This document shows positions 1-64,000 of a DNA stretch of 64,000 nt, piece after piece. How positions within the stretch are numbered: position 1 is the first letter of the stretch; the number at the start of each line of letters is the position of its first letter. Where the stretch lies: assembly GCA_039819565.1 (NCBI GenBank), contig JBCBRU010000001.1:4098-68097 (forward strand), given 5' to 3'. The stretch comes from Myxococcota bacterium. Lineage in GTDB: Bacteria > Myxococcota > Kuafuiibacteriia > Kuafuiibacteriales > Kuafuiibacteriaceae. Position numbers and translations under genes: made by a program. The notes beneath the pieces are model-generated. The model was given only the letters and a program-made list of their open reading frames with translations. It did no database searches and was not told the origin of the DNA.

Positions 1-1
1 C

Positions 2-409
2 CCCGTGCTTCGTTCGGGCCGCGCTGAAGGGCCCCTTTTCGGGGGAAACCTCGCCGTCCTCGCCTCGCTCCTCGGCACGCCCGCCTTCTCGGTGCCGAAG
101 GGCGCGATCCTGCTTCTGGAGGATGTCGGCGAAGTCACTTACCGCCTCGATCGACTGTTCACGCAGCTTCTCTCCGCGGGGGTGTTCGAAGACATCGCGG
201 GAGTCGCGCTGGGAGACTTCATAGATTGCCGCCCGGCTCGACCCGATCACCCCACCGCCCTCGAGGTGGCTCGAGAGCGGCTCGTCCCCCTGGGGGTTCC
301 GATCAGGGCCGGTTTCCCTGTCGGCCACGGGACCCGAAACCAGCCTGTCGTGCTCGGACGAGCGTACCGTCTCGACGCCGAGGCCGGTCGGTTGGAGCCT
401 TTGGAATGA
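2..409 (+). CDS. LD-carboxypeptidase (peptidase S66, LdcA/MccF-like), C-terminal part; N-terminus lies outside the window
   Basis: GGNLAVLASLLGTPAFSVPKGAILLLEDVGEVTYRLDRLFTQLLSAGVFEDIAGVALGDF...GFPVGHG reads like the conserved C-terminal half of S66 LD-carboxypeptidases. The frame is open to the window edge. The stop overlaps the next start (ATGA at 406-409). Confidence 0.75.
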   Translation, partial: PVLRSGRAEGPLFGGNLAVLASLLGTPAFSVPKGAILLLEDVGEVTYRLDRLFTQLLSAGVFEDIAGVALGDFIDCRPARPDHPTALEVARERLVPLGVPIRAGFPVGHGTRNQPVVLGRAYRLDAEAGRLEPLE

Positions 410-1452
410 GCCCTTCGACGGTGCTGGAAGAGGCGGTTCGGCAAGGAGCCTTTCCGGGAGGTCAGCTTGCCGTTTCCCTCGAAGGCCGAAGGGTTGCCAA
501 TTTCGCTTTCGGAAGCCTCACCCCGAACGGGCCCCGCTCATCTCCCTCGGCCTTCTACGATCTCGCTTCCCTGACCAAGCCTCTAGCCACCTCCGTACTG
601 ATCGGTCGTGAAGTGGGACGAGAAAGAATGTGCTTCGCAGCCCCTCTCTCCGAGTATCTGCCTAAGGTCCGGATCGACGCTCCGCTTGCGCAGATTCTGG
701 ATCACTCGGCGGGCTTTCCGGCCCATGTCCGATTTGACGAACGCTTGCCGCCGGGGACCGCCCCCGCTTCTTGGTCGGCTTTTCACCATATCGTCGACGA
801 CGTCTCGCAGACCCCACCGGAGTCGCCCCCGGGGGAAAGAGCGCTTTACTCTGACCTTGGGTTCATCCTCCTCGGTGCGGCCCTCGAAAAGCACGGCCGC
901 GCGCCCCTCTCTCATCTTTTCGCCCAACTCAACACGCCCCTCTTTTATCGCGACCGGCGCGGCGCCCCCGCCCCCGAGCCCATCCCCCAGAACCTGCCCT
1001 TCGCCCCTACGGAGGGTGGCCTCGAGGGCGAGGTCCACGATGACAACGCGCGCGCGATGGGAGGCGCGGCGGGCCACGCCGGCCTCTTCGGCACGGCCTC
1101 GGGCGTGATCGAGGTCTGTGAGTCGCTGCTGCGGGCTTGGCACGGCGCCGAGGGAGAGCTTCTGAGGCCCGAGGTGGCCCGAGAGATGTGGAAGGCCAGC
1201 CCGGTGCCGGAGTCTACGAGAACGATGGGCTGGGACCGGCCTTCTCCTGGGGGATCGAGCGCAGGCGGCAGCTGGCCCGCGGACGGAGTGGGTCATCTCG
1301 GCTTTACCGGAACCTCGGTGTGGATCGATCCGGAGCGTGCCTTCGTGGTGGCCCTCGTGACCAATCGGGTCTGCCCCACCCGAGATAACGACGCCATCAG
1401 AAGGGTCAGACCGGCTCTTCATGATGCTGCCCGCGCCGCCTGGATCCGATGA
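406..1452 (+). CDS. serine hydrolase of the beta-lactamase/transpeptidase-like family
   Basis: ATG 406 was chosen inside ORF 226..1452 because of the ATGA overlap with the upstream stop and because the upstream 60 aa are R/P-rich junk. SxxK motif in DLASLTKPLATSVL; also YSDLGFILLG and HLGFTGTSVWIDP boxes. Confidence 0.8.
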   Translation: MSPSTVLEEAVRQGAFPGGQLAVSLEGRRVANFAFGSLTPNGPRSSPSAFYDLASLTKPLATSVLIGREVGRERMCFAAPLSEYLPKVRIDAPLAQILDHSAGFPAHVRFDERLPPGTAPASWSAFHHIVDDVSQTPPESPPGERALYSDLGFILLGAALEKHGRAPLSHLFAQLNTPLFYRDRRGAPAPEPIPQNLPFAPTEGGLEGEVHDDNARAMGGAAGHAGLFGTASGVIEVCESLLRAWHGAEGELLRPEVAREMWKASPVPESTRTMGWDRPSPGGSSAGGSWPADGVGHLGFTGTSVWIDPERAFVVALVTNRVCPTRDNDAIRRVRPALHDAARAAWIR

Positions 1453-2831
1453 GAACCACCCAGCGCCCCGACGAAACAACCTACGAAGCTGTCGCGGCGG
1501 ACGGGACGCGGTTGAGAGCTCGACTCATCCCTCGGCCCGCGCCTTCACCAGACCGCCTTCTCGGGCACGTCCAGCCCGGGGACCGTCCCTTCGCTCTCGT
1601 CTCGGGACGAGGGGACCCGAGCCTCACACGGTGGAGCTACGGAGCTCTCGAAGCCTGCAGCCCGCACCTCGACTTCATCACCGCCTTCGACGCGACGCGC
1701 GGCCACTTGGGGGTTCGGTCGCTTCCCGATGACTGGCCGCCCTTTACAGGGGGAGCGGTAGGCTACCTCAGCTATGACGAAGGGTGGCGCTGGGCAGCCC
1801 GACCACGGCCTCCCCGACCCCAACCCTTGGGGCTCCCGCCCGAGCGTTTTCATCGCTACGACGCCCTCTATGCCCGCAACGAGCGGACGGGCAGCGGACT
1901 CGTCATTTGGGAAGCGCGGCCGGATGCGGCCCGTCGCGCCCGGCGTATCGAGCAAGCGCTCCTTCGACCCGAGCGGCGCCTCCGCGGTCAGCTCGTAGGC
2001 GGCGCCTCAAAGCTGCATCCTCGCGTCGATCGGGCCAGCCACGAGGCCCGGATTTCTTCCGCGCTGCGGCTCATCGCGGAGGGTGAGATCTATCAGGTGA
2101 ACCTGACCTATGCCCTCGAGGGGCGCTTTCGTGGGCATCCCGGGGCGGCGCTTCAGCGCCTGGTTCAGGACGGCGCCCCGCCGTTCTCGGCCTATCTCGG
2201 CGTCGACGACGAGGCCCACGTCGTATCGGCATCGCCGGAGTGTTTTCTCGAGCTGAACGCCGATGGACGTCTGCGCACCTTTCCCATCAAAGGGACGCAC
2301 CGGAGAGCCCCGGCCCCGGATCGCGATGTCGCCCTCGCTGCCGCCCTGCGGGCCGACCCCAAGGAGCGCGCCGAACATTTGATGATCGTCGACCTGCTCA
2401 GGAACGACCTCGGTCGCGTCGCGCGTCCCGGCACGGTGGAGGTCCCCAGCCTCGCCTACGTCGAGTCCTTCCCGACCGTCCATCATCTCACCACAACCAT
2501 CGAGGCGGACCTCGATCCTATGCGCACCGGGGCCGAGGTTTTGGCCGCGACCTTCCCGGGTGGATCCATCACCGGGGCCCCAAAACAAGCGGCAATGGAG
2601 GTGATCGACGCGCTCGAGGACGAGGCTCGGGGTCTCTATACCGGAGCCCTGGCGTGGATCGACCGCGGTGGAGCTCTTCGCGCTAGCATCGCCATTCGAA
2701 CCGCCGAGGTGCACCAGGGCGCCCTTCGTTTCGGGGTCGGGGGAGGGATCGTGGCCGACTCGGTGCCGGCTCGAGAGTGGGAAGAGACCCGCCTCAAGGC
2801 GCAGGCGCTCGCGGGGGCCTTGGCCGGCTGA
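1449..2831 (+). CDS. pabB: chorismate-utilising enzyme, aminodeoxychorismate synthase component I-like (PabB/TrpE family)
   Basis: Family motifs FPIKGT, ERAEHLMIVDLLRNDLGRV, FPGGSITGAPKQAAMEVIDALE and GLYTGALAWID. ATGA overlap with the upstream gene. PabB versus TrpE cannot be settled without a search. Confidence 0.7.
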   Translation: MRTTQRPDETTYEAVAADGTRLRARLIPRPAPSPDRLLGHVQPGDRPFALVSGRGDPSLTRWSYGALEACSPHLDFITAFDATRGHLGVRSLPDDWPPFTGGAVGYLSYDEGWRWAARPRPPRPQPLGLPPERFHRYDALYARNERTGSGLVIWEARPDAARRARRIEQALLRPERRLRGQLVGGASKLHPRVDRASHEARISSALRLIAEGEIYQVNLTYALEGRFRGHPGAALQRLVQDGAPPFSAYLGVDDEAHVVSASPECFLELNADGRLRTFPIKGTHRRAPAPDRDVALAAALRADPKERAEHLMIVDLLRNDLGRVARPGTVEVPSLAYVESFPTVHHLTTTIEADLDPMRTGAEVLAATFPGGSITGAPKQAAMEVIDALEDEARGLYTGALAWIDRGGALRASIAIRTAEVHQGALRFGVGGGIVADSVPAREWEETRLKAQALAGALAG

Positions 2832-3738
2832 ACCAGCCGAGGATCGCTCGCCACATTCGGCCCAGGAAGGTTTTGGCCGGGCCGAAGGGGCCCCGCGGAG
2901 CGGGACTCGGAATCGGTACGAGCTTGAATTGCCGAGTCTCGGCCGTCTCAGCCTCGGTCTGCCCCCAAAACGACTCGAGATGACGCGCCGTCCGCTCCGG
3001 GGCTTCGACCATGGGCGCGTGCCCGATGTCCGGCCAGACCGAGAGCTCTCCATTGGGGAAGACTTCGGCCATCCGGCGCGCCGCCGCCCGGGGGACGAGG
3101 GTATCCTGCTCACCCCACACCACCGAGACCGGATGACGAAGCTGAGCAACACGGTCCTCGTGGGCCACCTCCGCGAGCGCCTCGAAGTAGGTCAGGGTGG
3201 TGTCCGTGGACTGCTGAGAGGCCACCGACACCAGCTGCTGAAAGAACCCTCCGTCGACCGCTCGGCTCGGAATCTGCCGGCGGAGGGAGCTGGCCAGCTG
3301 GCGACGATGGGCGCCGATCCATCGGGCACCATCCAGTCCGGCCCGTAAGAAGCGACGGCTTTTGGGGTCCTTGGGGTCGAAGCGACGCAGAACCTCGGCC
3401 ATTTCACCGTCCCCTTCCGCCATTTCGGCGGTGCCGTCCAAGGGCGCAGGCCCAAACAGCGCCAGATCGATCACCCGCTCCGGGCGCAGATCGAGGAGAT
3501 GGATCGCGACCGCAGCGCCCAGGCTGTGGGCCACCAGATGAAACCGGGCTCCGTCGAGTCGAGGATCCACGGCGGCGATCACTCGGTGCGCGATCTCTTC
3601 CAGATCGTTGGAGGCCGGCAAGGCCCCGCTCCGGCCACAGCCCGGGAGATCTACGGCGAGCAGATGCCGCCCCACCCCGGATTCGAACAGAGGCTGCCAC
3701 CATAGCGAGGACGCGAAGTTTCCGTGGATCAGCACCAC
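2794..3738 (-). CDS. alpha/beta-fold hydrolase
   Basis: MVLIHGNFASSLWW N-terminus (HG oxyanion region), nucleophile elbow HLVAHSLGAAVA, C-terminal DIGHAPMVE (catalytic His region). The 3' end overlaps the convergent pabB by 38 nt. Confidence 0.8.
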   Translation of the reverse strand: MVLIHGNFASSLWWQPLFESGVGRHLLAVDLPGCGRSGALPASNDLEEIAHRVIAAVDPRLDGARFHLVAHSLGAAVAIHLLDLRPERVIDLALFGPAPLDGTAEMAEGDGEMAEVLRRFDPKDPKSRRFLRAGLDGARWIGAHRRQLASSLRRQIPSRAVDGGFFQQLVSVASQQSTDTTLTYFEALAEVAHEDRVAQLRHPVSVVWGEQDTLVPRAAARRMAEVFPNGELSVWPDIGHAPMVEAPERTARHLESFWGQTEAETAETRQFKLVPIPSPAPRGPFGPAKTFLGRMWRAILGWFSRPRPPRAPAP

Positions 3739-3861
3739 GGGGCGTCCGCCTCCGGGGCGCTCACGGACGTGCAGCTGCGCTTCGATGGGCGGGTGATGAC
3801 ATGCTGCGTCGCAAAAGAAAACGGGCAGCAGGAGGGGGAAGCGGAGAAGACGCCAACGGCC

Positions 3862-4746
3862 TCAGATCGCGCCGGAGAAGGTGTTGCAGCTTGCTGGGTT
3901 CCCGGTCTCGAAGCCGCGACGGAACCACCGCATACGCTGGGCGGAGGTTCCGTGGCTGAAGCTCTCGGGACGGACCGTGCGTCCGGCGTTCTTTTGCAGG
4001 GTATCGTCACCGATCGCAGCCGCCGCGTTCATCGCCTCCTCGAGGTCGCCCGCTTCCAGCAGCCCTTTTTGGCGAGTGCCGTGCGCCCAGACGCCCGCAA
4101 AGCAGTCCGCTTGCAGCTCGAGCCGCACACTCAGCCCCTGAGCGCCCTTTTGCTGAGACTTGGGGGCGCGATGCACCTTCGAGCTCGTGCCCTGGAGGTT
4201 TTGCACGTGGTGCCCGATCTCATGGGCAATCACGTAGGCGCGTGCGAAATCCCCCGGAGCCCCGAGTCGGGCGGAGAGGGTCTGAAAAAAGGAGAGGTCG
4301 ATGTAGGCGCGCTGATCCGCGGGGCAGTAAAAAGGGCCCGTGGCGGCAGCCCCGAGGCCACATCCGCCCGTCGACGTTTGGCCGGAAAACAGGACCAGCT
4401 TCGCTCGCTTATAGCGCCCCGGGCCCGGGTACTTCCGCTCCCAGAGGGCCTGAACGTCGTCCAGTACGAAGGCTACGAAGCTCCGCTGCGGGTCTGTTCC
4501 CGGAGGGGGAGCATTTCGGCCCGTGCTCGATGAAGCGGGTGCGACCGAGCCCAGGCCCCCCACGGCCTGCAGCGCGTAGTAGCCGAGAAAGAGCACGACC
4601 ACTCCGCCCATTCCGAAACGTGAAGCCACGAGGTTGAGAAGGAGATTGAACCCCACGCCGCCTCCACGTCCGCCTCCGCCTCCGCGATAGGTCTCCCCTC
4701 GCCGGTCGATGACGTCCGGGCTCTCGTGCTGATCGTCGTAGCGCAC
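3862..4746 (-). CDS. ypfJ: YpfJ-family neutral zinc metallopeptidase (membrane-anchored)
   Basis: VRYDDQHESPDVIDRRGE N-terminus typical of YpfJ, one TM segment, GPFYCPADQRAYIDLSFF and zinc motif HEIGHHVQ. GTG at 4746 is preferred; the ORF stays open to 4845. Confidence 0.8.
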   Translation of the reverse strand: MRYDDQHESPDVIDRRGETYRGGGGGRGGGVGFNLLLNLVASRFGMGGVVVLFLGYYALQAVGGLGSVAPASSSTGRNAPPPGTDPQRSFVAFVLDDVQALWERKYPGPGRYKRAKLVLFSGQTSTGGCGLGAAATGPFYCPADQRAYIDLSFFQTLSARLGAPGDFARAYVIAHEIGHHVQNLQGTSSKVHRAPKSQQKGAQGLSVRLELQADCFAGVWAHGTRQKGLLEAGDLEEAMNAAAAIGDDTLQKNAGRTVRPESFSHGTSAQRMRWFRRGFETGNPASCNTFSGAI

Positions 4747-4879
4747 GGCCCCATGCTGACGGGGTTCTGGGCCCGGGTAAACGGCCGGTCGGCTTCGAGC
4801 GTTCCAACCGAGCACGGAAGAAGGTGCTCGGCCTTCTCCGTTCAAGCCTCAGCGTTCGAAATTCGGTAGATTCCGAAGC

Positions 4880-6502
4880 ATGTGTCGGCGGCTAGGACTC
4901 CTTGCGGCCCTCGGGGTTTGCCTGACCCAAGGACGGCCCGCGGAAGCCTCCGGCGCCACGGATCGGGATCCCCGACCCGACCCGACGGTGGTCGTCTTTC
5001 CCCTCAAGGTCGAGGGAGCGCTGTCCGACCTGGGCTTCGCACTGAGCCTACGGGTCCTTGGGGTTCTCCGAGCCGCCGGCGGTACCAACCTCGTGCACCC
5101 CAAGATGCTGGCTCGGGTCGCCGCGAAGTACGAGCCCCACGTGGCGAAGCTGCCCCCCACGCAGGCGAGAGCCCGCCTCGGTGGAGTCCTGGGGGCCGAT
5201 CTGGTTCTCCACGGGCGGCTCGACGAGCGACGAGATCAGCTCGTTTTGAGCCTCGCCGAGGTGCCGTCAGGAGACGTTGTCGCGACCCATGAATTCCGGC
5301 CACGGAAGCTTCGGAACGTCCTCGAGGGGCTCCCCGGGGCCGTCATGGCCACCTTCCGAAAAGCGGGATATCTCACCGAGGTTCCCACCCCCGACCTTAT
5401 AGAGGTCGCCCCTTCAACCCGGTACCGACAGGCCATGCTGGATCACGCCGCCTGCCATCGCGGGCTCATTCAGCAGCCGCTCGGCATCTCCCGACCGATC
5501 GTCGTCGACGAGTCGGCGGTCCGCCTGGCCATGGACTTTTGCCAAGAGGCTCTTCGGAGAGATCCTGGCTTCGAGAGCGCTCGCGCCGACCTCGCCCTCG
5601 CCCATGCTTTTCTGGGCGAGCAGCGACAGGCAGAGCGCATGCTCATTTCGCTGCGTGACTCGCGAAGCGTACTTCCGATGTATTGGCTGGCCCGCTTTTG
5701 GGTCCTGAGCCGGTTCTATGACCCTGACCTTGGCGTCGAGAACCTTCGTGAGGCCATCCGGACGCACCCCGGCTTCATGCTGGGTCGAGGCTATCTCGGA
5801 GAGGCCCTCCTCGCCCTCGGGCGGAGCGAGGAGGCGATCGAGGTATTCCAAGACTATCTCGATCGGTGCCCTCGACAGAGCTACGTCATGGCCCAGATCG
5901 GAGCTGCGGCCAGCCGGGACGGGAGCCCCCAGCTCGGGATCGAATGGACGGAGCGCGCCCTGCGGGTCACGCCGGACGATCCGGAGCTTCTGGCCCGGTT
6001 GGGTTCCCGGTGGATGGACGCCGGCCGCCCTCAGGCCGCGGTGGAGATTCTCGCCCGCGTCATCGAACGGGGCGGCGCTCGTGGCGGCATGCATTTAGCC
6101 CTGGGTAGGGCCCACATGGCCCTCGGTCATCGGACGGCTTCGGTCCGTCAGATCCGTCAGGCGATCGCCAAAAGTCCGGGGCCTTCCGGCTGGCGGACGC
6201 GCGGCGAGGCCCGGTATGCGCTCGCCGAGATGTGGACCGGCGAGGGTTCGCCAGAGAACGCCATCCGCCAGCTGCGCCAGGCTCTGCTCGAGGGCTACCT
6301 CGACGTGGGTGCGATCCAGTCGGACACCCTCGCGCCGCTGCGCAGCCATCGAGACTATCGGCGGCTTCGGCGGACGGAGCCGAGGCCCGGCGCCGCGCCC
6401 CGCTACGTGTCACCGCTGGGTCGGGTGACGACGTCGGCCCGCCTAAAGCTCCGCACGCGCTTTGAGGTGTATAGCGATCGCCGCGTGCTCAACCGTCTCT
6501 GA
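4880..6502 (+). CDS. secreted TPR-repeat protein with N-terminal TolB_N/LpoB-like domain
   Basis: Signal peptide MCRRLGLLAALGVCLTQGRPAEA. The N-terminal VVVFPLKVEG...DLVLHGRL pattern is followed by multiple TPR-like helical repeats (ALAHAFLGEQRQAERM, LGEALLALGRSEEAIEVF, etc.). Confidence 0.7.
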   Translation: MCRRLGLLAALGVCLTQGRPAEASGATDRDPRPDPTVVVFPLKVEGALSDLGFALSLRVLGVLRAAGGTNLVHPKMLARVAAKYEPHVAKLPPTQARARLGGVLGADLVLHGRLDERRDQLVLSLAEVPSGDVVATHEFRPRKLRNVLEGLPGAVMATFRKAGYLTEVPTPDLIEVAPSTRYRQAMLDHAACHRGLIQQPLGISRPIVVDESAVRLAMDFCQEALRRDPGFESARADLALAHAFLGEQRQAERMLISLRDSRSVLPMYWLARFWVLSRFYDPDLGVENLREAIRTHPGFMLGRGYLGEALLALGRSEEAIEVFQDYLDRCPRQSYVMAQIGAAASRDGSPQLGIEWTERALRVTPDDPELLARLGSRWMDAGRPQAAVEILARVIERGGARGGMHLALGRAHMALGHRTASVRQIRQAIAKSPGPSGWRTRGEARYALAEMWTGEGSPENAIRQLRQALLEGYLDVGAIQSDTLAPLRSHRDYRRLRRTEPRPGAAPRYVSPLGRVTTSARLKLRTRFEVYSDRRVLNRL

Positions 6503-6515
6503 CGGCGCCTCCCCC

Positions 6516-7547
6516 TTAGAGGAGGGGTCCTTGCGCGGGGGGCGGCTTTCGCCCCAGGTGGGCGTACGCACGACCCGTAGCCATTCGGCCGCGGGGCGTA
6601 CGTTTGAGATACCCCTCTTTGATGAGGAAGGGCTCGTAGACATCTTCCACCGTATGCGCTTCTTCGCCCACCGCAGCCGCGAGGGTGTCGAGACCGACGG
6701 GACCTCCGTCGAAGCGATCGACCAGAGTGTGCATGAGGCGGCGGTCCATCTCGTCGAAGCCGGCCTCATCCACCCCAAGGGCGCGTAGCCCCTCTCCAGC
6801 GATGGCGCGCGTGATGCGGCCGTCTCCAAGGACCTCAGCGAAGTCGCGTAGCCGCCGCAGAAGCCGGTTGGCGATGCGGGGAGTGCCGCGGGCACGCTTG
6901 GCGATCTCTGCGGCCCCGGCCGCTTCCAGCTCCGCCCCTAGTCGCTCCGCGGCCCGTCCCACGATCGTCTCGAGCTCTTCAGGCGAGTAGAAGTCCAGGC
7001 GCGCGACATATCCGAAACGGTCTCGGAGGGGACTCGAAAGGAGGCCGCTCCGCGTCGTCGCCCCGACCAGCGTGAACCTCGGCAGAGGCAAGGTCATACT
7101 TCGGGCGTGGGGACCATCCCCGATGACCACGTCGAGGCGGAAGTCTTCCATGGCCGGATAGAGATACTCCTCCACGGCGGTATTGAGCCGGTGAATCTCA
7201 TCGATGAAAAGGAGATCGCCAGGCTCGAGGCTGGTGAGAATGCCGGCGAGATCTCCCTTCTTCTCCAGCGCTGGGCCAGCGGTCACGTGCAGTCGCACCC
7301 CCATCTCCTCGGCTACGATATGGGCCAAAGAGGTCTTTCCCAGCCCTGGTGGGCCTGAGAACAGCAGGTGGTCGATAGGCTCGCCACGTCGCTTGGCGGC
7401 CTCCGTAAACACCTGCAGGTTGGCCTTCACACTGGTTTGACCGACATACTCAGAAAACCCTCGGGGTCGGAGAGCAAGATCGATGGGACCGTCGCCCTCG
7501 AGGGCCATACCGCTCACGGCGCGGCTTCCGTCTTCGCCCTGCGTCAC
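6516..7547 (-). CDS. ruvB: Holliday junction branch migration helicase RuvB
   Basis: [12 protein letters not shown], Walker [16 protein letters not shown], Walker [23 protein letters not shown]. Sits directly downstream of ruvA. Confidence 0.97.
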
Positions 7548-7580
7548 CGGTTTCGGGTATCACATCGTCGGGCGAGGGCG

Positions 7581-8201
7581 TCACCCCTTTGGCCGGCACC
7601 AAGCCAAGGCCTCGCGGAGCAGCTCTTCGAGCCCCGCTTTGTCTCCGAGCGCCTTCACGGCGGCCTCAGCAGCCTCCACCGAGACCTGCTCCTTGAAGCC
7701 TAGATTGACAAGCGCGCTCACCACGTCGCTTGCCGCCCCTCCCTTGGGGCGAGCGGCTGCGCCCGCGACCGCGGCGGCGGTCACGGAGCCCGACGCCGAG
7801 GCGGGTCCAAGGGCCGTGATCTTGTCCCCCAAGTCCACGAGCAGGCGTTCCGCCGTCTTCTTCCCCACCCCGGGAAGCTTGGCGAGCTGAGCGGGTTCGC
7901 GGCGCGCGACCATTTCGATCAGCGTCGCGACGGGGGTCTGCAGAATGTTCATGGCCTTGACCGGGCCCACGCCAGGGACGCCGATCAAGAGATCGAAGAG
8001 CTCTTTTTCTTCACGCGTGAGAAAGCCGAAAAGCGTGATCGCGTCGTCTCTCACTGCGGTGTGAACGTAGAGATCGCACGGTTCCCCGATGCGCAGCGGC
8101 GCGTGTAGACTCGCCGTGACCAGATAGCCCACCCCTTGCACGTCGACGACGACCTGCGCCCCGTTTCGCTCGAGCACCTCGCCCCGTAGACGCCCGATCA
8201 C
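7581..8201 (-). CDS. ruvA: Holliday junction DNA-binding protein RuvA
   Basis: MIGRLRGEVLE N-terminus, two helix-hairpin-helix motifs (LIGVPGVGPVKA, LAKLPGVGKKTAERL), C-terminal domain III. Confidence 0.95.
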   Translation of the reverse strand: MIGRLRGEVLERNGAQVVVDVQGVGYLVTASLHAPLRIGEPCDLYVHTAVRDDAITLFGFLTREEKELFDLLIGVPGVGPVKAMNILQTPVATLIEMVARREPAQLAKLPGVGKKTAERLLVDLGDKITALGPASASGSVTAAAVAGAAARPKGGAASDVVSALVNLGFKEQVSVEAAEAAVKALGDKAGLEELLREALAWCRPKG

Positions 8202-8731
8202 CGACGGCCCCTCAGCGAACGACGCCGACCCCGAGGCGGGGCGGGAGGACGAGCCAGCAGGGCGAAGCGCGCGCGCGCCGCTCCGGCAAAAGCGACGGCG
8301 AGGGCGTCGCTCGCATCCTCTTGAGCGGCCTCAGGGAGACCGAGAAGCACCTTCACCATGGCTTGGACTTGCCCCTTGTCCGCACGTCCCTTTCCGGTCA
8401 CGGCCTTCTTAACCTCTGAAGGCGAGATCTCGACCAGGGGGAGCTCCCTCAGTCCGCACGCGAGGAGCGCGACCCCTCGGGCATGTCCAAGCACCAGGGC
8501 GCTCCGAGCGCTCTTGTGGTGGAAGATGGACTCGAGAAACACGGCGTCGGGCGCGTGCCGTTCGAGGAGCGCTTCGAGACCGAGATGAATGTCCCGCAGG
8601 CGGTCCGCGAGGGGGCGACGCTCGCCGACGGCAAGGACGCCACAGTCCACCATTTCGTAACGGGATCCCTCATGGGCGATCACGCCCCAGCCGGTGAAGC
8701 GCGAGCCAGGGTCTATTCCGAAGGCCAACAT
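8198..8731 (-). CDS. ruvC: crossover junction endodeoxyribonuclease RuvC
   Basis: MLAFGIDPGSRFTGWGVI (RNase-H-fold catalytic Asp), GKGRADKGQVQAMV, EDASDALAVA. 4-nt overlap with the ruvA start. Confidence 0.95.
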   Translation of the reverse strand: MLAFGIDPGSRFTGWGVIAHEGSRYEMVDCGVLAVGERRPLADRLRDIHLGLEALLERHAPDAVFLESIFHHKSARSALVLGHARGVALLACGLRELPLVEISPSEVKKAVTGKGRADKGQVQAMVKVLLGLPEAAQEDASDALAVAFAGAARARFALLARPPAPPRGRRRSLRGRR

Positions 8732-8786
8732 GCGGGCTCCGCGGAACCGTAGCGGAGTCCGGTCGCGCTGACGAGCGCTTCATCGA

Positions 8787-10907
8787 TCACATCGCTCCGA
8801 GCACATGGAGCAGGAAAGATTGCTCGAACGCCACTTCTTCCAGGGCCTCGAAGCGCCCGGCGGCGCCGCCGTGACCCGCTTCCATGTTCGTCTTGAGAAG
8901 AAGCAAGCGGTCGTCGGTCTTTCGAGCCCGGAGGCGCGCGACCCACTTGGCGGGTTCCCAGTACGTGACGCGCGGATCCGAGAGGCCGGCCAACACGAGC
9001 AGATGGGGATAAGGCCCCTCGCGGACGTTGTCGTAAGGAGAGTATCCCCGGATGTATTCGAAGGCCGAAGCATCGCGGATCGGATCGCCCCACTCGGGCC
9101 ACTCGGGCGGAGTCAAAGGGAGGGTCTCGTCCAGCATCGTATTCAAGACATCGACGAAGGGTACGTCGGCTACGATCGCCGAGAACAGCTCCGAGTGTTC
9201 GTTGGCCAAAACCCCCATCAACATACCGCCGGCGCTTCCTCCCATGGCGGCGATGCGAGAGGCATCGACAAGCCTACGGTCGCCAAGCGCTCGGGCCGCG
9301 GCGGCGAAATCGGAGAAGGTGTTTCGCTTCTTCTGAAGCTTTCCGTCTCGATACCAGCGGTAGCCGCGATCCATCCCCCCGCGTACGTGAGCGATCGCGA
9401 AGATAACTCCGCGATCTACGAGCGAGAGTCGGGTCAGCGAAAAGCCGGCGGGCATGGCGTGACCGTAGGCTCCGTAGCCGTAGAGAAGGCACGGGGCGCT
9501 CCCGTCGAGCGGGACGTCCGCGCGATGGAGGATGGACACCGGCACCTCCTCACCGTCGGAAGCCGAGATCATGAGTCGCTTGGCAACGTAACGGGCGGGG
9601 TCATGGCCGCTGGGGAGGATCTGCTCCTTTCGCAAAACCCGCTCCCCCGACGACATATCGTAGTCATAGGTCCGCTGGGGTGTAGTCATCGAGCTGTATA
9701 CGAATCGAAAGACCTGCGTATCGAACTCCCGCGCTCCCACGAGCCCGAGGCTGTAGACCTCCTCGGAGAAAGACACCTTGCGCTCGCGAGTGAGCTGGGC
9801 ATCGCTGAGATCGTAGATCACGAGTTGAGGGAGCCCGTCCACCCGTTCGATGACAACGAGGTGGTTTCGAAACAGGTGGTACCCAAGGCGGAGCCGCCCC
9901 GCCTGCGGGGGAAGCAGCTCACGCCAAGAGTTCCGAGCCTCATCGGCCCCTAACGCCGACAAAGGCATCGAGGCGAGCGTATAGTCCTCTGCCCCTCCCG
10001 CATTCGTCCGCATGATGAGGGACTCGCCGTGATGACTAACGTCATACTCTACCCCGACCGTACGGGTGGCCACCCGTACGGGGGCCGCACTTGGGCTCTC
10101 TGCATCCAGCAGCCAAACCTCCGAGGTGTCGTGGTCATGCGCATCGATAGTTACGAAGCGCTGACTCTCCGTGCGGGATAGGCCGACAAAGAACCCCGGA
10201 TCCTCTTCGAAATACAGCGTAGAGTCGTTCTCGGGTGGCTCACCGAGAACGTGCCGCTTTACGGTGCGCGGGCGATGTTCAGCGTCAAGCACGGTGTAGA
10301 TCACGGTCCGATCGTCGAGAAACTCGAAACTCCCGCTCGTCCCCTGAATGGAATCATCCAGCCATAACCCGGTCTCAACCTCTCGAAACCTCAAGGTCCA
10401 GAGCTCAGCGCCCGAAGTATCCTCGGCGATGGCTACGAGCCGATGATCCGGGGAGGGCTCGCAGGCACCTACCTGAAAGAAGGCTTTCCCTTTGGCCTCG
10501 GCATCCCCATCGAAGAGTACGGTTTCCTCTCCGCCTCCCCTCGGCCGCCGGCCGAAGATGGGGTGCTGGCCGCCAACCTCGTATCGCTGGTAGTAGCTCC
10601 ATGGCCCCTCGTCCTGAGGCACCGAGGCATCGTCCTCAACGATGCGTCCCCGGTACTCCTCAAAGAGCTCCTTGCGCAGATCGGCGAGGCCCTCGAGGCT
10701 GCGCGTGCAGTAGTCATTTTCGGCCTCAAGATAGGCGCGAATATCGGGCTCGAGCGCCGAGCCGTCCCGCATCGCCTCACGCCACCGTTGGGACCGGAGC
10801 CAAGCAAACTCATCGTTCCATCGATAGCCGTGAGCGGCCTGAGGGGCGGAGCGAGGCTCAGCCTGCGGGGGCGAAGGTAAGGCGTGGGGAGGGGATTCGT
10901 CGTTCAT
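8787..10907 (-). CDS. ptrB: S9A serine peptidase, oligopeptidase B / prolyl oligopeptidase family
   Basis: N-terminal beta-propeller region (YRWNDEFAWLRS...), C-terminal catalytic domain with nucleophile GGSAGGMLMG, then DVPFVDV and EAGHGG (His). Confidence 0.85.
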   Translation of the reverse strand: MNDESPPHALPSPPQAEPRSAPQAAHGYRWNDEFAWLRSQRWREAMRDGSALEPDIRAYLEAENDYCTRSLEGLADLRKELFEEYRGRIVEDDASVPQDEGPWSYYQRYEVGGQHPIFGRRPRGGGEETVLFDGDAEAKGKAFFQVGACEPSPDHRLVAIAEDTSGAELWTLRFREVETGLWLDDSIQGTSGSFEFLDDRTVIYTVLDAEHRPRTVKRHVLGEPPENDSTLYFEEDPGFFVGLSRTESQRFVTIDAHDHDTSEVWLLDAESPSAAPVRVATRTVGVEYDVSHHGESLIMRTNAGGAEDYTLASMPLSALGADEARNSWRELLPPQAGRLRLGYHLFRNHLVVIERVDGLPQLVIYDLSDAQLTRERKVSFSEEVYSLGLVGAREFDTQVFRFVYSSMTTPQRTYDYDMSSGERVLRKEQILPSGHDPARYVAKRLMISASDGEEVPVSILHRADVPLDGSAPCLLYGYGAYGHAMPAGFSLTRLSLVDRGVIFAIAHVRGGMDRGYRWYRDGKLQKKRNTFSDFAAAARALGDRRLVDASRIAAMGGSAGGMLMGVLANEHSELFSAIVADVPFVDVLNTMLDETLPLTPPEWPEWGDPIRDASAFEYIRGYSPYDNVREGPYPHLLVLAGLSDPRVTYWEPAKWVARLRARKTDDRLLLLKTNMEAGHGGAAGRFEALEEVAFEQSFLLHVLGAM

Positions 10908-10913
10908 CTGGGC

Positions 10914-12371
10914 TCACTCTTTCGAACAATCGACCGGAGGCGATGGATCCCCCGGAGTAGGTCGACACCACCTGAAGACCCCATCGGCGCCGCGCGCGAG
11001 CGACTCGTGGGACAGGCTGGGCGGAGCGCCTCCGGGATGATCCGCGCCTCGAAGAGTTCCGAGTACAACGCGATCCAACCGAACGTCTCCAGCCCAAAGC
11101 TCTATCGCGACGCCGGACTGCGCCGTGTCTCCCCGAGGCCGCACCACGAGCGCCTCGCCTGGAAACCAGGTGGTCCATGACCCGTCGTCTCCGAAAAACG
11201 CGCCAGGAGCATCAACCACCCGAAAAACGCTGGGCGTCCCATCGAGAACTCGAAGCTCGAGGCCAACTCGATCGGTATCCATCGCCGTCTCCCCTGCGTT
11301 AACGAGTTCAATCCACTCATCGGCGGCACTGACGGTGCCGGCCCCCGGGTAGCCGTCGAAGGGCACACCCGCCGGGATGCTGTCGCCCCAGTCTCTTCGT
11401 GGAGACGTCACCACCTCAGAGATCCGAGCAAAAACCGGCGTTGGAGTCTGCACGGAGAGTTCGGTTCGAGCCGTCTCTCCAGCCAGGTCTTCCGCGACGA
11501 TCTCGGCCGTCAGCGTCTCGTCCTCAGGAAGCGCCCCGTTCGATCGAAGCCATAGCCTAACCCCAGGCATATCCATGGACTCGAGGAGTCCGCGGTCCCC
11601 TTTCGATTGCCAAGCGCCCGAGACGCGAACCACCTCACTCGCCGTAACCTCGACCTCCAGCCGGCCAGGAAGAGCGCGGGCCTGTGCCGTCACCCCAGGA
11701 GGTACGCGATCCGCAACCGTCCCCGTACGAATAAGCACCAGGCTCTCCGTGGATGAGACTCGCGGCCCCACCAAACGAAGCCAACGTGGTGGGCACTCGG
11801 GGCTGCACACGAGCTTGGGTACGATCCGGAAGTGACCGGGGGTCTCGAGTTCCGGAGCCAGCTCCCACCGACCGCCCACATCATCCTCGAGGGCGTAGGT
11901 CTCGCCCGGTGCGGTCCCAGCAAGAACCACCCAATTCAAGTTCGCGGGGGCCGACTTTCCGGGTACGGGACGCCGGATCACAACCTCGCTTGGACGTTCA
12001 TCAGCCCTTCCGACCACCGTGAATGAGATCGAAGCCACGTCGATGGATGCGCCCTCCGAGTCTACGAGCGCACCGGTGAGGTCGACGAAGATCGTTTCTC
12101 CCCCCGGCCAGCGAGGCAGAGGGTAGAGCCGGAGACCCGATGAGAGCTCCTCCATCTCGAAAGACAAGTTGCCATTGAGTCCCTCTACGCGAGGGGCTCC
12201 CACCCAGCTCGCTTCCGCGCTCCAGTCGAGCGAAACTACGTCCGTCAGGTCCACGAGACCCTCTGGGTGCCTTTCGGGGACCAAAAGGTGGTCCTCACCG
12301 CGAGGAGCCTCGGGAGGGGCCCAGCACCCGGTGAAGATCAGCGCGAGGACTCGGCAAGCAACTGAGACCAC
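10914..12371 (-). CDS. lipoprotein with C-terminal lamin-tail (LTD) domain
   Basis: ORF 10914..13274 was trimmed because its first ~300 aa are R/G/S-rich and overlap better ORFs in other frames. GTG at 12371 gives VVSVACRVLALIFTGC (lipobox). C-terminal ISEVVTSP...SAADEWIELVNAGETAMDTDRVGLEL is LTD-like. Confidence 0.55.
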   Translation of the reverse strand: MVSVACRVLALIFTGCWAPPEAPRGEDHLLVPERHPEGLVDLTDVVSLDWSAEASWVGAPRVEGLNGNLSFEMEELSSGLRLYPLPRWPGGETIFVDLTGALVDSEGASIDVASISFTVVGRADERPSEVVIRRPVPGKSAPANLNWVVLAGTAPGETYALEDDVGGRWELAPELETPGHFRIVPKLVCSPECPPRWLRLVGPRVSSTESLVLIRTGTVADRVPPGVTAQARALPGRLEVEVTASEVVRVSGAWQSKGDRGLLESMDMPGVRLWLRSNGALPEDETLTAEIVAEDLAGETARTELSVQTPTPVFARISEVVTSPRRDWGDSIPAGVPFDGYPGAGTVSAADEWIELVNAGETAMDTDRVGLELRVLDGTPSVFRVVDAPGAFFGDDGSWTTWFPGEALVVRPRGDTAQSGVAIELWAGDVRLDRVVLGTLRGADHPGGAPPSLSHESLARGADGVFRWCRPTPGDPSPPVDCSKE

Positions 12372-12973
12372 CTTCCGCCGGTGGCGGCGTCCAGAGCGCC
12401 GTCGAGGCGCAGGAGCTGGACAAGGCCGTCTGCTGCGGGCTCCTTCGGAGCCTCCAGCTCGACCTCGAGGCGTTCGAAATACAGCTCCGTCACCTTTAGG
12501 ACCGCCGCCCGCACCACAGCAGATCGGCGTAGACGCTCGCGATGAGCCCGCAGCTCGTCGGACGAGAAGATGAGCTGACCGAGCTGAAACCGGAGGGACA
12601 CGTCGAGCCCATAGCCTCGACCTTCCGTCCAAGAGGGATCTCGCTCGGCTTGGGCTCGGATGTCGAGGTCGGAGTCGGTGCCGACGCGAACGTCGAGACG
12701 CGGTAGCCAGCCGCGGCTTCGGGCCCGACCTCCCCAGCTCCGTACCTCGGCATCGCTCGGCAACCTCAGAGAGGCTTCCGCCGCGTCCTGCACCGAAACC
12801 AAGCTGGGCCATCCGCTCCCGGCGACACGAGCCCTTAGTTCGCGCATGCGAGCCGCGTCTGCGGCCTGAGGAGATTCCCCCCGGGATGGTCCTTTCGACG
12901 CCGGAGGCGTCCCGAACGCTGTAGAGCCCAAGGCCGTCAGCTGGGCGGTGAATAGCCACGCTATCGCCCGCAT
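12338..12973 (-). CDS. hypothetical secreted protein
   Basis: Signal-like N-terminus MRAIAWLFTAQLTALGSTAFG and non-degenerate composition. Overlaps its neighbours by 13 and 34 nt in an operon-like arrangement. Confidence 0.5.
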   Translation of the reverse strand: MRAIAWLFTAQLTALGSTAFGTPPASKGPSRGESPQAADAARMRELRARVAGSGWPSLVSVQDAAEASLRLPSDAEVRSWGGRARSRGWLPRLDVRVGTDSDLDIRAQAERDPSWTEGRGYGLDVSLRFQLGQLIFSSDELRAHRERLRRSAVVRAAVLKVTELYFERLEVELEAPKEPAADGLVQLLRLDGALDAATGGRWSQLLAESSR

Positions 12974-13308
12974 CCCAGCACTCGCGCCCGCTCCCGATGC
13001 GCGAGCTCCAGCAGCGAGCCCTGCAAGCCACCTTTCGGGAGCTTCTCGAGAGGCTCCACGACGCAGACCGGGAGGCGAGGTGGGGATCGAAACGCCTCAA
13101 AGAGCGCGTCCCAGCCCACGACCACAGCGGCGCCGAATGCGACCTCCTCACTTCCTCGGGCGCTTTGGGACCGCCAGCGGAAGCCACTCCATATCCGAAC
13201 CTGCAACGGTTCGCTGGCCGCGGCCGCGGGCGCTCCGAGACCTGCAGGAAGACCTGCAGAGAGAGCAAATCCAATGAGTCTTAGGGCCAGGGTGCTTTTC
13301 CCAAACAC
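12961..13308 (-). CDS. hypothetical small secreted protein
   Basis: Signal peptide MFGKSTLALRLIGFALSAGLPAGLGAPAAAA. First ORF of an apparent three-gene minus-strand operon. Confidence 0.4.
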   Translation of the reverse strand: MFGKSTLALRLIGFALSAGLPAGLGAPAAAASEPLQVRIWSGFRWRSQSARGSEEVAFGAAVVVGWDALFEAFRSPPRLPVCVVEPLEKLPKGGLQGSLLELAHRERARVLGCGR

Positions 13309-13411
13309 CCCCTCCCCCGATTCAAGGGCTGTGCCGAGCCGAGCCGAGCTCTATAAAGGGCGGTCTCGTCCGAAAGTCGCACCTCCGGTTCGCTTATCGG
13401 AGGGAGCTCGT

Positions 13412-14260
13412 CTACCCGGCGGAACGGATCTGCACCAAGCCCTCGTTCATTCGCCCGCTTCGAAAGCCCTCGAGATCGAGGGCGACGAAGCGAAAACCGA
13501 TCTCGCGCCCGGCCGCGACGACGGCCTTTCGAGCTTCGAACGCCCGCGTGAGCTCGGCCTCGCCCACCTCCAACCGCACCATGTCCTCGTTCTCGCGAAC
13601 CAACCGCGCCCGCACGTCGAAGAACCCCATGTCGCGGAGGACGTCCTCCATCCGTTCGATGCGTGAGAGACGATCCGCGGTCACCTCCATCCCGTACGGG
13701 ACACGGCTCGAAAGGCACGCCAGCTGAGGTTTGTTCCACGTTGCGAGCCCAGCTCGTCGGGAGAGCGCACGGATCTCAGCCTTGGATAGGTGGGCCTCCG
13801 CCAACGGGTGTCGAACCCCCCGCTGAGCGGCCGCCGCGTGGCCGGGGCGATGATCCGAAAGATCATCGGCGTTGAAACCATCGACAACGACCGTTCCCGG
13901 GCTCGCCTCGGCGAGAAGGCCTGCGGCATCGAACAGCGTGTCCTTGCAGTAAAAGCAGCGAGACGGAGCATTCGCTCGATACTCCGGGCGATCGAGTTCG
14001 CGGGTGTCGACGATGCGATGGGCGATGCCAATGTCGCGGGCAAGGTGCTTCGCCGCTTCGAGCTCGCGGCCGGCCAACGAGGCGGAACGAGCCGTCAGGG
14101 CCTCCGCCCGCTCTCCGAGCACTCGATGGGCTGCCCAAGCCAGGTAGGTCGAGTCGACCCCTCCCGAAAAGGCGACCAAGACTTTCTCGACCTCTCCGAG
14201 ACGCGCAAAGACCGTGCGCTCCTTTGCGTCGAGGTCCGAATCCTCTGCGGCGACGTCCAT
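13412..14260 (-). CDS. larE: PP-loop ATP pyrophosphatase, LarE-like sulfur transferase (TIGR00268-type)
   Basis: PP-loop VLVAFSGGVDSTYLA; conserved Cys region APSRCFYCKDTLF; size about 280 aa, typical of LarE. Confidence 0.7.
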   Translation of the reverse strand: MDVAAEDSDLDAKERTVFARLGEVEKVLVAFSGGVDSTYLAWAAHRVLGERAEALTARSASLAGRELEAAKHLARDIGIAHRIVDTRELDRPEYRANAPSRCFYCKDTLFDAAGLLAEASPGTVVVDGFNADDLSDHRPGHAAAAQRGVRHPLAEAHLSKAEIRALSRRAGLATWNKPQLACLSSRVPYGMEVTADRLSRIERMEDVLRDMGFFDVRARLVRENEDMVRLEVGEAELTRAFEARKAVVAAGREIGFRFVALDLEGFRSGRMNEGLVQIRSAG

Positions 14261-14320
14261 CGAGTGCGCACTAGACCGTCGAAGGCGCGTTTCTGTCGAG
14301 ACTCCCGAAGCCCGAAGGAC

Positions 14321-15016
14321 TCAACCGGCCCCGAGGGCATGCGCGACGCGGAGAACCCGAACGACAGCCAGACTCCCCGGGTCGAGGCCGACGCGTCCCG
14401 CGCGGAAGAGAAGCTCGTCGGCCGTGACCTGGTCGAGATCGAGGTCCTCGAACCCGTCGAGGCCACGCATCCCGAGAGCCGCCAACAGCGGCCGATGGGT
14501 GCCCCTCGCACCGTCCTTCACGAGCGCGTCAGCCTCGGCTCGTCCATCACCGACGGTGAGCCAGATGCGGTCCGGAGAAAGAGAGCCGTTCGGATCGATC
14601 CACAGGACCCGCGCCGCGAGCCCCACCCGAACCTCCGGGGGAAAACCCATGCATCCGGACGCCTCGAGTTCGAGAAGCCGGTCCAGTCGCACCCGATCCG
14701 GCGTCCTCCGAGGGGCCTCACTCGAGAGACGGGCGCGGAGGCCTACTTCTCCCAGAGTCAGCCGCACCGGCCCCGTAGCGGCCACAACCGGCGCATCGAT
14801 ACGGCGTCCCTGCACCACCGTCCCCCGAGGAGAGGCCCCGAGGTCGACGATCACCATTCGCCCCCGGCGAATCTCGAGGCGGGCATGGCGCAGAGCGACG
14901 GTGGGGTGGGGAAGAACGAGGTCCGCGGATCGCGAGCGACCGATGAGCGCGGAGGCCCCGACACTGCGCTCACCGAGCCAGCGCCCCCGCAGCTCAACCT
15001 CGACCCGCATCCCCAT
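14321..15016 (-). CDS. FHA-domain protein
   Basis: N-terminal FHA signature LIGRSRSADLVLPHPTVALRHARLEIRRGRMVIVDLGASPRGTVVQGRRI. ATG at 15016 (or 15010) is preferred over the ORF start at 15082. Confidence 0.75.
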   Translation of the reverse strand: MGMRVEVELRGRWLGERSVGASALIGRSRSADLVLPHPTVALRHARLEIRRGRMVIVDLGASPRGTVVQGRRIDAPVVAATGPVRLTLGEVGLRARLSSEAPRRTPDRVRLDRLLELEASGCMGFPPEVRVGLAARVLWIDPNGSLSPDRIWLTVGDGRAEADALVKDGARGTHRPLLAALGMRGLDGFEDLDLDQVTADELLFRAGRVGLDPGSLAVVRVLRVAHALGAG

Positions 15017-15046
15017 GACCGCAAGGTACGTCAGCAGTGCTGACGG

Positions 15047-15877
15047 ATGTACCTTTCCCGGGGGTGCTCCCGGAGGGAACATCCCCGGGTGCTCCTCGTC
15101 ACCTGGGCGTCTCTAGCGATCGGCTTTGAGGCAGGATCTGCCGATCTTGGGTCTCGACTGAGGCTTCCCGTGGCGGCCGCGGTCCGCCCCGCCACCGTCC
15201 CCGACGATCATTTTGCCGTCCGATTCTCGGGGACCCTGCTGACGCGCCCCGGTCAGTGGAGCGCGCCTCTCGTTGCGGGCGCTGGATACGGTCTGACCGA
15301 CAACTTCGAGATCGGGACCGCGCTTCTCCGCTTCACGCTGGCCGAGGCCGAAAGTGGGGTTCCTGGCGCCGACGGCCTCACCGCCCCTACCATCTACGGT
15401 GCCGCTCGACTCCCCCTAGGGCCCGTGGAGCTCGGCGGGCGGGCAGAGCTGGAGCTTCCGCTCGAGGGCTTTCGAGCGCTCTCCGCGGGCACGTTCGTGC
15501 GGTTCCACTTCGGCTCGGTGGCTCGAGTGGACCTGAGCGCCGAAGCGACCCTGTTTTACGACGGCGTTGAGGTGAGTTGGCCCTCCGTCGGAGATTTAGG
15601 GGCGACCTTCAATCTCCTCGAGCGCTGGGCCTTGACCGGGGGCCTCAGCTTTCGCAGCGATGACCTAGGCGCCGACCTGCGCGCCGTCCCTCGGGTGGGG
15701 ACCCTCGTAACGCTAGGGCAGCCAAGCTCGCCTCCTCTTCTCGACCTCGAGGTCGCTCTTCTGTTCCCGGCCGCGGCCTTGACCGGTCCGGATTTCGAGG
15801 AGGGTTGGGGCGGCTCCCTCATCCTCACCCTCTTCTTCGACGACCCCGCCGATGGCGTGGGCCCGGACCCTTTTTAG
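15047..15877 (+). CDS. hypothetical beta-strand-rich protein (possible outer-membrane protein); start uncertain
   Basis: Long ORF with non-degenerate composition, alternating hydrophobic pattern and C-terminal Phe. No clear signal peptide at the listed start. Confidence 0.4.
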   Translation: MYLSRGCSRREHPRVLLVTWASLAIGFEAGSADLGSRLRLPVAAAVRPATVPDDHFAVRFSGTLLTRPGQWSAPLVAGAGYGLTDNFEIGTALLRFTLAEAESGVPGADGLTAPTIYGAARLPLGPVELGGRAELELPLEGFRALSAGTFVRFHFGSVARVDLSAEATLFYDGVEVSWPSVGDLGATFNLLERWALTGGLSFRSDDLGADLRAVPRVGTLVTLGQPSSPPLLDLEVALLFPAAALTGPDFEEGWGGSLILTLFFDDPADGVGPDPF

Positions 15878-15880
15878 GGA

Positions 15881-17089
15881 CTAAGCAGCCTGATACGCGA
15901 CGGGGGCGATCTCGAGGGTGCTCCGGATCTCGGAAATGGCAGGGCTGGCCGGAAGCGCAATATGGGTTGCACCCTGATTCTGAGCCATGGCCGCGGCGAG
16001 CCAGGGGTCCGGGTGGTCTCGAAGCGGTCGGACCGGCAGCCCGCTGAAACCGATCTCTTGGCTAGGGCCCCCGACCAAGAGGCCGTCCACGCCCTCGAGG
16101 TCGAGGTCTCGCAGATCGATATCGAGCCAGGACGGCACCGCGAGAATTTTTTCAGCGCCCATGGATATCCACCCGGCGCGAAGATCCCAGACGTCAGCCT
16201 CACCGGATGAGTAGGCGAAGAGAGGTCCCCCGGGTGTTCCTCGGCCCCCCAGCTGCTCCGCCACCACCATGAGCCCGATGGGCTCGCCGGTGCTGCTGAT
16301 GAGCTCGATGGCCTGACCCGCGGAGCCCACAGGAAGCGAGGCTTGCAGCGTCATCGGTCTTCTCCAGGGCACCCCCTGGGACAGACGCCCCAGCGCTTCG
16401 ACGATACGCGCCTCGTGGGGCCGCTGAAAACCGGTGAGGGGGGAGAGCACCCCGAGCTCAAAGTCTCGAACCCGCTCCGACTGCTCTCGATTTAGGCGGA
16501 GCTCACGGCCCTCGGCGAAGCTCCTCAGAGCCTCCCGTTCTCGGGGAGCCAGTCTCCGGTGGGCCAACCGTCCCCCTACGGGGGCGATTGGGGAGGGACT
16601 CGTGCCTCCACGAAACTCCAGATCCGGAAAACTCTCGGGAGCGGGCCGCGATTCATCAAAAGCTCTGCGATCCTGACTCCATCGATACGCGGCCACCTCG
16701 CCGCAGCGTCCTCGGCGAACCTCGAAGACGAGGTGCACCAGGTCGGGCATCAGCGGGTAGCCGTTGGGGGCGATGGCGGCGCGGTCCACGGCGGAGAGAT
16801 ACGCGCCGGCGTCGGGATGGCTGTGGTACAGCACCCGCTCCACGCGTCCCGCTTCATCAGCTTTTTCGAGCACTTCGAGGTGCTCTCGATCGTCGAAGGC
16901 AAAGCGGTCAGGTTCCGCAGCGACGTTGGCCAGGGCGACCGGATGGTCAGCCACGTCCTCAGTCCGAGAGCCAAACACGAGCCCACAAGCTTCCCTGGGG
17001 TAGCGTTCTTCGGCGTCCGCGCGCATGGCGGCCAGAGCGCGCGCCGAGATATCCACCCCAAAGGCCGTCCAGCCCGCCCCGCTGGTCAT
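15881..17089 (-). CDS. JAMM/MPN+ metalloprotease fused to a degenerate ATP-sulfurylase-like module
   Basis: JAMM motifs are complete: Glu in PREACGLVFG and HSHPDAGAYLSAVD (HxHx7Sx2D). Residues ~185-280 (ELRLNREQSERVRDFELGVLSPLTGFQRPH...GVPWRRPMTLQA) resemble the PUA-like N-domain of ATP sulfurylase. The start ATG overlaps the stop of the upstream giant gene (ATGA). Confidence 0.8.
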   Translation of the reverse strand: MTSGAGWTAFGVDISARALAAMRADAEERYPREACGLVFGSRTEDVADHPVALANVAAEPDRFAFDDREHLEVLEKADEAGRVERVLYHSHPDAGAYLSAVDRAAIAPNGYPLMPDLVHLVFEVRRGRCGEVAAYRWSQDRRAFDESRPAPESFPDLEFRGGTSPSPIAPVGGRLAHRRLAPREREALRSFAEGRELRLNREQSERVRDFELGVLSPLTGFQRPHEARIVEALGRLSQGVPWRRPMTLQASLPVGSAGQAIELISSTGEPIGLMVVAEQLGGRGTPGGPLFAYSSGEADVWDLRAGWISMGAEKILAVPSWLDIDLRDLDLEGVDGLLVGGPSQEIGFSGLPVRPLRDHPDPWLAAAMAQNQGATHIALPASPAISEIRSTLEIAPVAYQAA

Positions 17090-20000
17090 GAGCGCCCCCC
17101 CAGGCGACGGAGACGCTCGCTCTTGTCGTCGAGCTCTCGTTCGAGGGCGGAGCGACGTCGTTCCGCTTCGTCGATGACCCCTTCCAGCTCCGCCACCCGC
17201 CGCTCCATACGCACCTGCGCTTGCTCGGAGGTCTGGAGCAAACGACGGAGACGCTGTCGCTCGCTTCCCACCGCCGCCAGCTCCCGTTCGAGCCTCTTCT
17301 TCTCATCGCTCGAGCCGCCCCCCCCATCCGTCGACGGGGGCCGACCTCCCGAAACCGCGAGTTCCGCCTGCAGGTCCGCCACCCGACCCTCGGAGAGCTC
17401 CAGGGCTGCTCGCAGTTTTTCCTGAGCCCCGAGCGCCGAGCGGGCCGCTTCGCGATGACGATCCACGTCCGCCCGAGTAGCTTCGAGCTCTCGCCGGGCC
17501 TGCTCGAGATGTCCACGAGCTTGCTCGAGCGCCTCGGAGTCGGCGGACGCCGGGGCGCCGCCCTCCGTCTCGACGAGGCGGCGACTCACTGTGTGCATCT
17601 CTTTACGGGCCTCGGCGAGTTCCTGCTCAACGCTCTTGATCCGCTCCTGACCTTCTTCCGCCCGGCGTTCCGCCTCGGTAGCGCGGGCGTACACCTCGCG
17701 AACCTCGAGCCGAGCCTCATCCCGTTCGAGCTCGAGTTTGCTGTAGCTTTCACGGAGTCCCTCAAGGTCGCCGCGAAGCGCTTGGAGTTCGGCTTCTCGA
17801 TGTCCAGCCGCGGACGGCTCCCGGCCCCCTCGTGCGGTCTCGAGCTCCGCTTCCAGGGCGTCGATGCGATCTCTCGCGCGCTTGACGGCCGCTTCGGTGC
17901 TTCCCAGTCCCATCGCGAAGCGATCGCGCTCGGCCGTAACTCCCGCGATGCGATCTTTGAGCTGCGTCATCTCCTTCTCCCGTTCGGAGACCTCTTGCTG
18001 CGCCTCGACGAGCTCTGACTCGGCCGCACCGCGGCGCTCCCTCTCGAGATCCACGCGACGCTCGGTGGCGGCCAGCGCTCCCGTCTTGTCCGCGGCCTCC
18101 GCTCTCGCGGTCTCGACCTCCGAAGCCACTTCCGAGAAGCGCTGCTCGAGATCGGCGATGCGAGCCCGCGCACCCTCTAGTTGCGCACGGGCAGCGGCAT
18201 CACCTCGAGCATGGGCAGCTTCTGCCTCTTGCGTGGCCTTGCGGCGAGACTCCGCCGCGCGACGACGCGCTTCGGCGAGATCGTTGGAGAGCTGGAGGGC
18301 TCGCGCCCTCTCCTCTCGGAGCGCTTCCTCCAGCCGGCGCTGCGTCTCCTCCGACGCCGTCGCCGCCTCGTTCAGGCGGACATGAAGGTCCGCAACTTCG
18401 CTCTCCAAGTCCTCGCGGCCCTCGCTGGGCCGAGGGACCTCGGCCAATCGGAGCTCGTCGTCCCTCGCCAGGAGCTCGAGTCGAGCTTCCCGTACCGCCT
18501 CTTCCTGGGCGGCAAGATCCGCCATGAGATCCAGTTCGTGGGTCTTGAGCGCGTCGATCTCCCGAGCCGACGCCTGCTCCTGGTCACGACTTCGCTGGAG
18601 CTCACCTTCCAGTTCTTCCACCGCGGCGCGAAGCTGATCCTGCTGGGCACGCTCATCCTCGACGAGACCCTCGAGTTCATCGACCTGGGCTCGCCACGCC
18701 GTATCTCGCTCCTTGGCTTCGATCAGCTCTGTTTCCAGCGTCTGAAGAGCCTGAGCGCTCGAGCCGCGCTCGGCCTCGGCCTCTCGATGATCTGCGCGGA
18801 GTCGGTCCAACTCGGCCTGCAGCCCGTCCCGGGCCGCTTCTTCCTCCTGGCGTCGAGCCTCCTCGGCATCCAGCTGCTGCCTCAGCTTTTCCACCAGCGA
18901 CCGACCGGCCGAAAGTCGATCCTCGAGGGCACGGATCGCCTCGTGGCGCTCCATATCTCGGAGCCGCAGTCGGTCCTCGGCCTGCCGAAAGCGGGCCAGG
19001 GCATGGCGCTGCGCCTCCACTCGGGCTTCGAGCTCCCGACGTTCCCGCTCCGCCATGCCGCTTCGGTCCTCGGCGGAGGCGGCTCGAAGCTCGGCCATGG
19101 CGAGCGCTTCCCAGGAGCGCTCAACCTCTTCGCGGGCGCGCACCCGCGGAAGCGCCGCGGAAGCGATCTCTCGCTGGTGGTCGCGCTCTTCCAGCTCCGC
19201 GCGAAGTGCTACGCACTCGAGGCGAGCCATCCGTGCCTCTGACTCGAGTTCGTCGAGTCGCTCCCTAAGGGCCCGCAGAGACGCAAGGGACTCGTCTCGC
19301 TCGCGCTCCGCCGCCCCGAGGCTCTCGAGCTGTGCTCTCGCGGCTGCGAGCGCGCGCGAGGCCGGCACCTGACGGGCCTCCGCGATCTCCAGATCCTGGT
19401 GAAGGTCATCGACGCGACCACGCGACCTCTCGAGCTCATACTGCAAGCCCTGTTGTCGCTGCTCGGAAGACTCGAGCGCATCTTCCAGCGCACCGTGACT
19501 GTCGATGGTGTCGACGAGAAGGGCCTCCAGGGCGCGATGACGCTCATCGCGCTCGTCGACCTCGGTCCGAAGCCGGCTCACCTCCTGGCGAGCCCGCGCG
19601 TCGCGTTCCGCGAAGCGGCTCGAGTGAGCTTCGGCTTCAGCCTTCTCGCCGAGCGCCCGACCGAGCGCGTCCTCGAGCTGGGCCCGGGTAAGTTCGAGCT
19701 GATCGAGACGCCTCTCGAGTGTCGACCTTTCGCTCCGCTCGACGTTCCAGGCCCTCGCCCAGCGCACCCATTCGGTCTCCGAGGCGTCGGCGCGGTGCTC
19801 ACGGGCGGAGCGCAGATCGACCTCGAGCCGCTCGACGTGGGTATGAGCTTCATCCCGCTCGGCGGCAAGGCTGGAGGAGGCGGTGGCGAGCGTGTCGCGC
19901 TCCTCGCGAAGGACCGCGACCCGTTCTCGGTGGCGCTCGAGCTCGTCCGCCATATGCCGAGCCGTCAACTCGAGAGCCCGTCGTTCGCCTCCCAGAGCAA

Positions 20001-22422
20001 GCTGGGCCTGGGTCAGCTTAGCGACATCCTTCTCACGATCTTGAAGGGCTCGGGACGTGCGCTCGAGCCGAGCGGATGACTCTCCCAGCTCGCTCGTGCG
20101 TTGATCGAGAACCAGCTGGAGTCGATGGGCTTCATCGACAGCCCGACTTGCCTGTACGCGCAGGCTGTCAATCTCCGCGTCGGCGCGCTGGCGCTCTTGC
20201 ACTCCGTGTTCGAAGCTCGTGCGCAACTGCTCGAGCTCCGCCACGAGCTCGGCTCGGTCGCCCTCGACCGAATGTAGAGCCCCCGCGAAGCGCTGGATCT
20301 CGGCATCCTGAACGCTCGCACGCCGAGCGAGCTCCATCTCTAGCGAGCCGATCCGATCCTGAGCCGCGCGAAGCTCCTCGCGGGCGCGCCTGAGGTCCCC
20401 TTCCGCGTCCTCGTAGCGCGCGCGCAACTCCGGGTCCTCCCGAGGTCGGCTCTCGCTGCTCACCAGCTGCGCGCGCAACTCCTCCAGCCCCTTCTCGAGC
20501 TCTCCGCGCCGGTCTTCGAGGCTGCGCTCTCGCGCTTGGGCCTCGTGAAGCGCAGCCTCGAGGGTCGCTCGATCGCGCGCATGCTCCGCCTGGCTCTGGG
20601 CGCCCTGCCGTTCCAGATCCGCACGGGCCTGGGTGAGCCTCTGGACCTCTTCCTCGGTGCCGCCCTTGACCTCTTCGAGGTCGCGCTCGAGCTCCGACAC
20701 TCGGCCTTCGAGGGCCGCTCGAATCCGACGCCCTTGCGCCGCTTGAGACTCGGACGAGCTCAGCCGTTCACGAGCCTCGTCAAGCTCGCCTCGGAGTCGA
20801 GCAAGGTCGGATTCGAGCTCCGCGACGGTTTCGTCGGCGGCCCCCGGGCCTGGGCCCACGGAGCGCAACTTATCCTGCAGCTCTCCACGGGCGAGCTCGA
20901 GCATCTGAAGTCGAGTGGTCTTTTCGGCTACTTCGAGCTCGAGCTCCCGCAACTTCACCGTCCGACGGGCCTCAGCCTCGCGATCGCGATCTTCGCTGCG
21001 TCTCTCCCTTTCGCTGAGCGCGGTCTCGAGATTGCGCACCTGTGCTCGCAACCCCTCAGTCGTTTGCGCATGACGGGCCGCTTGCGCATCGAGACGTAGG
21101 GTACGCTCGGCAAGCTCCGCCTCCAGAGCGCGAACCTTGTCCTCGAGGGTCACGCCGGACCTCGGGTCAGTGCCTCGACCTCGAAGGCGTGCGACCTCTT
21201 GCTGAAGCTCTCGAATGGCGCTCTGACGAGCATCAAGAAGCGCCGTCAATCGCTCCGTGGCAGCATCGGACGACTCTGGAGAGGGCTCGGCCGGCCCCTT
21301 CAGTCGTGCCTCCGCGGCCGCTCGGGCCTCTCGCTCCGAGGCGAGGGTAGCCTCGATCTCGCGGCGCGCCGTACGCTCGTCGGCGAGCTGCGATTCGACC
21401 TCGGAACGCGCTCGCAGCTCCGACTCCAGCCGCTCCTCGACCTCTCGCGAGGGCTCGATGCGACCCTCGAGCGTCTCCACCTCCACCGGCTCCGGGGTGG
21501 GAAGCGGGGCCGCCTCCACCACCGCCGGAGAGAGAAGGCGGGTCTCGGGAGGGTTCGCCGGTTCGAGATGGGACTCGACGGCGGCTCGGAGCCGCGGCAG
21601 GCGAGCCCCAAGCATCCGCAAGCTCGCCTCCTGCGCGCCGAGCGTGGCCCGAGCATCTCGGAGGGCGTCGGCCAGCCGCTTGAGCGTGGACGCGTCCGCC
21701 GTGCGTCGACCCTCCTGAAACCGCTCTACCTCCGTCCAGGGCACTTCGACGAGCTGGGGTCGATCCAGCAGACGGGCGGGCCCGACCACCACCAAGACCG
21801 AGCTCGGCGAAGCCTCCGCGTCGATTCCGTTGGGTCTGAGACCCTGCGAACCTGCGGGGCGAATCGTGAATCCCACGAATGGGGTCTGATGGTAGAAGGC
21901 CGCGCTCGGGAATCGCGCCCGAATGGCTCGAGTGACCCGCTCGGCGTCGGTTTCCGAGCCGAGGCGGCCTTCGAGGCGGGCGAGAAGACCAGGTCCCGAA
22001 GCTCGGTATCCGAGGACGAAGAGGCCGCCCGCCGCGACGACCCGGCGCGCCTCGCGCAGGAAGGGGTCGGCTCCGAGGGCGGCGACCGACGGCCCGAGAT
22101 CGGGGACGAGCAAAACGTCAAAGGCGTCGTCGGGAAAGTCGAGGCGCCCCGGGGGCGCCGTCACCCGCTGGACGGCGTCGGAATGGGGCCCCCCTTGGGC
22201 CTCGGTTTGCACCGAGACCACCGAGCGCGCGCCGGCCTCGACCAAGCGAACCGCGCTGGAGGGGTCTGGAGCCCCGACTTCCAGGACCCTGCGCCCCTCC
22301 ACCAAAGGAAGAACCAGGGCGTAGCTGGCCCAGGCTTCGGCGCCGTCGAGCCTCGACGAAGCCCCCGGACTCGAGGCCCGGCTATCGCTCGATCGACTGG
22401 AAACCATCGACTTCGCTCCCAA
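17086..22422 (-). CDS. giant coiled-coil protein (1778 aa) with N-terminal class-I methyltransferase-like domain
   Basis: N-terminal ~230 aa have a Rossmann-MTase-like pattern (RRVLEVGAPDPSSAVRLVEAGARSVVSV, DDAFDVLLVPDL, GGLFVLGY). The remainder is a continuous E/R/A/L-rich heptad-type sequence. The long plus-strand ORFs here are antisense shadows. Confidence 0.85.
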   Translation of the reverse strand: MGAKSMVSSRSSDSRASSPGASSRLDGAEAWASYALVLPLVEGRRVLEVGAPDPSSAVRLVEAGARSVVSVQTEAQGGPHSDAVQRVTAPPGRLDFPDDAFDVLLVPDLGPSVAALGADPFLREARRVVAAGGLFVLGYRASGPGLLARLEGRLGSETDAERVTRAIRARFPSAAFYHQTPFVGFTIRPAGSQGLRPNGIDAEASPSSVLVVVGPARLLDRPQLVEVPWTEVERFQEGRRTADASTLKRLADALRDARATLGAQEASLRMLGARLPRLRAAVESHLEPANPPETRLLSPAVVEAAPLPTPEPVEVETLEGRIEPSREVEERLESELRARSEVESQLADERTARREIEATLASEREARAAAEARLKGPAEPSPESSDAATERLTALLDARQSAIRELQQEVARLRGRGTDPRSGVTLEDKVRALEAELAERTLRLDAQAARHAQTTEGLRAQVRNLETALSERERRSEDRDREAEARRTVKLRELELEVAEKTTRLQMLELARGELQDKLRSVGPGPGAADETVAELESDLARLRGELDEARERLSSSESQAAQGRRIRAALEGRVSELERDLEEVKGGTEEEVQRLTQARADLERQGAQSQAEHARDRATLEAALHEAQARERSLEDRRGELEKGLEELRAQLVSSESRPREDPELRARYEDAEGDLRRAREELRAAQDRIGSLEMELARRASVQDAEIQRFAGALHSVEGDRAELVAELEQLRTSFEHGVQERQRADAEIDSLRVQASRAVDEAHRLQLVLDQRTSELGESSARLERTSRALQDREKDVAKLTQAQLALGGERRALELTARHMADELERHRERVAVLREERDTLATASSSLAAERDEAHTHVERLEVDLRSAREHRADASETEWVRWARAWNVERSERSTLERRLDQLELTRAQLEDALGRALGEKAEAEAHSSRFAERDARARQEVSRLRTEVDERDERHRALEALLVDTIDSHGALEDALESSEQRQQGLQYELERSRGRVDDLHQDLEIAEARQVPASRALAAARAQLESLGAAERERDESLASLRALRERLDELESEARMARLECVALRAELEERDHQREIASAALPRVRAREEVERSWEALAMAELRAASAEDRSGMAERERRELEARVEAQRHALARFRQAEDRLRLRDMERHEAIRALEDRLSAGRSLVEKLRQQLDAEEARRQEEEAARDGLQAELDRLRADHREAEAERGSSAQALQTLETELIEAKERDTAWRAQVDELEGLVEDERAQQDQLRAAVEELEGELQRSRDQEQASAREIDALKTHELDLMADLAAQEEAVREARLELLARDDELRLAEVPRPSEGREDLESEVADLHVRLNEAATASEETQRRLEEALREERARALQLSNDLAEARRRAAESRRKATQEAEAAHARGDAAARAQLEGARARIADLEQRFSEVASEVETARAEAADKTGALAATERRVDLERERRGAAESELVEAQQEVSEREKEMTQLKDRIAGVTAERDRFAMGLGSTEAAVKRARDRIDALEAELETARGGREPSAAGHREAELQALRGDLEGLRESYSKLELERDEARLEVREVYARATEAERRAEEGQERIKSVEQELAEARKEMHTVSRRLVETEGGAPASADSEALEQARGHLEQARRELEATRADVDRHREAARSALGAQEKLRAALELSEGRVADLQAELAVSGGRPPSTDGGGGSSDEKKRLERELAAVGSERQRLRRLLQTSEQAQVRMERRVAELEGVIDEAERRRSALERELDDKSERLRRLGGRS

Positions 22423-22510
22423 GACTCTTTTTTCACGGTCCTAAAGCATTGGGAAGAAACCTCGCGGTCGCCGCCCACCGAAATCGCCGGCAGGTGGCGC
22501 GCGGACCGCC

Positions 22511-23803
22511 TCAGTTCGCCGTGGTTTCGAGTCCGAGTTTCGCGGCGTAGCGGCGCGCCAAACGGGTTTGACGGCTGTCTAGGGGCTGCTCCCGTCCCCG
22601 CACGAACACGCGTTCCGCCCAGCTCCCGGGCTCGAAGGGATCTCCGGTCCAAACGACGAGGTTGGCCCGTTTGCCCCGTTCGAGACTCCCCATTCGGTCA
22701 TCAAAGCCGAAGACTCGGGCCGGGGTCAGCGTGATGGCCTCGAGCGCGAGCTCTGCGGGAAAGCCAGCTCGCACCGCATTTCCGGCCGCGAAGCGCAGGT
22801 TTCCTGCGTTGTGGTTGGAGCGGGCGGCAAGAACGACAGGAACCCCGGCCCGAGCCAGCAGGGCTCCATTGTCCGCCCTTGCGTTTCGCCTTTCGAAGCT
22901 CGAAGGAAGATTTGCGAAAGGATCGACCACGACCGGAATCTTCTCCTCGGCCAAAAAGTCGGCCACCATCCAACCCTCGGAGGCCCCCAGGAGGACGAGA
23001 TCGAGGCGGTACTCGTTCGCGAGTTGAACGACCGCGCGGACATCCGCAGCTCGATGGACCTCGATGACGGCCGGCATCCTTCCTTGCAAGACCGGTACGG
23101 CGGCCGCGAGATCGAGCCTCCCGGCGGACATCGAATATAGCCCTCTTCGTCGATACAGCGCCTCACTTGTCCGGTAGGTACGTACATCGTCGAGAAACTC
23201 CTCGAAGCGATGCATCGCGGACAGGCGGCTGCCGCCGACGGCGGCCGCGCCCTTTTCGCCGAGACGCACACAAAGGGCCACCAAACCCTCAAACGAGGTC
23301 GGCGCCGCCGGATCCCGGCCGTCGAGAAGGTCGAAGAAACCGGCCCGGCCGCTCACGAGCCCCCCTTCCGGGGCGCTGATCACCGAAGTCACGCCGTGAC
23401 GTCGCGCGACGCCCACGAGCGTCGAGTCGAGGTCGAAGGCCCGGTCCGCCCGCACCGCAGCGCGAATGGGATGGTCGACCTCAGGCCGAGCATCATTACT
23501 TTGGGGCTCGAGCCCAACTTCCAGGAGTCCCAGCTGGGTATCCGCGGCAATGAGCCCCGGCGTGATGATTCGGCCCGACACATCGATCGTGCGCGCATCC
23601 CCCGGAACCGCGACGTCCACTCCCAGCTCCGCAATCCGCCCGTCCCGAATGAGGACGGTGCCCTTCTCGATGGGAGGCTGAGAAACAGGCACCACACGAG
23701 CGCCTACGAGGGCGACATCACCTGGAGCGGCCAGAGCCGGGTTCGAGGTCGACAGGAGGAGCCCGGTGATCGCCACAGCGGCCTTGGTCTTCGAAACTTT
23801 CAC
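22511..23803 (-). CDS. secreted amidohydrolase-superfamily protein (HxH metal motif not conserved)
   Basis: Signal peptide MKVSKTKAAVAITGLLLSTSNPALA. Amidohydrolase-like VVPVSQPPIEKGTVLIRDGRIAELG...GRIITPGLIAADTQLG and C-terminal GSLERGKRANLVVW. Confidence 0.8.
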   Translation of the reverse strand: MKVSKTKAAVAITGLLLSTSNPALAAPGDVALVGARVVPVSQPPIEKGTVLIRDGRIAELGVDVAVPGDARTIDVSGRIITPGLIAADTQLGLLEVGLEPQSNDARPEVDHPIRAAVRADRAFDLDSTLVGVARRHGVTSVISAPEGGLVSGRAGFFDLLDGRDPAAPTSFEGLVALCVRLGEKGAAAVGGSRLSAMHRFEEFLDDVRTYRTSEALYRRRGLYSMSAGRLDLAAAVPVLQGRMPAVIEVHRAADVRAVVQLANEYRLDLVLLGASEGWMVADFLAEEKIPVVVDPFANLPSSFERRNARADNGALLARAGVPVVLAARSNHNAGNLRFAAGNAVRAGFPAELALEAITLTPARVFGFDDRMGSLERGKRANLVVWTGDPFEPGSWAERVFVRGREQPLDSRQTRLARRYAAKLGLETTAN

Positions 23804-25308
23804 TGGAGGACCTCCACCGAAGTACCGACGTCGAAGTCGCTCTTCGTTTCGCGGGGCTTGGAGCGGTCATGAACCACCACCCCGTCGACCATGACCACGT
23901 CCGCTCGGGCGTAGATCGATAGAGGGAGACGGTCCCAGATAACGATGTCCGCCATCTTGCCCTCCTCGAGGGTACCCGTTCGGTCATCGATACCCAGAGC
24001 CACCGCCGGATTACGGGTCATCCAGGTGATCGCCTGATCCTCAGTGACGTTTAGCCCGAGACGACGACCTGCATGCAGCGCTTTCGCCGCGTCCTGATTG
24101 AGACGCTGAACGCCGATAGGACTGTCGGAGTGAATGATGGGTTGCCCGCCGGCAACTTGAATCAGGGCGGCGTTCTCCTCTACTGCGTCGTAAGCCTCGA
24201 GCTTGAAGCCCCACCAGTCCGACCAGATAGATGCCGAAACCCCTCGCGCCGCGAGAACATCCGCTATCTTGTAAGCTTCGGTTGCGTGATGAAAAGAGGC
24301 CACGGTGTATCCGAGCTCATCAGCCAGGGCCAGCATGAGAAGCATCTCGTCTGCCCTATAGCAGTGAATATGAACCCTAATCTCCCCCGCCATGACCGCG
24401 GCGAGAGTCTCAGCCCCAAGATCCCGCGGCGGGGCGACGGGCTCATCGCCCGGGCCATCGGCCGCGGGGTCGGCCTTGGCCCTTTCGAGCCTCTGAGCCC
24501 AGGCCACCCGTTTCTGTTCATACCGGCGGACCTTGTCGGCGTAGGCCTTAGCCTGCAGGAAAGCTTGCCGAAGCTTGTAGGCACTGCCCATCCTGGACAT
24601 CGGTTGCCGGCCTTTCGAGCCGTACACTCGCTTCGGATTCTCTCCGCAGGCCATCTTCAGGCCAAAAGGGGCGCCCGGAAAGCGCATCGCCCGGGCCTCT
24701 CGCCGGGGACGCAGCTTTAGGACCGTGGACCGTCCACCGATGACATTCCCGCTTCCCGGGAGGATCTGGACGGTGGTCACTCCACCCGCAATCGCGTCGT
24801 CCAGAGCAGGGTCCTGCGGCCAAAATGCGTGCTCGGCGAACACGTAGGCCGTCGTGGGATCTGTCATCTCGTTGCCGTCCGCGTGAGCAGCCACGCCCGG
24901 CGAGGCGTACACCCCCATGTGAGAGTGGGTATCGATGAGCCCCGGCGTGACGAAACGCCCCTGTGCATCGACGACCCGCGCCCCCTCGGGCACCTCGACC
25001 TCTGCCCGAGCCCCTACCGCCGCGATCAAGCCGTCGCGGAGCACAAGCGTTCCGTCGGGGATGCGTTTGCCCGTCCCCAGCAAAAGGGTCCCGCCCACCA
25101 CTGCCGTGACCCCGGGGGCGACCGGCGCGGCCCCCAGGACGGCCTTCTCCTCCACTTGCGGCGCGGGGTGACCGATGGCCTCCGGGATCATCCGCGGCCC
25201 TTCCTTCGCCGTCGCCCGACCCGTCGCGCAGCTAAACGAAGACGCAGCCGCAATACAGACTGCGAGCTGGACAACTCCTCGACTCCGGCGAGCCACGGGA
25301 AGCTTCAT
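23800..25308 (-). CDS. amidohydrolase-superfamily lipoprotein (imidazolonepropionase/prolidase-like)
   Basis: Lipobox AAASSFSC; FVTPGLIDTHSHMG (HxH); C-terminal GTLEEGKMADIVIWD. 4-nt overlap with the downstream paralog. Confidence 0.88.
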   Translation of the reverse strand: MKLPVARRSRGVVQLAVCIAAASSFSCATGRATAKEGPRMIPEAIGHPAPQVEEKAVLGAAPVAPGVTAVVGGTLLLGTGKRIPDGTLVLRDGLIAAVGARAEVEVPEGARVVDAQGRFVTPGLIDTHSHMGVYASPGVAAHADGNEMTDPTTAYVFAEHAFWPQDPALDDAIAGGVTTVQILPGSGNVIGGRSTVLKLRPRREARAMRFPGAPFGLKMACGENPKRVYGSKGRQPMSRMGSAYKLRQAFLQAKAYADKVRRYEQKRVAWAQRLERAKADPAADGPGDEPVAPPRDLGAETLAAVMAGEIRVHIHCYRADEMLLMLALADELGYTVASFHHATEAYKIADVLAARGVSASIWSDWWGFKLEAYDAVEENAALIQVAGGQPIIHSDSPIGVQRLNQDAAKALHAGRRLGLNVTEDQAITWMTRNPAVALGIDDRTGTLEEGKMADIVIWDRLPLSIYARADVVMVDGVVVHDRSKPRETKSDFDVGTSVEVLQ

Positions 25309-25430
25309 GTCGAATCAACGCTATCTGACGCCGCGCTGGGCGACCAGCCCAGAGGTTGGCGCGCCGAAGCACATCTTGCAGCAGTATCGAGAGGGACATA
25401 GCGTAGCTCGCGTCCCCGAGGGTCATCACC

Positions 25431-26681
25431 ATGCAACGTCACCACACTGAGCGTCCATCCCGCCCCCAGGGCCTGCCGAGAGCTGCAACCTGCGTGGGAC
25501 TCGTACTTTTCGCCCTCGCCTGTGGCGACGACGGTAGCGAGCCCGTCGACTTAGGGAGCAGTCCCCTCGACGCCGGCACCTCGCTCGACCTCGGGACCGC
25601 GGCCGACGCCGGGGCTCCGGATTTCGGGAACTCCGCGGATGCCGGCGCGGCCGACGCGTCAGCTCCCTTCGATGCCGGCTACTACTGCACGATGAACGGG
25701 GAAACCGAGGTCGACGGCCAGCCCGTACCCGTGCCTGAGGCCTCCGAGGCCCCGAGGGCCGGAGACAACCCGGCTCTCGTCTCGTGTATCGACCGTCAGG
25801 TCGAACCCTTCTCCAACCGCCGAGCGGTGTGCTTCACCCAGTGCGCCGAGTTTTTTGGACTCGCTCCTACACCCGAGCAGGTTCGCGAGCTCGAGATTGC
25901 CGTCTTCACTTCCACCGACCTCGACGGGGCTCGAGTCGATCCGAGCTATGATTTCGTCACGCGGCGCGAGCGAAGCCCGACCGCGGTGCTCGGCGTGGGC
26001 TCCCGCGTCGTCGCTACCCAGGCTCCCCAGTGCGAGAGCGGTTATCAGGTCGAGGTGGGTTTCCTGAACCTCGGCAGCGAAATGACGACCGAGACGGAAT
26101 ACGTCCTTCGGATCCGAAGTCGGGCGCTCACCAATCCGACGTGGGCCACCACCTACGTTTGGGACTTCGTCCGGAGACTGGACGAGGCCAACCAAATCGG
26201 GGCGGTGTGCAGCAACGACGAAACCCGAATTCCCGAGCGCGGCACGGCCTTCCCCATCGTTTCGGCCGCGGTGCTCAGCCAAGCGGTCCAGGCGACCTCG
26301 GCCAACGTCGTCGGAGCGGAGGACCTCTTCGACGGACAAGGTCATGGCTACGCCTACGTCGAGACGCGAGATTGCTCCTCTTCCGGAGCCTTGGCGTCCA
26401 ACCTGACGGTTGGACTCGCACCAGCCCCCGTGCTCGGAAGCTACGTTCTGGACACCGGCGCGCTCGATACCACCGCTACCGATACGACCGGCCGGGGTCT
26501 GTACCTGGCCCTCGGCGTGGGCTCCACAACGAGCACCACCGGCTCCGAGGTTCGAGCCGCCGTCGGTATCAACCGAGAGGGGGCCTGCACGGAGGGCTTC
26601 GGCGGCCAGACCTTCTCGGTCTTTCCGGACTCCGTCACCTTCGTGCGAACCGGACGCGAGACCACGATTCAGACGCGCTGA
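25431..26681 (+). CDS. hypothetical lipoprotein
   Basis: Lipobox LVLFALACGDDG followed by a D/A/G-rich linker (DAGTSLDLGTAADAGAPDFGNSADAGAADASAPFDAG), then a Cys-containing globular region. Confidence 0.6.
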   Translation: MQRHHTERPSRPQGLPRAATCVGLVLFALACGDDGSEPVDLGSSPLDAGTSLDLGTAADAGAPDFGNSADAGAADASAPFDAGYYCTMNGETEVDGQPVPVPEASEAPRAGDNPALVSCIDRQVEPFSNRRAVCFTQCAEFFGLAPTPEQVRELEIAVFTSTDLDGARVDPSYDFVTRRERSPTAVLGVGSRVVATQAPQCESGYQVEVGFLNLGSEMTTETEYVLRIRSRALTNPTWATTYVWDFVRRLDEANQIGAVCSNDETRIPERGTAFPIVSAAVLSQAVQATSANVVGAEDLFDGQGHGYAYVETRDCSSSGALASNLTVGLAPAPVLGSYVLDTGALDTTATDTTGRGLYLALGVGSTTSTTGSEVRAAVGINREGACTEGFGGQTFSVFPDSVTFVRTGRETTIQTR

Positions 26682-26693
26682 GCCCCTCGGCGC

Positions 26694-27488
26694 TCAGGGG
26701 GGCGGCGCTCGCATAGGCGCACCGAACAAGCGGACGGGGCCCGTCCCGGGGGCCCCCGAGACGTGAGGCGTACACGTGACCCCGAGCGGAGTCGTGCTGG
26801 CCCGAGAATCTCCGAAGCCGTAGACGAGAAGGAGCACCTCGACGCCGGCGCCGAAGCTCCCGAAGGTGAACGTGAACGTCTGGCCGCCCTGAGAGATCGT
26901 GATCAGGCGAGACGTCATGACGTTGAGACAGCTGCCCGAGAGGTCGAAGGAGGACCGAATGACGTCATCACAGGTGAGACGCACGCCTCCGGAGCTCTGC
27001 TGGGCCATGACCACGCCCACCAGGGACCGAAGTTCCGTAAAGAAGCTCCCTTCGACCTGAAATCCCACTTCCTGCACGTCCCCAACCTCGAGCGTCGGGG
27101 GCATCTCGCACCGCCCTTGAACGCAAAGCGTCCGGTGATCGGGCGGACAAAAATCGCAGTTGGTGGGCGCAGGCCGCTCGGTTCCGCAAGCTCGAGCCTC
27201 GACGCAGCGACTTCCAACTGGGGCACACAGATCCACCACGCCCGTGTCGGGCGGGCCGAGATCCCGAGGGAGGCCGGTGTCCGGAGCTCCCATGTCCGGG
27301 TCGGGGACCTCCCCGAGGTCCACGGGCCCCGTATCGGGCGCTCCCAGATCCTCGATCACGCCCGTGTCCACCAGAGGGGTCCCGGTGTCCAAAGCTCCCG
27401 GAGCCGGCTCCGAAGGACTCGAAGAGCAAGCCGTGACCGCCCCTAGGAGCAGGGTAGCGAATCCTCGGCGCGCGACGCGAAGCAACAT
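26694..27488 (-). CDS. hypothetical cysteine-rich lipoprotein
   Basis: Lipobox LLLGAVTACSSS, PDTG-repeat linker, then a Cys-rich segment (CAPVGSRCVEARACGTERPAPTNCDFCPPDHRTLCVQGRC). Confidence 0.6.
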   Translation of the reverse strand: MLLRVARRGFATLLLGAVTACSSSPSEPAPGALDTGTPLVDTGVIEDLGAPDTGPVDLGEVPDPDMGAPDTGLPRDLGPPDTGVVDLCAPVGSRCVEARACGTERPAPTNCDFCPPDHRTLCVQGRCEMPPTLEVGDVQEVGFQVEGSFFTELRSLVGVVMAQQSSGGVRLTCDDVIRSSFDLSGSCLNVMTSRLITISQGGQTFTFTFGSFGAGVEVLLLVYGFGDSRASTTPLGVTCTPHVSGAPGTGPVRLFGAPMRAPPP

Positions 27489-27503
27489 GTGAGTGAGGGG
27501 GGA

Positions 27504-27576
27504 CGCGAATGGCAGGGCTCGAACCTGCGGCCTTTGGCTTCGGAGGCCAACGCTCTTCCAACTGAGCTACATCCGC
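27504..27576 (-). tRNA. tRNA-Arg (anticodon CCG)
   Basis: The minus-strand sequence GCGGATG TA GCTC AGTTGGAA GAGC G TTGGC CTCCGAA GCCAA AGGCC GCAGG TTCGAGC CCTGC CATTCGC G folds as a canonical cloverleaf. It has a 7-bp acceptor stem with one G-U pair and a TTCGAGC T-loop. CCA is not encoded. Confidence 0.92.
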
Positions 27577-27758
27577 TTGGAGGGCGGGAAGTAACAAACC
27601 CGGCGACGGCTCGCAACCGTTTGCCTCCTCGCGTTCGAGCCTTGAACGGACCGTCTCGCGTCCCGCCCCCCGCGCCAAGACCTGCAGCCGCGCCGTGCGC
27701 GCACGCGGTCCGACCCTCTCCGGTTGTTCACCGTGCCCCTGGGTGGTGCCATCGATAC

Positions 27759-28853
27759 ATGAAGGCAAGCACTCGAAGAACCTCGCTGATAGTAGGGATG
27801 GCAGCGGCGGCTCTCGCATGCTCGAAGGCGCCGCCAACTACGACTCCTGACGAGCCCTCAAGCCAACCTTCGAGCCTCCCGACCGATCACTCGGTCTCGA
27901 CCTCACCCATAGATCTCGAGGCGCTCTTCGCACCCCCGAAGGGCCTTCCCGAGGTCGTGGCTAAAGTCGAGGAGGTTCCGGTCCCCCGCGACGAGCTCAT
28001 CCACGAGCTCCGGCAGCTGCAGGTTCAGTTGACCGCAGCAGGTCTCCCAGATCGACTGACTCGAGACGAGGTTCTGACCAGCGCCCTGTCCCGAGCCGTG
28101 GATCGCCACCTCGAGCGTCTCTTGGCCGAGGACCTGGGGGTTGAGGCCGAAGAACGGGCGGTGGCCGCGTGGCTGGAGAACATCGAAGGACGCATGAAGG
28201 CCGACCCAGCCTTTGCCGCCTTCCTTCTGCGGGCGGGCAAGGACGAGACTCAGCGCGCCCTCGATGCTCGTCGTGAAGCCCTGATGGGGGCCATTACCTC
28301 AGCGCTCCGATCGCGCGCCCAAGAGACCCTGGCCGCCGAAGCTCGGGACTACTATGATCGGCATCCCCAGGACTATGTGGAGCGCGCGGGGACGGAGGTC
28401 TGGCGGGCCTTTGTGAAGGCGCCCCGAGGCATCCCCCAGCGCGATCGGGATGCCGCCCGGGCGCGGGCCGAAGGACTCCGCAAGGCGGCCAAGAAAGACC
28501 CGAATCAGTTCGAAAATCTCGCCATCGCCCGCTCCGACGGCGGGAAGGCGGCGGAGGGGGGCTATCTCGGCTACGTCCCCGAAGGAGCTCTCCCCGAGAA
28601 ACTCTACGCACAGGTTCGCAAGGCCAAGCCCGGCTCGATCCTGCCGCTGTGGGAGGACGCGGCGGGGTTCGCGGTCCACCGCGTCGGCAAATCCCGCGAG
28701 GAGCGCGTGGTGCCGTTCGAGGAGGCCCAGGAGACGATCCTCGATCGGGTGTTTGGCCCCGTGATGCAGAAGGAGATCGACGCAGCGATGAAGAAACTCA
28801 GGGCCGAGAAAGCGGTCGTCGTGCTCGCCGAAGGCTTGACGTACAAGCCTTGA
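27759..28853 (+). CDS. peptidyl-prolyl cis-trans isomerase, parvulin/SurA-like lipoprotein
   Basis: ATG 27759 gives MKASTRRTSLIVGMAAAALACS (lipobox). The upstream part of ORF 27489.. is antisense to the tRNA. C-terminal rotamase-like GGYLGYVPEGALPEKLYAQVRKAKPGSILPLWEDAAGFAVHRV. Confidence 0.75.
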   Translation: MKASTRRTSLIVGMAAAALACSKAPPTTTPDEPSSQPSSLPTDHSVSTSPIDLEALFAPPKGLPEVVAKVEEVPVPRDELIHELRQLQVQLTAAGLPDRLTRDEVLTSALSRAVDRHLERLLAEDLGVEAEERAVAAWLENIEGRMKADPAFAAFLLRAGKDETQRALDARREALMGAITSALRSRAQETLAAEARDYYDRHPQDYVERAGTEVWRAFVKAPRGIPQRDRDAARARAEGLRKAAKKDPNQFENLAIARSDGGKAAEGGYLGYVPEGALPEKLYAQVRKAKPGSILPLWEDAAGFAVHRVGKSREERVVPFEEAQETILDRVFGPVMQKEIDAAMKKLRAEKAVVVLAEGLTYKP

Positions 28854-28868
28854 GGGGGCGGCCCGAGC

Positions 28869-30269
28869 TCAGAAGAGAGAGTACGTGGCTCCGAGCAGGA
28901 TAGCCTGCCTAAGCTCGGAGACTTCGGCTTCGCTGATCGTAGCGTCCAGGGTCGAAGCCCCCGAGAATCCCACCGACCTTCCATCCACCGTGTATCGAGC
29001 GACCAGACCGAAGCGAGCGTCGAAGAGATAGTGGACGTCCACCGCTCCTCGTCCTCCGAGGGCCAGGCCCGCTTCCGTGCCGAGACTCGCAGGACGCGGC
29101 GAGACCGCCCCCAGGGAGAAGGCCCCCTCCCCTTCGAACAGGAAGGACCCGAACGCATACTGAACCCGCAGCCCGACGAGACCTGAGTGCCCAGACGTGG
29201 AGACGAAGGTGGCGGTCCGGGCGCCAGGAAGCGCGAGGTCCAGGCTCAGGTCGTCGTAGGCATAGCCCACCTCCGGAGCGAGAGTGAGAGCACCGAGACG
29301 CAACGGCCATCCCGCTCGAAAATCCAAGGAAAGCGTGGTCCCGCCCGCGCTTCCCCCGCCTGCCTCTGGCTCCAGGCCTTCGAGGGTCCCGAAGAGCCCT
29401 CCGAGACGGACGGCTATCGGCCCGAGATCGGTCACCTGGATCTCGAGACCCAGCCCGGCTGACATCGACGACAGCTCGTATCGGCGCTCACCTGAGACGG
29501 CGTCGGAGTCCAGCTGCTGGGAGGGAAGGACCACGCCCCCAAAGGCGGCTGCGGTGAGATGCAGTCCGTCGCCACCGAGCTGCCGGTGCGAGGGAGGGCG
29601 CTCGGCAGTGACGAGGAGCGAGTCGGACGAAGCCTCTGCGTCATCCGAGCGACCGGGCGTCGCGTCGGTCTCTAGGGCCAACGCGGTGACCGTCGGCCCC
29701 TCCCCGCCGGGGGCCACGGGCAGTTCGGGAGAAAGCTTGGGTAGGCCCTCTGACGTGACCCATCCCACATCCCCCCGGTCGTCGCGGACCTCGACCCATA
29801 CGCCATCCGGGGTCCGACGAAGCGGGAGGATCCGAGCCTCCGCGGGCAGGACCCGACGCGGGGCCGCCCCCTCCTGAGGACGCTCTCTCAGGACCATCCG
29901 GGTAGAGGTGACGGCAAACTTGCGTTTGCTTCCTGAGCCCACGGGGAGGCTCTCGCCGCGAGGTAGTTTGGCCAAGCGAGCCCTACCTCGAGAACCCAGC
30001 CGCTTTGCCGGTACCCACCCCAGCTGCTTTCGGAAGCGCATGAGGACCCAGTTCCCGTCCGCGGAGACCTCTTCCAGGCGGCCGCAGCGCCGTTTTTCGA
30101 AGAACGTACGGACCGGATAGTTCAGCCCAGGACCGTTGCGAAGGGGCGTCTTGGCTCGAACCCGGACTCGTCCTTTGCGACACTTCGCCTCGGCCTGCAT
30201 GGAAACGGCGGAGAGCGCGGCGATCGTCACCGCGAGCGCGACGAGCTTGGTTCGCATCAGGGCGCGCAT
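28869..30269 (-). CDS. secreted protein with two bacterial SH3-like domains and a C-terminal beta-barrel-like domain
   Basis: Signal MRALMRTKLVALAVTIAALSAVSMQAEA. SH3-like repeats (...LRNGPGLNYPVRTFFEKRRCGRLEEVSADGNWVLMRFRKQLGWVPAKRL; ...VLRERPQEGAAPRRVLPAEARILPLRRTPDGVWVEVRDDRGDVGWV). The C-terminal ~230 aa alternate in beta-strand fashion and end ...LGATYSLF. Confidence 0.6.
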   Translation of the reverse strand: MRALMRTKLVALAVTIAALSAVSMQAEAKCRKGRVRVRAKTPLRNGPGLNYPVRTFFEKRRCGRLEEVSADGNWVLMRFRKQLGWVPAKRLGSRGRARLAKLPRGESLPVGSGSKRKFAVTSTRMVLRERPQEGAAPRRVLPAEARILPLRRTPDGVWVEVRDDRGDVGWVTSEGLPKLSPELPVAPGGEGPTVTALALETDATPGRSDDAEASSDSLLVTAERPPSHRQLGGDGLHLTAAAFGGVVLPSQQLDSDAVSGERRYELSSMSAGLGLEIQVTDLGPIAVRLGGLFGTLEGLEPEAGGGSAGGTTLSLDFRAGWPLRLGALTLAPEVGYAYDDLSLDLALPGARTATFVSTSGHSGLVGLRVQYAFGSFLFEGEGAFSLGAVSPRPASLGTEAGLALGGRGAVDVHYLFDARFGLVARYTVDGRSVGFSGASTLDATISEAEVSELRQAILLGATYSLF

Positions 30270-30934
30270 GCCGTCACCATGAGCATCCCCGCATCGGGGG
30301 GCTCGCAGAAGCAGGGGGCAGAGTCCGGCCCGCAATCGACACCGGCATCGGGAGGAGACGACAGAAAGTCAGCCACCTGGCAGTCCGCGGCCTGAGTAAG
30401 CAGGGCGTCGAGGCGAGCGGGGACGGGGCCAAAATAAGACGGGCCCACGTGGTCGGGGTGCGCGGGAAGGTGGCGCCACAACCTCCCCACGGGCGCCTCG
30501 GTGTCGAGCCTCTCCGCCTCCACCAGAAGGGGCCACAGGGCGTCGATGCCCTCCTGGAATCGGCTCCCTATCTGATCTCCAAACGGGATGAAGGGCGCCA
30601 CGCCGCCGCCGTGGCAGGCCGACGAGCCGTCGGGGCCGCTGCATGTCGCCTCAGGCACGGCCCAGTCCCAAAAGACCTCCCGATAGCCCGCTTCAGAGGC
30701 TCGGAACGGCCAGTCCACGGGGAGACCCGTAGGCAGCGTCAACGGCTGGCAGCCCAGATCGGGGGCCGGACCGAGATCTGGCGGCCCCAAATCGGGTTCT
30801 CCACCATCGGCTCCGAGATCGGGACTCGCGTCGGGAAGTCCACCCATGGGCAGCTGGTCCTCCCCGAACTCCACGCTCCCACACGCGGTGCCGAGGAGGA
30901 CCAGCGGCATACGAAGCCAAAAAACCGTCCTCAT
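30257..30934 (-). CDS. hypothetical lipoprotein
   Basis: ATG 30934 gives MRTVFWLRMPLVLLGTACGS (lipobox), followed by a PDLG-repeat linker and a Cys-containing domain. Confidence 0.55.
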   Translation of the reverse strand: MRTVFWLRMPLVLLGTACGSVEFGEDQLPMGGLPDASPDLGADGGEPDLGPPDLGPAPDLGCQPLTLPTGLPVDWPFRASEAGYREVFWDWAVPEATCSGPDGSSACHGGGVAPFIPFGDQIGSRFQEGIDALWPLLVEAERLDTEAPVGRLWRHLPAHPDHVGPSYFGPVPARLDALLTQAADCQVADFLSSPPDAGVDCGPDSAPCFCEPPDAGMLMVTACAP

Positions 30935-31119
30935 CGAGAGCGAGCTAGGCAAGGCCCGTGCCGCGCCACGGACTGCGTCATCAACGGGCGGTTTCGTCGC
31001 TTCCGAGGAGCCTGGTCGCCGTCCCCTGGTGAGCGGAGTCATCGTCCCGGTCCGAGGGGCGCGACCCGCGCCCTCGCGATCGTGGACAAGAAGACGAAGC
31101 CACGGCGAGTCTTCGAGCC

Positions 31120-31617
31120 GTGGGGCGCCGAGCTCTCGCCATTGGATCGAGCGCCCTCGCTGCTCTCGCGCTGGGGCTGGCCTACCTCATGCTTCGGCCG
31201 GGCCCTGCGCTCGTGCCTCAAACAAGTACACATGGCCCGGACCGCGCAGCCTGTCTCGACTGCCACGTGCCGTTCTCCGGAACCCCGAGCACCCGCTGCC
31301 TGGGTCCGAGCTGCCATGGCGCTCTCGCTACCGGGACCCCACCTCGCGACGGCCCTGTGCTGCCCGTGCGCTACCACGTCGTGCTTCGGGGCGAGGACTG
31401 CGGGCAATGCCACGAGGAGCATGCCGACCGCGACACCGCGACCGGAGACCCCCACCGAGGGATGGCTCTCGAAGTCCTGAGGAGCAAGTGCGATCAGTGT
31501 CACCTCGACGCCCGACCGCCTTCTCATCCCCGCACTGAGGGCAGCTGCGGTCGCTGCCACACCCTCGAGACGTGGGAGAACGCCCGCAACGAAGGCGGCG
31601 CTCAGCTGCCAAAGTAA
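31120..31617 (+). CDS. small membrane-anchored multihaem c-type cytochrome
   Basis: N-terminal TM/signal anchor MGRRALAIGSSALAALALGLAYLML. Four CxxCH motifs (CLDCH, CGQCH, CDQCH, CGRCH) plus one CX4CH-like motif (CLGPSCH) within about 130 aa. Confidence 0.7.
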   Translation: MGRRALAIGSSALAALALGLAYLMLRPGPALVPQTSTHGPDRAACLDCHVPFSGTPSTRCLGPSCHGALATGTPPRDGPVLPVRYHVVLRGEDCGQCHEEHADRDTATGDPHRGMALEVLRSKCDQCHLDARPPSHPRTEGSCGRCHTLETWENARNEGGAQLPK

Positions 31618-32645
31618 GCAGCGCCCCCGACACGCAAAAGCGCCACCACGGCCAAGGCCGAGGCCACGGAGGCCGCCGTCGGCACGCGCAGGGGGTGAGA
31701 AAAGAACCAACCCAGGGCGAGGGACGCGAGCCCGAGGGCGCCGAGAAGGAAGTCGAGCTCCGTCGAGGCCGTCTGGGCTGCTCGGCTGATCAGAGCCCCG
31801 CTTCCGAGCAGGAAGCCCCCCCAGGCCATGGTCGCTCCGGGGTGTCCACCGAGGAAGACCCCGAGTCCGAGGGCGACGGGAGCCCCGAAAAGGAGGACGT
31901 CGGTCGGCAGGAGGGCGGCAGCGATCAGCGCTGCCACCAGCGAGCCCGCGAAGCCCAGAGCGCGTCGGGGAACCGGCGAGGCCATCCGTGGAGCGACTTC
32001 CACGCGACGTCCGTCGGCCGGACGGGGCTGCGAGGCGCGAGCATGTTCTCTTCTGGGAGCAGCCGAACGCCGGCGTACGCGGGCCTGTTCGGGGGCCAAA
32101 GACCGCTCCGCCGAAGGGCGGCGAATCACTTCGGGAGGCGGCGCCGACTCCACGTCACGCCCTGGGGTTCGGGCGTCCGGGTCCGCCGGCTGCCGGCGAA
32201 GCACCGGGCGAGCCGAGCTCTTGGACTCGCCTTTCGGACCGAGGGCCGGATCTCGCACCGCGGAGGCTTTGACCTCGACCGGCTCGGGGATCGTGCCGCG
32301 GTCGGGGGCGGCCTCGGGAGCCGCGGACCCCGCCGTCGCCCCCACCGCGGAGGCCGAGCGGACCGGTACGACCAAGGGGGCCTCCACCGGGAGCTCGAGG
32401 CGCATGCCCGGGGTGGAGGCGTGAGGAGGCGAAAGCTGGGCCTGTACGGCGATCTCCTCCCGCGCACGTCCCCTCAGGACGGCGAGCCGAGACGCCGCGA
32501 CGTAGCCCCGGGCGGCCAGAATCTCGTCCACGCCCCTTCGTCCCGAGAACCGCGCGAAAAGGAAGTGCACGTCCTCGACCTCCTCGTCAGTGAGGAGGCC
32601 GAGACGGTTGAGCATGCGAAGGAAGGCGGCGTCTTGCCCGTTCAT
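31602..32645 (-). CDS. hypothetical membrane protein (N-terminal GspE-N-like helical domain, Pro/Arg-rich linker, ~4 C-terminal TM helices)
   Basis: N-terminus FLRMLNRLGLLTDEEVEDV...GVDEILAARGYVAASRLAVL resembles T2SS-E N-terminal repeats. C-terminal hydrophobic segments include LVAALIAAALLP..., GAPVALGLGVFLGG... and LGALGLASLALGWFF... Confidence 0.5.
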   Translation of the reverse strand: MNGQDAAFLRMLNRLGLLTDEEVEDVHFLFARFSGRRGVDEILAARGYVAASRLAVLRGRAREEIAVQAQLSPPHASTPGMRLELPVEAPLVVPVRSASAVGATAGSAAPEAAPDRGTIPEPVEVKASAVRDPALGPKGESKSSARPVLRRQPADPDARTPGRDVESAPPPEVIRRPSAERSLAPEQARVRRRSAAPRREHARASQPRPADGRRVEVAPRMASPVPRRALGFAGSLVAALIAAALLPTDVLLFGAPVALGLGVFLGGHPGATMAWGGFLLGSGALISRAAQTASTELDFLLGALGLASLALGWFFSHPLRVPTAASVASALAVVALLRVGGAAYFGS

Positions 32646-32667
32646 GGGGCGCTCGCTACTGCGTTTG

Positions 32668-32740
32668 AGGTGCCGACCGGACTCGAACCGGTGAATGTAG
32701 GTTTTGCAAACCTATGGCTTACCAACTTGCCTACGGCACC
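32668..32740 (-). tRNA. tRNA-Cys (anticodon GCA)
   Basis: The minus-strand sequence GGTGCCG TA GGCA AGTTGGTA AGCC A TAGGT TTGCAAA ACCTA CATTC ACCGG TTCGAGT CCGGT CGGCACC T has a perfect acceptor stem. It also has the U73 discriminator and short D-stem typical of bacterial tRNA-Cys. Confidence 0.92.
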
Positions 32741-32786
32741 GCGGACAGCCCTTCTGCCGGCAGCCCGGCCCATCGTCAAGGCTGAA

Positions 32787-33065
32787 TCAGGACTGCGGCT
32801 CGGGATCCGCGAAGGTGGGGATCAGCGTGAACTCGCGACCGGTCGAACCTTCCAGCTCCCTGTGAAGGAGCTTGGCCCCTTCCAGGTCCATGACATCCGT
32901 GAGCGGACGCCACTCAACGGTTTCGCCCTTCTTCCAGGCGCGGGCGGGGCCCTGGGGATCCTTCGCGATCCGTTCAACCTCAGCTTCGAGCTGGATGTCG
33001 GTGACCCCGAAGAAGGTCTCTTCGCGGTCATGATTGATGATCTGGTAGACGACGTGGGTGCCCAC
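32787..33065 (-). CDS. hypothetical small protein (92 aa)
   Basis: Compact ORF with balanced, non-degenerate composition (MGTHVVYQIINHDREETFFGVTDIQLEAEVERIAKD...). Divergent from the FmdB-like gene. No family recognised. Confidence 0.45.
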   Translation of the reverse strand: MGTHVVYQIINHDREETFFGVTDIQLEAEVERIAKDPQGPARAWKKGETVEWRPLTDVMDLEGAKLLHRELEGSTGREFTLIPTFADPEPQS

Positions 33066-33193
33066 GAAGCGTGGGTAGCCACCTCCTGCCTCCCCGTCAA
33101 TACGGCCTCAGCGGCGCACTCGAGGCGTTTTCACGAGATCTGCGGCGAGATCGACTTGACCACACCGCCGCCTGTGCTCAAACGAACGCCGCC

Positions 33194-33553
33194 ATGCCTC
33201 TTTACGAGTATCGCTGTGCCGCTTGCGGCCACGACCTCGAAGCCATCCAGAAGTTCTCGGATGCGCCCCTCACAGACTGCCCTGCATGCGGCGCCCCGAA
33301 GCTCGAAAAGCTGCTTTCGCAGTCGAGCTTCGCGTTGAAAGGGGGCGGTTGGTACGCCGACGGGTATGGTCCCAACGGAGCCAAGAAGGATGACGAGGCT
33401 TCCAAGAAGACCTCCGAATCCGCCTCCGAAGACTCGAAGTCCAGCGACACAAAATCCGGCGACGGAAAGTCTAAGGAGACGAAGTCCGGGGAAAGCAAGT
33501 CGAGCTCCGAGTCCCCCAAGAAACCCGAAGGCTCCAAGGCGTCCAACGCCTGA
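33194..33553 (+). CDS. FmdB-family zinc-ribbon protein with Ser/Lys/Glu-rich tail
   Basis: MPLYEYRCAACGHDLEAIQKFSDAPLTDCPACG (CxxC...CxxC) and GGGWYADGY are hallmarks of the FmdB putative regulatory family. ATG 33194 lies inside the longer ORF. Confidence 0.85.
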   Translation: MPLYEYRCAACGHDLEAIQKFSDAPLTDCPACGAPKLEKLLSQSSFALKGGGWYADGYGPNGAKKDDEASKKTSESASEDSKSSDTKSGDGKSKETKSGESKSSSESPKKPEGSKASNA

Positions 33554-33559
33554 GCCAGG

Positions 33560-33901
33560 CTACTCGTTGAGCTGGTCTTTCAAGACTTGAGAGGGCTTGA
33601 AGGTCAGCACTCGACGCGCCGAAATCTCGATATCGCGACCGGTTTGGGGGTTGCGCCCCACGCGTGCCTTCTTCTCGCGCACGAGAAAGTTTCCGAAACC
33701 TGAGATCTTGACCGGCTCGCCACGGGCGAGGGTCTCTTTGATACCTTCGAAAAGCAGATCGACGATCTCGGCCGAGTCGCGACGAGAAAGCCCGCCGACC
33801 TGTGTGTACACCGCTTCGACGAAATCCGCCTTGGTGAGGGTTCGGCCGATGCCTCCCCCATTGGCCGCGCCGTAGTTGGTTGGGCTTCCGTCCGCCATCA
33901 T
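33560..33901 (-). CDS. ihfA: integration host factor alpha / HU-family DNA-binding protein
   Basis: LTKADFVEAVY..., KISGFGNFLVREKKARVGRNPQTGRDIEISARRVLTFKPS (the beta-arm with Pro). Located downstream of pheST, the classical conserved position of ihfA. Confidence 0.85.
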   Translation of the reverse strand: MMADGSPTNYGAANGGGIGRTLTKADFVEAVYTQVGGLSRRDSAEIVDLLFEGIKETLARGEPVKISGFGNFLVREKKARVGRNPQTGRDIEISARRVLTFKPSQVLKDQLNE

Positions 33902-33920
33902 CCTTCTCCTTCTTGTGAGC

Positions 33921-34694
33921 TCATGATTCTTCGACGGCCTCCAGGAGCTCGATCACGGCTCGCCGCATCTCTTCGAGCTTGGCGCGAACATGACCGGCAT
34001 CCGAGGGCGCCGTAGGGTAGGTGGTGGGGACCGCCGACACCATAGACATCGGACGGCCGCCGTGACGTCGCGCGGCTTCGATGCTGGCCCGAGTTTGAGC
34101 CACGGTCAGTCCAGCATCATGACGAAGACGACGAATCTGGAGGAGCTGCGCGACGTGTGAACGCGTGTAGCGCCGCTGGTTGGTCTCCGTCTTCTCGGGG
34201 AGCACCCACTCGAACTCCGTCTCCCAAAACCGCAAGACGTGGGGTTTTACACCGACGATGCGGGCCGCCTCACCGATACGAAAACTCTCCGTCCCAGCGG
34301 GAATCCGGGGGTCATCCACCGTCTCCAATCGGGGATCGTCCACCTCCGGCGCGGGCTCCGGCACCGGCAGAAGACTGTCCAGCGGACCTCCCACTGTCGT
34401 CCAGTGCGGCGAGGCCCAGTCCGCGGGCTCGTCGCTCACCGCTTCGTCTTCGGGGGCGGGCGTGGGGGGTGACGCCTCCGCGGTGGGGGCCGGACCTTCG
34501 CGAGCCTCACTGGCTCCGTAGCGCGGGCCGCGAGCCTCCGCTTCGACGGTACGATGGAGGGCCAAGGTCTCTCGATCGCGAAGGAGAGCCATGGCTTCGC
34601 GAGCGCGCCGCTCGTGCTCACTCTCTCCGTTGGGGTCCTTCGGGTCCGCCATGGGCGAGGTCGCGAGAATGCCTCCGGGCCTCCTCGAGGTCAA
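33921..34694 (-). CDS. MerR-family transcriptional regulator with long acidic/Pro-rich N-terminal region
   Basis: MerR wHTH FRIGEAARIVGVKPHVLRFWETEFEWVLPEKTETNQRRYTRSHVAQLLQIRRL. Confidence 0.85.
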   Translation of the reverse strand: MTSRRPGGILATSPMADPKDPNGESEHERRAREAMALLRDRETLALHRTVEAEARGPRYGASEAREGPAPTAEASPPTPAPEDEAVSDEPADWASPHWTTVGGPLDSLLPVPEPAPEVDDPRLETVDDPRIPAGTESFRIGEAARIVGVKPHVLRFWETEFEWVLPEKTETNQRRYTRSHVAQLLQIRRLRHDAGLTVAQTRASIEAARRHGGRPMSMVSAVPTTYPTAPSDAGHVRAKLEEMRRAVIELLEAVEES

Positions 34695-34732
34695 GGCGAG
34701 CTCCCCTCAAATACCCGAAACACTTTGGATAA

Positions 34733-37168
34733 TCAGCCGTCGCGGAGTTCTGCACGGAGGTCCCGACGAAGCGCCTCCACGATCGCAGCCTGGCTGGATT
34801 CGACGTCGCCGTCCGCCAGCGTTCGGTCGGCGGCGCGGAAGGTGAGCTCAACCGCCAGCGACTTCTTGCCCGCCGGAACGCCCTTCCCTTCGTAGACATC
34901 GAAGATGCGTAGCCCTTCGAGCTCGGGGGGAGCCGCGCTCCGGATGCTCGCTTCGACCGCGGCCGCTTCGATCTCCGTGTCGACGAAGAAGCTGAGATCT
35001 CGCTGAGCCGGGGGGAGCTTGGGAAGTGCTCGATGGCGAGGCTCCGGGCCTCGAGCTGCCGCCCAGCGGTCCAGGTCGATCTCGACGACGAAAACCGGGG
35101 CGCCCTCGAGGCCAAAGCGATCCGCGACATCCGGGTGAAGCTCACCGTAGTAACCGAGCTCTTGTTCGCCGGAAGCCACCGCTGTGGAAGATCGGGGGTG
35201 GAGCCACGTTCGCTCGGCACGACGGTGGTATACGTCACGGACTCGAAACACATCCTGCAGTCCCTCGAGGACGCCTTTGAGGTCATAGACGTCGACGAGG
35301 GTGTCGTCACTGGCCCAGCTTCGAACCGACCGACGCCCCCGAAGCACGAGAGCGAGGCGGTTGACCTCCACCGGGAGCGTGTCGTCGTCGCCCCAAGCGA
35401 AGGTTCGCCCGAGCTCGAACATTCGTAGGTCCGCAATGCTCGGGAGTTGGTCCTGGTTGTGCCGGGCGGATTGCAGCAAGGCAGGCACCAGCGAGGGCCG
35501 CATGACCCGGCTCTCCTCGCCTAGGGGATTGGCAATACGAACCCAGCGCGAGGCTTCCTCGAACCCCTCAGCTCGAGCCGCCGAGGTGAAGGCTAGGGAG
35601 ATGGTCTCGAGAAAACCCATGCCCACGAGCACATCGCGGGCTTCCGCCTCGGGGTCTCGTTCCGGTGGGTGGGTCCACGGCGCCCCCGCGGCCGCCGGCA
35701 AGGCGCCCTCCAGCCCATCATATCCCCCCAGACGACCCACTTCCTCGATGAGATCGGCCTCGATCCCGAGGTCGGGGCGCCAAGAGGGAGCCTCGAACCA
35801 CGTCGCTCCCGCCGGTTGCTTGCGCTTCAGCTTCAGCGTCTTGAGCCCAAGACGCGTCAATCCATCTTTCGCCTCAGCGAGCGTCACCTTCCGCCCGAGG
35901 AGCATGGACGCGCGCTCCGCGCGGAACGGGATGGGATCTCGGGCACGCATTTCGCCCTCGGCCACAACCTGACCTGGATGGACCGTCCCCCCTGCCCACT
36001 CCGCGATGAACGCGGCACAGCGATCGAGCGCAATCTCGACGCGCCCCGGATCCGCACCGCGCTCGAATCGGTGGGAGGCTTCGGTATGCATGCCGTGCCG
36101 CTTAGCGGTCTTCCTGACCGAGGTAGGATCGAACCACGCGGACTCGAGGAGAACGCGAGTGGTGGCGCTTCGGCCCTCCGTCTCCCCCGTCACCTCGCTC
36201 TCGAAGCCGCCCATGATGCCCGCCAAAGCCACCGGCACCTCGGCGTCGGCGATCACCAAGTCCTCGCCCACGAGCTGCTTTTCGGTCCCGTCGAGGAGGC
36301 GAATTTTTTCGCCCTCTGCGGCCCGGCGTACTCGGATCTCATGCCCCCCCAAAGCGTCGAGATCGAAGGCGTGCAGAGGGTGACCCTGTTCGAGCAGAAC
36401 GAGGTTCGTGGCGTCGACCACATTCGAGATCGGGCGCTGTCCCAGAGCGCGCAGGCGATCCTGCACCCAACGAGGCGAAGGCCCGATCGTCACTCCCGTG
36501 ATCACCCGGGCGGCGTACTTCGAGCAGCGCTCAGGGTCGTCGATGTGGACCGACGCGAGATCGGTCGCCGGCCCGCCTTCTTCCCGGAGCGAGATCTCAA
36601 TCTCGGGGGACGCTAGCCCCTCCAAGGCGGCCAAATCCCGCGCTACACCGAGATGAGAGAGCGCATCGGGACGGTTGGGAGTGATGCCGAGCTCCAGGAC
36701 GACATCCTCGTAACCGATCGCCTCCGACAGGGGACGACCGAGGGGCGCAGTCGGGGAAAGAACCAGGATGCCCTCGTGGTCTTCGGAGAGCCCGAGCTCA
36801 TCCTCGGCGCAGAGCATGCCCTCGCTCGCCACCCCTCGGATCTTGCGCGGCTCCATCGTCATCCCGTTGGGGAGCGTCGTTCCGAGCGTGGCCAGGGCCA
36901 CCCTCTGCCCTTCTTCGACGTTGGGCGCGCCGCACACCACGGTCTGCTCGCGCGCGCCGTCGGACACGGTCGCGAGCCGAAGCTTGTCCGCCTTCGGATG
37001 GGGTTCCACGCGGACGACCTCGGCCACGACCACTCCACGCAGAGCGTCGGCGAGCCGGTTCTCACCCTCGACCTCGAGACCGAGTCCGGTGAGACGCGCG
37101 GAGATGACCTCGACCGGGGCGTCGAGCCCCGGGAGAAGAGAGCGAAGCCAATCAACACTGACGAGCAT
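34733..37168 (-). CDS. pheT: phenylalanine--tRNA ligase beta subunit
   Basis: 811 aa. N-terminal tRNA-binding domain (MLVSVDWL...HPKADKLRL), B3/4 and B5 regions, C-terminal FDX-ACB (KKSLAVELTFRA). Directly downstream of pheS. Confidence 0.97.
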   Translation of the reverse strand: MLVSVDWLRSLLPGLDAPVEVISARLTGLGLEVEGENRLADALRGVVVAEVVRVEPHPKADKLRLATVSDGAREQTVVCGAPNVEEGQRVALATLGTTLPNGMTMEPRKIRGVASEGMLCAEDELGLSEDHEGILVLSPTAPLGRPLSEAIGYEDVVLELGITPNRPDALSHLGVARDLAALEGLASPEIEISLREEGGPATDLASVHIDDPERCSKYAARVITGVTIGPSPRWVQDRLRALGQRPISNVVDATNLVLLEQGHPLHAFDLDALGGHEIRVRRAAEGEKIRLLDGTEKQLVGEDLVIADAEVPVALAGIMGGFESEVTGETEGRSATTRVLLESAWFDPTSVRKTAKRHGMHTEASHRFERGADPGRVEIALDRCAAFIAEWAGGTVHPGQVVAEGEMRARDPIPFRAERASMLLGRKVTLAEAKDGLTRLGLKTLKLKRKQPAGATWFEAPSWRPDLGIEADLIEEVGRLGGYDGLEGALPAAAGAPWTHPPERDPEAEARDVLVGMGFLETISLAFTSAARAEGFEEASRWVRIANPLGEESRVMRPSLVPALLQSARHNQDQLPSIADLRMFELGRTFAWGDDDTLPVEVNRLALVLRGRRSVRSWASDDTLVDVYDLKGVLEGLQDVFRVRDVYHRRAERTWLHPRSSTAVASGEQELGYYGELHPDVADRFGLEGAPVFVVEIDLDRWAAARGPEPRHRALPKLPPAQRDLSFFVDTEIEAAAVEASIRSAAPPELEGLRIFDVYEGKGVPAGKKSLAVELTFRAADRTLADGDVESSQAAIVEALRRDLRAELRDG

Positions 37169-37177
37169 AGGTTCCTC

Positions 37178-38251
37178 TCAGAGCTGCCCGAGGAAGCGAG
37201 CGTCCCCGCGGTATAGATGGGCAATGTCGTCGATCGCGTAGCGAAGCATCGCGAGGCGATCCACCCCGAGACCGAACGCAAATCCGGTGTACTTCTCCGG
37301 GTCGACTCCGCAGGCGGTGAAGACGTTGGGGTGGACCATCCCAGCCCCGAGGACCTCCATCCAGCCGGTCTGCTTGCAGACTCGACATCCATCGCCGTCG
37401 CAGAACACGCACTGGATATCGACCTCGATGCCAGGCTCGACGAACGGGAAGAACGAAGGTCTCAGCCGGAGAGGCCGCTGCCCGAAAAGGGCAGCCACGA
37501 AACTTTCGAGCACCCCCTTGAGATGCGCGAGCGAGATGCCTTCGTCCACCCACAGACCCTCGATCTGGTGGAACATCGGAGAGTGGGTAGCGTCGGCATC
37601 GAACCGATAGACCCGGCCCGGAGAGATCACCCGGATGGGAGCTCCGTGGGCCTCCATGGCTCGGATCTGGACCGGCGAGGTATGCGTCCGGAGCAGTCGG
37701 TCGGTGGGTGCCCCCTCATCCTTTCCGTGAACGAAGAAAGTATCCTGCATGTCACGGGCAGGATGATCGTCCGGGAAGTTGAGCTTCTCGAAGTTGAAGA
37801 GGTCGAGCTCCACCTCGGGACCCCTCGCAACGCTGAAACCCATCCGCGCAAAGATGTCGGAGATCTCCTCGACGAGACGGTTGACGGGATGGACCCTGCC
37901 AAAGGGCATCGCTCGGCGACCGGGGAGGGTCAGATCTTGCCGGCTACGCCGTAGCTCCTCTTCCTTCGCGGCCCGCTCACGCGCTTCCAGGACCTCGTCC
38001 AGAGCCGTTCCCAGAGCTTGCTTGAGCTTGTTCGTGTTGGCACCCGCGTCGCGCCGATCTTCGGGCGGAAGCTTGCCCACGCTGCGAAGGAGGAGGGTCA
38101 GCTCACCTTTGGGTCCGAGAAAGGACGACCGTAGCGCGATCAAATCATCGACGCCCTCGCTCGAGGTCGCCTCGCCGAGCGCCGCGCGAAAGCGGGCTTC
38201 GACGTCGCTGAGCACTTCGGGGGTAGGCCCGGCCATGGCGCCGGACATCAT
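37178..38251 (-). CDS. pheS: phenylalanine--tRNA ligase alpha subunit
   Basis: Class II motifs HPARDMQDTFF, VISPGRVYRFDADATHSPMFHQIEG and GFAFGLGVDRLAMLRY. Confidence 0.97.
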   Translation of the reverse strand: MMSGAMAGPTPEVLSDVEARFRAALGEATSSEGVDDLIALRSSFLGPKGELTLLLRSVGKLPPEDRRDAGANTNKLKQALGTALDEVLEARERAAKEEELRRSRQDLTLPGRRAMPFGRVHPVNRLVEEISDIFARMGFSVARGPEVELDLFNFEKLNFPDDHPARDMQDTFFVHGKDEGAPTDRLLRTHTSPVQIRAMEAHGAPIRVISPGRVYRFDADATHSPMFHQIEGLWVDEGISLAHLKGVLESFVAALFGQRPLRLRPSFFPFVEPGIEVDIQCVFCDGDGCRVCKQTGWMEVLGAGMVHPNVFTACGVDPEKYTGFAFGLGVDRLAMLRYAIDDIAHLYRGDARFLGQL

Positions 38252-38309
38252 CGGAGGCCCCGCGACGAGTCAACCGGAGAGCCCAAGCCTCCCCCGAATG
38301 CCGGAGCTT

Positions 38310-40871
38310 TCACCCCGCCCGAAGGCGCTCGAGCTTCCCCGCGAAACGCCGCTCGAGCTCACTTCGGAGACTCGCGTGGTCGGGGGAGATGAGCTGCGGG
38401 TCGCTCTCGAGCAGAGCCTCCACCGCTCCCCGGGCTTCCTCGAGGAGTTGGCCGTCCGCGACGAGGTCGGCGACGAAGAGATCCGGCAACCCTGATTGTC
38501 GAGTGCCCAAGACTTCCCCCGGGCCGCGAATTTGGAGATCGCGTTCGGCGATCAGGAAGCCGTCTGTGGTCTCGGCCATCACCGAGAGCCGCTCGCTGGC
38601 CTCGGCCCCCGCCCCCTTCCCGGCCACCAAGAGGCATAGACCCGGATGCGTGCCTCGTCCCACCCGTCCCCTGAGCTGGTGAAGCTGTGAGAGCCCGAAA
38701 CGGTCGGCCTCTTCGATGATCATGACGGTCGCGTTCGGGACGTCGACCCCCACCTCAATCACCGTGGTGGCCACCAAAACGCCGACCTCCCCCCGGGCGA
38801 ATCGGCGCATGACCTCGTTCTTCTCGTCCGGGCGCATCTTGCCGTGAAGGAGCTCGACCGGGTGGGCTGAAAAAACCTCCCTCAGCTCCTCGACGGCTTC
38901 GGAGGCTGCTTTGAGCTCCAGCTGGTCTGAAGCCTCGACGAGGGGAAAGACGATGTAGACCTGCCGACCGGCCCGGAGCGCCCGGCGCGCCTCGGCGTGG
39001 ACCTTCCCCGCCTGCCGAGCTGGATACACGCGGGTCTCGGTGGGGGTGCGACCGGGTGGAAGCTCGTCGATCACGGAGAGTCGAAGATCGCCGTAGAGAC
39101 TCAAGGTCAGGGTTCGCGGAATGGGGGTGGCGGTCATCACGAGAACGTCCGGCGGGACGTCCTCGCGCTTGGCGAGGAGACGGGCACGCTGCTCGACCCC
39201 GAAGCGATGCTGCTCGTCGATGATGACCAGCCCGAGTTCCTTGAACTGCACGTCCGGCTCCAGGAGCGCGTGGGTCCCGACCACCAGCGACACATCGCCC
39301 CGACGACAGGCTCGAACGAGCGCGGCTCGGGCCCGCGACGGCGTGGAGCCGGTGAGGAGCGCGGTCTGGAGTCCGAGCTTGGCGAACACATCGTGGGCGC
39401 TCCGAGCGTGTTGTTCGGCGAGGATCTCGGTGGGGGCCAAAAGGCACGACTGCCGACCGGCCGCCTGGGCCACCAAACCGGCCGCGAGGAGCGCTACGGC
39501 GGTCTTGCCGCTCCCCACGTCTCCTTGAACCATTCGGCTCATCGGGACGGCCGCGGCGAGGTCTTCGGCGATCTCGTCGAGAACGCGGCTTTGGGCCCTC
39601 GTGGGTGAAAAAGGGAGAGCGCGCTCGGCGAGCTCCCTCCAGCCCGAGTCCACGTTTTGGGCGAGACCGGGCTGTGCCTCCCGGTCTCCGCGGGCGAGGC
39701 CGAGCGCAAGCTGTAGGTAAAACAGCTCGTCGAACGCGAGCCGTCGACGAAGGGCATGCAAGGCGGCTGCGTCGACGTCCGTAGGAAGATGGGCGGCGTG
39801 TACCGCGGGCGCGAGAGGAGCGAGGTGAAAGGTCTCTCGCCATGACTCGGGCATGGGGTCCCAGACCTTCGCGGCGAGGACCTGGGCCAGGTTCTGGAGG
39901 ATCTTCCGAAGGGTGGTGCTCGGCACCCCCTCGACATCGGGATAGACCGGACGAACGTCTCCCCCGGCCGTCTCATCTTCGCCTCGGACCACTTCCACAT
40001 CGGGGTGCGCCATTTGTTTCTGCGCACCAAAAAAGGTCACGGCCCCGAACAGCCGCACCCGCGTTCCGACCGCGAGCCGGCTCTCCATGTCTTGGCGTCG
40101 AAAACGAAAGAAGCGACAGCTGAGAACCCCCGTGCCGTCCCGAACTGCCACCTCCCACATTCGCTTTCGACCCGCGCGGAGGGCGCTCGCCGCCACCACC
40201 CCCTGCACATGGGCCCGATCACCCGGACGCAGGTCGGCGATCGACGTCAGCTGACTCCGGTCCTCGTAGCGCATCGGAAGGTGAAAGAGCGCGTCCTGCA
40301 CCGTCTCGATGCCCTTCGCGGCGAGCCGCTCTGCGGTCTTGGGTCCCACCCCCACCAGCTTCGCGAGCGAAGTGGCGGGCTCCGCCTCGTGCATCGGCTG
40401 ACGCTTCCCCGACGTCGAAGGCGTCACCTTGGGGGCCGCCCGAAACAAGCTACGGGCCACCGGGAGGGGGCGCTTCGGGTTTGGGCCCGCCTCGTCGGGC
40501 GCGGGGGGGGTTGGGCTCACGTCCGCGGGAGGGGGCCGCGAGGGGGGAGGCGCGGAGGGCCGCGGTTTTTCCCGGGGCCCCCGAGTGCCATCCGAGGGGG
40601 TCTCCAGGGTCGGCTCCGCCCCCCCCTCCGCGATGCGGATCATTGCGGTCACGCGGGCCCGCTTCTCGCCGCGGTCCAGGTCGTCCAGTCCCGCCAGGAG
40701 CGCCCTGAGGTCGATCAAGATCTGAGGTGGGCAGCCTTCGCCGTCCGCTCTGGCTAGCAAACGTCCGAGGGTGCCCTCGAGGTCCTTGAGAACCCCAAGA
40801 TTGGCGAAATCGTTCCGGGCTGCGAAGCGCAGAGGACGGAGGAAGGGATCGAGAGCGGGCGACGTCGCCAT
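38310..40871 (-). CDS. recG: ATP-dependent DNA helicase RecG (with ~170-aa N-terminal extension)
   Basis: HhH LVGVGPKTAERLAAKGIETVQDALFHLPMRYEDRS, wedge domain, Walker A GDVGSGKTAVALLA, DEQHRFG, QLHQLRGRVGRG. Confidence 0.93.
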   Translation of the reverse strand: MATSPALDPFLRPLRFAARNDFANLGVLKDLEGTLGRLLARADGEGCPPQILIDLRALLAGLDDLDRGEKRARVTAMIRIAEGGAEPTLETPSDGTRGPREKPRPSAPPPSRPPPADVSPTPPAPDEAGPNPKRPLPVARSLFRAAPKVTPSTSGKRQPMHEAEPATSLAKLVGVGPKTAERLAAKGIETVQDALFHLPMRYEDRSQLTSIADLRPGDRAHVQGVVAASALRAGRKRMWEVAVRDGTGVLSCRFFRFRRQDMESRLAVGTRVRLFGAVTFFGAQKQMAHPDVEVVRGEDETAGGDVRPVYPDVEGVPSTTLRKILQNLAQVLAAKVWDPMPESWRETFHLAPLAPAVHAAHLPTDVDAAALHALRRRLAFDELFYLQLALGLARGDREAQPGLAQNVDSGWRELAERALPFSPTRAQSRVLDEIAEDLAAAVPMSRMVQGDVGSGKTAVALLAAGLVAQAAGRQSCLLAPTEILAEQHARSAHDVFAKLGLQTALLTGSTPSRARAALVRACRRGDVSLVVGTHALLEPDVQFKELGLVIIDEQHRFGVEQRARLLAKREDVPPDVLVMTATPIPRTLTLSLYGDLRLSVIDELPPGRTPTETRVYPARQAGKVHAEARRALRAGRQVYIVFPLVEASDQLELKAASEAVEELREVFSAHPVELLHGKMRPDEKNEVMRRFARGEVGVLVATTVIEVGVDVPNATVMIIEEADRFGLSQLHQLRGRVGRGTHPGLCLLVAGKGAGAEASERLSVMAETTDGFLIAERDLQIRGPGEVLGTRQSGLPDLFVADLVADGQLLEEARGAVEALLESDPQLISPDHASLRSELERRFAGKLERLRAG

Positions 40872-40883
40872 GACCGGGGACGG

Positions 40884-41363
40884 TCAGACGTACTCGACTT
40901 TGACGATTTCGTAGACCCGATCCCCAGACTTGGGTCGACGCAGCGTCACCTCATCCCCCTCGTGCTTGCCGAGGCAAACGCGGGCCAAGGGGGCGTTGAT
41001 GGAGATGCGCTTGGCTTTCACGTCGGCCTCGTCGTGGCCCACGATCTGGTAAACGGTCTCGTCGTCGGACTCCAAGTCGAGCAGGGTCACGGTCGCCCCG
41101 AACATCACCCGATCGCCCGAAAGGCTCGAGGGGTCGATGACCTCCGCCAGGGCCAGCTTTGAGTCGATCTCTTGGATACGCCCCTCGATGAAGGACTGCT
41201 TTTCACGAGCCGCGTGGTACTCCGCGTTCTCGGACAGATCGCCGTGAGCGCGGGCCTCCTCGATCTCCTTGGAGGTCTTGGGTCGCTCGACGGTCTTCAG
41301 GCGCTTCAGCTCTTCCTTGAGGGATTCGTACCCTGCCGGGGTCATCGGTTCACGATCGGCCAT
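40884..41363 (-). CDS. greA: transcription elongation factor GreA
   Basis: ATG 41363 gives [23 protein letters not shown]...[22 protein letters not shown] and the C-terminal FKBP-like domain. 159 aa, typical for GreA. Confidence 0.93.
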
Positions 41364-41493
41364 GGCTTTGGTGATGCTCGCCGCGGCGAGACCTCGAAAT
41401 GAAGCTCGGACCTGACAGCAGGTCAAGCCACTCTCGAGGCTTCCGGCGCATGAAGTCGGATTTCGAGCGCTCTTGGCGCTCTTCGCACAACGC

Positions 41494-43593
41494 TCAGAGA
41501 AGGGGGGCGATGACCAGAGCCACCACCGACATCAGCTTCACGAGGATGTTGAGGGACGGGCCCGCAGTGTCCTTGAAGGGGTCACCTACCGTGTCCCCAG
41601 TGACGGCGGCAGCGTGCTTCTCCGAGCCTTTGCCGGTGTTGGCCTCGAGGTCCTTCGGCTCCTCTTCGACCTGCTTCTTGGCGTTGTCCCAGGCGCCGCC
41701 CGCGTTCGACATGAAGATGGCCATGGCCACACCCGAGACGGTCACCCCCGCCAGCATCCCGGCGAGAGCGTTCTTGTCTGCGAAGCCGACGATCACGGGA
41801 AGGACGACGGCCATGAGCCCGGGGGCGATCATCATCCGCAAGGCCGCGGCGGTAGAGATATCAACGCACTTGGCGTACTCGGCGCGCGCCGTGCCCTCCA
41901 TGAGACCGGGAATCTCGCGGAACTGACGGCGAACCTCCACGATCATCTCGTTCGCCGCGGCCCCCACCGCGCGCATCGCCATCGAGGAGAAGAGGAAGGG
42001 AAGCATGGCGCCAAAGAAGAGGCCGGACATCACCACCGGGTTGGTCAGGTCGATGCTGGTGATGCCCGCCTGGGATCGGAAGGCGGAGAACAGGGCCAAG
42101 GCCGTCAGGGCCGCGGAGGCGATGGCAAAGCCCTTTCCGATGGCGGCCGTGGTGTTCCCGACCGCATCGAGGTTGTCGGTCCGCTCGCGAACCTCCGGGG
42201 GAAGACCGCTCATCTCCGCGATGCCGCCCGCGTTGTCCGCGATCGGGCCGTAGGCGTCCACGGCGAGCTGGATGCCGGTGGTCGAGAGCATCCCGAGCGC
42301 GGCCATGGCGATGCCGTAGAGGCCGGCGGCGTAGTAGGCACCGACGGTCGCGGCCGCGATCAGGGTGATGGGGGCTGCCGTGGACTGCATACCCACGGCC
42401 AGTCCCGAGATGATGTTCGTCGCGGGGCCGGTCACCGAGTCGTTCACGATGTTGTTCACCGGAGGCCGGTGCTTTGCGCAGTAGTACTCAGTGATCACGC
42501 CGACGAGGACGCCCGAAACGAGACCGGCCAGAGTTGCCTGGAAGACCTGCATGGCCCCCACCTCCGTGCCGTCGGCCAAGACCAATGGCTCCGGGAGGAC
42601 GTACTGAGCGAGCGGATACGTGACCGCGAGCATCACGCCGGCGGAAACGAAGGTGCCGGCGTTGAGGGCGGACTGAGGGTTCCCGCCTTCTTTGGTTCGG
42701 ACCAGAAAGGTCCCAAAGATAGAAATGATGATGCCCGTTCCGGCGATGGCGAGCGGCAAGAGCACCCCGCGCAGAGCGCCCGACTGGGCCGCGGCGGCGA
42801 TCACCATCGCGCCAATGATGGCCCCGACGTACGATTCGAAGAGGTCTGCGCCCATGCCCGCGACGTCACCGACGTTGTCGCCGACGTTGTCCGCGATGGT
42901 GGCGGGGTTTCGGGGGTCGTCCTCCGGGATGCCCTGCTCGACCTTACCCACCAGGTCAGCGCCCACGTCGGCGGCCTTGGTGTAGATCCCCCCGCCTACG
43001 CGGGCGAAGAGCGCGATCGACGAGGCGCCCAGGGAGAAGCCCGAGAGCACCGCCAGAGCCTTGCTCAGGCCCCCGGGGACCTCGAGGCTCTCGAGACCGA
43101 GCAGCTCCGGCTGCACATAGTAGAGGAGGAACAGGCCACCGAGCCCGATCATGGCCAGGCCCACCACGGACATCCCCATCACCGCTCCGCCGCGAAACGC
43201 GATGTTCAGCGCGGGAGCGAGCCCTTCGCGCGCCGCCGCAGTGGTGCGAACGTTGGCGGCGGTAGCGATGCGCATGCCGAAGTAGCCGGCGAGGCCGGAG
43301 CAGACCGCACCGACGACAAAAGATACTCCGACGAGGGACGAGGACTGAGGGTTGTTGGCGTTGGCCAAAAACAGCAGGCCCGCCACGACCACGACGAACA
43401 TCGCGAGGATCCGGTACTCGCGCGACAGGAAGGCCATCGCGCCCTCTGCAATCGCCTGACCGATCTCCTTCATGCGGTCGGTGCCCTCGTCCTGGTTGCG
43501 GATCCAGTTGGAGGACATGAAGGCGTAGAGCAGGGCCAAAATGCCGGCCACCGGAGCCAGGTTGGCCAGGAGATACAGATCCTCAGGCTTCAT
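41494..43593 (-). CDS. hppA: membrane-bound proton/sodium-translocating pyrophosphatase
   Basis: 699 aa, polytopic. [41 protein letters not shown] and GGAWDNAKK motifs. Confidence 0.95.
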
Positions 43594-43672
43594 ATCGGGC
43601 GCGGTATCCGCCGAGTCGGAGCCGACGTCAACCCTCGCGCTGATGGCCGCGTTGCGCTAACCAGGTGGGCCG

Positions 43673-44245
43673 ATGGGGCGACGCGCAGCCGCGATCACTC
43701 TCTTCCTCACGTTCCTGGCCGGGTGCCCCCAAAATCCGATCGAGGGCGCCCGAAGAGCCCTCGAGCGCGGTGACCTCGACGAGGCCGGCGAGACTTTTCT
43801 TCGCGTCGCACGCGCAGACCCCGCCCATCTCGCCGCCTGGGATGGAGCCGTCGAGGTGTGGTGCCGGCGCAAGGTAGCTGTCGCTCGATGCCTAGAGGTC
43901 CTCGACCTCGAGCTCGACTTCCTGGGGTCCATCGCGCGACATCATGACGCGCTGGCTGCGTCGCTCGAATCGCGGGCTCGGGCCCGGCTCGAGAGCGGAC
44001 TGGCTAAGAGTGCCCTCGAGGATCTCGAGCGCGCCGAGGCCGCAGCCCCGGAGCGCGCCTCCATCCACGTCGTTCGAGCGCGGGCTCTCGGCATGCTGGG
44101 GCAATCGGAGGCGGCGAGAGCGGCCTTGGATCGAGCCTTGACGCTCGACCCCCACCACCGCGAAGGGCGGGCTCTGCTCGAAGACCTCTCGGACGAAGGG
44201 GCCTCCGGAGACGAGGCACGGTTCGGCGGAGAGACCTCACCCTAG
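43673..44245 (+). CDS. TPR-repeat lipoprotein
   Basis: Lipobox TLFLTFLAGCPQNP; TPR-like helices (GDLDEAGETFLRVARADP, GQSEAARAALDRALTLDP). Confidence 0.65.
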   Translation: MGRRAAAITLFLTFLAGCPQNPIEGARRALERGDLDEAGETFLRVARADPAHLAAWDGAVEVWCRRKVAVARCLEVLDLELDFLGSIARHHDALAASLESRARARLESGLAKSALEDLERAEAAAPERASIHVVRARALGMLGQSEAARAALDRALTLDPHHREGRALLEDLSDEGASGDEARFGGETSP

Positions 44246-45102
44246 ATGCGACCGGCGGAACGAGGGTGCGTCAGGGAGGCCACCGCCGTGCCCATACGCA
44301 CGCCCGCCCCAGGCTCCGGCCATCCCCGAAGACGGCGTTCGACGAGCAAGATCACGGTCGAGCCGAGTCCGAAAACGCCGATCTCTTCGCCCTTTTCCAC
44401 CTGCACCGGCCGTGGCGGCACATGGCGGGCGATGGCCCGGCGGTGATCGACGTTGGTGCCGAGTTCTGGAGCGTGGGACACATAGATCTTCCCGACGATG
44501 GTGGCTCCGACCATCACCACGTCGACGCCACCAAAGCTCTCTGACTCCAGATGTACGATCACCCGCTCGTTGCGGGCGAAGACCGCATCCACCCGCTCGA
44601 CGGAAGTGCGGTTGACGGGAAATAGATCCCCGGGAATGTGGGTCCATCCTTCGATACGCCCGCTCACCGGGGCGTGAATCCGGTGATAGTCCCGGGGCGA
44701 AAGATAGAAAGTGGCGAAGCTCCGCGGCTCGAATCCCCGCCCCCCTGCCCTCCGCCCTCCGCGGAGGGCCTCCACGGTGTACGTTCTACCCTTGGCCTGG
44801 GGAAGCGTCGACGAGGCTCCCCCGGCCGCATTCAAAGTCCCGTCCACAGGAGCCACGAGGACCTCAGGACGAGGGTCCACGGGGCGGGCTCCAGCCCGCA
44901 GGCGGCGGGTGAACAGGGATTCGACGGTGGGATAGCTGCCGAGAGGAAACTCGGCTTCATCGAGGTCCAGGCGCAGGGCCGCGGCGAAGCGACGAACCGC
45001 CATGCGGGAGCGAAGCTGCGCCCAGCTCCCAACCACTCGGGAGAGCCGACGACGAGGTATGCCGCGCACCGCGGCCATATAGAGCTCCTCCCGGCCCGTC
45101 AT
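44242..45102 (-). CDS. psd: phosphatidylserine decarboxylase proenzyme
   Basis: FYLSPRDYHRIHAP and the self-cleavage motif FGLGSTVILL. Size and order typical of Psd. Confidence 0.9.
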   Translation of the reverse strand: MTGREELYMAAVRGIPRRRLSRVVGSWAQLRSRMAVRRFAAALRLDLDEAEFPLGSYPTVESLFTRRLRAGARPVDPRPEVLVAPVDGTLNAAGGASSTLPQAKGRTYTVEALRGGRRAGGRGFEPRSFATFYLSPRDYHRIHAPVSGRIEGWTHIPGDLFPVNRTSVERVDAVFARNERVIVHLESESFGGVDVVMVGATIVGKIYVSHAPELGTNVDHRRAIARHVPPRPVQVEKGEEIGVFGLGSTVILLVERRLRGWPEPGAGVRMGTAVASLTHPRSAGRI

Positions 45103-45103
45103 C

Positions 45104-45673
45104 TCACATAGCCTCGAGATCCTCGCGCACCTGGGCGGGGTGAGTCTTGGTGGCTACTTTGGGGTAGATCTTGGCGATCTTTCCGTCCTCGTCGATGATC
45201 ACGGTGGTCCGCAGTATCCCGATGCTGGTGCGGCCCATGAATTTCTTTTCCCCCCAGCTCCCGTACGCGGCGATCGTCTCCGCCGACGGATCCGAGAGAA
45301 GGCGAAACGGAAGCCCGTGCTTGTCACGAAATCCCGCGTGAGTTCGCACCGAGTCTCGGCTTACGCCCAAGACCACGGCTCCGAGATCGCTCAACTCGTC
45401 GTGGAGATCTCGAAACCCCTGAGCTTCGACGGTGCAGCCGGGGGTGTTGTCCTTCGGATAGAAGTAGAGCACGACTTTCTTTCCCCTCAAGTCCGATAGG
45501 TCCACCTCGCTGCCGTCGTCCGCCGGGAGGGTAAAGGCGGGAGCCAGCGACCCCACGGCCGGGGCCGGACGAGGCTCGACCTCTGGGGCCGCCTTCGCCG
45601 GCGCCTTCTTCTTCGCCGGGGCCTTCTTCTTGGCGGCCGCCTTCTGGGTAGGAGCCTTCTTCTTGGTCGCCAT
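45104..45673 (-). CDS. bcp: thiol peroxidase Bcp (peroxiredoxin) with Lys/Ala/Pro-rich N-terminal tail
   Basis: ATG 45673 gives MATKKKAPTQKAAAKKKAPAKKKAPAKAAP... The core has VVLYFYPKDNTPGCTVEAQGFRD (peroxidatic Cys in PxxxTxxC) and GVSRDSVRTHAGF. Confidence 0.88.
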   Translation of the reverse strand: MATKKKAPTQKAAAKKKAPAKKKAPAKAAPEVEPRPAPAVGSLAPAFTLPADDGSEVDLSDLRGKKVVLYFYPKDNTPGCTVEAQGFRDLHDELSDLGAVVLGVSRDSVRTHAGFRDKHGLPFRLLSDPSAETIAAYGSWGEKKFMGRTSIGILRTTVIIDEDGKIAKIYPKVATKTHPAQVREDLEAM

Positions 45674-45734
45674 CCTGCATCGATTCGTCGGCAACGGGAC
45701 GGAGATCAAGAAAAGCCCCGCGCCAAGGCCCAAA

Positions 45735-48308
45735 TCAAAAGGAGAGGAAGCTCTGAGAAAAGGCGAGCCAAACCTCGGGCGCCCCCAGCTCGAACCTCTG
45801 GCTCTCTACCGAGACGAGAGGAAAGGCCACGTCGATGGCCAGGACTCCCGGTCGAAGCCCGAGGTAGTCGAGATACGCTCGAAAGCCATAGCCCACGGTG
45901 GCTCGGAACCCTCCTCCGAGCCCTTCCAGTTCGTCCGCGATCAGCCCGCCTTCGGCGAAGAGCGCCCCGTCCACGCGATCCGCCCATACCAGTCGGAGTC
46001 CGTCGACCTCAGCGTCCCGAAGCAAGGGATGGACCCACTCGCCGGCCAGCAAGGTCCGCAGCCGACCTTGCTCCTCGCCCACCCGGTATCCGCGCAGTCC
46101 GAATCGGCCGCCCACATCGAAAGCGAGCTGAGGACGGGGTCGTCCGAGCACCCAAGCGTCGACGCGGGCCCTCACCGAGAACGTGTGAGCATGTCCAACT
46201 CGGACACTCCTGAGCACCGCTCCGCGAATCGCGAGGGCATCATCGGTGTCGACGCTGCGGCCCCGACCATCGCGGGCAAGAATCCGAGCGTAGGTGAGCC
46301 GAGCTCGAAGGCCCGTCCCCGCCTCGGGGGCGAAAGAGGTGACGCGGTCGTCGTAGCCGAAGCGAAGGGAGGTCCGGGCCGCCCAGGCCCCGGTCGCGCC
46401 CTCGACGAAGCCCTCCCGGAGGCGCTCACCGGTCAGGACCCAGGCCAAGGAGCTCGATCGGCGGTTCGGGGTTACCGGTCTCCCAAAAGCGCGGCGCACC
46501 TGACCGGTGACCGCGAAAGCGTCGGGCGCGAAGTTGCCGGCGAGGCCAAAGGCCCACGTCGGATCGAACTGCCGAGCGAAGGAGAGGCTGAGCCCAGTGT
46601 CCAAAGTCCCACCGGTGGCTCCGACGAGGATGTTGAAGGAGTTGAGGAGGACCCGCCACCCGGGGTGGGAGCGGTCATCGAGGCGCGGATTCGGAGACCC
46701 GAGGGCTGGCGTCTGCACCAACCGCCCGTCTGGGTCGAGAGTGACCGAAGACAAGGGCGCGGAGAGCGTGGCCGTAATCACGCGCAGGGCCGAGGACGTC
46801 GCGGGAGCTCGCACCACCCTCTTGCGCCCCTCGGCGTCCTCGAGACGGACCATGACGGGTTCGGCGACCTCAGCTCCGCGTCTCTCGATCTCGACGCGGG
46901 CCCGATGGTGCACGCCCATGTTCTCGCTGCCCCATGTTCCGAGCCGGTAGGCAACTTCGGGATAAGGACCCAACCACGTCCGAAGGAACGCGGAGGCCCC
47001 GGGCCCCGGCGAACCGCGGAGGCTCGCGGCGAGGGTCGGAGCGAGCGGCGCCCCCGCCCGCAGCTCTTCCGCGACCTCGAAAGCTCTCGCGGTGCCCACC
47101 CGGTCGACGAGCTTCTCGTACAGGATCTTTCCCCGCGGCCATCCGGAGGGAAAGCGGGTCAGTGAGGCCCGGAGCGGATCCTCTTCCTGAAGAACCCGAA
47201 AGTAGGCCTCTCGAAACGGAATCTGGGGCGCATAGAGGAGCGAGTCGACCGCGGGCACAAAAGAGAACGGGCCGAGAAGCTCAGAAGCTTCGGGCGATCC
47301 GGCCTGGGCCTCGAGCCATCTATCCACGCGCGCCGCGGCCACGAAGTCTGCGATCAAAGGGGCGCTTCGGCGGAGCCCGCTCGCGAAGAACAGCGCTCGC
47401 AGGAGAGCCTGCCGCTCAAATCGATCGAGATCTTCCAGAGGCCACCCTCGAAACGCATGGTCACTCACCAGCACGACCCCCGCCCCGAGGCCGCGCGCCA
47501 GCTCGCGGCGCAAAGGTGCTTCTACGATCAGCAAAGGCCCCTCGAGCTCGACGGAGGCTATAGTCTTCAGCACGGCCCTTCGGCGGCGCAGTTCGGCGGG
47601 GTCCGAGCTTCGCCCCCGGGGAGAGATGAAAGCTCCCCTTCGAACCGGGAGCGCCGCCGACTCGGGCGGCAGTACGAGCAACGGCGGTATCCCTCCGACG
47701 GTCTGCACATGCACCCACCGAGGTCCGCTCCCCGGGAGCCACGGAACCCAAGTGGAAGCGACGACGGCTGAGGCTCCCGCGGGGAGCTGCACCTTGAGAT
47801 CGACCCGCCCTCGGGGAGGGCTCCGCCCCTTGGCGGCCCCGACCTGAGGATACCAACGGCCTCCCAAGGTGAGCTGGCGCCCTATCACCCCGAAGGGGCC
47901 GTAGCGCCTCGGCACGTCCAGCCTCGCTCGCACTGCGATCGCGCATGGCCGGCCCGGGCTGCGGACCCACAGGAGGCTGGAGCCGTCCTCGAGACGTTCG
48001 CGACGAAAGCTCACCGGTTCTCCGTCCAGCTCCACCCGCACGTCGGAGAACCCGCCACCCTCGAAGCCCCACCGATACATGAGCGGCTCATCGGCGGGAG
48101 GAAGTGACGCCGGGGGGGCGCGGAATCGGTCCGCTCCGAGCGCCACGGGGATCTCGGGGGCGGTGCTCGTCCAGGCGACCTCGACAGCCAAGGAAACGCT
48201 CCGAAGGTCGGAGGCCACCCGAGCCTCCACGGTGCTCACGAGAGCGGCCTGCGAGACCTCAGCCGAGTCGGGAGAAGAGCCGATCGCACCCTGCGCGAGG
48301 GCCACGGC
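45735..48308 (-). CDS. large outer-membrane protein with C-terminal Omp85/bacterial-surface-antigen-like beta-barrel; start codon unresolved
   Basis: C-terminal ~330 aa show a beta-barrel pattern (GGRFGLRGYRVGE..., GYGFRAYLDYLGLRPGVLAIDVAFPL..., ending FSQSFLSF). The first ~130 aa of the listed ORF are R/G junk overlapping the EcsC-like gene. The first in-frame GTG after the EcsC stop is near 48308, and the hydrophobic LSGAVLVAVALAQG segment straddles it. Confidence 0.55.
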   Translation of the reverse strand, partial: AVALAQGAIGSSPDSAEVSQAALVSTVEARVASDLRSVSLAVEVAWTSTAPEIPVALGADRFRAPPASLPPADEPLMYRWGFEGGGFSDVRVELDGEPVSFRRERLEDGSSLLWVRSPGRPCAIAVRARLDVPRRYGPFGVIGRQLTLGGRWYPQVGAAKGRSPPRGRVDLKVQLPAGASAVVASTWVPWLPGSGPRWVHVQTVGGIPPLLVLPPESAALPVRRGAFISPRGRSSDPAELRRRRAVLKTIASVELEGPLLIVEAPLRRELARGLGAGVVLVSDHAFRGWPLEDLDRFERQALLRALFFASGLRRSAPLIADFVAAARVDRWLEAQAGSPEASELLGPFSFVPAVDSLLYAPQIPFREAYFRVLQEEDPLRASLTRFPSGWPRGKILYEKLVDRVGTARAFEVAEELRAGAPLAPTLAASLRGSPGPGASAFLRTWLGPYPEVAYRLGTWGSENMGVHHRARVEIERRGAEVAEPVMVRLEDAEGRKRVVRAPATSSALRVITATLSAPLSSVTLDPDGRLVQTPALGSPNPRLDDRSHPGWRVLLNSFNILVGATGGTLDTGLSLSFARQFDPTWAFGLAGNFAPDAFAVTGQVRRAFGRPVTPNRRSSSLAWVLTGERLREGFVEGATGAWAARTSLRFGYDDRVTSFAPEAGTGLRARLTYARILARDGRGRSVDTDDALAIRGAVLRSVRVGHAHTFSVRARVDAWVLGRPRPQLAFDVGGRFGLRGYRVGEEQGRLRTLLAGEWVHPLLRDAEVDGLRLVWADRVDGALFAEGGLIADELEGLGGGFRATVGYGFRAYLDYLGLRPGVLAIDVAFPLVSVESQRFELGAPEVWLAFSQSFLSF

Positions 48309-48325
48309 CACCAGGACGGCCCCGC

Positions 48326-49033
48326 TCAGGGAAGCATCACCACGTTGCCAAAGCGTCGCATCGCCGCCTCGCCCACCCGCCGCATCTCGCGCTCGTTGAG
48401 CTTGGCGGAGACCGGCGCGGCAAGCAGTGGCACCAGTCGTCCGAAGGCCCCGAGGCCGTGCCGCACCGCCAGCGCGCGGGCCAGAGCCCCGAGCACCCGG
48501 GGGCCCGATCGGATGACGTCCTCCACCCCGTGCACGCGACCGATGACGTCCACGAGCGCTTCTTCGCCGCTTCGACCGCGTAGCTCGATGCCGTAGGCTT
48601 CGGCGATCGAGACCGTAACCGCGAGCTGGCAGTAGGCGAACAGCAGGAGGTTCAAGGGGACGCCCATGAAGCCGAGGACTCCGGTCATGCCGCCCTCGAC
48701 CTTGGCCACCGTGGTCCACCGGTCGAGCATCACGTTGGCAAGCCGGTCATTGGAGGCTCGAGGCTCAGCGCGACGAATGAAGTCCATATGGAGTCGCGCC
48801 CGCTTCCTCTCCTGTTCGATGAGATCTCTGAGGCGCTGCCGGGCCGAGCCGGCGGGATCCTCGAGAAGAGACCGCAGGGTTCCATCGGAGCTCCGGTGCT
48901 CGGACACCACCTCGTGTTCATACCAGCGGAGCGCCTCGCGGCGCGACTGTGAAGTGCGCCCCGGTCCGCCTCGGCCGCAAGTCCCGCGCCCTCCGCGCGG
49001 GCCGTCTCGAAGACAGGCTCGGAGCTCGGACAC
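48326..49033 (-). CDS. EcsC-family protein (start may be GTG near 48910)
   Basis: RLANVMLDRWTTVAKVEGGMTGVLGFMGVPLNLLLFAYCQLAVTVSIAEAYG resembles the EcsC family core as I recall it. The maximal ORF start at 49033 leaves only 20 nt to the divergent SNF2 gene. Confidence 0.55.
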   Translation of the reverse strand: MSELRACLRDGPRGGRGTCGRGGPGRTSQSRREALRWYEHEVVSEHRSSDGTLRSLLEDPAGSARQRLRDLIEQERKRARLHMDFIRRAEPRASNDRLANVMLDRWTTVAKVEGGMTGVLGFMGVPLNLLLFAYCQLAVTVSIAEAYGIELRGRSGEEALVDVIGRVHGVEDVIRSGPRVLGALARALAVRHGLGAFGRLVPLLAAPVSAKLNEREMRRVGEAAMRRFGNVVMLP

Positions 49034-49053
49034 CCAACTGGTATCTCAAGGCG

Positions 49054-52000
49054 ATGGGCGAACCCGAGCCCCTCCTTCGCCTCGCCGACCGGGTCGCGGA
49101 ACTCCGTCGTCGCCTTCGTGCTGATGTGGACGACGGCCAGGAGTCCGAGGCGAGCGTGGACCGTGTACGTGTGCGCGATGTCACTCCTCCCTCGTTCAGC
49201 GTGGGCTTCGTAGGCCCCGAAGGTCGATGGACCGTCGAGCTCCCCCTGACCCTCGAAGGTCCGCCGCTCCGCCTCGACTGCGACCTTTGCGGTCCCTCCT
49301 GCATACACGGACTGGAAGCGGTCGACCTGCTCCAGACCTGGCTCGAACGCGACCCCGAGGGACGGCGGGAAGAAGTCGAAAGACTGATTGCGGTCCCTCC
49401 GTGGCAGCGATTCATCGAGACATTCGACGAAGCTCTCGAGGCGGCAGAGAAGGTGGCTGCGTCCCGACACGCAGTTCGCTTCTGGTGGGCCGTGGATATC
49501 GAAGCCCTTCGCATCGAACCGTGGGTGGAGCGTCCCACCCGAGCCGCTGGAGCCTTTGCCCGACCTTGCAGAATCGCGCTGGAAGCCGTGGAGAGCGAGA
49601 CGAACTTGGGGCCCGCGGACAGCGCCGCGCTCGCTGCCGCCCGCGTGCTCCGGGCCGAGCGCCGGGCGGCCGAGCGCGAGGGACGAGGACGAGCCACGCT
49701 CTCTACGGCCCTCCTCGCGCTCGTGGACCATCCACGGGTCACGCTGGGTCCCCCTGGAGGCTCACCGTGGACGGTGACCCGGGTCCGTCCCCACATTCGG
49801 CTCCATCGGGGGCCTGACCACGTCGAGCTGGAGGTCCAGGTCGGCGACCGGACGCTCAAACCGCAGGAGCTTCGCGCCGCCGCACGCCACCCTCAGCTTC
49901 ACGTACGCGAATCGAGCCGGCGCCTCGAGCTCGTCGCGGTGGAGGCCCCCGTGGCTCGGCTCCTCGAGAGCTGGACGGGAACGGTCACGGTGCCTGAGTC
50001 CCACATCCCCGACATCATGGCCCGCTTATCGCGAGCTGCGCTTCACCTGACCGTCGATGCGGGTGACGACACGGCGGAGGACCAAGTCGACGCTCAAGAG
50101 GAGCTGGTCGCCCTCCTCTCGCCCTTCTCAGAGGGACTCCACGTCGAGCTCAAGGCGCGACCGCTGCCGTTTGGCCCGTTGCTTCCCCCGGGCCACGGCC
50201 ATGAGGAGGTCCTTGCAGCCACTCCGGACCGGCGCGTCCTGCGGGGGCGCAGAGACCTCGAGCGAGAGCGGGAGCGCGCCCAGCGCCTCGTTGCGGAGCT
50301 CGGACTCGATGCCTACGCGGACTCCATCTCTTGGCACTACGCGGTCACCCCGCTGGAGTCCGCGTTCGACCGACTCGAAGCCCTCGAGGCGGCCCCTATC
50401 GAGTGCCAGTGGCGGGAGGGTGCTCGCTGGCATCCCCCCGTGGAAGCGGGACTCGACGGTCTTCGGCTCTCGGTGCGGAGCGAAGACGATCTTCTCGGCC
50501 TCGACGGCAGCATTGAGCTCGACGATCGGAGGATTCATCTCGCCGTCATGCTGGAAGCGGCGCGTCGAGATCGCGGCTTGGTCCCCTTGGGGGACGGGCT
50601 CTTTTTGAAGATGCAGGAAGCCCTGCGCTCCCGCTTGGCCGCGATCGCGCGCTTCACTCGGCGACAAAAGGAGGGGACGAAGGTCGCGCTCGCCGGGCTC
50701 GAGGCGGTCGAGGAGCTTGCCGACGCGGTCGGCGCGGACCTGCAACCCAGTTTTCGTGAGCTGGTCCGGAAGGTGGATGAAGCGTCGCGCCTCGAGCCCA
50801 TGGTCCCATCAGCCCTCAAGGGAACGCTGAGGAGCTATCAGATCGACGGATTTCGGTGGATGACCCGACTGGCCGCGTGGGGAGCCGGGGCCGTCCTCGC
50901 CGACGACATGGGTCTCGGAAAGACCATTCAGGCCATCGCCATCCTGCTCGATCGATCCGCCGAGGGGCCTCAGCTCGTGGTGGCCCCAACCTCCGTGGGC
51001 TTCAATTGGCGGAGGGAGCTGGAGCGCTTCGCGCCCTCCCTGGCGGTGGTGGACTACACCGGCCCCGGTCGCTCGGCCGAAGAAGCGGGCCCGGAGGAGG
51101 TTTGGGTGACGACCTATGGCGTCCTTCTCCGAGACGCTGAGGCCCTCGCCGCACACAGCTTCGAGACGGTCGTCTTCGACGAAGCCCAAGCCTTGAAGAA
51201 CCCTCGCACCGCCCGCACCCGGGCCGCGCGGCGCTTGCGGGCGAAGTGGCGGGTGGCGCTCACCGGGACCCCCATGGAGAATCACCCGGCCGACCTCTGG
51301 TCCCTCTTCTCGGTCGTCTTTCCGAGCTTGCTGGGCAGCTGGGAGCGCTTCCGAGAAGCTTTCCTTCCCGCCAGCGAAGCGGTCCTCGACGCCTCCATGC
51401 GGGCCGAGCCCGCCACCACTTCGGGCACCGAGCGGGAGGTGCCCGTCCTTCCGAGCCACGCCCTCCGTCGCGCCGTCGCCCCCTACATTCTTCGCCGCAC
51501 CAAAGCCGAGGTGGCCCCGGAGCTTCCGCCGCGCACCGAAATCACGGTCGATGTCACGCTCTCGTCTCGCGAGAGAGCCCTCTATGAGGACGCGCGCCTC
51601 GCGGCCGTTGCCGAGATCCAGCGCCACCCGGCGACGATGGCCACGAACCTTCATGTGCGCATGTTCACGGCTTTGACGCGTCTGAGGCAGCTCGCTTGCC
51701 ACCCCCGCCTCGTCGACCCGAAGAGCCGCGTCCCCAGCGCCAAGCTCGAGCGCTTCCTTCAGATCATCGAAGACCTCCTCGCGGAAGGTCGGCGGGCCCT
51801 GGTGTTCAGCCAGTTCGTTCAACATCTCGAGATCGTGCGAGAGGCCCTAAAGGCCAGGGGAGTGGCTACGCTGTGGCTGGACGGCGCGAGCTCGGCCAAA
51901 GCACGGGCTAGGGCGGTCGATGCCTTTCAGGACGGCTCCGTGCCGATCTTTCTGGTGTCCCTCAAGGCGGGCGGCACCGGCCTGAATCTGACCGCCGCGG

Positions 52001-52263
52001 ACACCGTGATCCACCTCGACCCCTGGTGGAACCCCGCCGTGGAAGACCAAGCCACGGATCGCACCCACCGGATCGGCCAGACCAGGCCGGTAACGGTCCT
52101 TCGATTGGTCACTCGGGACACCGTCGAACCCGCCATCCTCCGCATGAACGCGCGCAAACGCCGCGCCGTCGCCGAGTTGATGCAGGGCGCGGACGCGGTC
52201 GGCCGTTTGGATGCCCAGGCGCTCGCCGACCTGATCCGAGGCGCAGGGCAGCTCGAACCGTAG
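49054..52263 (+). CDS. SNF2-family helicase/translocase with N-terminal SWIM-like zinc finger
   Basis: ATG 49054 (MGEPEPLLRL...). CDLCGPSCIHGLEAV (SWIM-like CxxC...CxH). Helicase motifs LADDMGLGKTIQAIA, VVFDEAQALKN, LTGTPMENH, SLKAGGTGLNLTAADTVIHLDPWWNPAVEDQATDRTHRIGQTRPV. Confidence 0.9.
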   Translation: MGEPEPLLRLADRVAELRRRLRADVDDGQESEASVDRVRVRDVTPPSFSVGFVGPEGRWTVELPLTLEGPPLRLDCDLCGPSCIHGLEAVDLLQTWLERDPEGRREEVERLIAVPPWQRFIETFDEALEAAEKVAASRHAVRFWWAVDIEALRIEPWVERPTRAAGAFARPCRIALEAVESETNLGPADSAALAAARVLRAERRAAEREGRGRATLSTALLALVDHPRVTLGPPGGSPWTVTRVRPHIRLHRGPDHVELEVQVGDRTLKPQELRAAARHPQLHVRESSRRLELVAVEAPVARLLESWTGTVTVPESHIPDIMARLSRAALHLTVDAGDDTAEDQVDAQEELVALLSPFSEGLHVELKARPLPFGPLLPPGHGHEEVLAATPDRRVLRGRRDLERERERAQRLVAELGLDAYADSISWHYAVTPLESAFDRLEALEAAPIECQWREGARWHPPVEAGLDGLRLSVRSEDDLLGLDGSIELDDRRIHLAVMLEAARRDRGLVPLGDGLFLKMQEALRSRLAAIARFTRRQKEGTKVALAGLEAVEELADAVGADLQPSFRELVRKVDEASRLEPMVPSALKGTLRSYQIDGFRWMTRLAAWGAGAVLADDMGLGKTIQAIAILLDRSAEGPQLVVAPTSVGFNWRRELERFAPSLAVVDYTGPGRSAEEAGPEEVWVTTYGVLLRDAEALAAHSFETVVFDEAQALKNPRTARTRAARRLRAKWRVALTGTPMENHPADLWSLFSVVFPSLLGSWERFREAFLPASEAVLDASMRAEPATTSGTEREVPVLPSHALRRAVAPYILRRTKAEVAPELPPRTEITVDVTLSSRERALYEDARLAAVAEIQRHPATMATNLHVRMFTALTRLRQLACHPRLVDPKSRVPSAKLERFLQIIEDLLAEGRRALVFSQFVQHLEIVREALKARGVATLWLDGASSAKARARAVDAFQDGSVPIFLVSLKAGGTGLNLTAADTVIHLDPWWNPAVEDQATDRTHRIGQTRPVTVLRLVTRDTVEPAILRMNARKRRAVAELMQGADAVGRLDAQALADLIRGAGQLEP

Positions 52264-52313
52264 TCGCGACGAGTGCTCGACCTGCGCTTCGCGGGGCCGC
52301 TAGCTTCCGGGCC

Positions 52314-53735
52314 GTGACCCAACTTCATCGCGCATCGCGCGCGCTGGCTGCCGCGGGCCTCGTGGCCTGGGCCGCGGGATGCATCACGAACCGCTCTCCG
52401 GTCGCGGAACCCGCCGGAGCCGCACCTCGCCCGGCCCCCATCTCCGTCGCCCATGAGCTCTATCAGCTCGAGAATGGCCTGACCGTCATCCTGCATCCGG
52501 ACCGCCGCCTCCCCATCGTCGCCGTCAGCGTCTGGTACGACGTAGGCGCGCTTCACGAGCGAAAGGGGCGCGCTGGATTCGCCCACCTCTTCGAGCACAT
52601 GATGTTCCAGGGGAGCCCCAACGTGGGGGAGGACCGGCACTTCGCGGTGCTCGAGGCTCTCGGAGCGAGTCAGGTCAACGGCACCACGAGTTTCGACCGC
52701 ACCAACTATTTCGAGACGGTACCCTCCAACGCCCTCGAGACCGCCCTCTGGCTGGAGTCGGACCGGATGGGTTTCCTCCTCGAATCGATCACTCCCAAGA
52801 GTCTCGCCAACCAGATCGATGTGGTGAAGAACGAGCGCCGCCAATCCGTGGAGAGCGCCCCTTACGGCCTCATGGATGAGCGTCTGACTCAGACGCTGTA
52901 CCCAAAGCCGCACCCCTACAACGGCAACGTCATCGGTTCGATGGAGGAGATCGGGGCCGCCACCCTGGAGGACGTCCGCGAGTTCTTCCGAACGTACTAT
53001 TCTCCCGCCAACGCCACCCTCACCATAGCCGGGGACATCGACGTCGAACAAACCAAGACTTGGATCCAGCAATACTTTGGCCCCCTCAAAGGCCGCCCCA
53101 AGCCTGAACGCCCCTTCTTCGAAATGGCTACCCTCGCCAAGGAGAAGGTCATCAACTTCGACGAACCTGCGGGGCGGCTACCCAAGCTCAGCGTGGCGTG
53201 GCCGGGGCCGTCCGCCTACTCGGAGGACTCCGCCGCTCTCGATCTTCTCGCCTTCGTGATCTCGGGAACGCGGTCGTCCCGACTCGATGAGAAAGTGAGC
53301 TTTCAGGATCCCCTGGCGCAGAGCGTCACCGCTTACTATCAGGAGTTCTTCGCGGGAGGGCAGTTTCAGATAGATATCGTCGTCCAGCCGGGCCGAACCC
53401 TTCAGGAGGCTCTTTCCGCCGTAGACGAGGTCCTAGCCAGCCTGACGACGCGTCCTCCGACCCAGGCCGAGCTCAATCGTGCCAAGAACGCGCAAGAGAC
53501 GCGGATGCTCTTTGGCCTCGAGAGACTCGGTGGCTTCGGCGGCCGCGCTGAGCAACTCCAGACCTATTACTATCACTTCGGCGACCCGGACCGATTCGAA
53601 TGGGATATCAGTCGCTACCGACGGGTGACCGTCGACGATCTGGTGCGCGTCGCCAAAGCCTATCTCACCCCCCGGCGCATCGTGCTCAAGGCAAAGCCCG
53701 CATCCGCTCCCGCCGTATCCGAGGTCTCCCGATGA
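52314..53735 (+). CDS. M16-family zinc peptidase (pitrilysin-like), active-site subunit, lipoprotein
   Basis: GTG 52314 gives VTQLHRASRALAAAGLVAWAAGC (lipobox). Inverted zinc motif HxxEH in GFAHLFEHMMFQGS, and NGTTSFDRTNYF. Confidence 0.88.
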   Translation: MTQLHRASRALAAAGLVAWAAGCITNRSPVAEPAGAAPRPAPISVAHELYQLENGLTVILHPDRRLPIVAVSVWYDVGALHERKGRAGFAHLFEHMMFQGSPNVGEDRHFAVLEALGASQVNGTTSFDRTNYFETVPSNALETALWLESDRMGFLLESITPKSLANQIDVVKNERRQSVESAPYGLMDERLTQTLYPKPHPYNGNVIGSMEEIGAATLEDVREFFRTYYSPANATLTIAGDIDVEQTKTWIQQYFGPLKGRPKPERPFFEMATLAKEKVINFDEPAGRLPKLSVAWPGPSAYSEDSAALDLLAFVISGTRSSRLDEKVSFQDPLAQSVTAYYQEFFAGGQFQIDIVVQPGRTLQEALSAVDEVLASLTTRPPTQAELNRAKNAQETRMLFGLERLGGFGGRAEQLQTYYYHFGDPDRFEWDISRYRRVTVDDLVRVAKAYLTPRRIVLKAKPASAPAVSEVSR

Positions 53736-55198
53736 ACGCCCTCTCCCCTTCTACGTCCGCTGCGGCCCTCCTGACCGCCTTAGCCGCCCTCTCGACGTCT
53801 ACGGTCGAGGCGGCCCCGAGCACGCCCCCCGCGGAAGCCAGCGACTCCGCGTGGCGAGCCCAGCCCCCGCCGCTAGGCCCAAGCCCCAAGCTCGTCCTCC
53901 CGACCTTTCAGAAGGCCACCCTCGACAACGGGCTTACGGTCCTCGTGGCCCGGCTGAATCGGCTTCCCCTGGTGGCCTTCCAGCTGGTCACCAAGGGCGG
54001 CGCAGCTCTGGACCCCGCCGAAGCCCACGGCCTCGGAAACCTCATTTACGGCATGTTGGGCGAAGGCGCCGGATCTCGGAGCGCCCTGGCCTTCTCGGAC
54101 GCGGTGGCCGACCTCGGGGGCTCCTTTTCATCGGGCAGCGGCCGCGATCGGGGCTCCGTGTCCATCAGCGGCCTCTCCCGGCACAGTGAGGCGCTTGCGC
54201 AGCTCCTGGCCGACGCCGTGCTCCGGCCTCGGATGGAGTCAGCCGCTTTCGACCGCCTCAAGGCGCGGACGTTGGCGGGGCTTCAGGCGCGGCTCGGCAG
54301 CCCGCAGGGTCTGGCCTTCCTGAGGCTCCCCACCCTCCTGTACGGCGCGGATCACCCACTCGGGCATCCGCCCTCCGGCACCCTCGAGTCGCTCCCCGGA
54401 ATTGGCCTCGAGGACGTCGACACCCACCGAAAGCTCCTTCTCGACCCCAAAAGATCGGCCTTCGTAGCCGTGGGGAACATCACCCTCGAGGCCGGAGTGG
54501 CGCTCGCCCAACGTCACTTCGGGAGCTGGACCGCGCCGGATGCGCCGCCTCTCACGATTCCCCCCGTGGAAGCTCGAGAACGAAGTCAGATCGTGTTCAT
54601 CGACAAGCCTGGGAGCCCCCAGACGATGGCCGTCCTCGGCCGGCCCCTGTTCGGACGCGGCCATCCGCAGGAGCAAGCCCTGAGCTTGGCCAACCAGGCT
54701 TGGGGAGGGAGCTTCTCTTCGCGTCTCAACATGAACCTACGGGAGGAGAAGGGCTACACCTACGGAGCCGGCTCGCAGGTGAGCTTCCGGAACTCGGTCG
54801 GAGTTTTCGTCGCCTACGCCGCCCTTCAGCGGGTCTTCAGCGCCCCCGGTCTGAAAGAGTTCTTTGTCGAACTCACGGACCTCGAGACGAAGCCCCTGAG
54901 CGACGAGGAGATCGAGCGGGTGCGAACCGGGCTAGTGCGGTCGCTTCCAGGAGACTTCGAAGGCATCGGAAACCTCGCCGGGGCGGCGGCTCAGATCTTC
55001 GCCTACGACCTGCCGCTCGATCACTACGCTCGCCTCGCCGCCCGCATCGAGTCCACCACTGCGGACGAAGTGCGGGCCGCCGCGGACGCCTTCTTGGACC
55101 CCGGGGTCATGCAGGTGCTCATGGTAGGCGACGCAAAGACGGTCGTGCCGGCGCTCGAGGGGCTCGGCTTTTCGCCGATTACGCGCGTCGAGCCATGA
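53732..55198 (+). CDS. M16-family peptidase-like protein lacking HxxEH (non-catalytic partner subunit)
   Basis: ATGA overlap with the upstream M16 gene. Signal peptide MNALSPSTSAAALLTALAALSTSTVEA. M16 fold pattern, but the HxxEH position reads GLGNLIYGMLGEG. Confidence 0.85.
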   Translation: MNALSPSTSAAALLTALAALSTSTVEAAPSTPPAEASDSAWRAQPPPLGPSPKLVLPTFQKATLDNGLTVLVARLNRLPLVAFQLVTKGGAALDPAEAHGLGNLIYGMLGEGAGSRSALAFSDAVADLGGSFSSGSGRDRGSVSISGLSRHSEALAQLLADAVLRPRMESAAFDRLKARTLAGLQARLGSPQGLAFLRLPTLLYGADHPLGHPPSGTLESLPGIGLEDVDTHRKLLLDPKRSAFVAVGNITLEAGVALAQRHFGSWTAPDAPPLTIPPVEARERSQIVFIDKPGSPQTMAVLGRPLFGRGHPQEQALSLANQAWGGSFSSRLNMNLREEKGYTYGAGSQVSFRNSVGVFVAYAALQRVFSAPGLKEFFVELTDLETKPLSDEEIERVRTGLVRSLPGDFEGIGNLAGAAAQIFAYDLPLDHYARLAARIESTTADEVRAAADAFLDPGVMQVLMVGDAKTVVPALEGLGFSPITRVEP

Positions 55199-55335
55199 CG
55201 TCCGTCGGCTGAGCCTGGGGCTCCAGTGCCGGGGTTCGCCCGCGCTCGACGCCGACCCCTCGGAGGGGCGATGCTTCTGACACCCGGACGCCACGGGACG
55301 ATCCCTGGACCGTCGCGGGTTGGAGTATCGACGCC

Positions 55336-57078
55336 ATGACCATCGCTCTGACCGCTCTCCTGGCCCTCTCCGCCTCGCCGTCCGGCCCTTCGATCTCGGA
55401 CCCGACCGAGATTCTCGTCGATCTGCGCGACGATACTACCGACGCTGACGCTCAAGACCTCGGTCGAGCACATGGGCTTCGGCTGAGGCTCAACTCGCCG
55501 CAGGCGGTCGACGAGCGTTTCTTCGTGGCGCCGGTGGCGCCCTCGCGGTTCGAGACCCTGGTGAAGGCCCTTCGAAAGGATCCGCGGGTCGAAAACGTCG
55601 AGCCCAACTGGGTCTACGGCCTTCCCCGGGGCGAGAACTTGGCCAGCCCCTCGGAGCTTCCCGAGGAGGTCGAGCCGACGAAGGGGCCGCGACCTCCCAA
55701 CGACCCGCTTTGGCCCAAGCAGTGGTCCTTCCGCATGGTCGACGCCCCCGAAGCGTGGACCCGGGCCAGCGGCCGAGGCGTGGTCGTAGCCGTGATCGAC
55801 ACCGGTGTGGCCTTCGAGAAATACAAGAAGTTCCGACTGGTCGAGGACCTCGACGGGACCCGCTTCGTCGAGGGCTACAACTTCATCTCGGACACCAAGC
55901 ACGCGAACGACGACCACGGCCATGGCACCCACGTCGCCGGCACCATCGCGCAGTCCACGTTCAACGGACGCGGCGTGGCGGGTCTCGCGTATGAGGCCAA
56001 GATCATGCCCCTCAAGGTGCTCTCCAAACGCGGTTTCGGCACCGCGGGGGACATCGCGGATGCGATCCGCTTCGCCGCCGATGAAGGCGCTCACGTGATG
56101 AACCTCTCTCTCGGGGGAGGACCGCGTTCCCGGGTCATGGAGTCGGCGGTGGCGTACGCTCGTAAGAAGGGCGTCTTGGTCATCTGCGCCGCGGGCAACG
56201 GCGGGCGGGCCCGGGTGGAATACCCAGCCGCCTATCCTGGCGCCTTCGCGGTGAGCTCGGTGGGCCCCACCAAGCGTCTGGCCTTCTACAGCTCCTACGG
56301 ACCCGAAGTCGCCGTGGCTGGACCTGGCGGGGACAAGAACCTCGGCGGCGACGACGGAGGCATCCTCCAGAACACCATCGTGGCCAACCGCCCGGAGCTG
56401 ACGAACCTATACCTTTCGTATCAGGGCACCTCGATGGCCACTCCCCACGTGGCCGGCATCGCCGCCCTCGTCATCTCCGCCGGCGTCACGGACGCCGCCA
56501 AGGTGGAGGCGATCCTTCGGGAGACGGCCGAGGACCTCGGCGCAGGAGGTCGAGACGACCGATTCGGACACGGCTTGGTCAACGCGGCCAAAGCGGTTGA
56601 GGCTGCCCAGGCTTCGCGCGGGAGCTGGGCCCACGGCCTCCTCGCGGTGATCGGACTCCTCGGCGTCGCGCTGAGGCGCGGGGTGCGCCTCGCCGGAGGG
56701 CGCTTCGCTGGCGCCCTCGTGGGGGCGTCGCTCGGAAGCGGTGTCCTCTCGGCGCTCCTGCCCGGCTTGGGCTGGCTGGTCTCGGCCCCCCTCTGGGACC
56801 TTGGGGTGTTGGGCGCCGCCGCCCACTTCACGGCGCTGTGGGCATCCGCCGTCCCGATGCTCTTCCTTGCGATCGGGCTCCTTGCGGTGCCGCGCCTTCG
56901 CGGACTCCTCATCGGCCTTTCCGTAGGGTGGGCTGCTCATCTAGGCATCACCGCCGTCGCGGGCGGCGTAGATGTTCTTGGGATCCCGGGCGAGGCGGGA
57001 TGGTTCGACCGCGCCTGGCTCGCCCTGCAATCTATCCTTCTTTTCGCTCTCGCCCTGCGCATCGCTCGCGCCCGCTGA
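55336..57078 (+). CDS. S8 subtilisin-family serine protease with I9-like propeptide and C-terminal polytopic membrane domain
   Basis: Signal MTIALTALLALSASPSG. Catalytic triad boxes VVAVIDTGV, HGTHVAGTIA and GTSMATPHVAGIAAL. The last ~150 aa contain about 5 hydrophobic helices. Confidence 0.9.
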   Translation: MTIALTALLALSASPSGPSISDPTEILVDLRDDTTDADAQDLGRAHGLRLRLNSPQAVDERFFVAPVAPSRFETLVKALRKDPRVENVEPNWVYGLPRGENLASPSELPEEVEPTKGPRPPNDPLWPKQWSFRMVDAPEAWTRASGRGVVVAVIDTGVAFEKYKKFRLVEDLDGTRFVEGYNFISDTKHANDDHGHGTHVAGTIAQSTFNGRGVAGLAYEAKIMPLKVLSKRGFGTAGDIADAIRFAADEGAHVMNLSLGGGPRSRVMESAVAYARKKGVLVICAAGNGGRARVEYPAAYPGAFAVSSVGPTKRLAFYSSYGPEVAVAGPGGDKNLGGDDGGILQNTIVANRPELTNLYLSYQGTSMATPHVAGIAALVISAGVTDAAKVEAILRETAEDLGAGGRDDRFGHGLVNAAKAVEAAQASRGSWAHGLLAVIGLLGVALRRGVRLAGGRFAGALVGASLGSGVLSALLPGLGWLVSAPLWDLGVLGAAAHFTALWASAVPMLFLAIGLLAVPRLRGLLIGLSVGWAAHLGITAVAGGVDVLGIPGEAGWFDRAWLALQSILLFALALRIARAR

Positions 57079-57524
57079 ACCCCTCCGATACTTTCGAGTC
57101 ACTTTCTCGACGTCGAGGGGTTGCACTGACCGCCTTCGAGGCGCATTGTGAAGCTGGAGCTGGGGAGAACCCCAACCCCTCCGAGAAGCTCTCGGATGGG
57201 TTGGAACTTACTCTCAGCTGAGCAACTCCAAAAGCCTCGGTGGCTCTCCGGGGTCGGAAGGGAGTTGCGGGAGGGCGAGCACCATCGAGAGCGAACTCGA
57301 GGAACATTCGAAATCCCGTTGAAAGATACCCATGCTTGGCATGGGGTGGTCGTGCGCGAGCCCGAGCGAAGCCAGGCCGGTCCGTCCTTGGTGCCATCTC
57401 TCACCCACCGCAACGCAACCCACGTTGCGCGAGAGTTGTATAACTGAGGAAAGTGACTTGTCTCGGCGAGCCGCGGCGTATCGTCAATCCCGCCCGGTAG
57501 AGCCGGCCCCGGCGCACGACGACG

Positions 57525-57570
57525 AAAGCCCGCCCCGCGAATCCATCGCCGGGCGGGCTTTGCTTTTTTG
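57525..57570 (+). terminator. rho-independent terminator
   Basis: AAAGCCCGCCC (57525-57535) pairs perfectly with GGGCGGGCTTT (57551-57561). The stem can be extended by 4 more bp with one mismatch. It is followed by GCTTTTTTGG (T6 tract). The minus-strand reading gives only 3 U, so it is plus-oriented. Confidence 0.8.
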
Positions 57571-57590
57571 GTGCAGCTTCGACAAGAGCC

Positions 57591-58223
57591 GTGTCCGTGC
57601 CCTCCCTCCAGGAGATCGTCGAGACCTTGGCAAACCTCGAAGGCTCGGCCGCCCCGATCCTCTTTTTGGTCTCCGTCGTCGACGTGGTGCTGTGTCTCCC
57701 GGCGGCCTGGCTCGCCTTTAGCGCCGGCGCTCTCCTGGGACTGGTCAAGGGCACCCTCGTGGTGAATCTCGCCGGAGTGACCAGCGCTGCCCTCGTACGT
57801 CTCCTCGCTCACGGCCCCGTGGGTCGCCCCGTGCTTGGCTGGCTGGAACGGAGCCCGAAGCTGAGCCTGATACGTCGAGTGCTCGAGGACGGTGGCTGGA
57901 AGCTGACTCTTTTGATTCGGCTCTCCCCGGCTTTGCCCCTCGGGCTCACCCACTGGCTATTCGGGTTCGTACGGCTCCCGCTCCCGGTCTATTTGCTCGT
58001 GACCGCGGTCGCGACCTTTCCCGCTCAGCTGATGTGGGCGCACTTCGGGGTCACGGGGCGCCAGGGCATCGAGCTTTGGGCCCATCCCGAGACGGCAGAC
58101 CCGCTGCAACTCGCGTTCATGGCCACGAGCGTGGTCGCCACGGTCGCGTCCGTGACGTTCCTCGGAGTGCTGGCTCGCCGCCGGGTTCAGGTCGAGATGG
58201 ACCGGGCGCGCGTGGCACCCTAG
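57591..58223 (+). CDS. TVP38/TMEM64 (DedA-related, SNARE-associated) family membrane protein
   Basis: GTG start; ~5 TM segments. Family-like core GGWKLTLLIRLSPALPLGLTHWLFGFVRLPLPVYLLVTAVATFPAQLMWAHFG. Confidence 0.78.
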   Translation: MSVPSLQEIVETLANLEGSAAPILFLVSVVDVVLCLPAAWLAFSAGALLGLVKGTLVVNLAGVTSAALVRLLAHGPVGRPVLGWLERSPKLSLIRRVLEDGGWKLTLLIRLSPALPLGLTHWLFGFVRLPLPVYLLVTAVATFPAQLMWAHFGVTGRQGIELWAHPETADPLQLAFMATSVVATVASVTFLGVLARRRVQVEMDRARVAP

Positions 58224-58234
58224 CTCAGGGACCG

Positions 58235-59320
58235 ATGCTCGACCTGTACGTCTCGGAACCCGACTCGGGCGAGATCCGGCGTCGCCGGTGGGCCTTCGCC
58301 GTGATCTCTGGTCCGGACGCGGGGCATCGCTTCATCCCTGACCGGAGCCCCGCGCTCGCGGGCGCGGCCCCCTCGGCCGATCTGTGCCTCTCCGACGAAA
58401 CGGTCTCTCGGCTCCACGCAGAGATCGACCTCTTCTCAGGCGGGATCCGGGTGCGGGATCTACAAAGCACCAACGGCACCTGGCGCGATGGGGAGCGCAC
58501 CCGATCTACCTGGCTCGGACCTCGAGACCGCTTTGGCCTCGGGGAGACCCGCCTTCAGATCATCGCCCTCGACACACCCGCCGTCCCGCCTCCGATGCCG
58601 GCCGAGTCCGATCTCGTCGCTGTTTCGGAGAGCACCCGGCGGGTGGCGAGGTGGGTGTCGATTCTGGCCGGTCTCGACGACGGGGTGGCGTTGGTCGGGC
58701 CGCGGGGATCCGGCCGAAGAACGTGGGCGAGGCGCCTTCACGAGATATCGCCGCGCCGCGACGGGCCGTTCGTGGAGGCCTTTGCCGGCCGCCCGGACCT
58801 CCTCTCAGAGGGCGGTCCGATGGCTCGGTCTGAGCAGGGGACGTTGCTTCTCGACACCCCCGGCGCCCTCGACCCCGGAGCCCAGCTCCAGCTTCTGGAG
58901 GCTCTCGACCGGGACCGCGCCCCGCGAGTTCTCGTCCGTGACGTCGCCCCGATCCACGGTCAACTGGTGCATGGGCTCGGCGAACGGCTGGCCCCGGTGC
59001 ATCTGCCCCTGGATCCCCTCTCACATCGTCCCGCGGATCTCGAGGCGTGGCTCCGTCGACTCGCGGCGGCCCGGGGCATGCGCTCTTTGGGAGCGGCGCT
59101 CAATCGCTGGCGACGTACGCAGCCCAAAACGAGCTTCGAGAGCTCGGCCCGGGCCTTCGAGGACGCGAGCCCGGAAGAGGAGACGCTGCGGGCTGCCGTC
59201 CTCGAAGACCTCCTCCGCAGCTTCGAAGGGGACGTGGACGCGGCCGCGAGGGCTTTGGCGGTGTCGTCTCGGGAGCTCTTCGCGGAGCTGTCGCGGCGCG
59301 ACGTACCTATCCCGGAGTGA
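58235..59320 (+). CDS. FHA-domain protein with degenerate sigma-54-activator-type AAA+ domain and C-terminal Fis-like HTH
   Basis: FHA: LAGAAPSADLCLSDETVSRLHAEIDLFSGGIRVRDLQSTNGTWRDGERT. AAA+-like VALVGPRGSGRRTWARRLH (no Walker Lys) and GTLLLDTP (no DE). C-terminal FEGDVDAAARALAVSSRELFAELSRRDV. Confidence 0.72.
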   Translation: MLDLYVSEPDSGEIRRRRWAFAVISGPDAGHRFIPDRSPALAGAAPSADLCLSDETVSRLHAEIDLFSGGIRVRDLQSTNGTWRDGERTRSTWLGPRDRFGLGETRLQIIALDTPAVPPPMPAESDLVAVSESTRRVARWVSILAGLDDGVALVGPRGSGRRTWARRLHEISPRRDGPFVEAFAGRPDLLSEGGPMARSEQGTLLLDTPGALDPGAQLQLLEALDRDRAPRVLVRDVAPIHGQLVHGLGERLAPVHLPLDPLSHRPADLEAWLRRLAAARGMRSLGAALNRWRRTQPKTSFESSARAFEDASPEEETLRAAVLEDLLRSFEGDVDAAARALAVSSRELFAELSRRDVPIPE

Positions 59321-59361
59321 GCTGTTTTTGACCTGATGCCCGACGTGCCCATGATCTCGAC

Positions 59362-60351
59362 ATGTTGGAGGTAGCTGCGCTCCTGGTGGCGGTCGGCGTG
59401 AGCCCGTTTCTGGCGGTCGCGTCGTTCGGCTTGGCCGATGTTCTTGGTCTGGGGACACTCCCCGACGGCCTCTCCGCGATGGCCCATCCGGTCAGTATCG
59501 TATTGAGCGCGTCCCTGGGCGCGGTCCTGCATTCGGGTCGCTCGTCCAAGTTTACGAAGCCTTTCGCGGAGCTCGGGGGCCTCGTCGAGTCGGCCTTTGC
59601 CCTCGTCGTCGGCCTTGCCGCCACCCTTCCGCTGATCTCGGCTCTGGGTACGGGAGGTGCGGTCGCCTTTGCTCTCGCGGTGTTGACCTTGCTGACCCTC
59701 ATCCTCGCGGTGCGCACCAGCCTGGACGTCTTGGTCTGGCTCACCCCCCTCCCGTTCGTCGACGCGGCGTTTCAGACGACCAAGCTGATGGTGGCCGGTC
59801 TCCTCGTGGCAGCGACCCTCATCTCCCCTCCCGCCGCCCTCGTCATGGCCGGGGCGGGGCTCCTCGGTGCCGGCCTCCTGGGCCGGTGGGCGGCACGCGG
59901 ACTCCGGCTCGGGTGGACGGTCCTCGGCGATCGCACCTGGCGTCGAGGCGAACTCCGAGGCATCCCCCGAGACGAGGTCGTGGACGGCGATCTCGGCCCC
60001 TTCGACGGTTTTGCTCTCGACCTCCCCGGCGTGGCTCGACACGCCCCCGCCCAGGTGGAGCTACGCGCCGGTCGGTGGTTCCTCATCGGAGCTGGCCCTG
60101 GGGGACCGACCACCCCCGATACGCCGCTGGGCGAAGGTGAGCATGCGGTCCTGGCCCGCACCTGGGCGGGACTGGAACTCCGTATCGGTGAGCGCGCGGT
60201 CCTGCTTCCTCCTCGGTACCTCCCGTTCACGGAGCAGATTCGTGAGGAGTCAAGGGCGTCTCCCAGCCCTCGCGCGGCCTCCTCAAAGAGCGCTCGCGAG
60301 GATCGTCGGCGGAGTATCGGCGTGGGCCGTCAGACTCCTAACGCCTCGTGA
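59362..60351 (+). CDS. hypothetical polytopic membrane protein with soluble C-terminal domain
   Basis: N-terminal ~175 aa contain about 5-6 hydrophobic helices (LEVAALLVAVGVSPFLAVASFGL, AFALVVGLAATLPLISALG, VAFALAVLTLLTLILAV, LMVAGLLVAATLISPPAALVMAGAGLLGAGLLG). The C-terminal ~150 aa are hydrophilic. Confidence 0.55.
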   Translation: MLEVAALLVAVGVSPFLAVASFGLADVLGLGTLPDGLSAMAHPVSIVLSASLGAVLHSGRSSKFTKPFAELGGLVESAFALVVGLAATLPLISALGTGGAVAFALAVLTLLTLILAVRTSLDVLVWLTPLPFVDAAFQTTKLMVAGLLVAATLISPPAALVMAGAGLLGAGLLGRWAARGLRLGWTVLGDRTWRRGELRGIPRDEVVDGDLGPFDGFALDLPGVARHAPAQVELRAGRWFLIGAGPGGPTTPDTPLGEGEHAVLARTWAGLELRIGERAVLLPPRYLPFTEQIREESRASPSPRAASSKSAREDRRRSIGVGRQTPNAS

Positions 60352-60413
60352 TGTCTGTTAAAAAGTGTAGCTCGGATTGCCAAGAGGGCGGCCCCGCCGG
60401 TAGACGCCCCGAA

Positions 60414-61511
60414 ATGCTGCGTCGCCTTGCCGTTTGTCTCGGGCTTCTTGTTGCCGCCTGCGGCGACGACAGCCCCCTACAACCCGCGGACAGCGGAACC
60501 GTAGCGCCGCCGCCAGATCTGGGGCCGCCAGATTCGGGGGTCACGCCCTTCGATGCGGGGACCCGGCCCGACACCGGATCGCCGGACGCTGGCTTCGCGG
60601 ACCCGTCTATCCTCGGCCAAGGTCAGGAGATCATTGGGGGGCCGCTCCTTTTCGTGACGCTACGGGGCACGCTGACTTCGACCATGCCCCCGCTGGTGCT
60701 CCTTCCTACCGGCCCGATGCATGGCCAGGAGTACCTCTACGACCCGACCGAGTTCCTCCTCGGTTCGGGCGGCGTCGATGCTCCGAATCGCCTGATGGTC
60801 TACCTCGACCTTCGCGCCACGGGACGCTCCGCGTTCGGGGCCATCGGGGACGCGGAGGTCACGGTGGAAAACCACATCAAGGACGTCGAGAACATCGTGA
60901 CCTATATCGACGGCCTTCTCGGCCGAACCGGCCCCATCGACTTCCTCGGACACGGCTACGGCGCTGGGATCGCCGTACTTTATGCCGCCCGCCACGGCGA
61001 CCGGGTCAGTCGCCTGGTGCTGTCGAATCCCTTCCCTGCGAACGTCCAGGACAACGCTCGCTGGAACGAGAACTACCGCGCCCGCCTCAACGCCGCGGAG
61101 TCCGAGCGGCTCGTCGACCTCACCCAGCCCCGGATCTGTCTGCAGGATCTCGAGCGCTGCAGCCTCGAGGCCTGGAACATCATCGGCCCCACCTGGATCT
61201 GTCGCGAAAACGAGACCAAGTACCGGACGCTGAGGTTCGAGCACTTGGACTATCGAGCCTTCGGCTTCTTCATCAATCGTGACCTGCGCAACGACCAGTA
61301 CGACTGGAGCACCACCATGGGCCTGCTGTCCGGCATCGATACCACCATCATCTCCGGACCTTGCGACCCCATCCCCGCCGAATCGCCGATGACCTACACC
61401 GCGAGCATCGCAGGCTCGGTTCACTACGTCGTGCCCGAGAGCGGACACTTCACCCTCGTCGAGCAGGCAGAGGCGTTCCGTCGCATCGTCCTCCGGGCGC
61501 TCACGTACTGA
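60414..61511 (+). CDS. alpha/beta-hydrolase-fold lipoprotein (proline-iminopeptidase-like) with nucleophile Ser replaced by Gly
   Basis: ATG 60414 gives MLRRLAVCLGLLVAACGDD (lipobox) plus a PDxG linker. The nucleophile elbow reads IDFLGHGYGAGIAVLYAARHGDRVSRLVLSNP. C-terminal ESGHFTLVEQ (His region). Confidence 0.72.
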   Translation: MLRRLAVCLGLLVAACGDDSPLQPADSGTVAPPPDLGPPDSGVTPFDAGTRPDTGSPDAGFADPSILGQGQEIIGGPLLFVTLRGTLTSTMPPLVLLPTGPMHGQEYLYDPTEFLLGSGGVDAPNRLMVYLDLRATGRSAFGAIGDAEVTVENHIKDVENIVTYIDGLLGRTGPIDFLGHGYGAGIAVLYAARHGDRVSRLVLSNPFPANVQDNARWNENYRARLNAAESERLVDLTQPRICLQDLERCSLEAWNIIGPTWICRENETKYRTLRFEHLDYRAFGFFINRDLRNDQYDWSTTMGLLSGIDTTIISGPCDPIPAESPMTYTASIAGSVHYVVPESGHFTLVEQAEAFRRIVLRALTY

Positions 61512-61531
61512 GTGCGCTAAGCTCGTGGGCG

Positions 61532-62950
61532 GTGCCGGACGTCGACGAACAAACCGTGCTCGTCGTCGACGACGAGGCCAACCTCCGCAAGGTCCTCAGC
61601 GCCCTGCTCCGTCGCGACGGCTTTCGCGTCCTCACCGCTCCCGACGGAGAAGAGGCTTGGGGACTGTTGAGCGATGAGCGGATCGACGTGGTGCTCAGCG
61701 ACCTACGGATGCCGGGGCTCGACGGCATTCAGCTCCTGGAACGCATCAATCACCGATACCGCGGCCTGCCCGTGGTGATGCTGACCGCCCACGGCACCGT
61801 CGACACCGCCGTCGACGCCATGAAGCTGGGCGCTTTCGACTACCTGACCAAGCCCTTTGACCGCGACGAGCTCCGAAACAGCATCGCCAAGGCCGCCGCG
61901 CATGCCCGGCTTCGAGACTCGGAACCGGGCGTTCAGCACGTGGGGCGCGGGAGCCGCTTCGGTATCGTGGGACGCAGCCCCGCGCTCGACGACGTTTTTC
62001 GTACCATCGAGAAGGTCGCGGCCAGCCCCACGACGGTGCTCATCACGGGCGAGTCCGGCACCGGCAAGGAGCTGATCGCCGACGCTCTGCACAGCCAGTC
62101 CCCGCGCGTCGCCAAACCGCTCATCAAGATCAACTGCGCCGCCATTCCCAAGGACCTCATCGAGTCGGAGCTCTTCGGCTACGAGAAGGGAGCCTTTACC
62201 GGGGCCGTGACCAGCAAGCCCGGTCGCTTCGAGCTCGCCCACGAAGGCACCTTGTTCCTGGACGAAATCAACTCGATCCCCCTCGAGATGCAGGTCAAGT
62301 TGCTGCGGGCGCTCCAGTCGGGGACCTTCGAACGGGTGGGCGGCGTGAGCACCACGGCGGTCGACGTCCGACTGGTGGCAGCCAGCAACCGGGACCTGAC
62401 CGCGGAGGTGGCCCAGGGGCGCTTTCGCGAAGACCTCTTCTATCGGCTCAACGTCGTGCACATTCATCTTCCCCCGCTTCGTGAGCGTCGGGACGATCTG
62501 CGGCTGCTGGTCGAGCGCTTCGTCGAGAAGTTCAACGCCCGCCTCGGAAAGCAGGTGCGGGGGGTTACGGAGGCCGCCTTCGAGCGCTTCATGAGCTACG
62601 ACTGGCCCGGCAACATCCGCGAGCTCGAGAACGTCATCGAACGAGCCGTGCTCTTTGCCGAGGACGAAGAGATCACCGAGGACGAGCTCCCCAACGCGCT
62701 CCGAGACCTCACCCCGACCCCTGAGGCTCGCCTCGAAACCGTCGATGGCGGCGCACGCGAGCCCCCCGTCGGGCCCCTCAAGGAGATCGTTCGGCGCCAC
62801 ACCCACTCCCTCGAGCGCGATCTCATCGGCCGTGCCCTTCGAGAGACGGGCGGCAACGTGACCAAAGCGGCACGGCGCCTCGAGATCTCGCGCAAGAGCC
62901 TGCAGAACAAAATGAAGGACTTCGGTCTTCGGTCGGATGACGAGGACTAG
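61532..62950 (+). CDS. sigma-54-dependent two-component response regulator (NtrC family)
   Basis: GTG 61532. Receiver VLVVDDEANLR...DVVLSDLRMPGLDG. AAA+ ITGESGTGKELIA, ESELFGYEKGAFTGA, GTLFLDEI. Fis HTH GGNVTKAARRLEISRKSLQNKMKDFGL. Confidence 0.93.
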   Translation: MPDVDEQTVLVVDDEANLRKVLSALLRRDGFRVLTAPDGEEAWGLLSDERIDVVLSDLRMPGLDGIQLLERINHRYRGLPVVMLTAHGTVDTAVDAMKLGAFDYLTKPFDRDELRNSIAKAAAHARLRDSEPGVQHVGRGSRFGIVGRSPALDDVFRTIEKVAASPTTVLITGESGTGKELIADALHSQSPRVAKPLIKINCAAIPKDLIESELFGYEKGAFTGAVTSKPGRFELAHEGTLFLDEINSIPLEMQVKLLRALQSGTFERVGGVSTTAVDVRLVAASNRDLTAEVAQGRFREDLFYRLNVVHIHLPPLRERRDDLRLLVERFVEKFNARLGKQVRGVTEAAFERFMSYDWPGNIRELENVIERAVLFAEDEEITEDELPNALRDLTPTPEARLETVDGGAREPPVGPLKEIVRRHTHSLERDLIGRALRETGGNVTKAARRLEISRKSLQNKMKDFGLRSDDED

Positions 62951-63063
62951 CGCACACTTCCCTAAGGGCTTAGCGAAGCCTGGCTCCGGTTCCGAAGGGC
63001 GCGGCCGCTCCCCACGACGCCGCTTCGGTTGACGGCGCGGGCATGGGGCGGGACACGCATCGC

Positions 63064-63894
63064 ATGAGCACATCGGCTCTCGTCGAGCTCGCCCTGGCCG
63101 AGGACATCGGCCCTGGCGATCTCACCTCCGCCCTCATCCCCGCCGATCACCAAGGTCGAGCCGTCCTCCTCGCCAAGACCTCACTCGTCTTTTCGGGGAG
63201 CGAAGTCTTCGAGATGGTGTTCAGCCAGGTCGACCCGTCGGTGCAAGTCCGATTTCACCATAGCGACGGGGCTAGCCTCGAGCCGGGGACCGAGGTGGCT
63301 GAAGTCACGGGCCCCACGCGAAGCCTCCTAATCGGCGAGCGAACCGCCCTCAATTTCGTGCAGCGACTCTCCGGCGTCGCGACCATGGCTCGGGCCGCTT
63401 CTTCGGCCGTCTCAGGCTCTCGAGCTCGAGTCGTCGACACCCGTAAAACCACCCCGGGGTTTCGGGTTCTGGAGAAGGCGGCGGTCGTGCACGGAGGGGC
63501 AGCGAACCACCGTTTCGGGCTCTTCGACGGCGTGATGGTCAAGGACAACCATGTCGACGCGATGGGAGGCATCGGGCCCGCGGTGGCCGCAGCCCGGCGC
63601 GTGGCCCACCACCTCGTCAAGATCGAGGTCGAAGTCCGCAGTCTGGCCGAGCTCGATGCCGCCCTGGAGGCGAGGGCCGACGTCGTCTTGCTCGACAACA
63701 TGGACGACGCGACCCTGCGCGCCGCCGTCGAGAAGAACCGCGGCGCGGAGCGTCCGGCCGTTCTGGAGGCTTCAGGTGGCGTCACCCTCGAGCGACTCCC
63801 CGACCTCGCGGACACGGGGGTGGATCTCATCTCCATGGGAGCCCTCACCCACAGCGCTCCGGCCGCCGACCTCTCTCTCAAGTATCGCTCGTGA
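63064..63894 (+). CDS. nadC: nicotinate-nucleotide pyrophosphorylase (carboxylating), quinolinate phosphoribosyltransferase
   Basis: ALAEDIGPGDLTS, ERTALNFVQRLSG, VVDTRKTTPGFRVLEKAAVVHGGAANHRFGL, MVKDNH and GVDLISMGALTHSAP are typical NadC blocks. Confidence 0.92.
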   Translation: MSTSALVELALAEDIGPGDLTSALIPADHQGRAVLLAKTSLVFSGSEVFEMVFSQVDPSVQVRFHHSDGASLEPGTEVAEVTGPTRSLLIGERTALNFVQRLSGVATMARAASSAVSGSRARVVDTRKTTPGFRVLEKAAVVHGGAANHRFGLFDGVMVKDNHVDAMGGIGPAVAAARRVAHHLVKIEVEVRSLAELDAALEARADVVLLDNMDDATLRAAVEKNRGAERPAVLEASGGVTLERLPDLADTGVDLISMGALTHSAPAADLSLKYRS

Positions 63895-64000
63895 CTCGGC
63901 TCAGCTTCGCTCTGGAACACCACGCAACCTTGCCCAGCACCAATGACCGAGCGCTCGCTCGGGCGCGTGAGGGCGCCACCGAAGGTCTCGTGGTGCTGGC
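63891..64000 (+). CDS. birA: biotin--[acetyl-CoA-carboxylase] ligase, N-terminal fragment (continues beyond window)
   Basis: GTGA overlap with the nadC stop. VTRLSFALEHHATLPSTNDRALARAREGATEGLVVLA matches the BirA catalytic-domain N-terminus pattern (LxSTNxxA...GA.eG.vv.A). Only 36 aa are visible. Confidence 0.6.
   Translation, partial: MTRLSFALEHHATLPSTNDRALARAREGATEGLVVL

Follow-up and report, generated by a model that had tools for sequence, protein, structure and literature searches.

A predicted JAMM zinc peptidase fused to a relic of ATP sulfurylase in uncultured Myxococcota

What is a JAMM/MPN+ metallopeptidase doing in one polypeptide chain with the remains of an ATP sulfurylase? This question is raised by a gene in a stretch of 64,000 nucleotides (referred to here as the window) from a Myxococcota bacterium (GCA_039819565.1). 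The gene (positions 15881..17089, minus strand) is complete and consists of a single open reading frame, running from ATG to TAG, that encodes 402 amino acids. An earlier note, made from the DNA letters, had placed the feature at these positions, and both the reading frame and all residues quoted there were found; the note gave no strand, and the plus-strand reading of this interval is riddled with stops. GC3-based gene calling is non-discriminating at the 67% GC content of the window, and homology was used as the basis for gene assignment. The encoded protein is composed of a JAMM/MPN+ domain, the PUA-like N-terminal domain of ATP sulfurylase (PUA_2), and a remnant of about 120 amino acids of the ATP-sulfurylase catalytic core, in this order; 17 full-length homologue clusters exhibit the identical architecture. 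The AlphaFold2 model of the 402-residue protein has a pLDDT of 88 and a pTM of 0.88. Lower pLDDT values (62-78) are found in the linker behind the peptidase domain (residues 148-167; 16589..16648, minus strand), which contains a conserved PDLE(L/F)R motif whose residues P155, L157 and R160 are invariant in the 17 homologues.

The peptidase domain (residues 10-147; 16649..17062, minus strand) is recognized by the Pfam model Prok-JAB (PF14464; residues 16-117, E 4.7e-16, 59.1 bits against a cut-off of 25). Its zinc-binding JAMM motif, HSHPDAGAYLSAVD (H89-x-H91-x7-S99-x2-D102; 16784..16825, minus strand), is evident from the translation and from invariant alignment columns. The complete JAMM signature that the earlier note had read from the translation is thus present, and E33 (within PREACGLVFG), H89, H91, S99 and D102 are invariant in all 17 homologues. 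Foldseek matches this domain to 2kks and to the PfJAMM1 structures 5ld9 and 5lda. Judged by these residues, the fusion protein is predicted to be an active zinc peptidase, and we consider its assignment to the Mec+/HcyD type, as part of the overall explanation developed below, reasonably probable.

The remainder of the protein is of sulfurylase origin. Residues 168-282 (16244..16588, minus strand) correspond to the PUA_2 domain, as seen by Pfam (PF14306; residues 168-278, E 4.7e-10, 39.7 bits against a cut-off of 27), profile searches and hhalign, and keep the SPLTGF and GR..G..WR.P motifs (G..WRRP in the window protein). A profile of the fusion family matches the ATP sulfurylase 8a8d with an E-value of 9e-18, HMM comparison relates the PUA_2 region to 3cr8 and 1r6x as well, and hhalign against a genuine sulfurylase returns a probability of 97.9% (E 5e-13) over residues 168-344. 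When the AlphaFold2 model is searched with Foldseek, ATP sulfurylases are matched across 280-340 columns (best E 4e-12); the top structural match is 3cr8, a protein that is also among the best profile matches. Residues 283-402 (15884..16243, minus strand) represent, according to alignments and Foldseek, a truncated and motif-less remnant of the HUP/Rossmann-type catalytic core, homologous to its beginning and middle. In the core alignment, ILAVPS pairs with VAFQTRNP and VDGLLVGG with VDGLMIHP, while WLAAAMAQNQGATHI forms a third aligned segment. The domain matches, that of the peptidase included, lie well outside the range of chance, and profile searches, structure prediction and fold searches consequently uphold the sulfurylase relationship that had been proposed for residues 150-402, including a PUA-like domain at about residues 185-280 and the placement of the last ~120 residues where the nucleotidyltransferase core would be.

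Both catalytic motifs of ATP sulfurylase, which the earlier note had found unrecognisable (as QTRNPxHRxH and GRDHAG), are indeed gone. The QTRNPxHxxH (HxxH) motif is absent from the window protein, where AVPSWLDI..D is aligned in its place, and this segment varies across the family; a genuine Sat protein, encoded at locus L035, carries AFQTRNPIHRAHE at the corresponding position. Likewise, the GRDHAG motif is missing after the GxTHfIvG strand: the window protein reads GATHIALPAS, which is not conserved in the family, and the L035 Sat and 8a8d differ from it there. Both ILAVPSWLDIDL and GATHIALPAS lie in the C-terminal remnant. The HxxH and GRDHAG motifs are missing from all 17 members of the fusion family, and the model for the ATP-sulfurylase catalytic domain (PF01747) has no match in the window protein and none recorded for the 17 homologues. 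The NCBIfam Sat models align to nothing beyond the N-terminal part and stay far below threshold (34 bits for a cut-off of 387, 22 bits for a cut-off of 323). With ~120 versus ~210 residues, the core is about half its normal length (some 90 residues are deleted); R304, D335, W363 and the stretch AAMAQNxGAT are (nearly) invariant in the family. Taken at the level of its sequence, the C-terminal module is a pseudoenzyme that has an entire PUA-like domain and about half of a catalytic core, with both catalytic motifs destroyed.

The fusion is rare. Some 20 clusters carry it in a collection of 1.84 billion representatives, and it occurs in 8 of 185,579 species genomes, all of them Myxococcota-type MAGs. 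In a neighbour-joining tree of the JAMM domain, calculated without support values, all fusions fall into one clade, and the JAMM-pseudo-sulfurylase fusion therefore probably arose once. A shorter branch of the family (340-360 amino acids) has eroded PUA-like motifs (SPADGF, SPSLGF) and is still found within ThiS-CysM operons. Matches of odd length from the exhaustive search, considered as candidates for a JAMM domain joined to an intact Sat, proved to be fragments, shorter eroded variants, or other JAMM fusions with TusA, radical SAM or aminotransferase partners. As to the source of the module, a JAMM gene, a gene for an AprA-like protein and a genuine sat gene follow each other consecutively at the standalone-JAMM locus L035. 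The pseudo-sulfurylase probably derives from a sat gene adjoining a JAMM gene, a proposal that is thinly supported because a sat gene is close by at just this one of the 73 standalone-JAMM loci. No description of a JAB-sulfurylase fusion was found in the literature searched, in agreement with the earlier note, whose author knew of no characterised example. The fusion is thus real, rare and, within that literature, undescribed, and can be viewed as an elaboration, specific to one lineage, of the known CysO/CysM/Mec+ system.

This assignment builds on the gene neighbourhoods of the relatives. In half of the fusion family, as well as among the closest standalone JAMM genes, the peptidase gene terminates an operon with the order cysK-like / E1(-TusA) / ThiS / CysM / JAMM. 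The ThiS/E1/CysM genes lie directly upstream of the fusion gene at eight loci (L001, L003, L004, L006, L010-L012, L087) and are partially present at two more (L013, L014); the nearest standalone loci encode a JAMM protein of ~150 amino acids in the same gene order, and ThiS, ThiF or PALP genes are adjacent in 68 of 73 cases. These neighbourhoods back the link to sulfur-carrier proteins that had been suggested from the window sequence. The synthase is of the CysM/CysK type (331 bits), the E1 protein combines MoeB/ThiF with a TusA/YedF-like domain, and the carrier is SAMP1/MoaD-like (it matches the SAMP1 model). The C-termini of the ThiS carriers read PAIAGG followed by zero to three extra residues (A, R, C, CCC, ASR and others). 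In roughly three of every four linked carriers the GG is extended by one to three residues, so that most carriers would need trimming; a terminal GG-Cys appears, from its sequence, to mimic the CysM product. Operons of the ThiS-JAB-E1-cysteine-synthase and ThiS-JAB-E1-SirA-ATP-sulfurylase types have been catalogued (PMC1779556), and Mec+, CysO, CysM and MoeZ have established functions (PMC3227635). Operon position and carrier C-termini therefore point to a carrier-trimming, cysteine-releasing peptidase of the Mec+/HcyD type that bears a pseudo-sulfurylase appendage.

Among the characterized systems, HcyD/HcyS of Wolinella succinogenes and QbsD/QbsE of Pseudomonas fluorescens comprise JAMM peptidases that unmask the Gly-Gly of a sulfur carrier; carriers of the HcyS/QbsE type possess extra residues after the GG which the JAMM protein must remove, and in this property they resemble the majority of the carriers linked to the fusion family and its relatives. 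Mec+ is a stand-alone protein of ~150 amino acids, whereas the fusion protein has about 250 additional residues of sulfurylase origin. In both cases, a prokaryotic zinc peptidase of the JAMM type is encoded alongside a ThiS-like carrier, an E1 protein and a CysM-type synthase, and the genes of the fusion family, like those of its nearest standalone relatives, stand at the corresponding place in the operon; however, the E1 protein of the fusion-family operons carries TusA, not rhodanese, and the window copy is without carrier, E1 and CysM neighbours. In Mycobacterium tuberculosis, Mec+ (Rv1334) hydrolyses the carrier-cysteine adduct (PMC3227635). Operons of the Wolinella type (class 4e) include sulfate-assimilation genes, ATP sulfurylase among them (PMC1779556), but the sulfurylase of the HcyD/QbsD systems is separate and active, while the peptidase of the family studied here carries a dead sulfurylase fragment in its own chain. 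An inactive sulfurylase fold fused to another enzyme of sulfur metabolism is also found in the APS kinases of Thiobacillus denitrificans (3cr8) and Entamoeba histolytica, in which this domain is thought to stabilise the oligomer, in the case of 3cr8 a hexamer (PMC13213808). Their sulfurylase-like domains are of full length and joined to APS kinase, whereas the Myxococcota proteins retain about half of the core and carry it on a JAMM peptidase. The archaeal desampylases HvJAMM1 and PfJAMM1 (5ld9, 5lda) share the minimal JAMM fold and its catalytic motif with the fusion protein and act on ThiS/MoaD-like SAMPs; target-normalised Foldseek TM-scores to the PfJAMM1 structures are 0.80-0.83. Nevertheless, the NCBIfam desampylase model yields 50.7 bits for the fusion protein against a cut-off of 130, and the operon of the fusion family is biosynthetic, without signs of protein conjugation.

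The window itself belongs to a subclade with a different genetic context. A six-frame hmmsearch (E<=1) with HMMs built from related loci (ThiS, ThiF, PALP and a small ThiF-like ORF) detected ThiS, E1 and PALP genes nowhere in the 64 kb, in keeping with the earlier observation that the window holds no ThiS/MoaD- or E1-like partner. These genes are also absent from the stretches read around six other subclade members (L002, L005/L007, the P0003 contig, L088, L089). Upstream of the fusion gene lies a giant ORF of 1778 amino acids (17086..22422, minus strand) whose product has a methyltransferase-like N-terminus and a coiled coil of ~1400 residues; its TGA stop overlaps the ATG of the JAMM gene by 4 bp (tcATGAcc), an overlap that is also present in the P0003 contig. 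Homologues of the giant protein are encoded upstream at 10 fusion loci versus none of the 73 standalone-JAMM loci. The giant gene directly adjoins the fusion gene in the window, L002, L005, the P0003 contig, L088 and L089, and, in the ThiS-linked clade, lies ahead of the ThiS block; its adjacency in the window can hence be attributed to deletion of the ThiS block from between the two genes. Downstream, a gene for an FHA-domain protein (14321..15082, minus strand; weak NCBIfam FHA matches) forms a conserved block between the fusion gene and a gene for a LarE-family PP-loop ATPase of the sulfur transferase family (13412..14260, minus strand; TIGR00268, 296 bits against a cut-off of 150). The FHA gene has tblastn matches downstream of the fusion gene at L002, L004, L010, L012, L013 and L014, and the LarE-like gene is positioned 0-3 kb downstream at L001, L003, L004, L008, L010-L014 and L088. 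Conservation of the three modules amounts to 0.62/0.58/0.47 in the orphan subclade versus 0.56/0.43/0.45 in the ThiS-linked clade, and no residues are fixed differently between the two.

We suggest the following scenario, which in its entirety we hold to be the probable one, if by no means the certain one. In the ancestral and still commonest setting, the peptidase would be the product of the last gene in an operon for cysteine synthesis from protein thiocarboxylate, together with a short CysK-like PLP protein, an E1 adenylyltransferase often fused to TusA, a ThiS/CysO-like carrier and a CysM-type cysteine synthase. By analogy with the characterized systems, it would remove the one to three residues behind the carrier Gly-Gly, so that the E1 protein can adenylate and thiocarboxylate the carrier, and would later hydrolyse the carrier-Gly-Gly-Cys adduct made by CysM, a step that sets cysteine free and makes the carrier available again. 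The module of sulfurylase origin would be unable to make APS and most likely serves, as in the APS kinases with their inactive domain, as a structural element for oligomerisation or for the docking of a partner. In the subclade of the window, the carrier/E1/CysM block was presumably deleted, with the result that the fusion gene would immediately follow the gene for the giant coiled-coil protein and be coupled to it in translation. Continued constraint on the peptidase makes it most likely that its substrate is still a ThiS-like carrier, assumed to be encoded elsewhere in the genome.

Instead of serving a distant carrier, the peptidase of this subclade might have left ThiS-type proteins for a new substrate or partner, with the pseudo-sulfurylase as a new recognition surface; the giant coiled-coil protein, with its conserved C-terminal ...ERLRRL[G/A/S]G.. 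tail, and the LarE-like sulfur transferase would be the candidates. A JAMM peptidase would then operate with no partner operon of the ubiquitin-like or ThiS-like kind. The ThiS/E1/CysM block is missing in all seven subclade contexts read while the gene is kept with all its modules conserved, the stop/start overlap with the giant ORF recurs in the P0003 contig, homologues of the giant protein are confined to fusion-bearing loci, the giant protein of the window terminates in RLRRLGG-RS, and the LarE-like gene stays beside the fusion gene, immediately so in L001 and L088. However, the position of the giant gene ahead of the ThiS block in the linked clade reduces the adjacency in the window to a simple block deletion, its co-occurrence with the fusion may reflect shared ancestry only, and no position is fixed to different residues in the two clades. 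Because the Gly-Gly of the giant tail is not conserved among the orthologues (RLRRLTELTD in L004, RLRRINDLGE in L012, and an unrelated end in L089), a JAMM cleavage site in this tail is of low probability, and repurposing as a whole seems unlikely to us. That the gene is a non-functional leftover of operon loss accords with the disappearance of the partner genes from the locus, but is very improbable: at least 10 diverged members (49-77% identity) retain an uninterrupted frame, the catalytic residues are all invariant, no domain is less conserved than its counterpart in the ThiS-linked clade, and the deeper members P0026 and P0019 speak for long retention after the loss.

The scaffold role favoured above for the module could coexist with a function as ligand sensor, in which the remodelled module would bind sulfate, APS, PAPS or a related nucleotide, gate the peptidase allosterically, and so couple cysteine release to sulfate activation. 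In fungal ATP sulfurylase, a dead APS-kinase-like domain serves as a PAPS sensor, which shows that pseudoenzymes can act as sensors in this pathway. Moreover, the module is about as conserved as the catalytic JAMM domain, its invariant positions (R304, D335, W363 and AAMAQNxGATH) are conserved in real sulfurylases too, and the high pTM of the model suggests that peptidase and module take up a defined position relative to each other. Nevertheless, the loops that hold phosphate and sulfate (QTRNPxHxxH, GRDHAG) are missing along with the ~90 deleted core residues, and because the short branch erodes its PUA-like motifs within ThiS-CysM operons, a structural role fits better than a specific binding pocket; a sensor is consequently a doubtful proposition. 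Another reading, that of a true bifunctional enzyme with a divergent but active sulfurylase, could appeal to the clear homology across PUA_2 and part of the core; family-wide loss of both motifs, the halved core and the lack of any PF01747 match make it exceedingly unlikely, and even in 3cr8, the closest structure, the sulfurylase-like domain is inactive (PMC13213808). Finally, JAMM peptidases act as deconjugating enzymes in ubiquitin-like anti-phage systems (CBASS Cap3 or Bil-type), and PADLOC returns marginal matches for the JAMM region (E 0.004-0.008) and coiled-coil matches of the giant protein to LmuB/JetC. We give this reading next to no credence: the PADLOC matches are insignificant or compositional, E1, E2, cyclase and effector genes are all absent nearby, the neighbours are housekeeping genes, and the relatives reside in cysteine-synthase operons.

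Inactive ATP-sulfurylase-like domains have precedents, but the JAMM peptidase constitutes a third, previously undescribed fusion partner for them and, in the literature searched, the first case found of a physical link between a sulfur-carrier peptidase and the relic of a sulfate-activating enzyme. The sulfur source of the mycobacterial protein-thiocarboxylate route to cysteine has been described as unknown (PMC3227635), and the fusion may serve as a genomic 'Rosetta stone' that ties sulfate activation to this type of cysteine synthesis. The family appears to display stages in the decay of an enzyme into a scaffold, from a full Sat beside a JAMM protein, via PUA_2 and half a core in fused form, to the eroded proteins of the short branch, and in the orphan subclade, nature has set up a test of whether a peptidase of this kind can survive the loss of its operon. 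The practical impact is modest, given a tiny family confined to uncultured Myxococcota and an underlying pathway that is known.

The surroundings of the fusion gene in the window are a syntenic housekeeping region with genes for RuvABC, PheST, RecG and a prolyl oligopeptidase. A weak tblastn match to ThiF at 36137-36298 falls inside pheT and is spurious. Convergent to the fusion gene, a gene at 15047-15877 (plus strand) encodes an unrelated OMP-like protein of 276 amino acids.

The gene for the JAMM fusion (15881-17089, minus strand) is an uninterrupted reading frame of 402 codons, the ATG start codon of which overlaps the TGA stop codon of a 1778-codon upstream reading frame (tcATGAcc); the strings quoted in the earlier note are all present in its translation. 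Two Pfam domains are found above their curated cut-offs, Prok-JAB (residues 16-117; E 4.7e-16) and PUA_2, the N-terminal domain of ATP sulfurylase (Sat) (residues 168-278; E 4.7e-10), and the NCBIfam sulfate adenylyltransferase models match only the PUA_2 part, with scores far under threshold. In 17 aligned homologues of full length (38-77% identical; 381-438 amino acids), the JAMM residues E33, H89, H91, S99 and D102 are invariant and, judged from its sequence, the JAMM site is intact. The motifs SPLTGF and GR..G..WR.P of the PUA-like domain are invariant or almost so, as are, within the last 120 residues, R304, D335, W363 and AAMAQNxGAT.

The last third of the protein is homologous to the catalytic core of ATP sulfurylases, since three comparisons align its motifs: the family profile against PDB sequences, an alignment to the genuine sulfurylase of locus L035, and hhalign, which matches residues 168-344 to residues 2-219 of a genuine Sat (97.9% probability; E 5e-13). 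R304...ILAVPS thereby corresponds to R...VAFQTRNPIHRAHE of the genuine enzyme, VDGLLVGG to VDGLMIHP, and WLAAAMAQNQGATHI to a stretch of 21 residues. Neither the HxxH motif nor the GRDHAG loop is left, about 90 residues of the core are deleted, the C-terminus lies about 25 residues past the GxTH strand, and no family member matches the catalytic domain PF01747. These losses bear out the proposal, made earlier from the sequence alone, that the module is catalytically dead. On sequence grounds, the PUA_2 domain of the fusion is genuine, a remnant of the core can still be recognised, and the sulfurylase-derived module is a pseudoenzyme that cannot be catalytic; with catalytic domain and motifs missing, the protein does not belong to the ATP sulfurylase enzyme family. 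An AlphaFold2 model computed from the 17-homologue alignment is confident (pLDDT 88; pTM 0.88), and its best PDB matches are ATP sulfurylases, with 280-340 aligned columns that run well past the PUA-like domain. The top match is 3cr8 (E 4e-12), the sulfurylase-like domain of which is inactive, followed by 8a8d, 1j70, 1i2d, 1jhd, 1v47 and others; the N-terminal domain is matched by the minimal JAMM proteins 2kks and PfJAMM1 (5ld9/5lda).

The fusions represent one lineage, and a rare one. A profile search run exhaustively over 1.84 billion cluster representatives yielded only 28 matches at E<=1e-30, about 16 of them full-length fusions (390-440 amino acids) alongside a few fragments, and no JAMM domain joined to an intact sulfurylase was seen; in a shorter branch (338-363 amino acids), erosion extends even to the motifs of the PUA-like domain (SPADGF, SPSLGF, SPLTCL). 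The full-length fusion occurs in eight of 185,579 species-representative genomes, all of them Myxococcota or 'Deltaproteobacteria' MAGs. A neighbour-joining tree of the JAMM domain, calculated without support values, groups all fusions in one clade, whose sister is the main clade of standalone JAMM proteins from Myxococcota. Our literature search found no description of a JAB-sulfurylase fusion, and databases hold it only as a generic MPN protein, an identical partial protein being labelled 'Mov34/MPN/PAD-1 family protein [Myxococcota bacterium]'. This group of JAMM domains is prone to fuse with neighbouring enzymes; among the 150 best-scoring matches to the family profile are fusions to TusA (P0049; 242 amino acids), a radical-SAM domain (P0062; 575 amino acids) and a class-III aminotransferase (P0132; 577 amino acids).

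Clade A, the half of the family further removed from the window protein (about 40% identity), has the fusion gene at the end of a block that otherwise comprises, in order, a short CysK-like PLP protein, an E1 of the MoeB/ThiF type that in most cases carries a fused TusA/YedF-like domain, a ThiS/SAMP1-like carrier of 92 amino acids, a small ThiF-like ORF, and a cysteine synthase of the CysM type (331 bits against the cysKM model). This order is found in L001, L003, L004, L006, L010-L012 and L087, and partially in L013 and L014. PAIAGG is invariant at the carrier C-termini, where 0-3 further residues come after it (A, R, C, CCC, ASR, AQR and others). Most carriers must therefore be trimmed ahead of activation, as in the HcyS/HcyD and QbsE/QbsD systems, and a tail ending in GG-Cys is the very product that Mec+ cleaves. 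The nearest standalone JAMM proteins (about 150 amino acids) lie in an identical gene order in most loci, and at least one of ThiS, E1 and a PALP-family gene adjoins them in 68 of 73 loci. This arrangement is that of the mycobacterial CysO/CysM/MoeZ/Mec+ pathway, in which Mec+ hydrolyses the CysO-cysteine adduct (PMC3227635), and it matches classes 4c and 4e as surveyed by Iyer, Burroughs and Aravind, the latter class comprising ThiS, JAB, E1, SirA/TusA and ATP sulfurylase (PMC1779556). The ancestral operon of the fusion family was of the CysO/CysM/Mec+ type. The small ThiF-like ORF (87-232 amino acids; L001 8689-9063, L003 9256-9954, L004 8821-9084, L006 8711-9076) resembles the N-terminal Rossmann part of ThiF (RYARQ...GAGVGR), and the first PLP gene encodes a shortened CysK-like protein (239-286 amino acids); both may be further pseudoenzymes of the operon.

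At L035 (10001-13818), in one Polyangiales genome, a standalone Mec-like JAMM gene, an AprA-like flavoprotein gene (602 amino acids; FAD_binding_2/Succ_DH_flav_C) and a genuine Sat gene follow in a row directly after ThiS-CysM genes. The motif AFQTRNPIHRAHE and a further 13-residue motif of this Sat are intact, and APS metabolism is here physically linked to the carrier operon. Such a neighbourhood is a plausible route to the fusion, thinly supported by this one standalone locus.

The window's own subclade (clade B) has a different context: two amidohydrolase genes, a giant coiled-coil protein gene, the JAMM fusion, and genes for an FHA protein and a LarE-family PP-loop ATPase, with RuvCAB further along and an opposite-strand OMP-like gene often inserted after the fusion. 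ThiS, E1 and PALP genes are absent from the locus in all readable subclade contexts (the window, L002, L005/L007, the P0003 contig, L088 and L089). Because the giant and LarE-like genes flank the ThiS block in clade A too, the simplest history is deletion of all five genes of that block at the root of the subclade. The remaining window genes are housekeeping genes (RuvABC, PheST, RecG, H+-PPase, Psd, SNF2 helicase, M16 peptidase), and the rest of the 64-kb window holds no sulfur or ubiquitin-like genes.

By inference from Mec+, HcyD and QbsD, the fusion, a Prok-JAB family member, would trim ThiS-like carriers after Gly-Gly and release cysteine from the carrier adduct. The pseudo-sulfurylase probably serves as a structural element for oligomerisation or docking, for which the inactive sulfurylase-like domains of the T. 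denitrificans and E. histolytica APS kinases offer a precedent; a role of the T. denitrificans domain (3cr8) in hexamer stabilisation has been noted (PMC13213808). We also considered that the dead module might sense a metabolite. The loss of motifs argues against a truly bifunctional enzyme, and the genomic context against an anti-phage deconjugase.

For the window's copy, either the substrate must be encoded elsewhere or the enzyme must have been repurposed, and we considered repurposing towards the giant protein or the LarE-family ATPase. Conservation disfavours a decaying relic: the gene is retained across deep divergence in clade B, all catalytic residues are kept, and the domain identities (JAMM 0.62, PUA_2 0.58, C-terminal remnant 0.47) are at least those of clade A (0.56, 0.43 and 0.45, respectively). 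We regard the protein as a pseudoenzyme fusion rather than a new type of system; it ties sulfate activation genomically to the protein-thiocarboxylate route of cysteine synthesis, and its orphan subclade is intriguing.

The giant protein (17086-22422, minus strand; 1778 amino acids) resembles a methyltransferase at its N-terminus (VLEVGAPD; Methyltransf_11 matches homologues weakly), continues as about 1400 residues of coiled coil rich in A/E/R/L, and closes with a conserved tail (...ERLRRL[G/A/S]G..); its homologues (1300-2900 amino acids) were found only at fusion loci and at none of the 73 standalone-JAMM loci. In both clades, the LarE-family gene (13412-14260, minus strand; TIGR00268, 296 bits) follows downstream of the fusion within 0-3 kb, overlapping it by 4 bp in L001 and separated from it by 67 bp in L088; it also lies near some standalone-JAMM operons. 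Its product contains CFYC and ACLSS cysteines, the pattern of Fe-S-dependent LarE homologues; no larA/B/C genes were seen, and it may be a further sulfur-transfer partner. The OMP-like gene (15047-15877, plus strand; 276 amino acids, no family-model match), which runs convergently to the JAMM gene, leaving 3 nt between the two, and is conserved in L002, encodes a beta-rich protein with a signal-like N-terminus and a C-terminal Phe, as in outer-membrane barrels. An ORF without family match (10914-13274, minus strand; 786 amino acids) corresponds to two separate genes in L001 (255 and 524 amino acids); either the two are fused in the window, or the start of the ORF is over-extended there. Opposite the H+-pyrophosphatase gene (41494-43593, minus strand; 907 bits), the 766-codon ORF at 41473-43773 (plus strand), without family match, is not a gene but a long antisense shadow ORF of the kind typical of high-GC DNA.

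Follow-up and report, generated by a model that had tools for sequence, protein, structure and literature searches.

A giant protein of uncultured myxobacteria with a degenerate methyltransferase-like head and a segmented coiled-coil rod: a candidate cytoplasmic scaffold encoded next to a JAMM gene

Results

Genes of the locus

A giant head-rod-tail gene occupies 17086..22407 on the reverse strand of the window, that is, the whole 64,000-nucleotide stretch of DNA that was analyzed. The open reading frame of the original prediction (17086–22422, 1778 aa) was confirmed, and its length was revised: the longer form begins at a TTG at 22422, whereas an ATG at 22407 gives 1773 aa. The ATG is the likely start, since it has a Shine–Dalgarno sequence (GGGAG) 8 nt upstream and since the database copy of the protein (P0003) is also 1773 aa long. 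The predicted gap of 88 nt to the upstream amidohydrolase gene is correct from the TTG and becomes 103 nt from the likely ATG. Promoter and terminator scans at the locus gave no signal exceeding the shuffled background. No signal peptide or hydrophobic segment was found in the protein sequence, from which the giant protein is predicted to be cytoplasmic.

Two amidohydrolase genes (22511..25308, reverse strand) lie directly upstream, and locus comparison showed that this adjacency is kept in nearly all orthologous loci. Downstream, a 402-aa gene (15881..17089, reverse strand) encodes, according to domain matches, a fusion of a JAMM (Prok-JAB) domain, a PUA_2 domain and an ATP-sulfurylase-like module; the sequence retains the catalytic residues of JAMM (the E of PREACG, and HSH-x7-S-x2-D). 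The predicted ATGA overlap between the stop codon of the giant gene and the start codon of the JAMM gene was found in the sequence (17086..17089, reverse strand), and alignment with the ortholog in genome G002 supports the JAMM start. The glycine codons directly 5′ of the overlap (GGGGGG) may serve as a Shine–Dalgarno-like element for JAMM. An FHA-domain gene (14321–15082) and a PP-loop ATPase gene (13412–14260) form the downstream end of the block (13412..15082, reverse strand). Genomes of the same family share the order of two amidohydrolases, giant, JAMM, FHA and PP-loop.

A methyltransferase-like head

Residues ~20–285 (21553..22350, reverse strand) comprise a class-I methyltransferase-like Rossmann fold and the first long helix, delimited by profile comparison with the PDB, AF2, Foldseek and ortholog alignment. 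The Pfam Methyltransf_11 match of this head falls short of the cutoff (15.6 versus 21.2 bits, E 0.025), unlike those of the ortholog P0007 and distant homologs, which pass the Pfam thresholds. A profile of 13 ortholog heads matched solved class-I SAM methyltransferases (8ys9, E 1.7e-7), and the AF2 model had a core pLDDT of 80–96. The top 50 Foldseek matches of this model in the PDB were almost all methyltransferases or spermidine synthase (E ~1e-7 to 1e-6), one of them being the methyltransferase-fold cyclase SpnF. The profile, the model and the structural matches thus agree with the original prediction of a methyltransferase-like head.

Motif I was also read correctly as degenerate. It lies at 22255..22287 (reverse strand), reads VLEVGAPDPSS and departs from the (D/E)xGxGxG of class-I methyltransferases. 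The ortholog alignment revealed that the degeneracy is common to all 13 sequences of the orthogroup, which have the consensus VLEVGTxDxRS (in its wider form VLEVG-T/A-x-D-x-R/S-S): every one of them lacks glycines 2 and 3 of the cofactor loop, E-V-G-A-P-D-P standing here for the E-V-G-T-x-D-x of the orthogroup. Canonical LE[IV]GxGxG occurs in distant homologs, many of which retain GxGxG. In class-I methyltransferases an acidic residue closing strand 2 binds the ribose. Most orthologs carry such an acid within VVGTxPD, shifted by two positions toward the C-terminus relative to the canonical V-G-[IL]-D of distant homologs; it is missing in several, and the present head reads VVSVQTE. The FDVxLVxDL and RRVLxPDG motifs are conserved in the ortholog heads.

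A segmented rod with a conserved mid-rod motif and tail

The head is followed by a Pro/Glu-rich linker (residues ~283–320; 21448..21561, reverse strand), which is poorly conserved and gap-rich in orthologs, and then by a segmented heptad coiled-coil rod (residues ~321–1703; 17299..21447, reverse strand), both delimited by periodicity analysis and ortholog alignment. The coiled coil after the head spans ~1450 aa, 64% of which are E, R, A, L or Q. Its hydrophobic periodicity peaks at 3.52 residues with 42 times the mean power, and a stable heptad phase was assigned at 1301 of the 1473 positions beyond residue 300. The rod consists of ~16 segments of constant phase (31–217 aa each) with ~10 proline-containing breaks between them. 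The long heptad coil of the original prediction is therefore real, but it is not the uninterrupted ~1500 aa that had been proposed. A Pfam scan of the whole protein gave no domain beyond the sub-threshold head match, in keeping with the predicted absence of a globular domain after the head.

Orthologs keep the head, the mid-rod motif and the tail, and their rods differ in sequence and vary in length (1340–2200 aa). The 60-aa mid-rod motif (ALGGERRALELTARHMADELERHRERVAVLREERDTLATASSSLAAERDEA...; 19819..19998, reverse strand) aligns without gaps at ~45% identity in 15 orthologs and lies 200–580 aa past the head and 530–1460 aa before the tail. The conserved 70-aa tail (17089..17298, reverse strand; ortholog alignment) ends in DKSERLRRLGGRS. 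Its family motif is [DE][KR][TSN]ER[LI]RRL[SAG]G, followed by 0–5 residues, and is also present in distant homologs without JAMM. In the present protein the tail reads LRRLGG plus two residues (RS). The GG is unique to it among the orthologs, being absent from the 16 others, whose tails read LRRLAG, LRRLSG, LRRLSD, LRRLTL or LRRIND or lack the motif, regardless of the presence of a ThiS gene. The GG was thus rejected as a conserved JAMM site. The tail is coiled coil and differs from ubiquitin-like and sulfur-carrier proteins, which have a beta-grasp fold and a conserved C-terminal Gly-Gly; the true GG-ending carriers in relatives are separate genes.

The NCBIfam SMC matches of the giant protein cover only model positions 664–946 and reach 90 bits, against cutoffs of 567–729. 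N- and C-terminal ABC ATPase head halves (Walker A, Walker B, signature) were not found with Pfam or NCBIfam. An SMC-like hairpin with a central hinge or zinc hook and equal arms was rejected from the position of the mid-rod motif, and a role in anti-phage defence was rejected, as PADLOC returned only coiled-coil noise (LmuB, JetC).

Orthologs and distant homologs

Of 19 genomes from this Myxococcota family, 16 encode an ortholog of the giant protein. A word-index homolog search with residues 1–300 returned one relative only, which reflects the sensitivity limit of that search and not rarity, because six-frame genome searches and a full HMMER scan found more. At E<=1e-10 the HMMER scan gave 820 homologous cluster representatives, of which 32 reached E<=1e-30, nearly all with the N-terminal head; among the matches listed, two thirds are at least 600 aa long, with an E/R/A/L/Q fraction of ~0.65 past residue 300. 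Rod_CreS matched weakly, below threshold, in one distant family member only. Judged by homology, the giant protein belongs to a conserved, Myxococcota-specific family of uncultured myxobacteria.

The distant homologs at phylum level adjoin TPR proteins and PurF, which give no functional hint, and no JAMM, ThiF, amidohydrolase or PP-loop gene was found near those outside the family. The source names of the homologs offered only the automated label "chromosome segregation ATPase" (two distant homologs, IMG), and no paper on an architecture of methyltransferase head and coiled-coil rod was found in the literature collection that was searched.

The JAMM gene and sulfur-carrier genes in relatives

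In at least 10 related genomes a JAMM gene follows the giant gene in the same orientation; at family level, the outcome that would have refuted the original prediction, orthologs without a JAMM fusion beside them, was thus not observed. Tight coupling was confined to G000 and G002. In most relatives the JAMM and rod genes are not adjacent, and direct abutment is restricted to the source genus. In five relatives, a stretch of 1.5–3.5 kb lies between the two genes and contains as many as four members of a sulfur-carrier set. These encode a PALP enzyme, a ThiF-TusA protein, a CysO-like ThiS with GG at its end and a CysM-like PALP enzyme. G003 and G007 have the full set, G005 and G009 have three of the genes, and G012 has ThiF-TusA alone. 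The ThiS proteins are 91 aa long and end in PAIAGG followed by A, R or nothing. The PALP, ThiF-TusA, ThiS and CysM-like genes are absent from the present locus. In the source assembly (a 95%-complete MAG of 939 contigs), no CysO-like ThiS carrier and only a ThiF fragment were found; as the MAG is incomplete, the carrier may lie outside it.

Discussion

We favor, as the rather likely reading of these data, a structural scaffold, tether or spacer composed of an eroded methyltransferase head, a rod and a tail, with the JAMM gene brought next to it by local loss of sulfur-carrier genes. The head is derived from a class-I SAM methyltransferase in which loop glycines 2 and 3 were replaced by the conserved G-T-x-D-x-R-S. 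The loss of these glycines makes it a probable pseudo-enzyme that would serve in binding or dimerization; the strictly conserved replacement residues could bind SAM or another ligand. Coiled coils rise 0.15 nm per residue, so the rod would be ~200 nm long if dimeric. Its sequence and length drift freely between relatives, and the conserved mid-rod motif and tail are probably docking sites. The protein most likely acts in the cytoplasm, and a scaffold or filament fits its anatomy, since the parts that stay conserved (head, mid-rod motif and tail) are linked by a rod of variable length.

The original prediction had tied the function of the giant protein to JAMM as a dedicated pair. This is not supported, as carrier genes intervene in five relatives and no JAMM gene lies near the homologs found beyond the family. 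Because sulfur-carrier genes lie between the giant and JAMM genes in relatives, the carrier is identified as the ancestral partner, and the ancestral substrate of JAMM was presumably the carrier protein and not the rod. The abutment would have arisen when the genes that separate giant and JAMM in related genera were lost in the source genus, a polarity (loss, not gain) assigned by parsimony, and not by tree reconciliation, from where the full JAMM-PUA_2 fusion occurs. The 4-nt overlap implies co-transcription of the two genes in the source genus and, probably, translational coupling. Synteny extends several genes past the block; therefore, adjacency is weak evidence of a functional link.

As an alternative, the head could still be an active SAM-dependent methyltransferase, with the rod as a spacer or localization device that sets distance or site. 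Its intact fold, the conserved FDVxLVxDL and RRVLxPDG motifs, and the distant members that combine canonical GxGxG and V-G-[IL]-D with Pfam scores above threshold agree with such activity; we nevertheless consider it distinctly improbable, given that loop glycines 2 and 3 are gone in 13 of 13 orthogroup sequences, that the strand-2 acid is shifted by two positions and missing in several sequences, and that the present head scores below the Pfam cutoff. Alternatively, the rod may be one working part of the whole block (amidohydrolases, sulfur-carrier/JAMM module, FHA and PP-loop), for example as an enzyme-organizing platform. The block genes are tightly spaced on one strand, their order is kept in ~15 genomes at 35–46% head identity with differing upstream flanks, the giant gene always lies within the amidohydrolase-to-PP-loop block across the family, and a possible JAB-PP-loop fusion in G017 ties the downstream genes together. 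However, in 5–8 genomes synteny runs several genes past PP-loop, and the shared order may thus be due to general synteny. The middle genes are freely lost, or an unrelated gene of ~390 aa takes their place, and none of the block neighbors occurs near head-rod homologs outside the family. We regard this platform as possible, if unlikely.

A dedicated pair, in which JAMM trims the ubiquitin-like LRRLGG-RS tail or acts otherwise on the rod, would account for the real ATGA overlap, the JAMM catalytic residues, the two residues after GG and the apparent absence of a cognate carrier from the genome. It is very improbable, as GG is found in this tail only and the orthologs differ with or without ThiS, the tail motif persists in distant homologs without JAMM, the glycine codons coincide with the Shine–Dalgarno-like G-run of the JAMM start, and the two genes are non-adjacent in most relatives. 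There is likewise only a slim chance that the orphaned JAMM fusion of the source genus, which is intact and probably translationally coupled to the rod gene, was re-targeted to the ubiquitin-like C-terminus (LRRLGG|RS) and trims or regulates the rod; if true, a structural filament would here be controlled in the manner of a deubiquitinase in a bacterium. An SMC/Rad50-like chromosome-organizing or defence ATPase, as implied by the automated label of two distant homologs and by sub-threshold matches to SMC, Rad50, LmuB and JetC models, is scarcely credible: every match is confined to the coiled coil and far below its cutoff (90 bits where 567 are required), Pfam gave no SMC_N or ABC head domain, and no hinge was found, the mid-rod motif lying off the rod midpoint.

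The giant protein belongs to a large family of head-rod-tail proteins in myxobacteria that is defined here; it has hundreds of sequence clusters and is unstudied. Its plan is a methyltransferase fold on a rod of 100–300 nm; the mid-rod and tail motifs are kept, and the head of one clade is likely a pseudo-enzyme. Myxobacterial motility and polarity depend on elaborate cytoplasmic scaffolds, and these proteins are thus candidates for new cytoskeletal elements. The JAMM gene would belong to a decaying sulfur-carrier module, and comparative synteny here corrects an attractive inference from a gene pair.

Several known systems share parts of this organization. In the CysO-CysM-Mec+ system of M. 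tuberculosis and in QbsCDE-type pathways, a JAMM peptidase exposes the C-terminal GG of the carrier. The JAMM gene of the relatives is likewise accompanied by a ThiF-type E1, a ThiS ending in GG and CysM-like PALP enzymes; here, in contrast, JAMM forms a fusion with a PUA_2/ATP-sulfurylase-like module, and the locus is devoid of carrier, E1 and PALP genes. This likeness is a feature of the neighboring JAMM gene and not of the rod. SMC, Rad50 and MukB resemble the giant protein in their long coiled coil and automated annotations, but they have the ATPase head halves, hinge and antiparallel symmetry that it lacks. Methyltransf_11/25-type class-I methyltransferases (PDB 8ys9, 1xxl, 3bkw) are homologous to the head by profile and fold; the head differs in its degenerate glycine loop, its sub-cutoff Pfam score and the ~1450 aa of coiled coil that follow. 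Coiled-coil-rich cytoskeletal and scaffold proteins include crescentin of Caulobacter, Scy and FilP of Streptomyces, and AglZ and FrzS of Myxococcus. The giant protein has no detectable sequence homology to these, and its head is methyltransferase-derived, not receiver or intermediate-filament-like. It has the long heptad coil of the crescentin and Scy/FilP type, and it resembles all of these proteins in being cytoplasmic, with a very long heptad coil, a small terminal globular module and a poorly conserved rod.

Results

The minus-strand frame at 17086–22422 is open over 1778 codons when counted from TTG, as in the original prediction. An ATG at 22407, five codons inside this TTG, has GGGAG 8 nt upstream and gives 1773 aa, the same length as the identical database entry P0003. 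Because of this Shine–Dalgarno-like element and the length match, the giant gene was taken as 17086–22407; the predicted frame stands, and the protein is shortened to 1773 aa.

At the giant stop, the sequence reads CTG GGG GGG CGC TCA TGA CC; therefore, the proposed ATGA overlap with the JAMM gene (15881–17089, minus strand) is real. The JAMM gene encodes a Prok-JAB domain (residues 16–117), then PUA_2 (168–278) and a region of weak ATP-sulfurylase similarity, and its start is backed by alignment to the ortholog in the related genome G002 (MTSGAGWTAFGVD versus MEEQDWAVFGVE). Two of the genomes compared, and no others, show tight giant–JAMM coupling: G000, through ATGA, and G002, through TGA-c-ATG with a GGGAGG lying within the tail codons. 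At locus L001 and in genome G001, the gap is 50–80 nt and the JAMM counterpart is a JAB-only gene: at L001 the JAB domain alone, about 150 aa, and in G001 (L014:9806–10705) a gene that has an unrelated C-terminal extension of ~150 aa instead of PUA_2 and the ATP-sulfurylase module. Glycine codons of the tail, GGGGGG in the window (17089–17106) and GGGAGG in G002 (locus L015), lie 6–13 nt before the JAMM ATG. These codons may double as the JAMM Shine–Dalgarno element, in which case the tail sequence would be constrained.

The N-terminal head matches Pfam Methyltransf_11 below threshold (15.6 bits; cutoff, 21.2). A profile of 13 orthologous heads taken from related genomes (alignment A2) matches solved class-I SAM methyltransferases (8ys9, E = 1.7e-7; 1xxl, E = 1.9e-5). 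The AF2 model of the head (mean pLDDT 69.8, core blocks 80–96) shows strand/helix alternation followed by a long helix starting at residue 224, and a Foldseek search of the PDB with this model returned, among its top 50 matches, almost exclusively methyltransferases and spermidine synthase, at E of about 1e-7. Motif I is VLEVGAPDPSS in the window (22255–22287) and VLEVGTxDxRS in the orthogroup consensus; distant family members, which score above Pfam thresholds, carry LEIGCGDG or LEVGSGLG together with V-G-[IL]-D. The fold evidence and the motif I comparison therefore indicate that the head, as predicted, has a methyltransferase fold, with a cofactor loop that is degenerate yet conserved in the orthogroup's clade.

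The sequence past residue ~320 is 64% E, R, A, L, and Q. Its hydrophobic signal peaks sharply at a period of 3.52 residues, at 42 times the mean, and shows the 2.33 harmonic. This periodicity agrees with the long coil of ~1500 aa that had been described as uninterrupted, but phase tracking divided it into about 16 heptad segments of 31–217 residues, covering 1301 of 1473 positions, with breaks at proline sites (~372–377, 415, 519–521, 655–659, 1015, 1087, 1325–1327, 1531, 1619, and 1690–1691). In a full-length alignment of 15 orthologs, 1340–2200 aa in total length, conservation is concentrated in three islands. Besides the head, these are a 60-aa mid-rod motif, free of gaps and about 45% identical (residues 804–863; 19819–19998, minus strand), and the last 70 residues, with 40–54% identity (17089–17298, minus strand). 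Identity elsewhere is 10–20% with many gaps. The tail of most orthologs ends in [DE][KR][TSN]ER[LI]RRL[SAG]G plus 0–5 residues, and similar endings (DKTERIARLT...) are found even among distant homologs. The protein is thereby described as a long segmented coiled coil with conserved mid-rod and tail motifs.

The giant gene is conserved, with no ortholog known among cultured strains. Within its lineage, which is made up of uncultured Myxococcota MAGs, six-frame searches found the head in 16 of 19 same-family genomes, on open frames of 1350–2200 aa, some split by assembly problems; elsewhere in the phylum the matches were weaker, with frames of about 430–2100 aa. The G002 ortholog is broken by a 100-N run (L015 5130–5229, contig G002:C43) and a frame change, so its apparent length of 612 aa is an assembly artefact; the G004 and G007 orthologs are also divided between frames. 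When 1.84 billion representatives were scanned in full with HMMER, 32 proteins matched at E ≤ 1e-30 and, at the looser E ≤ 1e-10, 820. The head is N-terminal in nearly all, and two thirds have a coiled-coil composition and a length of 600 aa or more. The source databases provided no informative names for homologs, and our literature search found no paper on this methyltransferase-head and coiled-coil-rod architecture.

The recurrent order in the family is amidohydrolase A, amidohydrolase B, giant, a variable segment, JAMM, FHA, and PP-loop ATPase. The variable segment comprises a PALP enzyme, a ThiF-TusA E1, a 91-aa ThiS-family carrier, and a CysM-like PALP enzyme in G003 (L016:8608–13525) and G007 (L018:8756–13416); the same genes with the ThiF-TusA match absent in G005 and G009; ThiF-TusA only in G012 (genus g5); an unrelated 390-aa gene in G004 and genus g7; and no gene in the window's genus. 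At L016 and L018, and at L017 and L019 (both reverse strand), the carrier genes are followed by the JAMM-PUA_2-ATP-sulfurylase-like fusion, and the four preceding genes are missing from the window's genus. The 91-aa CysO-like carriers of the relatives end in PAIAGG, PAIAGGA, or PAIAGGR. In the window's assembly, a CysO-like carrier was not detected and ThiF was present as a fragment only; as this MAG is 95% complete, absence is unproven.

Between JAMM and FHA, a 276-aa gene on the opposite strand (15047–15877, plus) has no Pfam match, overlaps the 5' end of the FHA gene by 36 nt, and is conserved only in genus-level relatives of the window (L001, 43%; G001, 38%). In G017, a single stop-to-stop frame (L023:8944–10830, contig C4) contains a weak JAB match (9679–9894) and a PP-loop ATPase match (10009–10809). 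This frame may encode a JAB–PP-loop fusion which, if real, would hint at cooperation between JAMM and the LarE-like PP-loop enzyme.

Discussion

The variable segment decides the interpretation. The JAMM gene keeps its place in the family order, but its abutment on the giant gene is genus-specific, and the JAMM partners in relatives are sulfur-carrier genes. The proposed giant–JAMM system is accordingly not supported. The C-terminal Gly-Gly of a carrier of this type is known, from the CysO/CysM/Mec+ and QbsCDE pathways, to be exposed by the adjoining JAMM peptidase. Since the full JAMM-PUA_2 fusion occurs in six genera, parsimony favours an ancestral complete sulfur-carrier/JAMM module that has undergone repeated losses. 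A dedicated rod–JAMM pair, in which the LRRLGG-RS tail is trimmed, is very unlikely: the GG is confined to the window, and its glycine codons coincide with the Shine–Dalgarno-like G-run.

We infer that the giant protein serves in the cytoplasm as a scaffold, tether, or spacer. Its head would be a pseudo-enzyme module for docking or dimerisation, the mid-rod and tail motifs would be binding sites, and the rod would be about 200 nm long were it a continuous dimer. That the rod instead works together with the whole block, as the recurrent order might suggest, is a minor possibility. Synteny runs past the PP-loop gene in 5–8 related genomes (window 6516–8779 and 10914–13280); therefore, the conserved region exceeds the amidohydrolase-to-PP-loop block, and adjacency within the family is weak evidence of function. 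Moreover, JAMM, ThiF, amidohydrolase, and PP-loop genes are all missing within 10 kb of the phylum-level homologs, one clade of which is flanked by TPR proteins and PurF instead. An active methyltransferase carried on a stalk, for which the intact motifs of distant members might speak, is improbable given the degenerate loop of the orthogroup. An SMC-like ATPase is scarcely credible: the mid-rod motif lies 200–580 aa past the head and 530–1460 aa ahead of the tail, off the rod midpoint, which disfavours a hairpin with a midpoint apex.

In another Myxococcota family (L042, L046, L047, and L041), head-rod homologs of ~1000 aa carry a canonical methyltransferase motif; in several genomes, genes for two TPR proteins and for PurF lie beside such homologs, a conserved neighbourhood unlike that of the window. 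Scaffold proteins built on long coiled coils are already known; this head-rod-tail family, in which the head derives from a methyltransferase, is uncharacterised.

Follow-up and report, generated by a model that had tools for sequence, protein, structure and literature searches.

In bacteria, few noncoding RNAs exceed ~300 nt, and several that do have proved to have unusual roles. OLE, GOLLD, ROOL, raiA, and HEARO, large RNAs whose functions are unknown or came to light only recently, are each hundreds of nucleotides long, fold into many hairpins, keep conserved modules between variable regions, and were discovered through comparative genomics. Chromosomal small RNA (sRNA) and other noncoding RNA genes are intergenic, carry their own promoter and terminator, form several stem-loops, lack a conserved open reading frame (ORF), and may be restricted to a single lineage. 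The Myxococcota have large regulatory networks and very few described RNAs; among chromosomal RNA genes of this class, the best-known myxobacterial example is Pxr, from Myxococcus xanthus. How does a structured intergenic region from this phylum relate to these systems?

The element shares with chromosomal sRNA and noncoding RNA genes an intergenic position, its own promoter-like site and terminator, several stem-loops, the absence of a conserved ORF, and restriction to one lineage. It departs from them in that it matches no Rfam family and contains an invariant Shine-Dalgarno-like box followed by AUC, and its predicted length of 345 to 555 nt is several times that of a typical base-pairing sRNA. 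With the large RNAs it has in common its length, its many hairpins, its conserved modules set between variable regions, and its discovery through comparative genomics, but it has no match to them in Rfam 15 and conserves only ~150 nt, in 11 sequences. We propose that the gap in which the element lies holds an independently transcribed, lineage-restricted structured RNA gene of ~415 nt that has a promoter and a terminator of its own, a reading that we consider reasonably probable from the sequence comparisons set out here. The element is a new family within a known kind, that of chromosomal noncoding RNA genes that have their own promoter and terminator.

The window is the whole 64-kb stretch of DNA that was analyzed. 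When all of it was searched with Rfam 15 at gathering thresholds, only two tRNAs were recovered, and no family was found between positions 56950 and 57700 at E values of ≤10. The best match there was the sub-threshold RF01772 (rnk_pseudo, the Pseudomonas rnk leader). The likeness lies in a GC-rich terminator hairpin, AAAGCCCGCCC...GGGCGGGCUUU, with its U tract; the terminator alone was matched, at 24.9 bits against a gathering threshold of 55, and the element is not a member of that family. The initial annotation had failed to match the region by eye to known RNA motifs, and the covariance-model search agrees with it. No description of the element was found in the literature searched.

The gap is flanked by two plus-strand genes that encode an S8 peptidase with a membrane tail and a VTT/DedA-type protein (Table 1). 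Its lower GC content is real (0.62 overall, with 200-nt windows at 0.60 to 0.64, versus 0.65 to 0.77 in the flanks), but the dip is milder than the 55% that had been claimed. The initial annotation had also called the gap noncoding, with a 99-amino-acid (aa) ORF as the only ORF within it. In fact, 12 ORFs of at least 25 aa overlap the gap, and none is coding-like. Unlike the flanking genes, the gap has no GC3 excess in any frame, five gap ORFs gave no Pfam match, and no open frame with a conserved start and stop was found among the homologs described below. Six-frame translated comparison (tblastn) returned similar matches in every frame, in the core only and with stops inside. Protein coding was dropped on these grounds, that is, no Pfam match, no GC3 signal, no consistently open frame, and equal matches in all six frames; neither the 99-aa ORF nor any other is conserved, and the gap shows no coding signal. 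As to the upstream neighbor, the S8 peptidase has a C-terminal multihelix membrane domain with a weak match to DUF5942 and more than 1,300 homologs at E values of ≤1e-100, many of them labeled as Myxococcota or Deltaproteobacteria, and its gene usually sits behind two M16 peptidase genes.

Table 1. Features of the gap and its neighbors (window coordinates).
Feature	Position	Strand	Details
S8 peptidase with membrane tail	55336-57078	+	upstream neighbor
Gap	57079-57590	+	between two plus-strand genes, S8 peptidase and VTT/DedA type
Hairpin CCCCTC...GAGGGG	57080-57120	+	directly after S8 stop codon, abuts -35 box; outside the predicted RNA
Sigma-70-type promoter-like site	57121-57149	+	-35 TTGCAC (57121-26), 17-nt spacer, -10 CATTGT (57144-49)
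Predicted noncoding RNA, ~415 nt	57156-57570	+	promoter-like site and terminator, fold, no conserved ORF, no Rfam match
Variable 5' domain, two long hairpins	57158-57268	+	57158-57219 (apical part 57172-57204) and 57222-57268; from folds
Conserved core	57262-57349	+	GGGAGG box, AUC, hairpin 1, 23-nt linker, hairpin 2
Purine box GGGAGGG (Shine-Dalgarno-like) and AUC	57269-57286	+	AUC 9 nt on (57284-86); conserved
Hairpin 1, UCGAG-AGCGAA-CUCGA	57285-57300	+	model-based alignment, 8 sequences
Linker GAGGAACA-UUCGAAAUCCCGUUGAAAGAUA	57301-57328	+	conserved spacing
Hairpin 2, CCCAUGC-UUG-GCAUGGG	57329-57345	+	best supported helix
Variable central region	57346-57470	+	includes hairpin CGCAACG...CGTTGCG (57409-29); from fold
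Conserved 3' helix	57471-57497	+	CCG-C-GGCG (57471-78) with CGCC-CGG (57491-97)
Intrinsic terminator	57525-57570	+	15/16-bp GC-rich stem, loop AUCCA, then GCUUUUUU
Putative VTT/DedA promoter-like site, TTGCTT-N17-CAAGAG	57560-57599	+	boxes 57560-57588; overlaps terminator U tract
VTT/DedA-type gene	57591-58223	+	downstream neighbor

When the genome itself and 40 relatives were searched with a BLAST-type DNA method, only the window's own copy was returned, and for that reason this kind of search was judged too insensitive. Protein searches with the flanking genes revealed that G002, a genome of the same genus, keeps the order S8-gap-VTT; only ~95 nt of its 674-nt gap aligns with the window (57256 to 57349, 74% identity, E = 2e-9), and the flanking proteins are 66% (S8) and 41% (VTT) identical. 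A covariance model of the core recovered a third copy, in G016 from another genus, where it follows an SGL/NHL propeller gene and precedes a convergent gene. The protein convergent to this copy (L023, 605 to 1174, plus strand) has 189 aa and no Pfam match, and the GC content of the region is 0.52 to 0.60, below that typical of the family. Further relatives were found via close homologs of the S8 protein and their contigs. In L110, L113, L116, L117, L118, and L122, S8 is followed by a gap of 480 to 720 nt and then VTT; in L112 and L114, the gap is present, VTT is absent, and an FHA-domain gene comes next. In L110, L112, L113, L116, and L117, the core model matches the gap that follows S8, on its plus strand; L114, L118, and L122 are too diverged for this model yet share the remaining features. 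These eight loci, the window copy, G002, and G016 make up the eleven sequences compared here, all from one Myxococcota lineage. One additional contig, P0002, has the same S8-gap-VTT gene order with a 550-nt gap and is counted apart from the eleven.

The distribution of the element appears narrow. The exact pattern TCGAGGNACA-N20-26-CCATGNNNNGCATGG, sought in 185,579 species genomes and in JGI metagenomes, identified nothing beyond G002 and G016; its ~30 matches each in genome and metagenome contigs are near a chance level that was roughly estimated. When 401 Myxococcota genomes were scanned with a covariance model, the only matches beyond the window, G002, and G016 were partial and at chance level. 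With a model built from eight sequences, no further copies appeared in 20 genomes of the family, and there was no match downstream of S8 in other genera. Even within the genus, the genome G001 is without the RNA. Downstream of S8 and upstream of VTT, G001 has instead repeats of ~110 nt (...ACAGCAAAGACCACTTGA...GGGTTCAACCCAAGGGATTTCTGCTGTA...) that look like MITE or REP elements (L011, ~1470 to 1360 and 790 to 680, minus strand; L003, ~600 to 660 and 1140 to 1200), and its GC content is much lower in the repeat-bearing regions. In the more distant L123 (646 to 3874) and L124 (3001 to 5987), compared with 55336 to 59320 of the window, S8 is followed directly, with no gap, by an FHA-domain gene resembling a sigma-54 activator. 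From this arrangement, the RNA gene, alone or together with VTT, looks inserted into an M16-M16-S8-FHA row.

What is conserved across the eleven sequences? In the core, GGAGG followed after 4 to 9 nt by AUC or AUU is found in all of them. The GGGA of this purine box pairs with UCCC (57314-17) in the folds of the window copy and L116; judged from sequence, G002 and L110 could form this pairing as well, L112 in a shifted position, and L117 as AGGA/UCCU, and L113 and G016 differ in register. In hairpin 1, one pair is flipped in a compensatory way and two changes give wobbles; the helix is imperfect in L112 and G016, and L114 has an equivalent, AUCGA/UCGAU. Within the linker, ACA and hairpin 2 are always 23 nt apart in the seven core-type sequences in which the distance was read, and GAGGAACA/GGAGAACA is conserved, L117 and L118 included. 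In hairpin 2, the stem is kept while the loop varies. UCCGCGG/CCGCGGA replaces CCCAUGC/GCAUGGG in L113, with four double changes; L112 has CCCAC/GUGGG; and a U-A pair in L118 takes the place of the C-G or U.G found in others. Double changes occur in five of the seven pairs of hairpin 2, alongside three U.G wobbles.

For the two core helices in the model-based alignment of eight sequences, 92% of cells are standard pairs, versus 20 to 54% when one partner is slid along the sequence, and six pairs have changed on both sides. The covariation observed for both helices together was reached by 0 of 500 shuffles. The alignment used for these counts was fitted to the model, and the double changes come mainly from L113, L112, L117, and L118; therefore, we regard hairpin 2 as well supported and hairpin 1 as moderately so. 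Covariation support for the 3' helix, too, is weaker than that for hairpin 2. Of the helices that the initial annotation had put forward for a test of compensatory change, the hairpin at 57329-45 does covary, but the 5' and central hairpins could not be aligned in sequence. The wobble pairs also fit the plus strand only, because on the other strand they would be A.C mismatches, and this agrees with the direction of the promoter-like site and terminator. A minus-strand terminator at 57345 to 57329 was considered and rejected, given its poor U tract and wobble pairs that suit the plus strand. By eye, two other candidates were set aside: a sigma-54 promoter in the core, where the GG-N10-GC spacing is not found, and a CsrA-type sponge, for which GGA motifs are not enriched and the GGA of CCGGAUAG is not invariant.

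The second conserved module is the 3' helix, which is present in 11 of 11 sequences with six invariant pairs and which in most homologs reads CCG-C-GACGC...GCGUC-CGG, mostly followed by AUAG. Three sequences carry compensatory changes (G-C replaces an A-U pair in the window copy and L122, and L114 has AA/UU as its inner pairs), and three have a mismatch at pair 5 (G002, L110, and G016). Next comes the terminator. The terminator described in the initial annotation is borne out as a strong one, with a stem of -29.3 kcal/mol followed by T6; its inner loop is larger than a simple terminator scan allows, and for this reason that scan did not detect it. Canonical terminators are found in seven of the eleven sequences (the window copy, G002, L110, L112, L113, L116, and L122); among the four without one, L117 has a strong stem and a weak U tract.

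At the other end of the predicted RNA, a promoter-like site predicts a transcription start at ~57156, within 3 nt on either side. The pattern TTG[ACT]NN-N17-[CG]ANNNT is found at the equivalent place in 10 of the 11 sequences, located 40 to 204 nt into the sequence and with a spacer that is always 17 nt; L113 is without a good -35 box. The chance of a match to this pattern is 0.06 to 0.22 per shuffled sequence, and the joint probability is indicative only, because the pattern was derived from the same sequences. Strict matches number only 8 in the whole window, both strands counted. The promoter of the putative RNA gene is recognized at the level of sequence only. The two tRNA genes of the window likewise have TTGNNN-N17-NANNNN sites upstream (in 27577-27640 and 32741-32800, minus strand), TTGCGA-N17-TACTTC and TTGACG-N17-CAGAAG, which end 10 to 11 nt before the mature 5' end and offer a local view of the housekeeping promoters of this lineage.

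Folding is consistent with a structured RNA across its length. All of the helices listed in the initial annotation (57080-85/57115-20, 57172-57204, 57222-29/57261-68, 57329-45, and 57409-29) were found where it had placed them, and all are part of the plus-strand minimum free energy fold. Relative to dinucleotide-preserving shuffles, the gap has fold z-scores of -5.2 (plus strand) and -4.6 (minus strand), and the predicted 415-nt transcript of the window has a z-score of -5.0; nine nearby coding segments of 415 nt, used as controls, range from +1.9 to -2.4. The predicted RNAs of all 11 sequences, 345 to 555 nt in length, have z-scores of -2.5 to -9.1. In the homologs, the 5' domain (57 to 194 nt) likewise forms hairpins and the central region occupies 77 to 177 nt, and in neither can the sequences be aligned. 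The hairpin between the S8 stop codon and the -35 box is not conserved in sequence, several homologs have some hairpin at that place, and it may be the 3'-end structure of the S8 mRNA.

In total, these comparisons reveal a locus with its own promoter-like site, its own terminator, a structure backed by covariation, and no conserved coding frame. The initial annotation had left the choice between an independent structured sRNA ending near 57570 and a riboswitch-type leader of the VTT/DedA gene. The former now has comparative support from the promoter-like site, the conserved motifs, one covarying hairpin, and the terminators of 7 of the 11 sequences, as well as from the absence of a conserved ORF, the presence of the element without VTT in L112 and L114, and its unrelated context in G016. 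The element is constant while its downstream neighbor varies, and VTT has promoter-like sites of its own; on this basis, we favor an independent RNA gene over a cis-regulatory leader.

Could the element nonetheless be a long cis-regulatory leader? In that case, the promoter at 57121-49 would drive the downstream mRNA, and the terminator would be conditional, via alternative pairing with the 3' motif. Like riboswitch and attenuator leaders, the element is a structured RNA with a terminator shortly before a same-strand gene. Such a gene lies close behind it in 9 of 11 loci, which would permit a role in cis, and in the window the terminator ends 21 to 27 nt ahead of the VTT start codon. Some alternative pairings are also available: in L113, L112, and G016, the 3' arm GCGUCCGG has a possible partner on either side, upstream and downstream. 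The antiterminator proposed in the initial annotation is present insofar as CCCGCCC (57489-95) and GGGCGGG (57551-57), in the terminator 3' arm, both exist and could pair, but the former is the 3' arm of the conserved helix, and the alternative pairing recurs only in G002. When the sequences are read for pairing between the 3' motif and the terminator, it is possible in the window copy and G002, weak in L113, and absent in L116 and L112; that is, a mutually exclusive terminator/antiterminator pairing is not conserved. Moreover, no aptamer family was matched even at E values of ≤10, and, contrary to what is seen in ligand-binding aptamers, sequence conservation is lacking over most of the RNA. 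Nor is the element constantly linked to one regulated gene, as riboswitches and attenuators would be: the downstream neighbor is VTT in eight loci, the FHA-domain gene in two (L112 and L114), and a convergent gene in one (G016).

The VTT gene itself may provide a further argument against such a leader. Between the element and VTT, the pattern TTGNNN-N17-NANNNN is found in L113 (5360 to 5399), L116 (5462 to 5504), L117 (5367 to 5408), and L118 (5306 to 5347) and, in a weaker form, in the window, whose site is the weakest because its -10 box is without the final T. These are sequence matches only. In all five, the -10 box ends 8 to 11 nt before the VTT start, which suggests that the VTT mRNAs are leaderless or nearly so, and the start codon in the window is probably the GTG at 57597 and not 57591. 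With promoter-like sites in this position, the argument that the 21-nt distance from terminator to VTT makes read-through compulsory loses force. Overall, a riboswitch-type leader of VTT/DedA is not supported, and we regard a long cis-regulatory leader of any kind as unlikely.

A different kind of explanation dispenses with a functional RNA. In this scenario, the gap would be what is left of inserted DNA, or it would regulate the adjacent genes at the DNA level, through promoters and protein-binding palindromes, and its hairpins would be incidental. The gap and VTT do resemble an insertion in the M16-M16-S8-FHA row, both core hairpins are palindromes as DNA, and the distribution is narrow, with the same-genus G001 lacking the element. 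However, the compensatory changes in hairpin 2 preserve pairing and not sequence, which suits an RNA structure and not a binding site recognized by its sequence; the wobble pairs are strand specific; fold z-scores are strong in 11 of 11 divergent copies; and promoter and terminator point one way. For these reasons, we consider an explanation at the DNA level to be quite unlikely.

We also weighed whether the transcript might serve as the mRNA of a leader ORF or some other very short peptide, with its start at the AUC or AUU after GGAGG and with translation as the regulatory act. The combination of an invariant Shine-Dalgarno-like box and AUC/AUU is unusual for a purely noncoding RNA. In the window, the product would have 12 codons (IESELEEHSKSR). 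The order GGAGG, 4 to 9 nt, and AUC/AUU holds in all eleven sequences; I-E-S/G/C-x-L/V-E is common to seven (I-E-S-x-L-E-E-Q); a stop falls at codon 13 in four; L122 has an insertion of 3 nt; and some changes look synonymous (AGC/AGU, GAG/GAA, CAA/CAG, and CUC/UUG), with the change of CUC to UUG in L112 breaking hairpin 1. Set against this, a canonical start is found only in G002, as an ATG two codons upstream and too near GGAGG. The peptides range from 9 to ~47 residues and are unrelated in L114, L117, L118, and L122; GAGGAACA is in a different frame in L117; and, between the window copy and G002, compensated 1-nt indels in the linker preserve nucleotide motifs and not the frame. The six frames, too, behaved alike in translated search. 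Since GGGA can pair with UCCC, the purine box may be structural. Leader-peptide attenuators of the Thr, His, and Trp type differ from the element, which has only the AUC/AUU start and no codon run and whose terminator is ~230 nt downstream; the Thr_leader model scored 16.3 bits against a threshold of 55. A micro-ORF therefore seems to us very doubtful.

Returning to the independent RNA gene, we posit the following mechanism. The sequence features, their conservation, the covariation of hairpin 2, and the lack of a coding signal are observations, whereas transcription, the exact ends, and the function of the RNA are predicted from them. A housekeeping-type promoter, TTGCAC-N17-CATTGT, right behind the S8 gene would start the RNA, and its synthesis would halt at the intrinsic terminator, with the VTT/DedA gene read separately, from its own promoter. 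The resulting RNA would consist of variable 5' and central hairpins and two kept modules, namely, the core and the 3' helix just upstream of the terminator. We speculate that this RNA acts in trans as a regulatory RNA, that the conserved core is the surface that pairs with a target RNA or binds a protein, and that the variable hairpins and the terminator stem lend stability. Might so large an RNA (0.35 to 0.55 kb) do something less conventional? It could mimic a start site, either as a sensor of ribosomes or initiation factors or through a noncanonical micro-ORF whose translation remodels the core, or it could serve as a ribonucleoprotein scaffold; we hold these ideas to be long shots.

The lineage in which the element is found is known from metagenomes only, and the candidate RNA would add to the sparse RNA record of the Myxococcota. 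Its predicted ends and conserved modules, together with covariance models that work, make the candidate directly testable. The comparison also corrects the annotation of the locus: the VTT/DedA gene is probably transcribed from a promoter of its own into a leaderless mRNA, and its expression would have no need of read-through at the terminator of the neighboring RNA gene.
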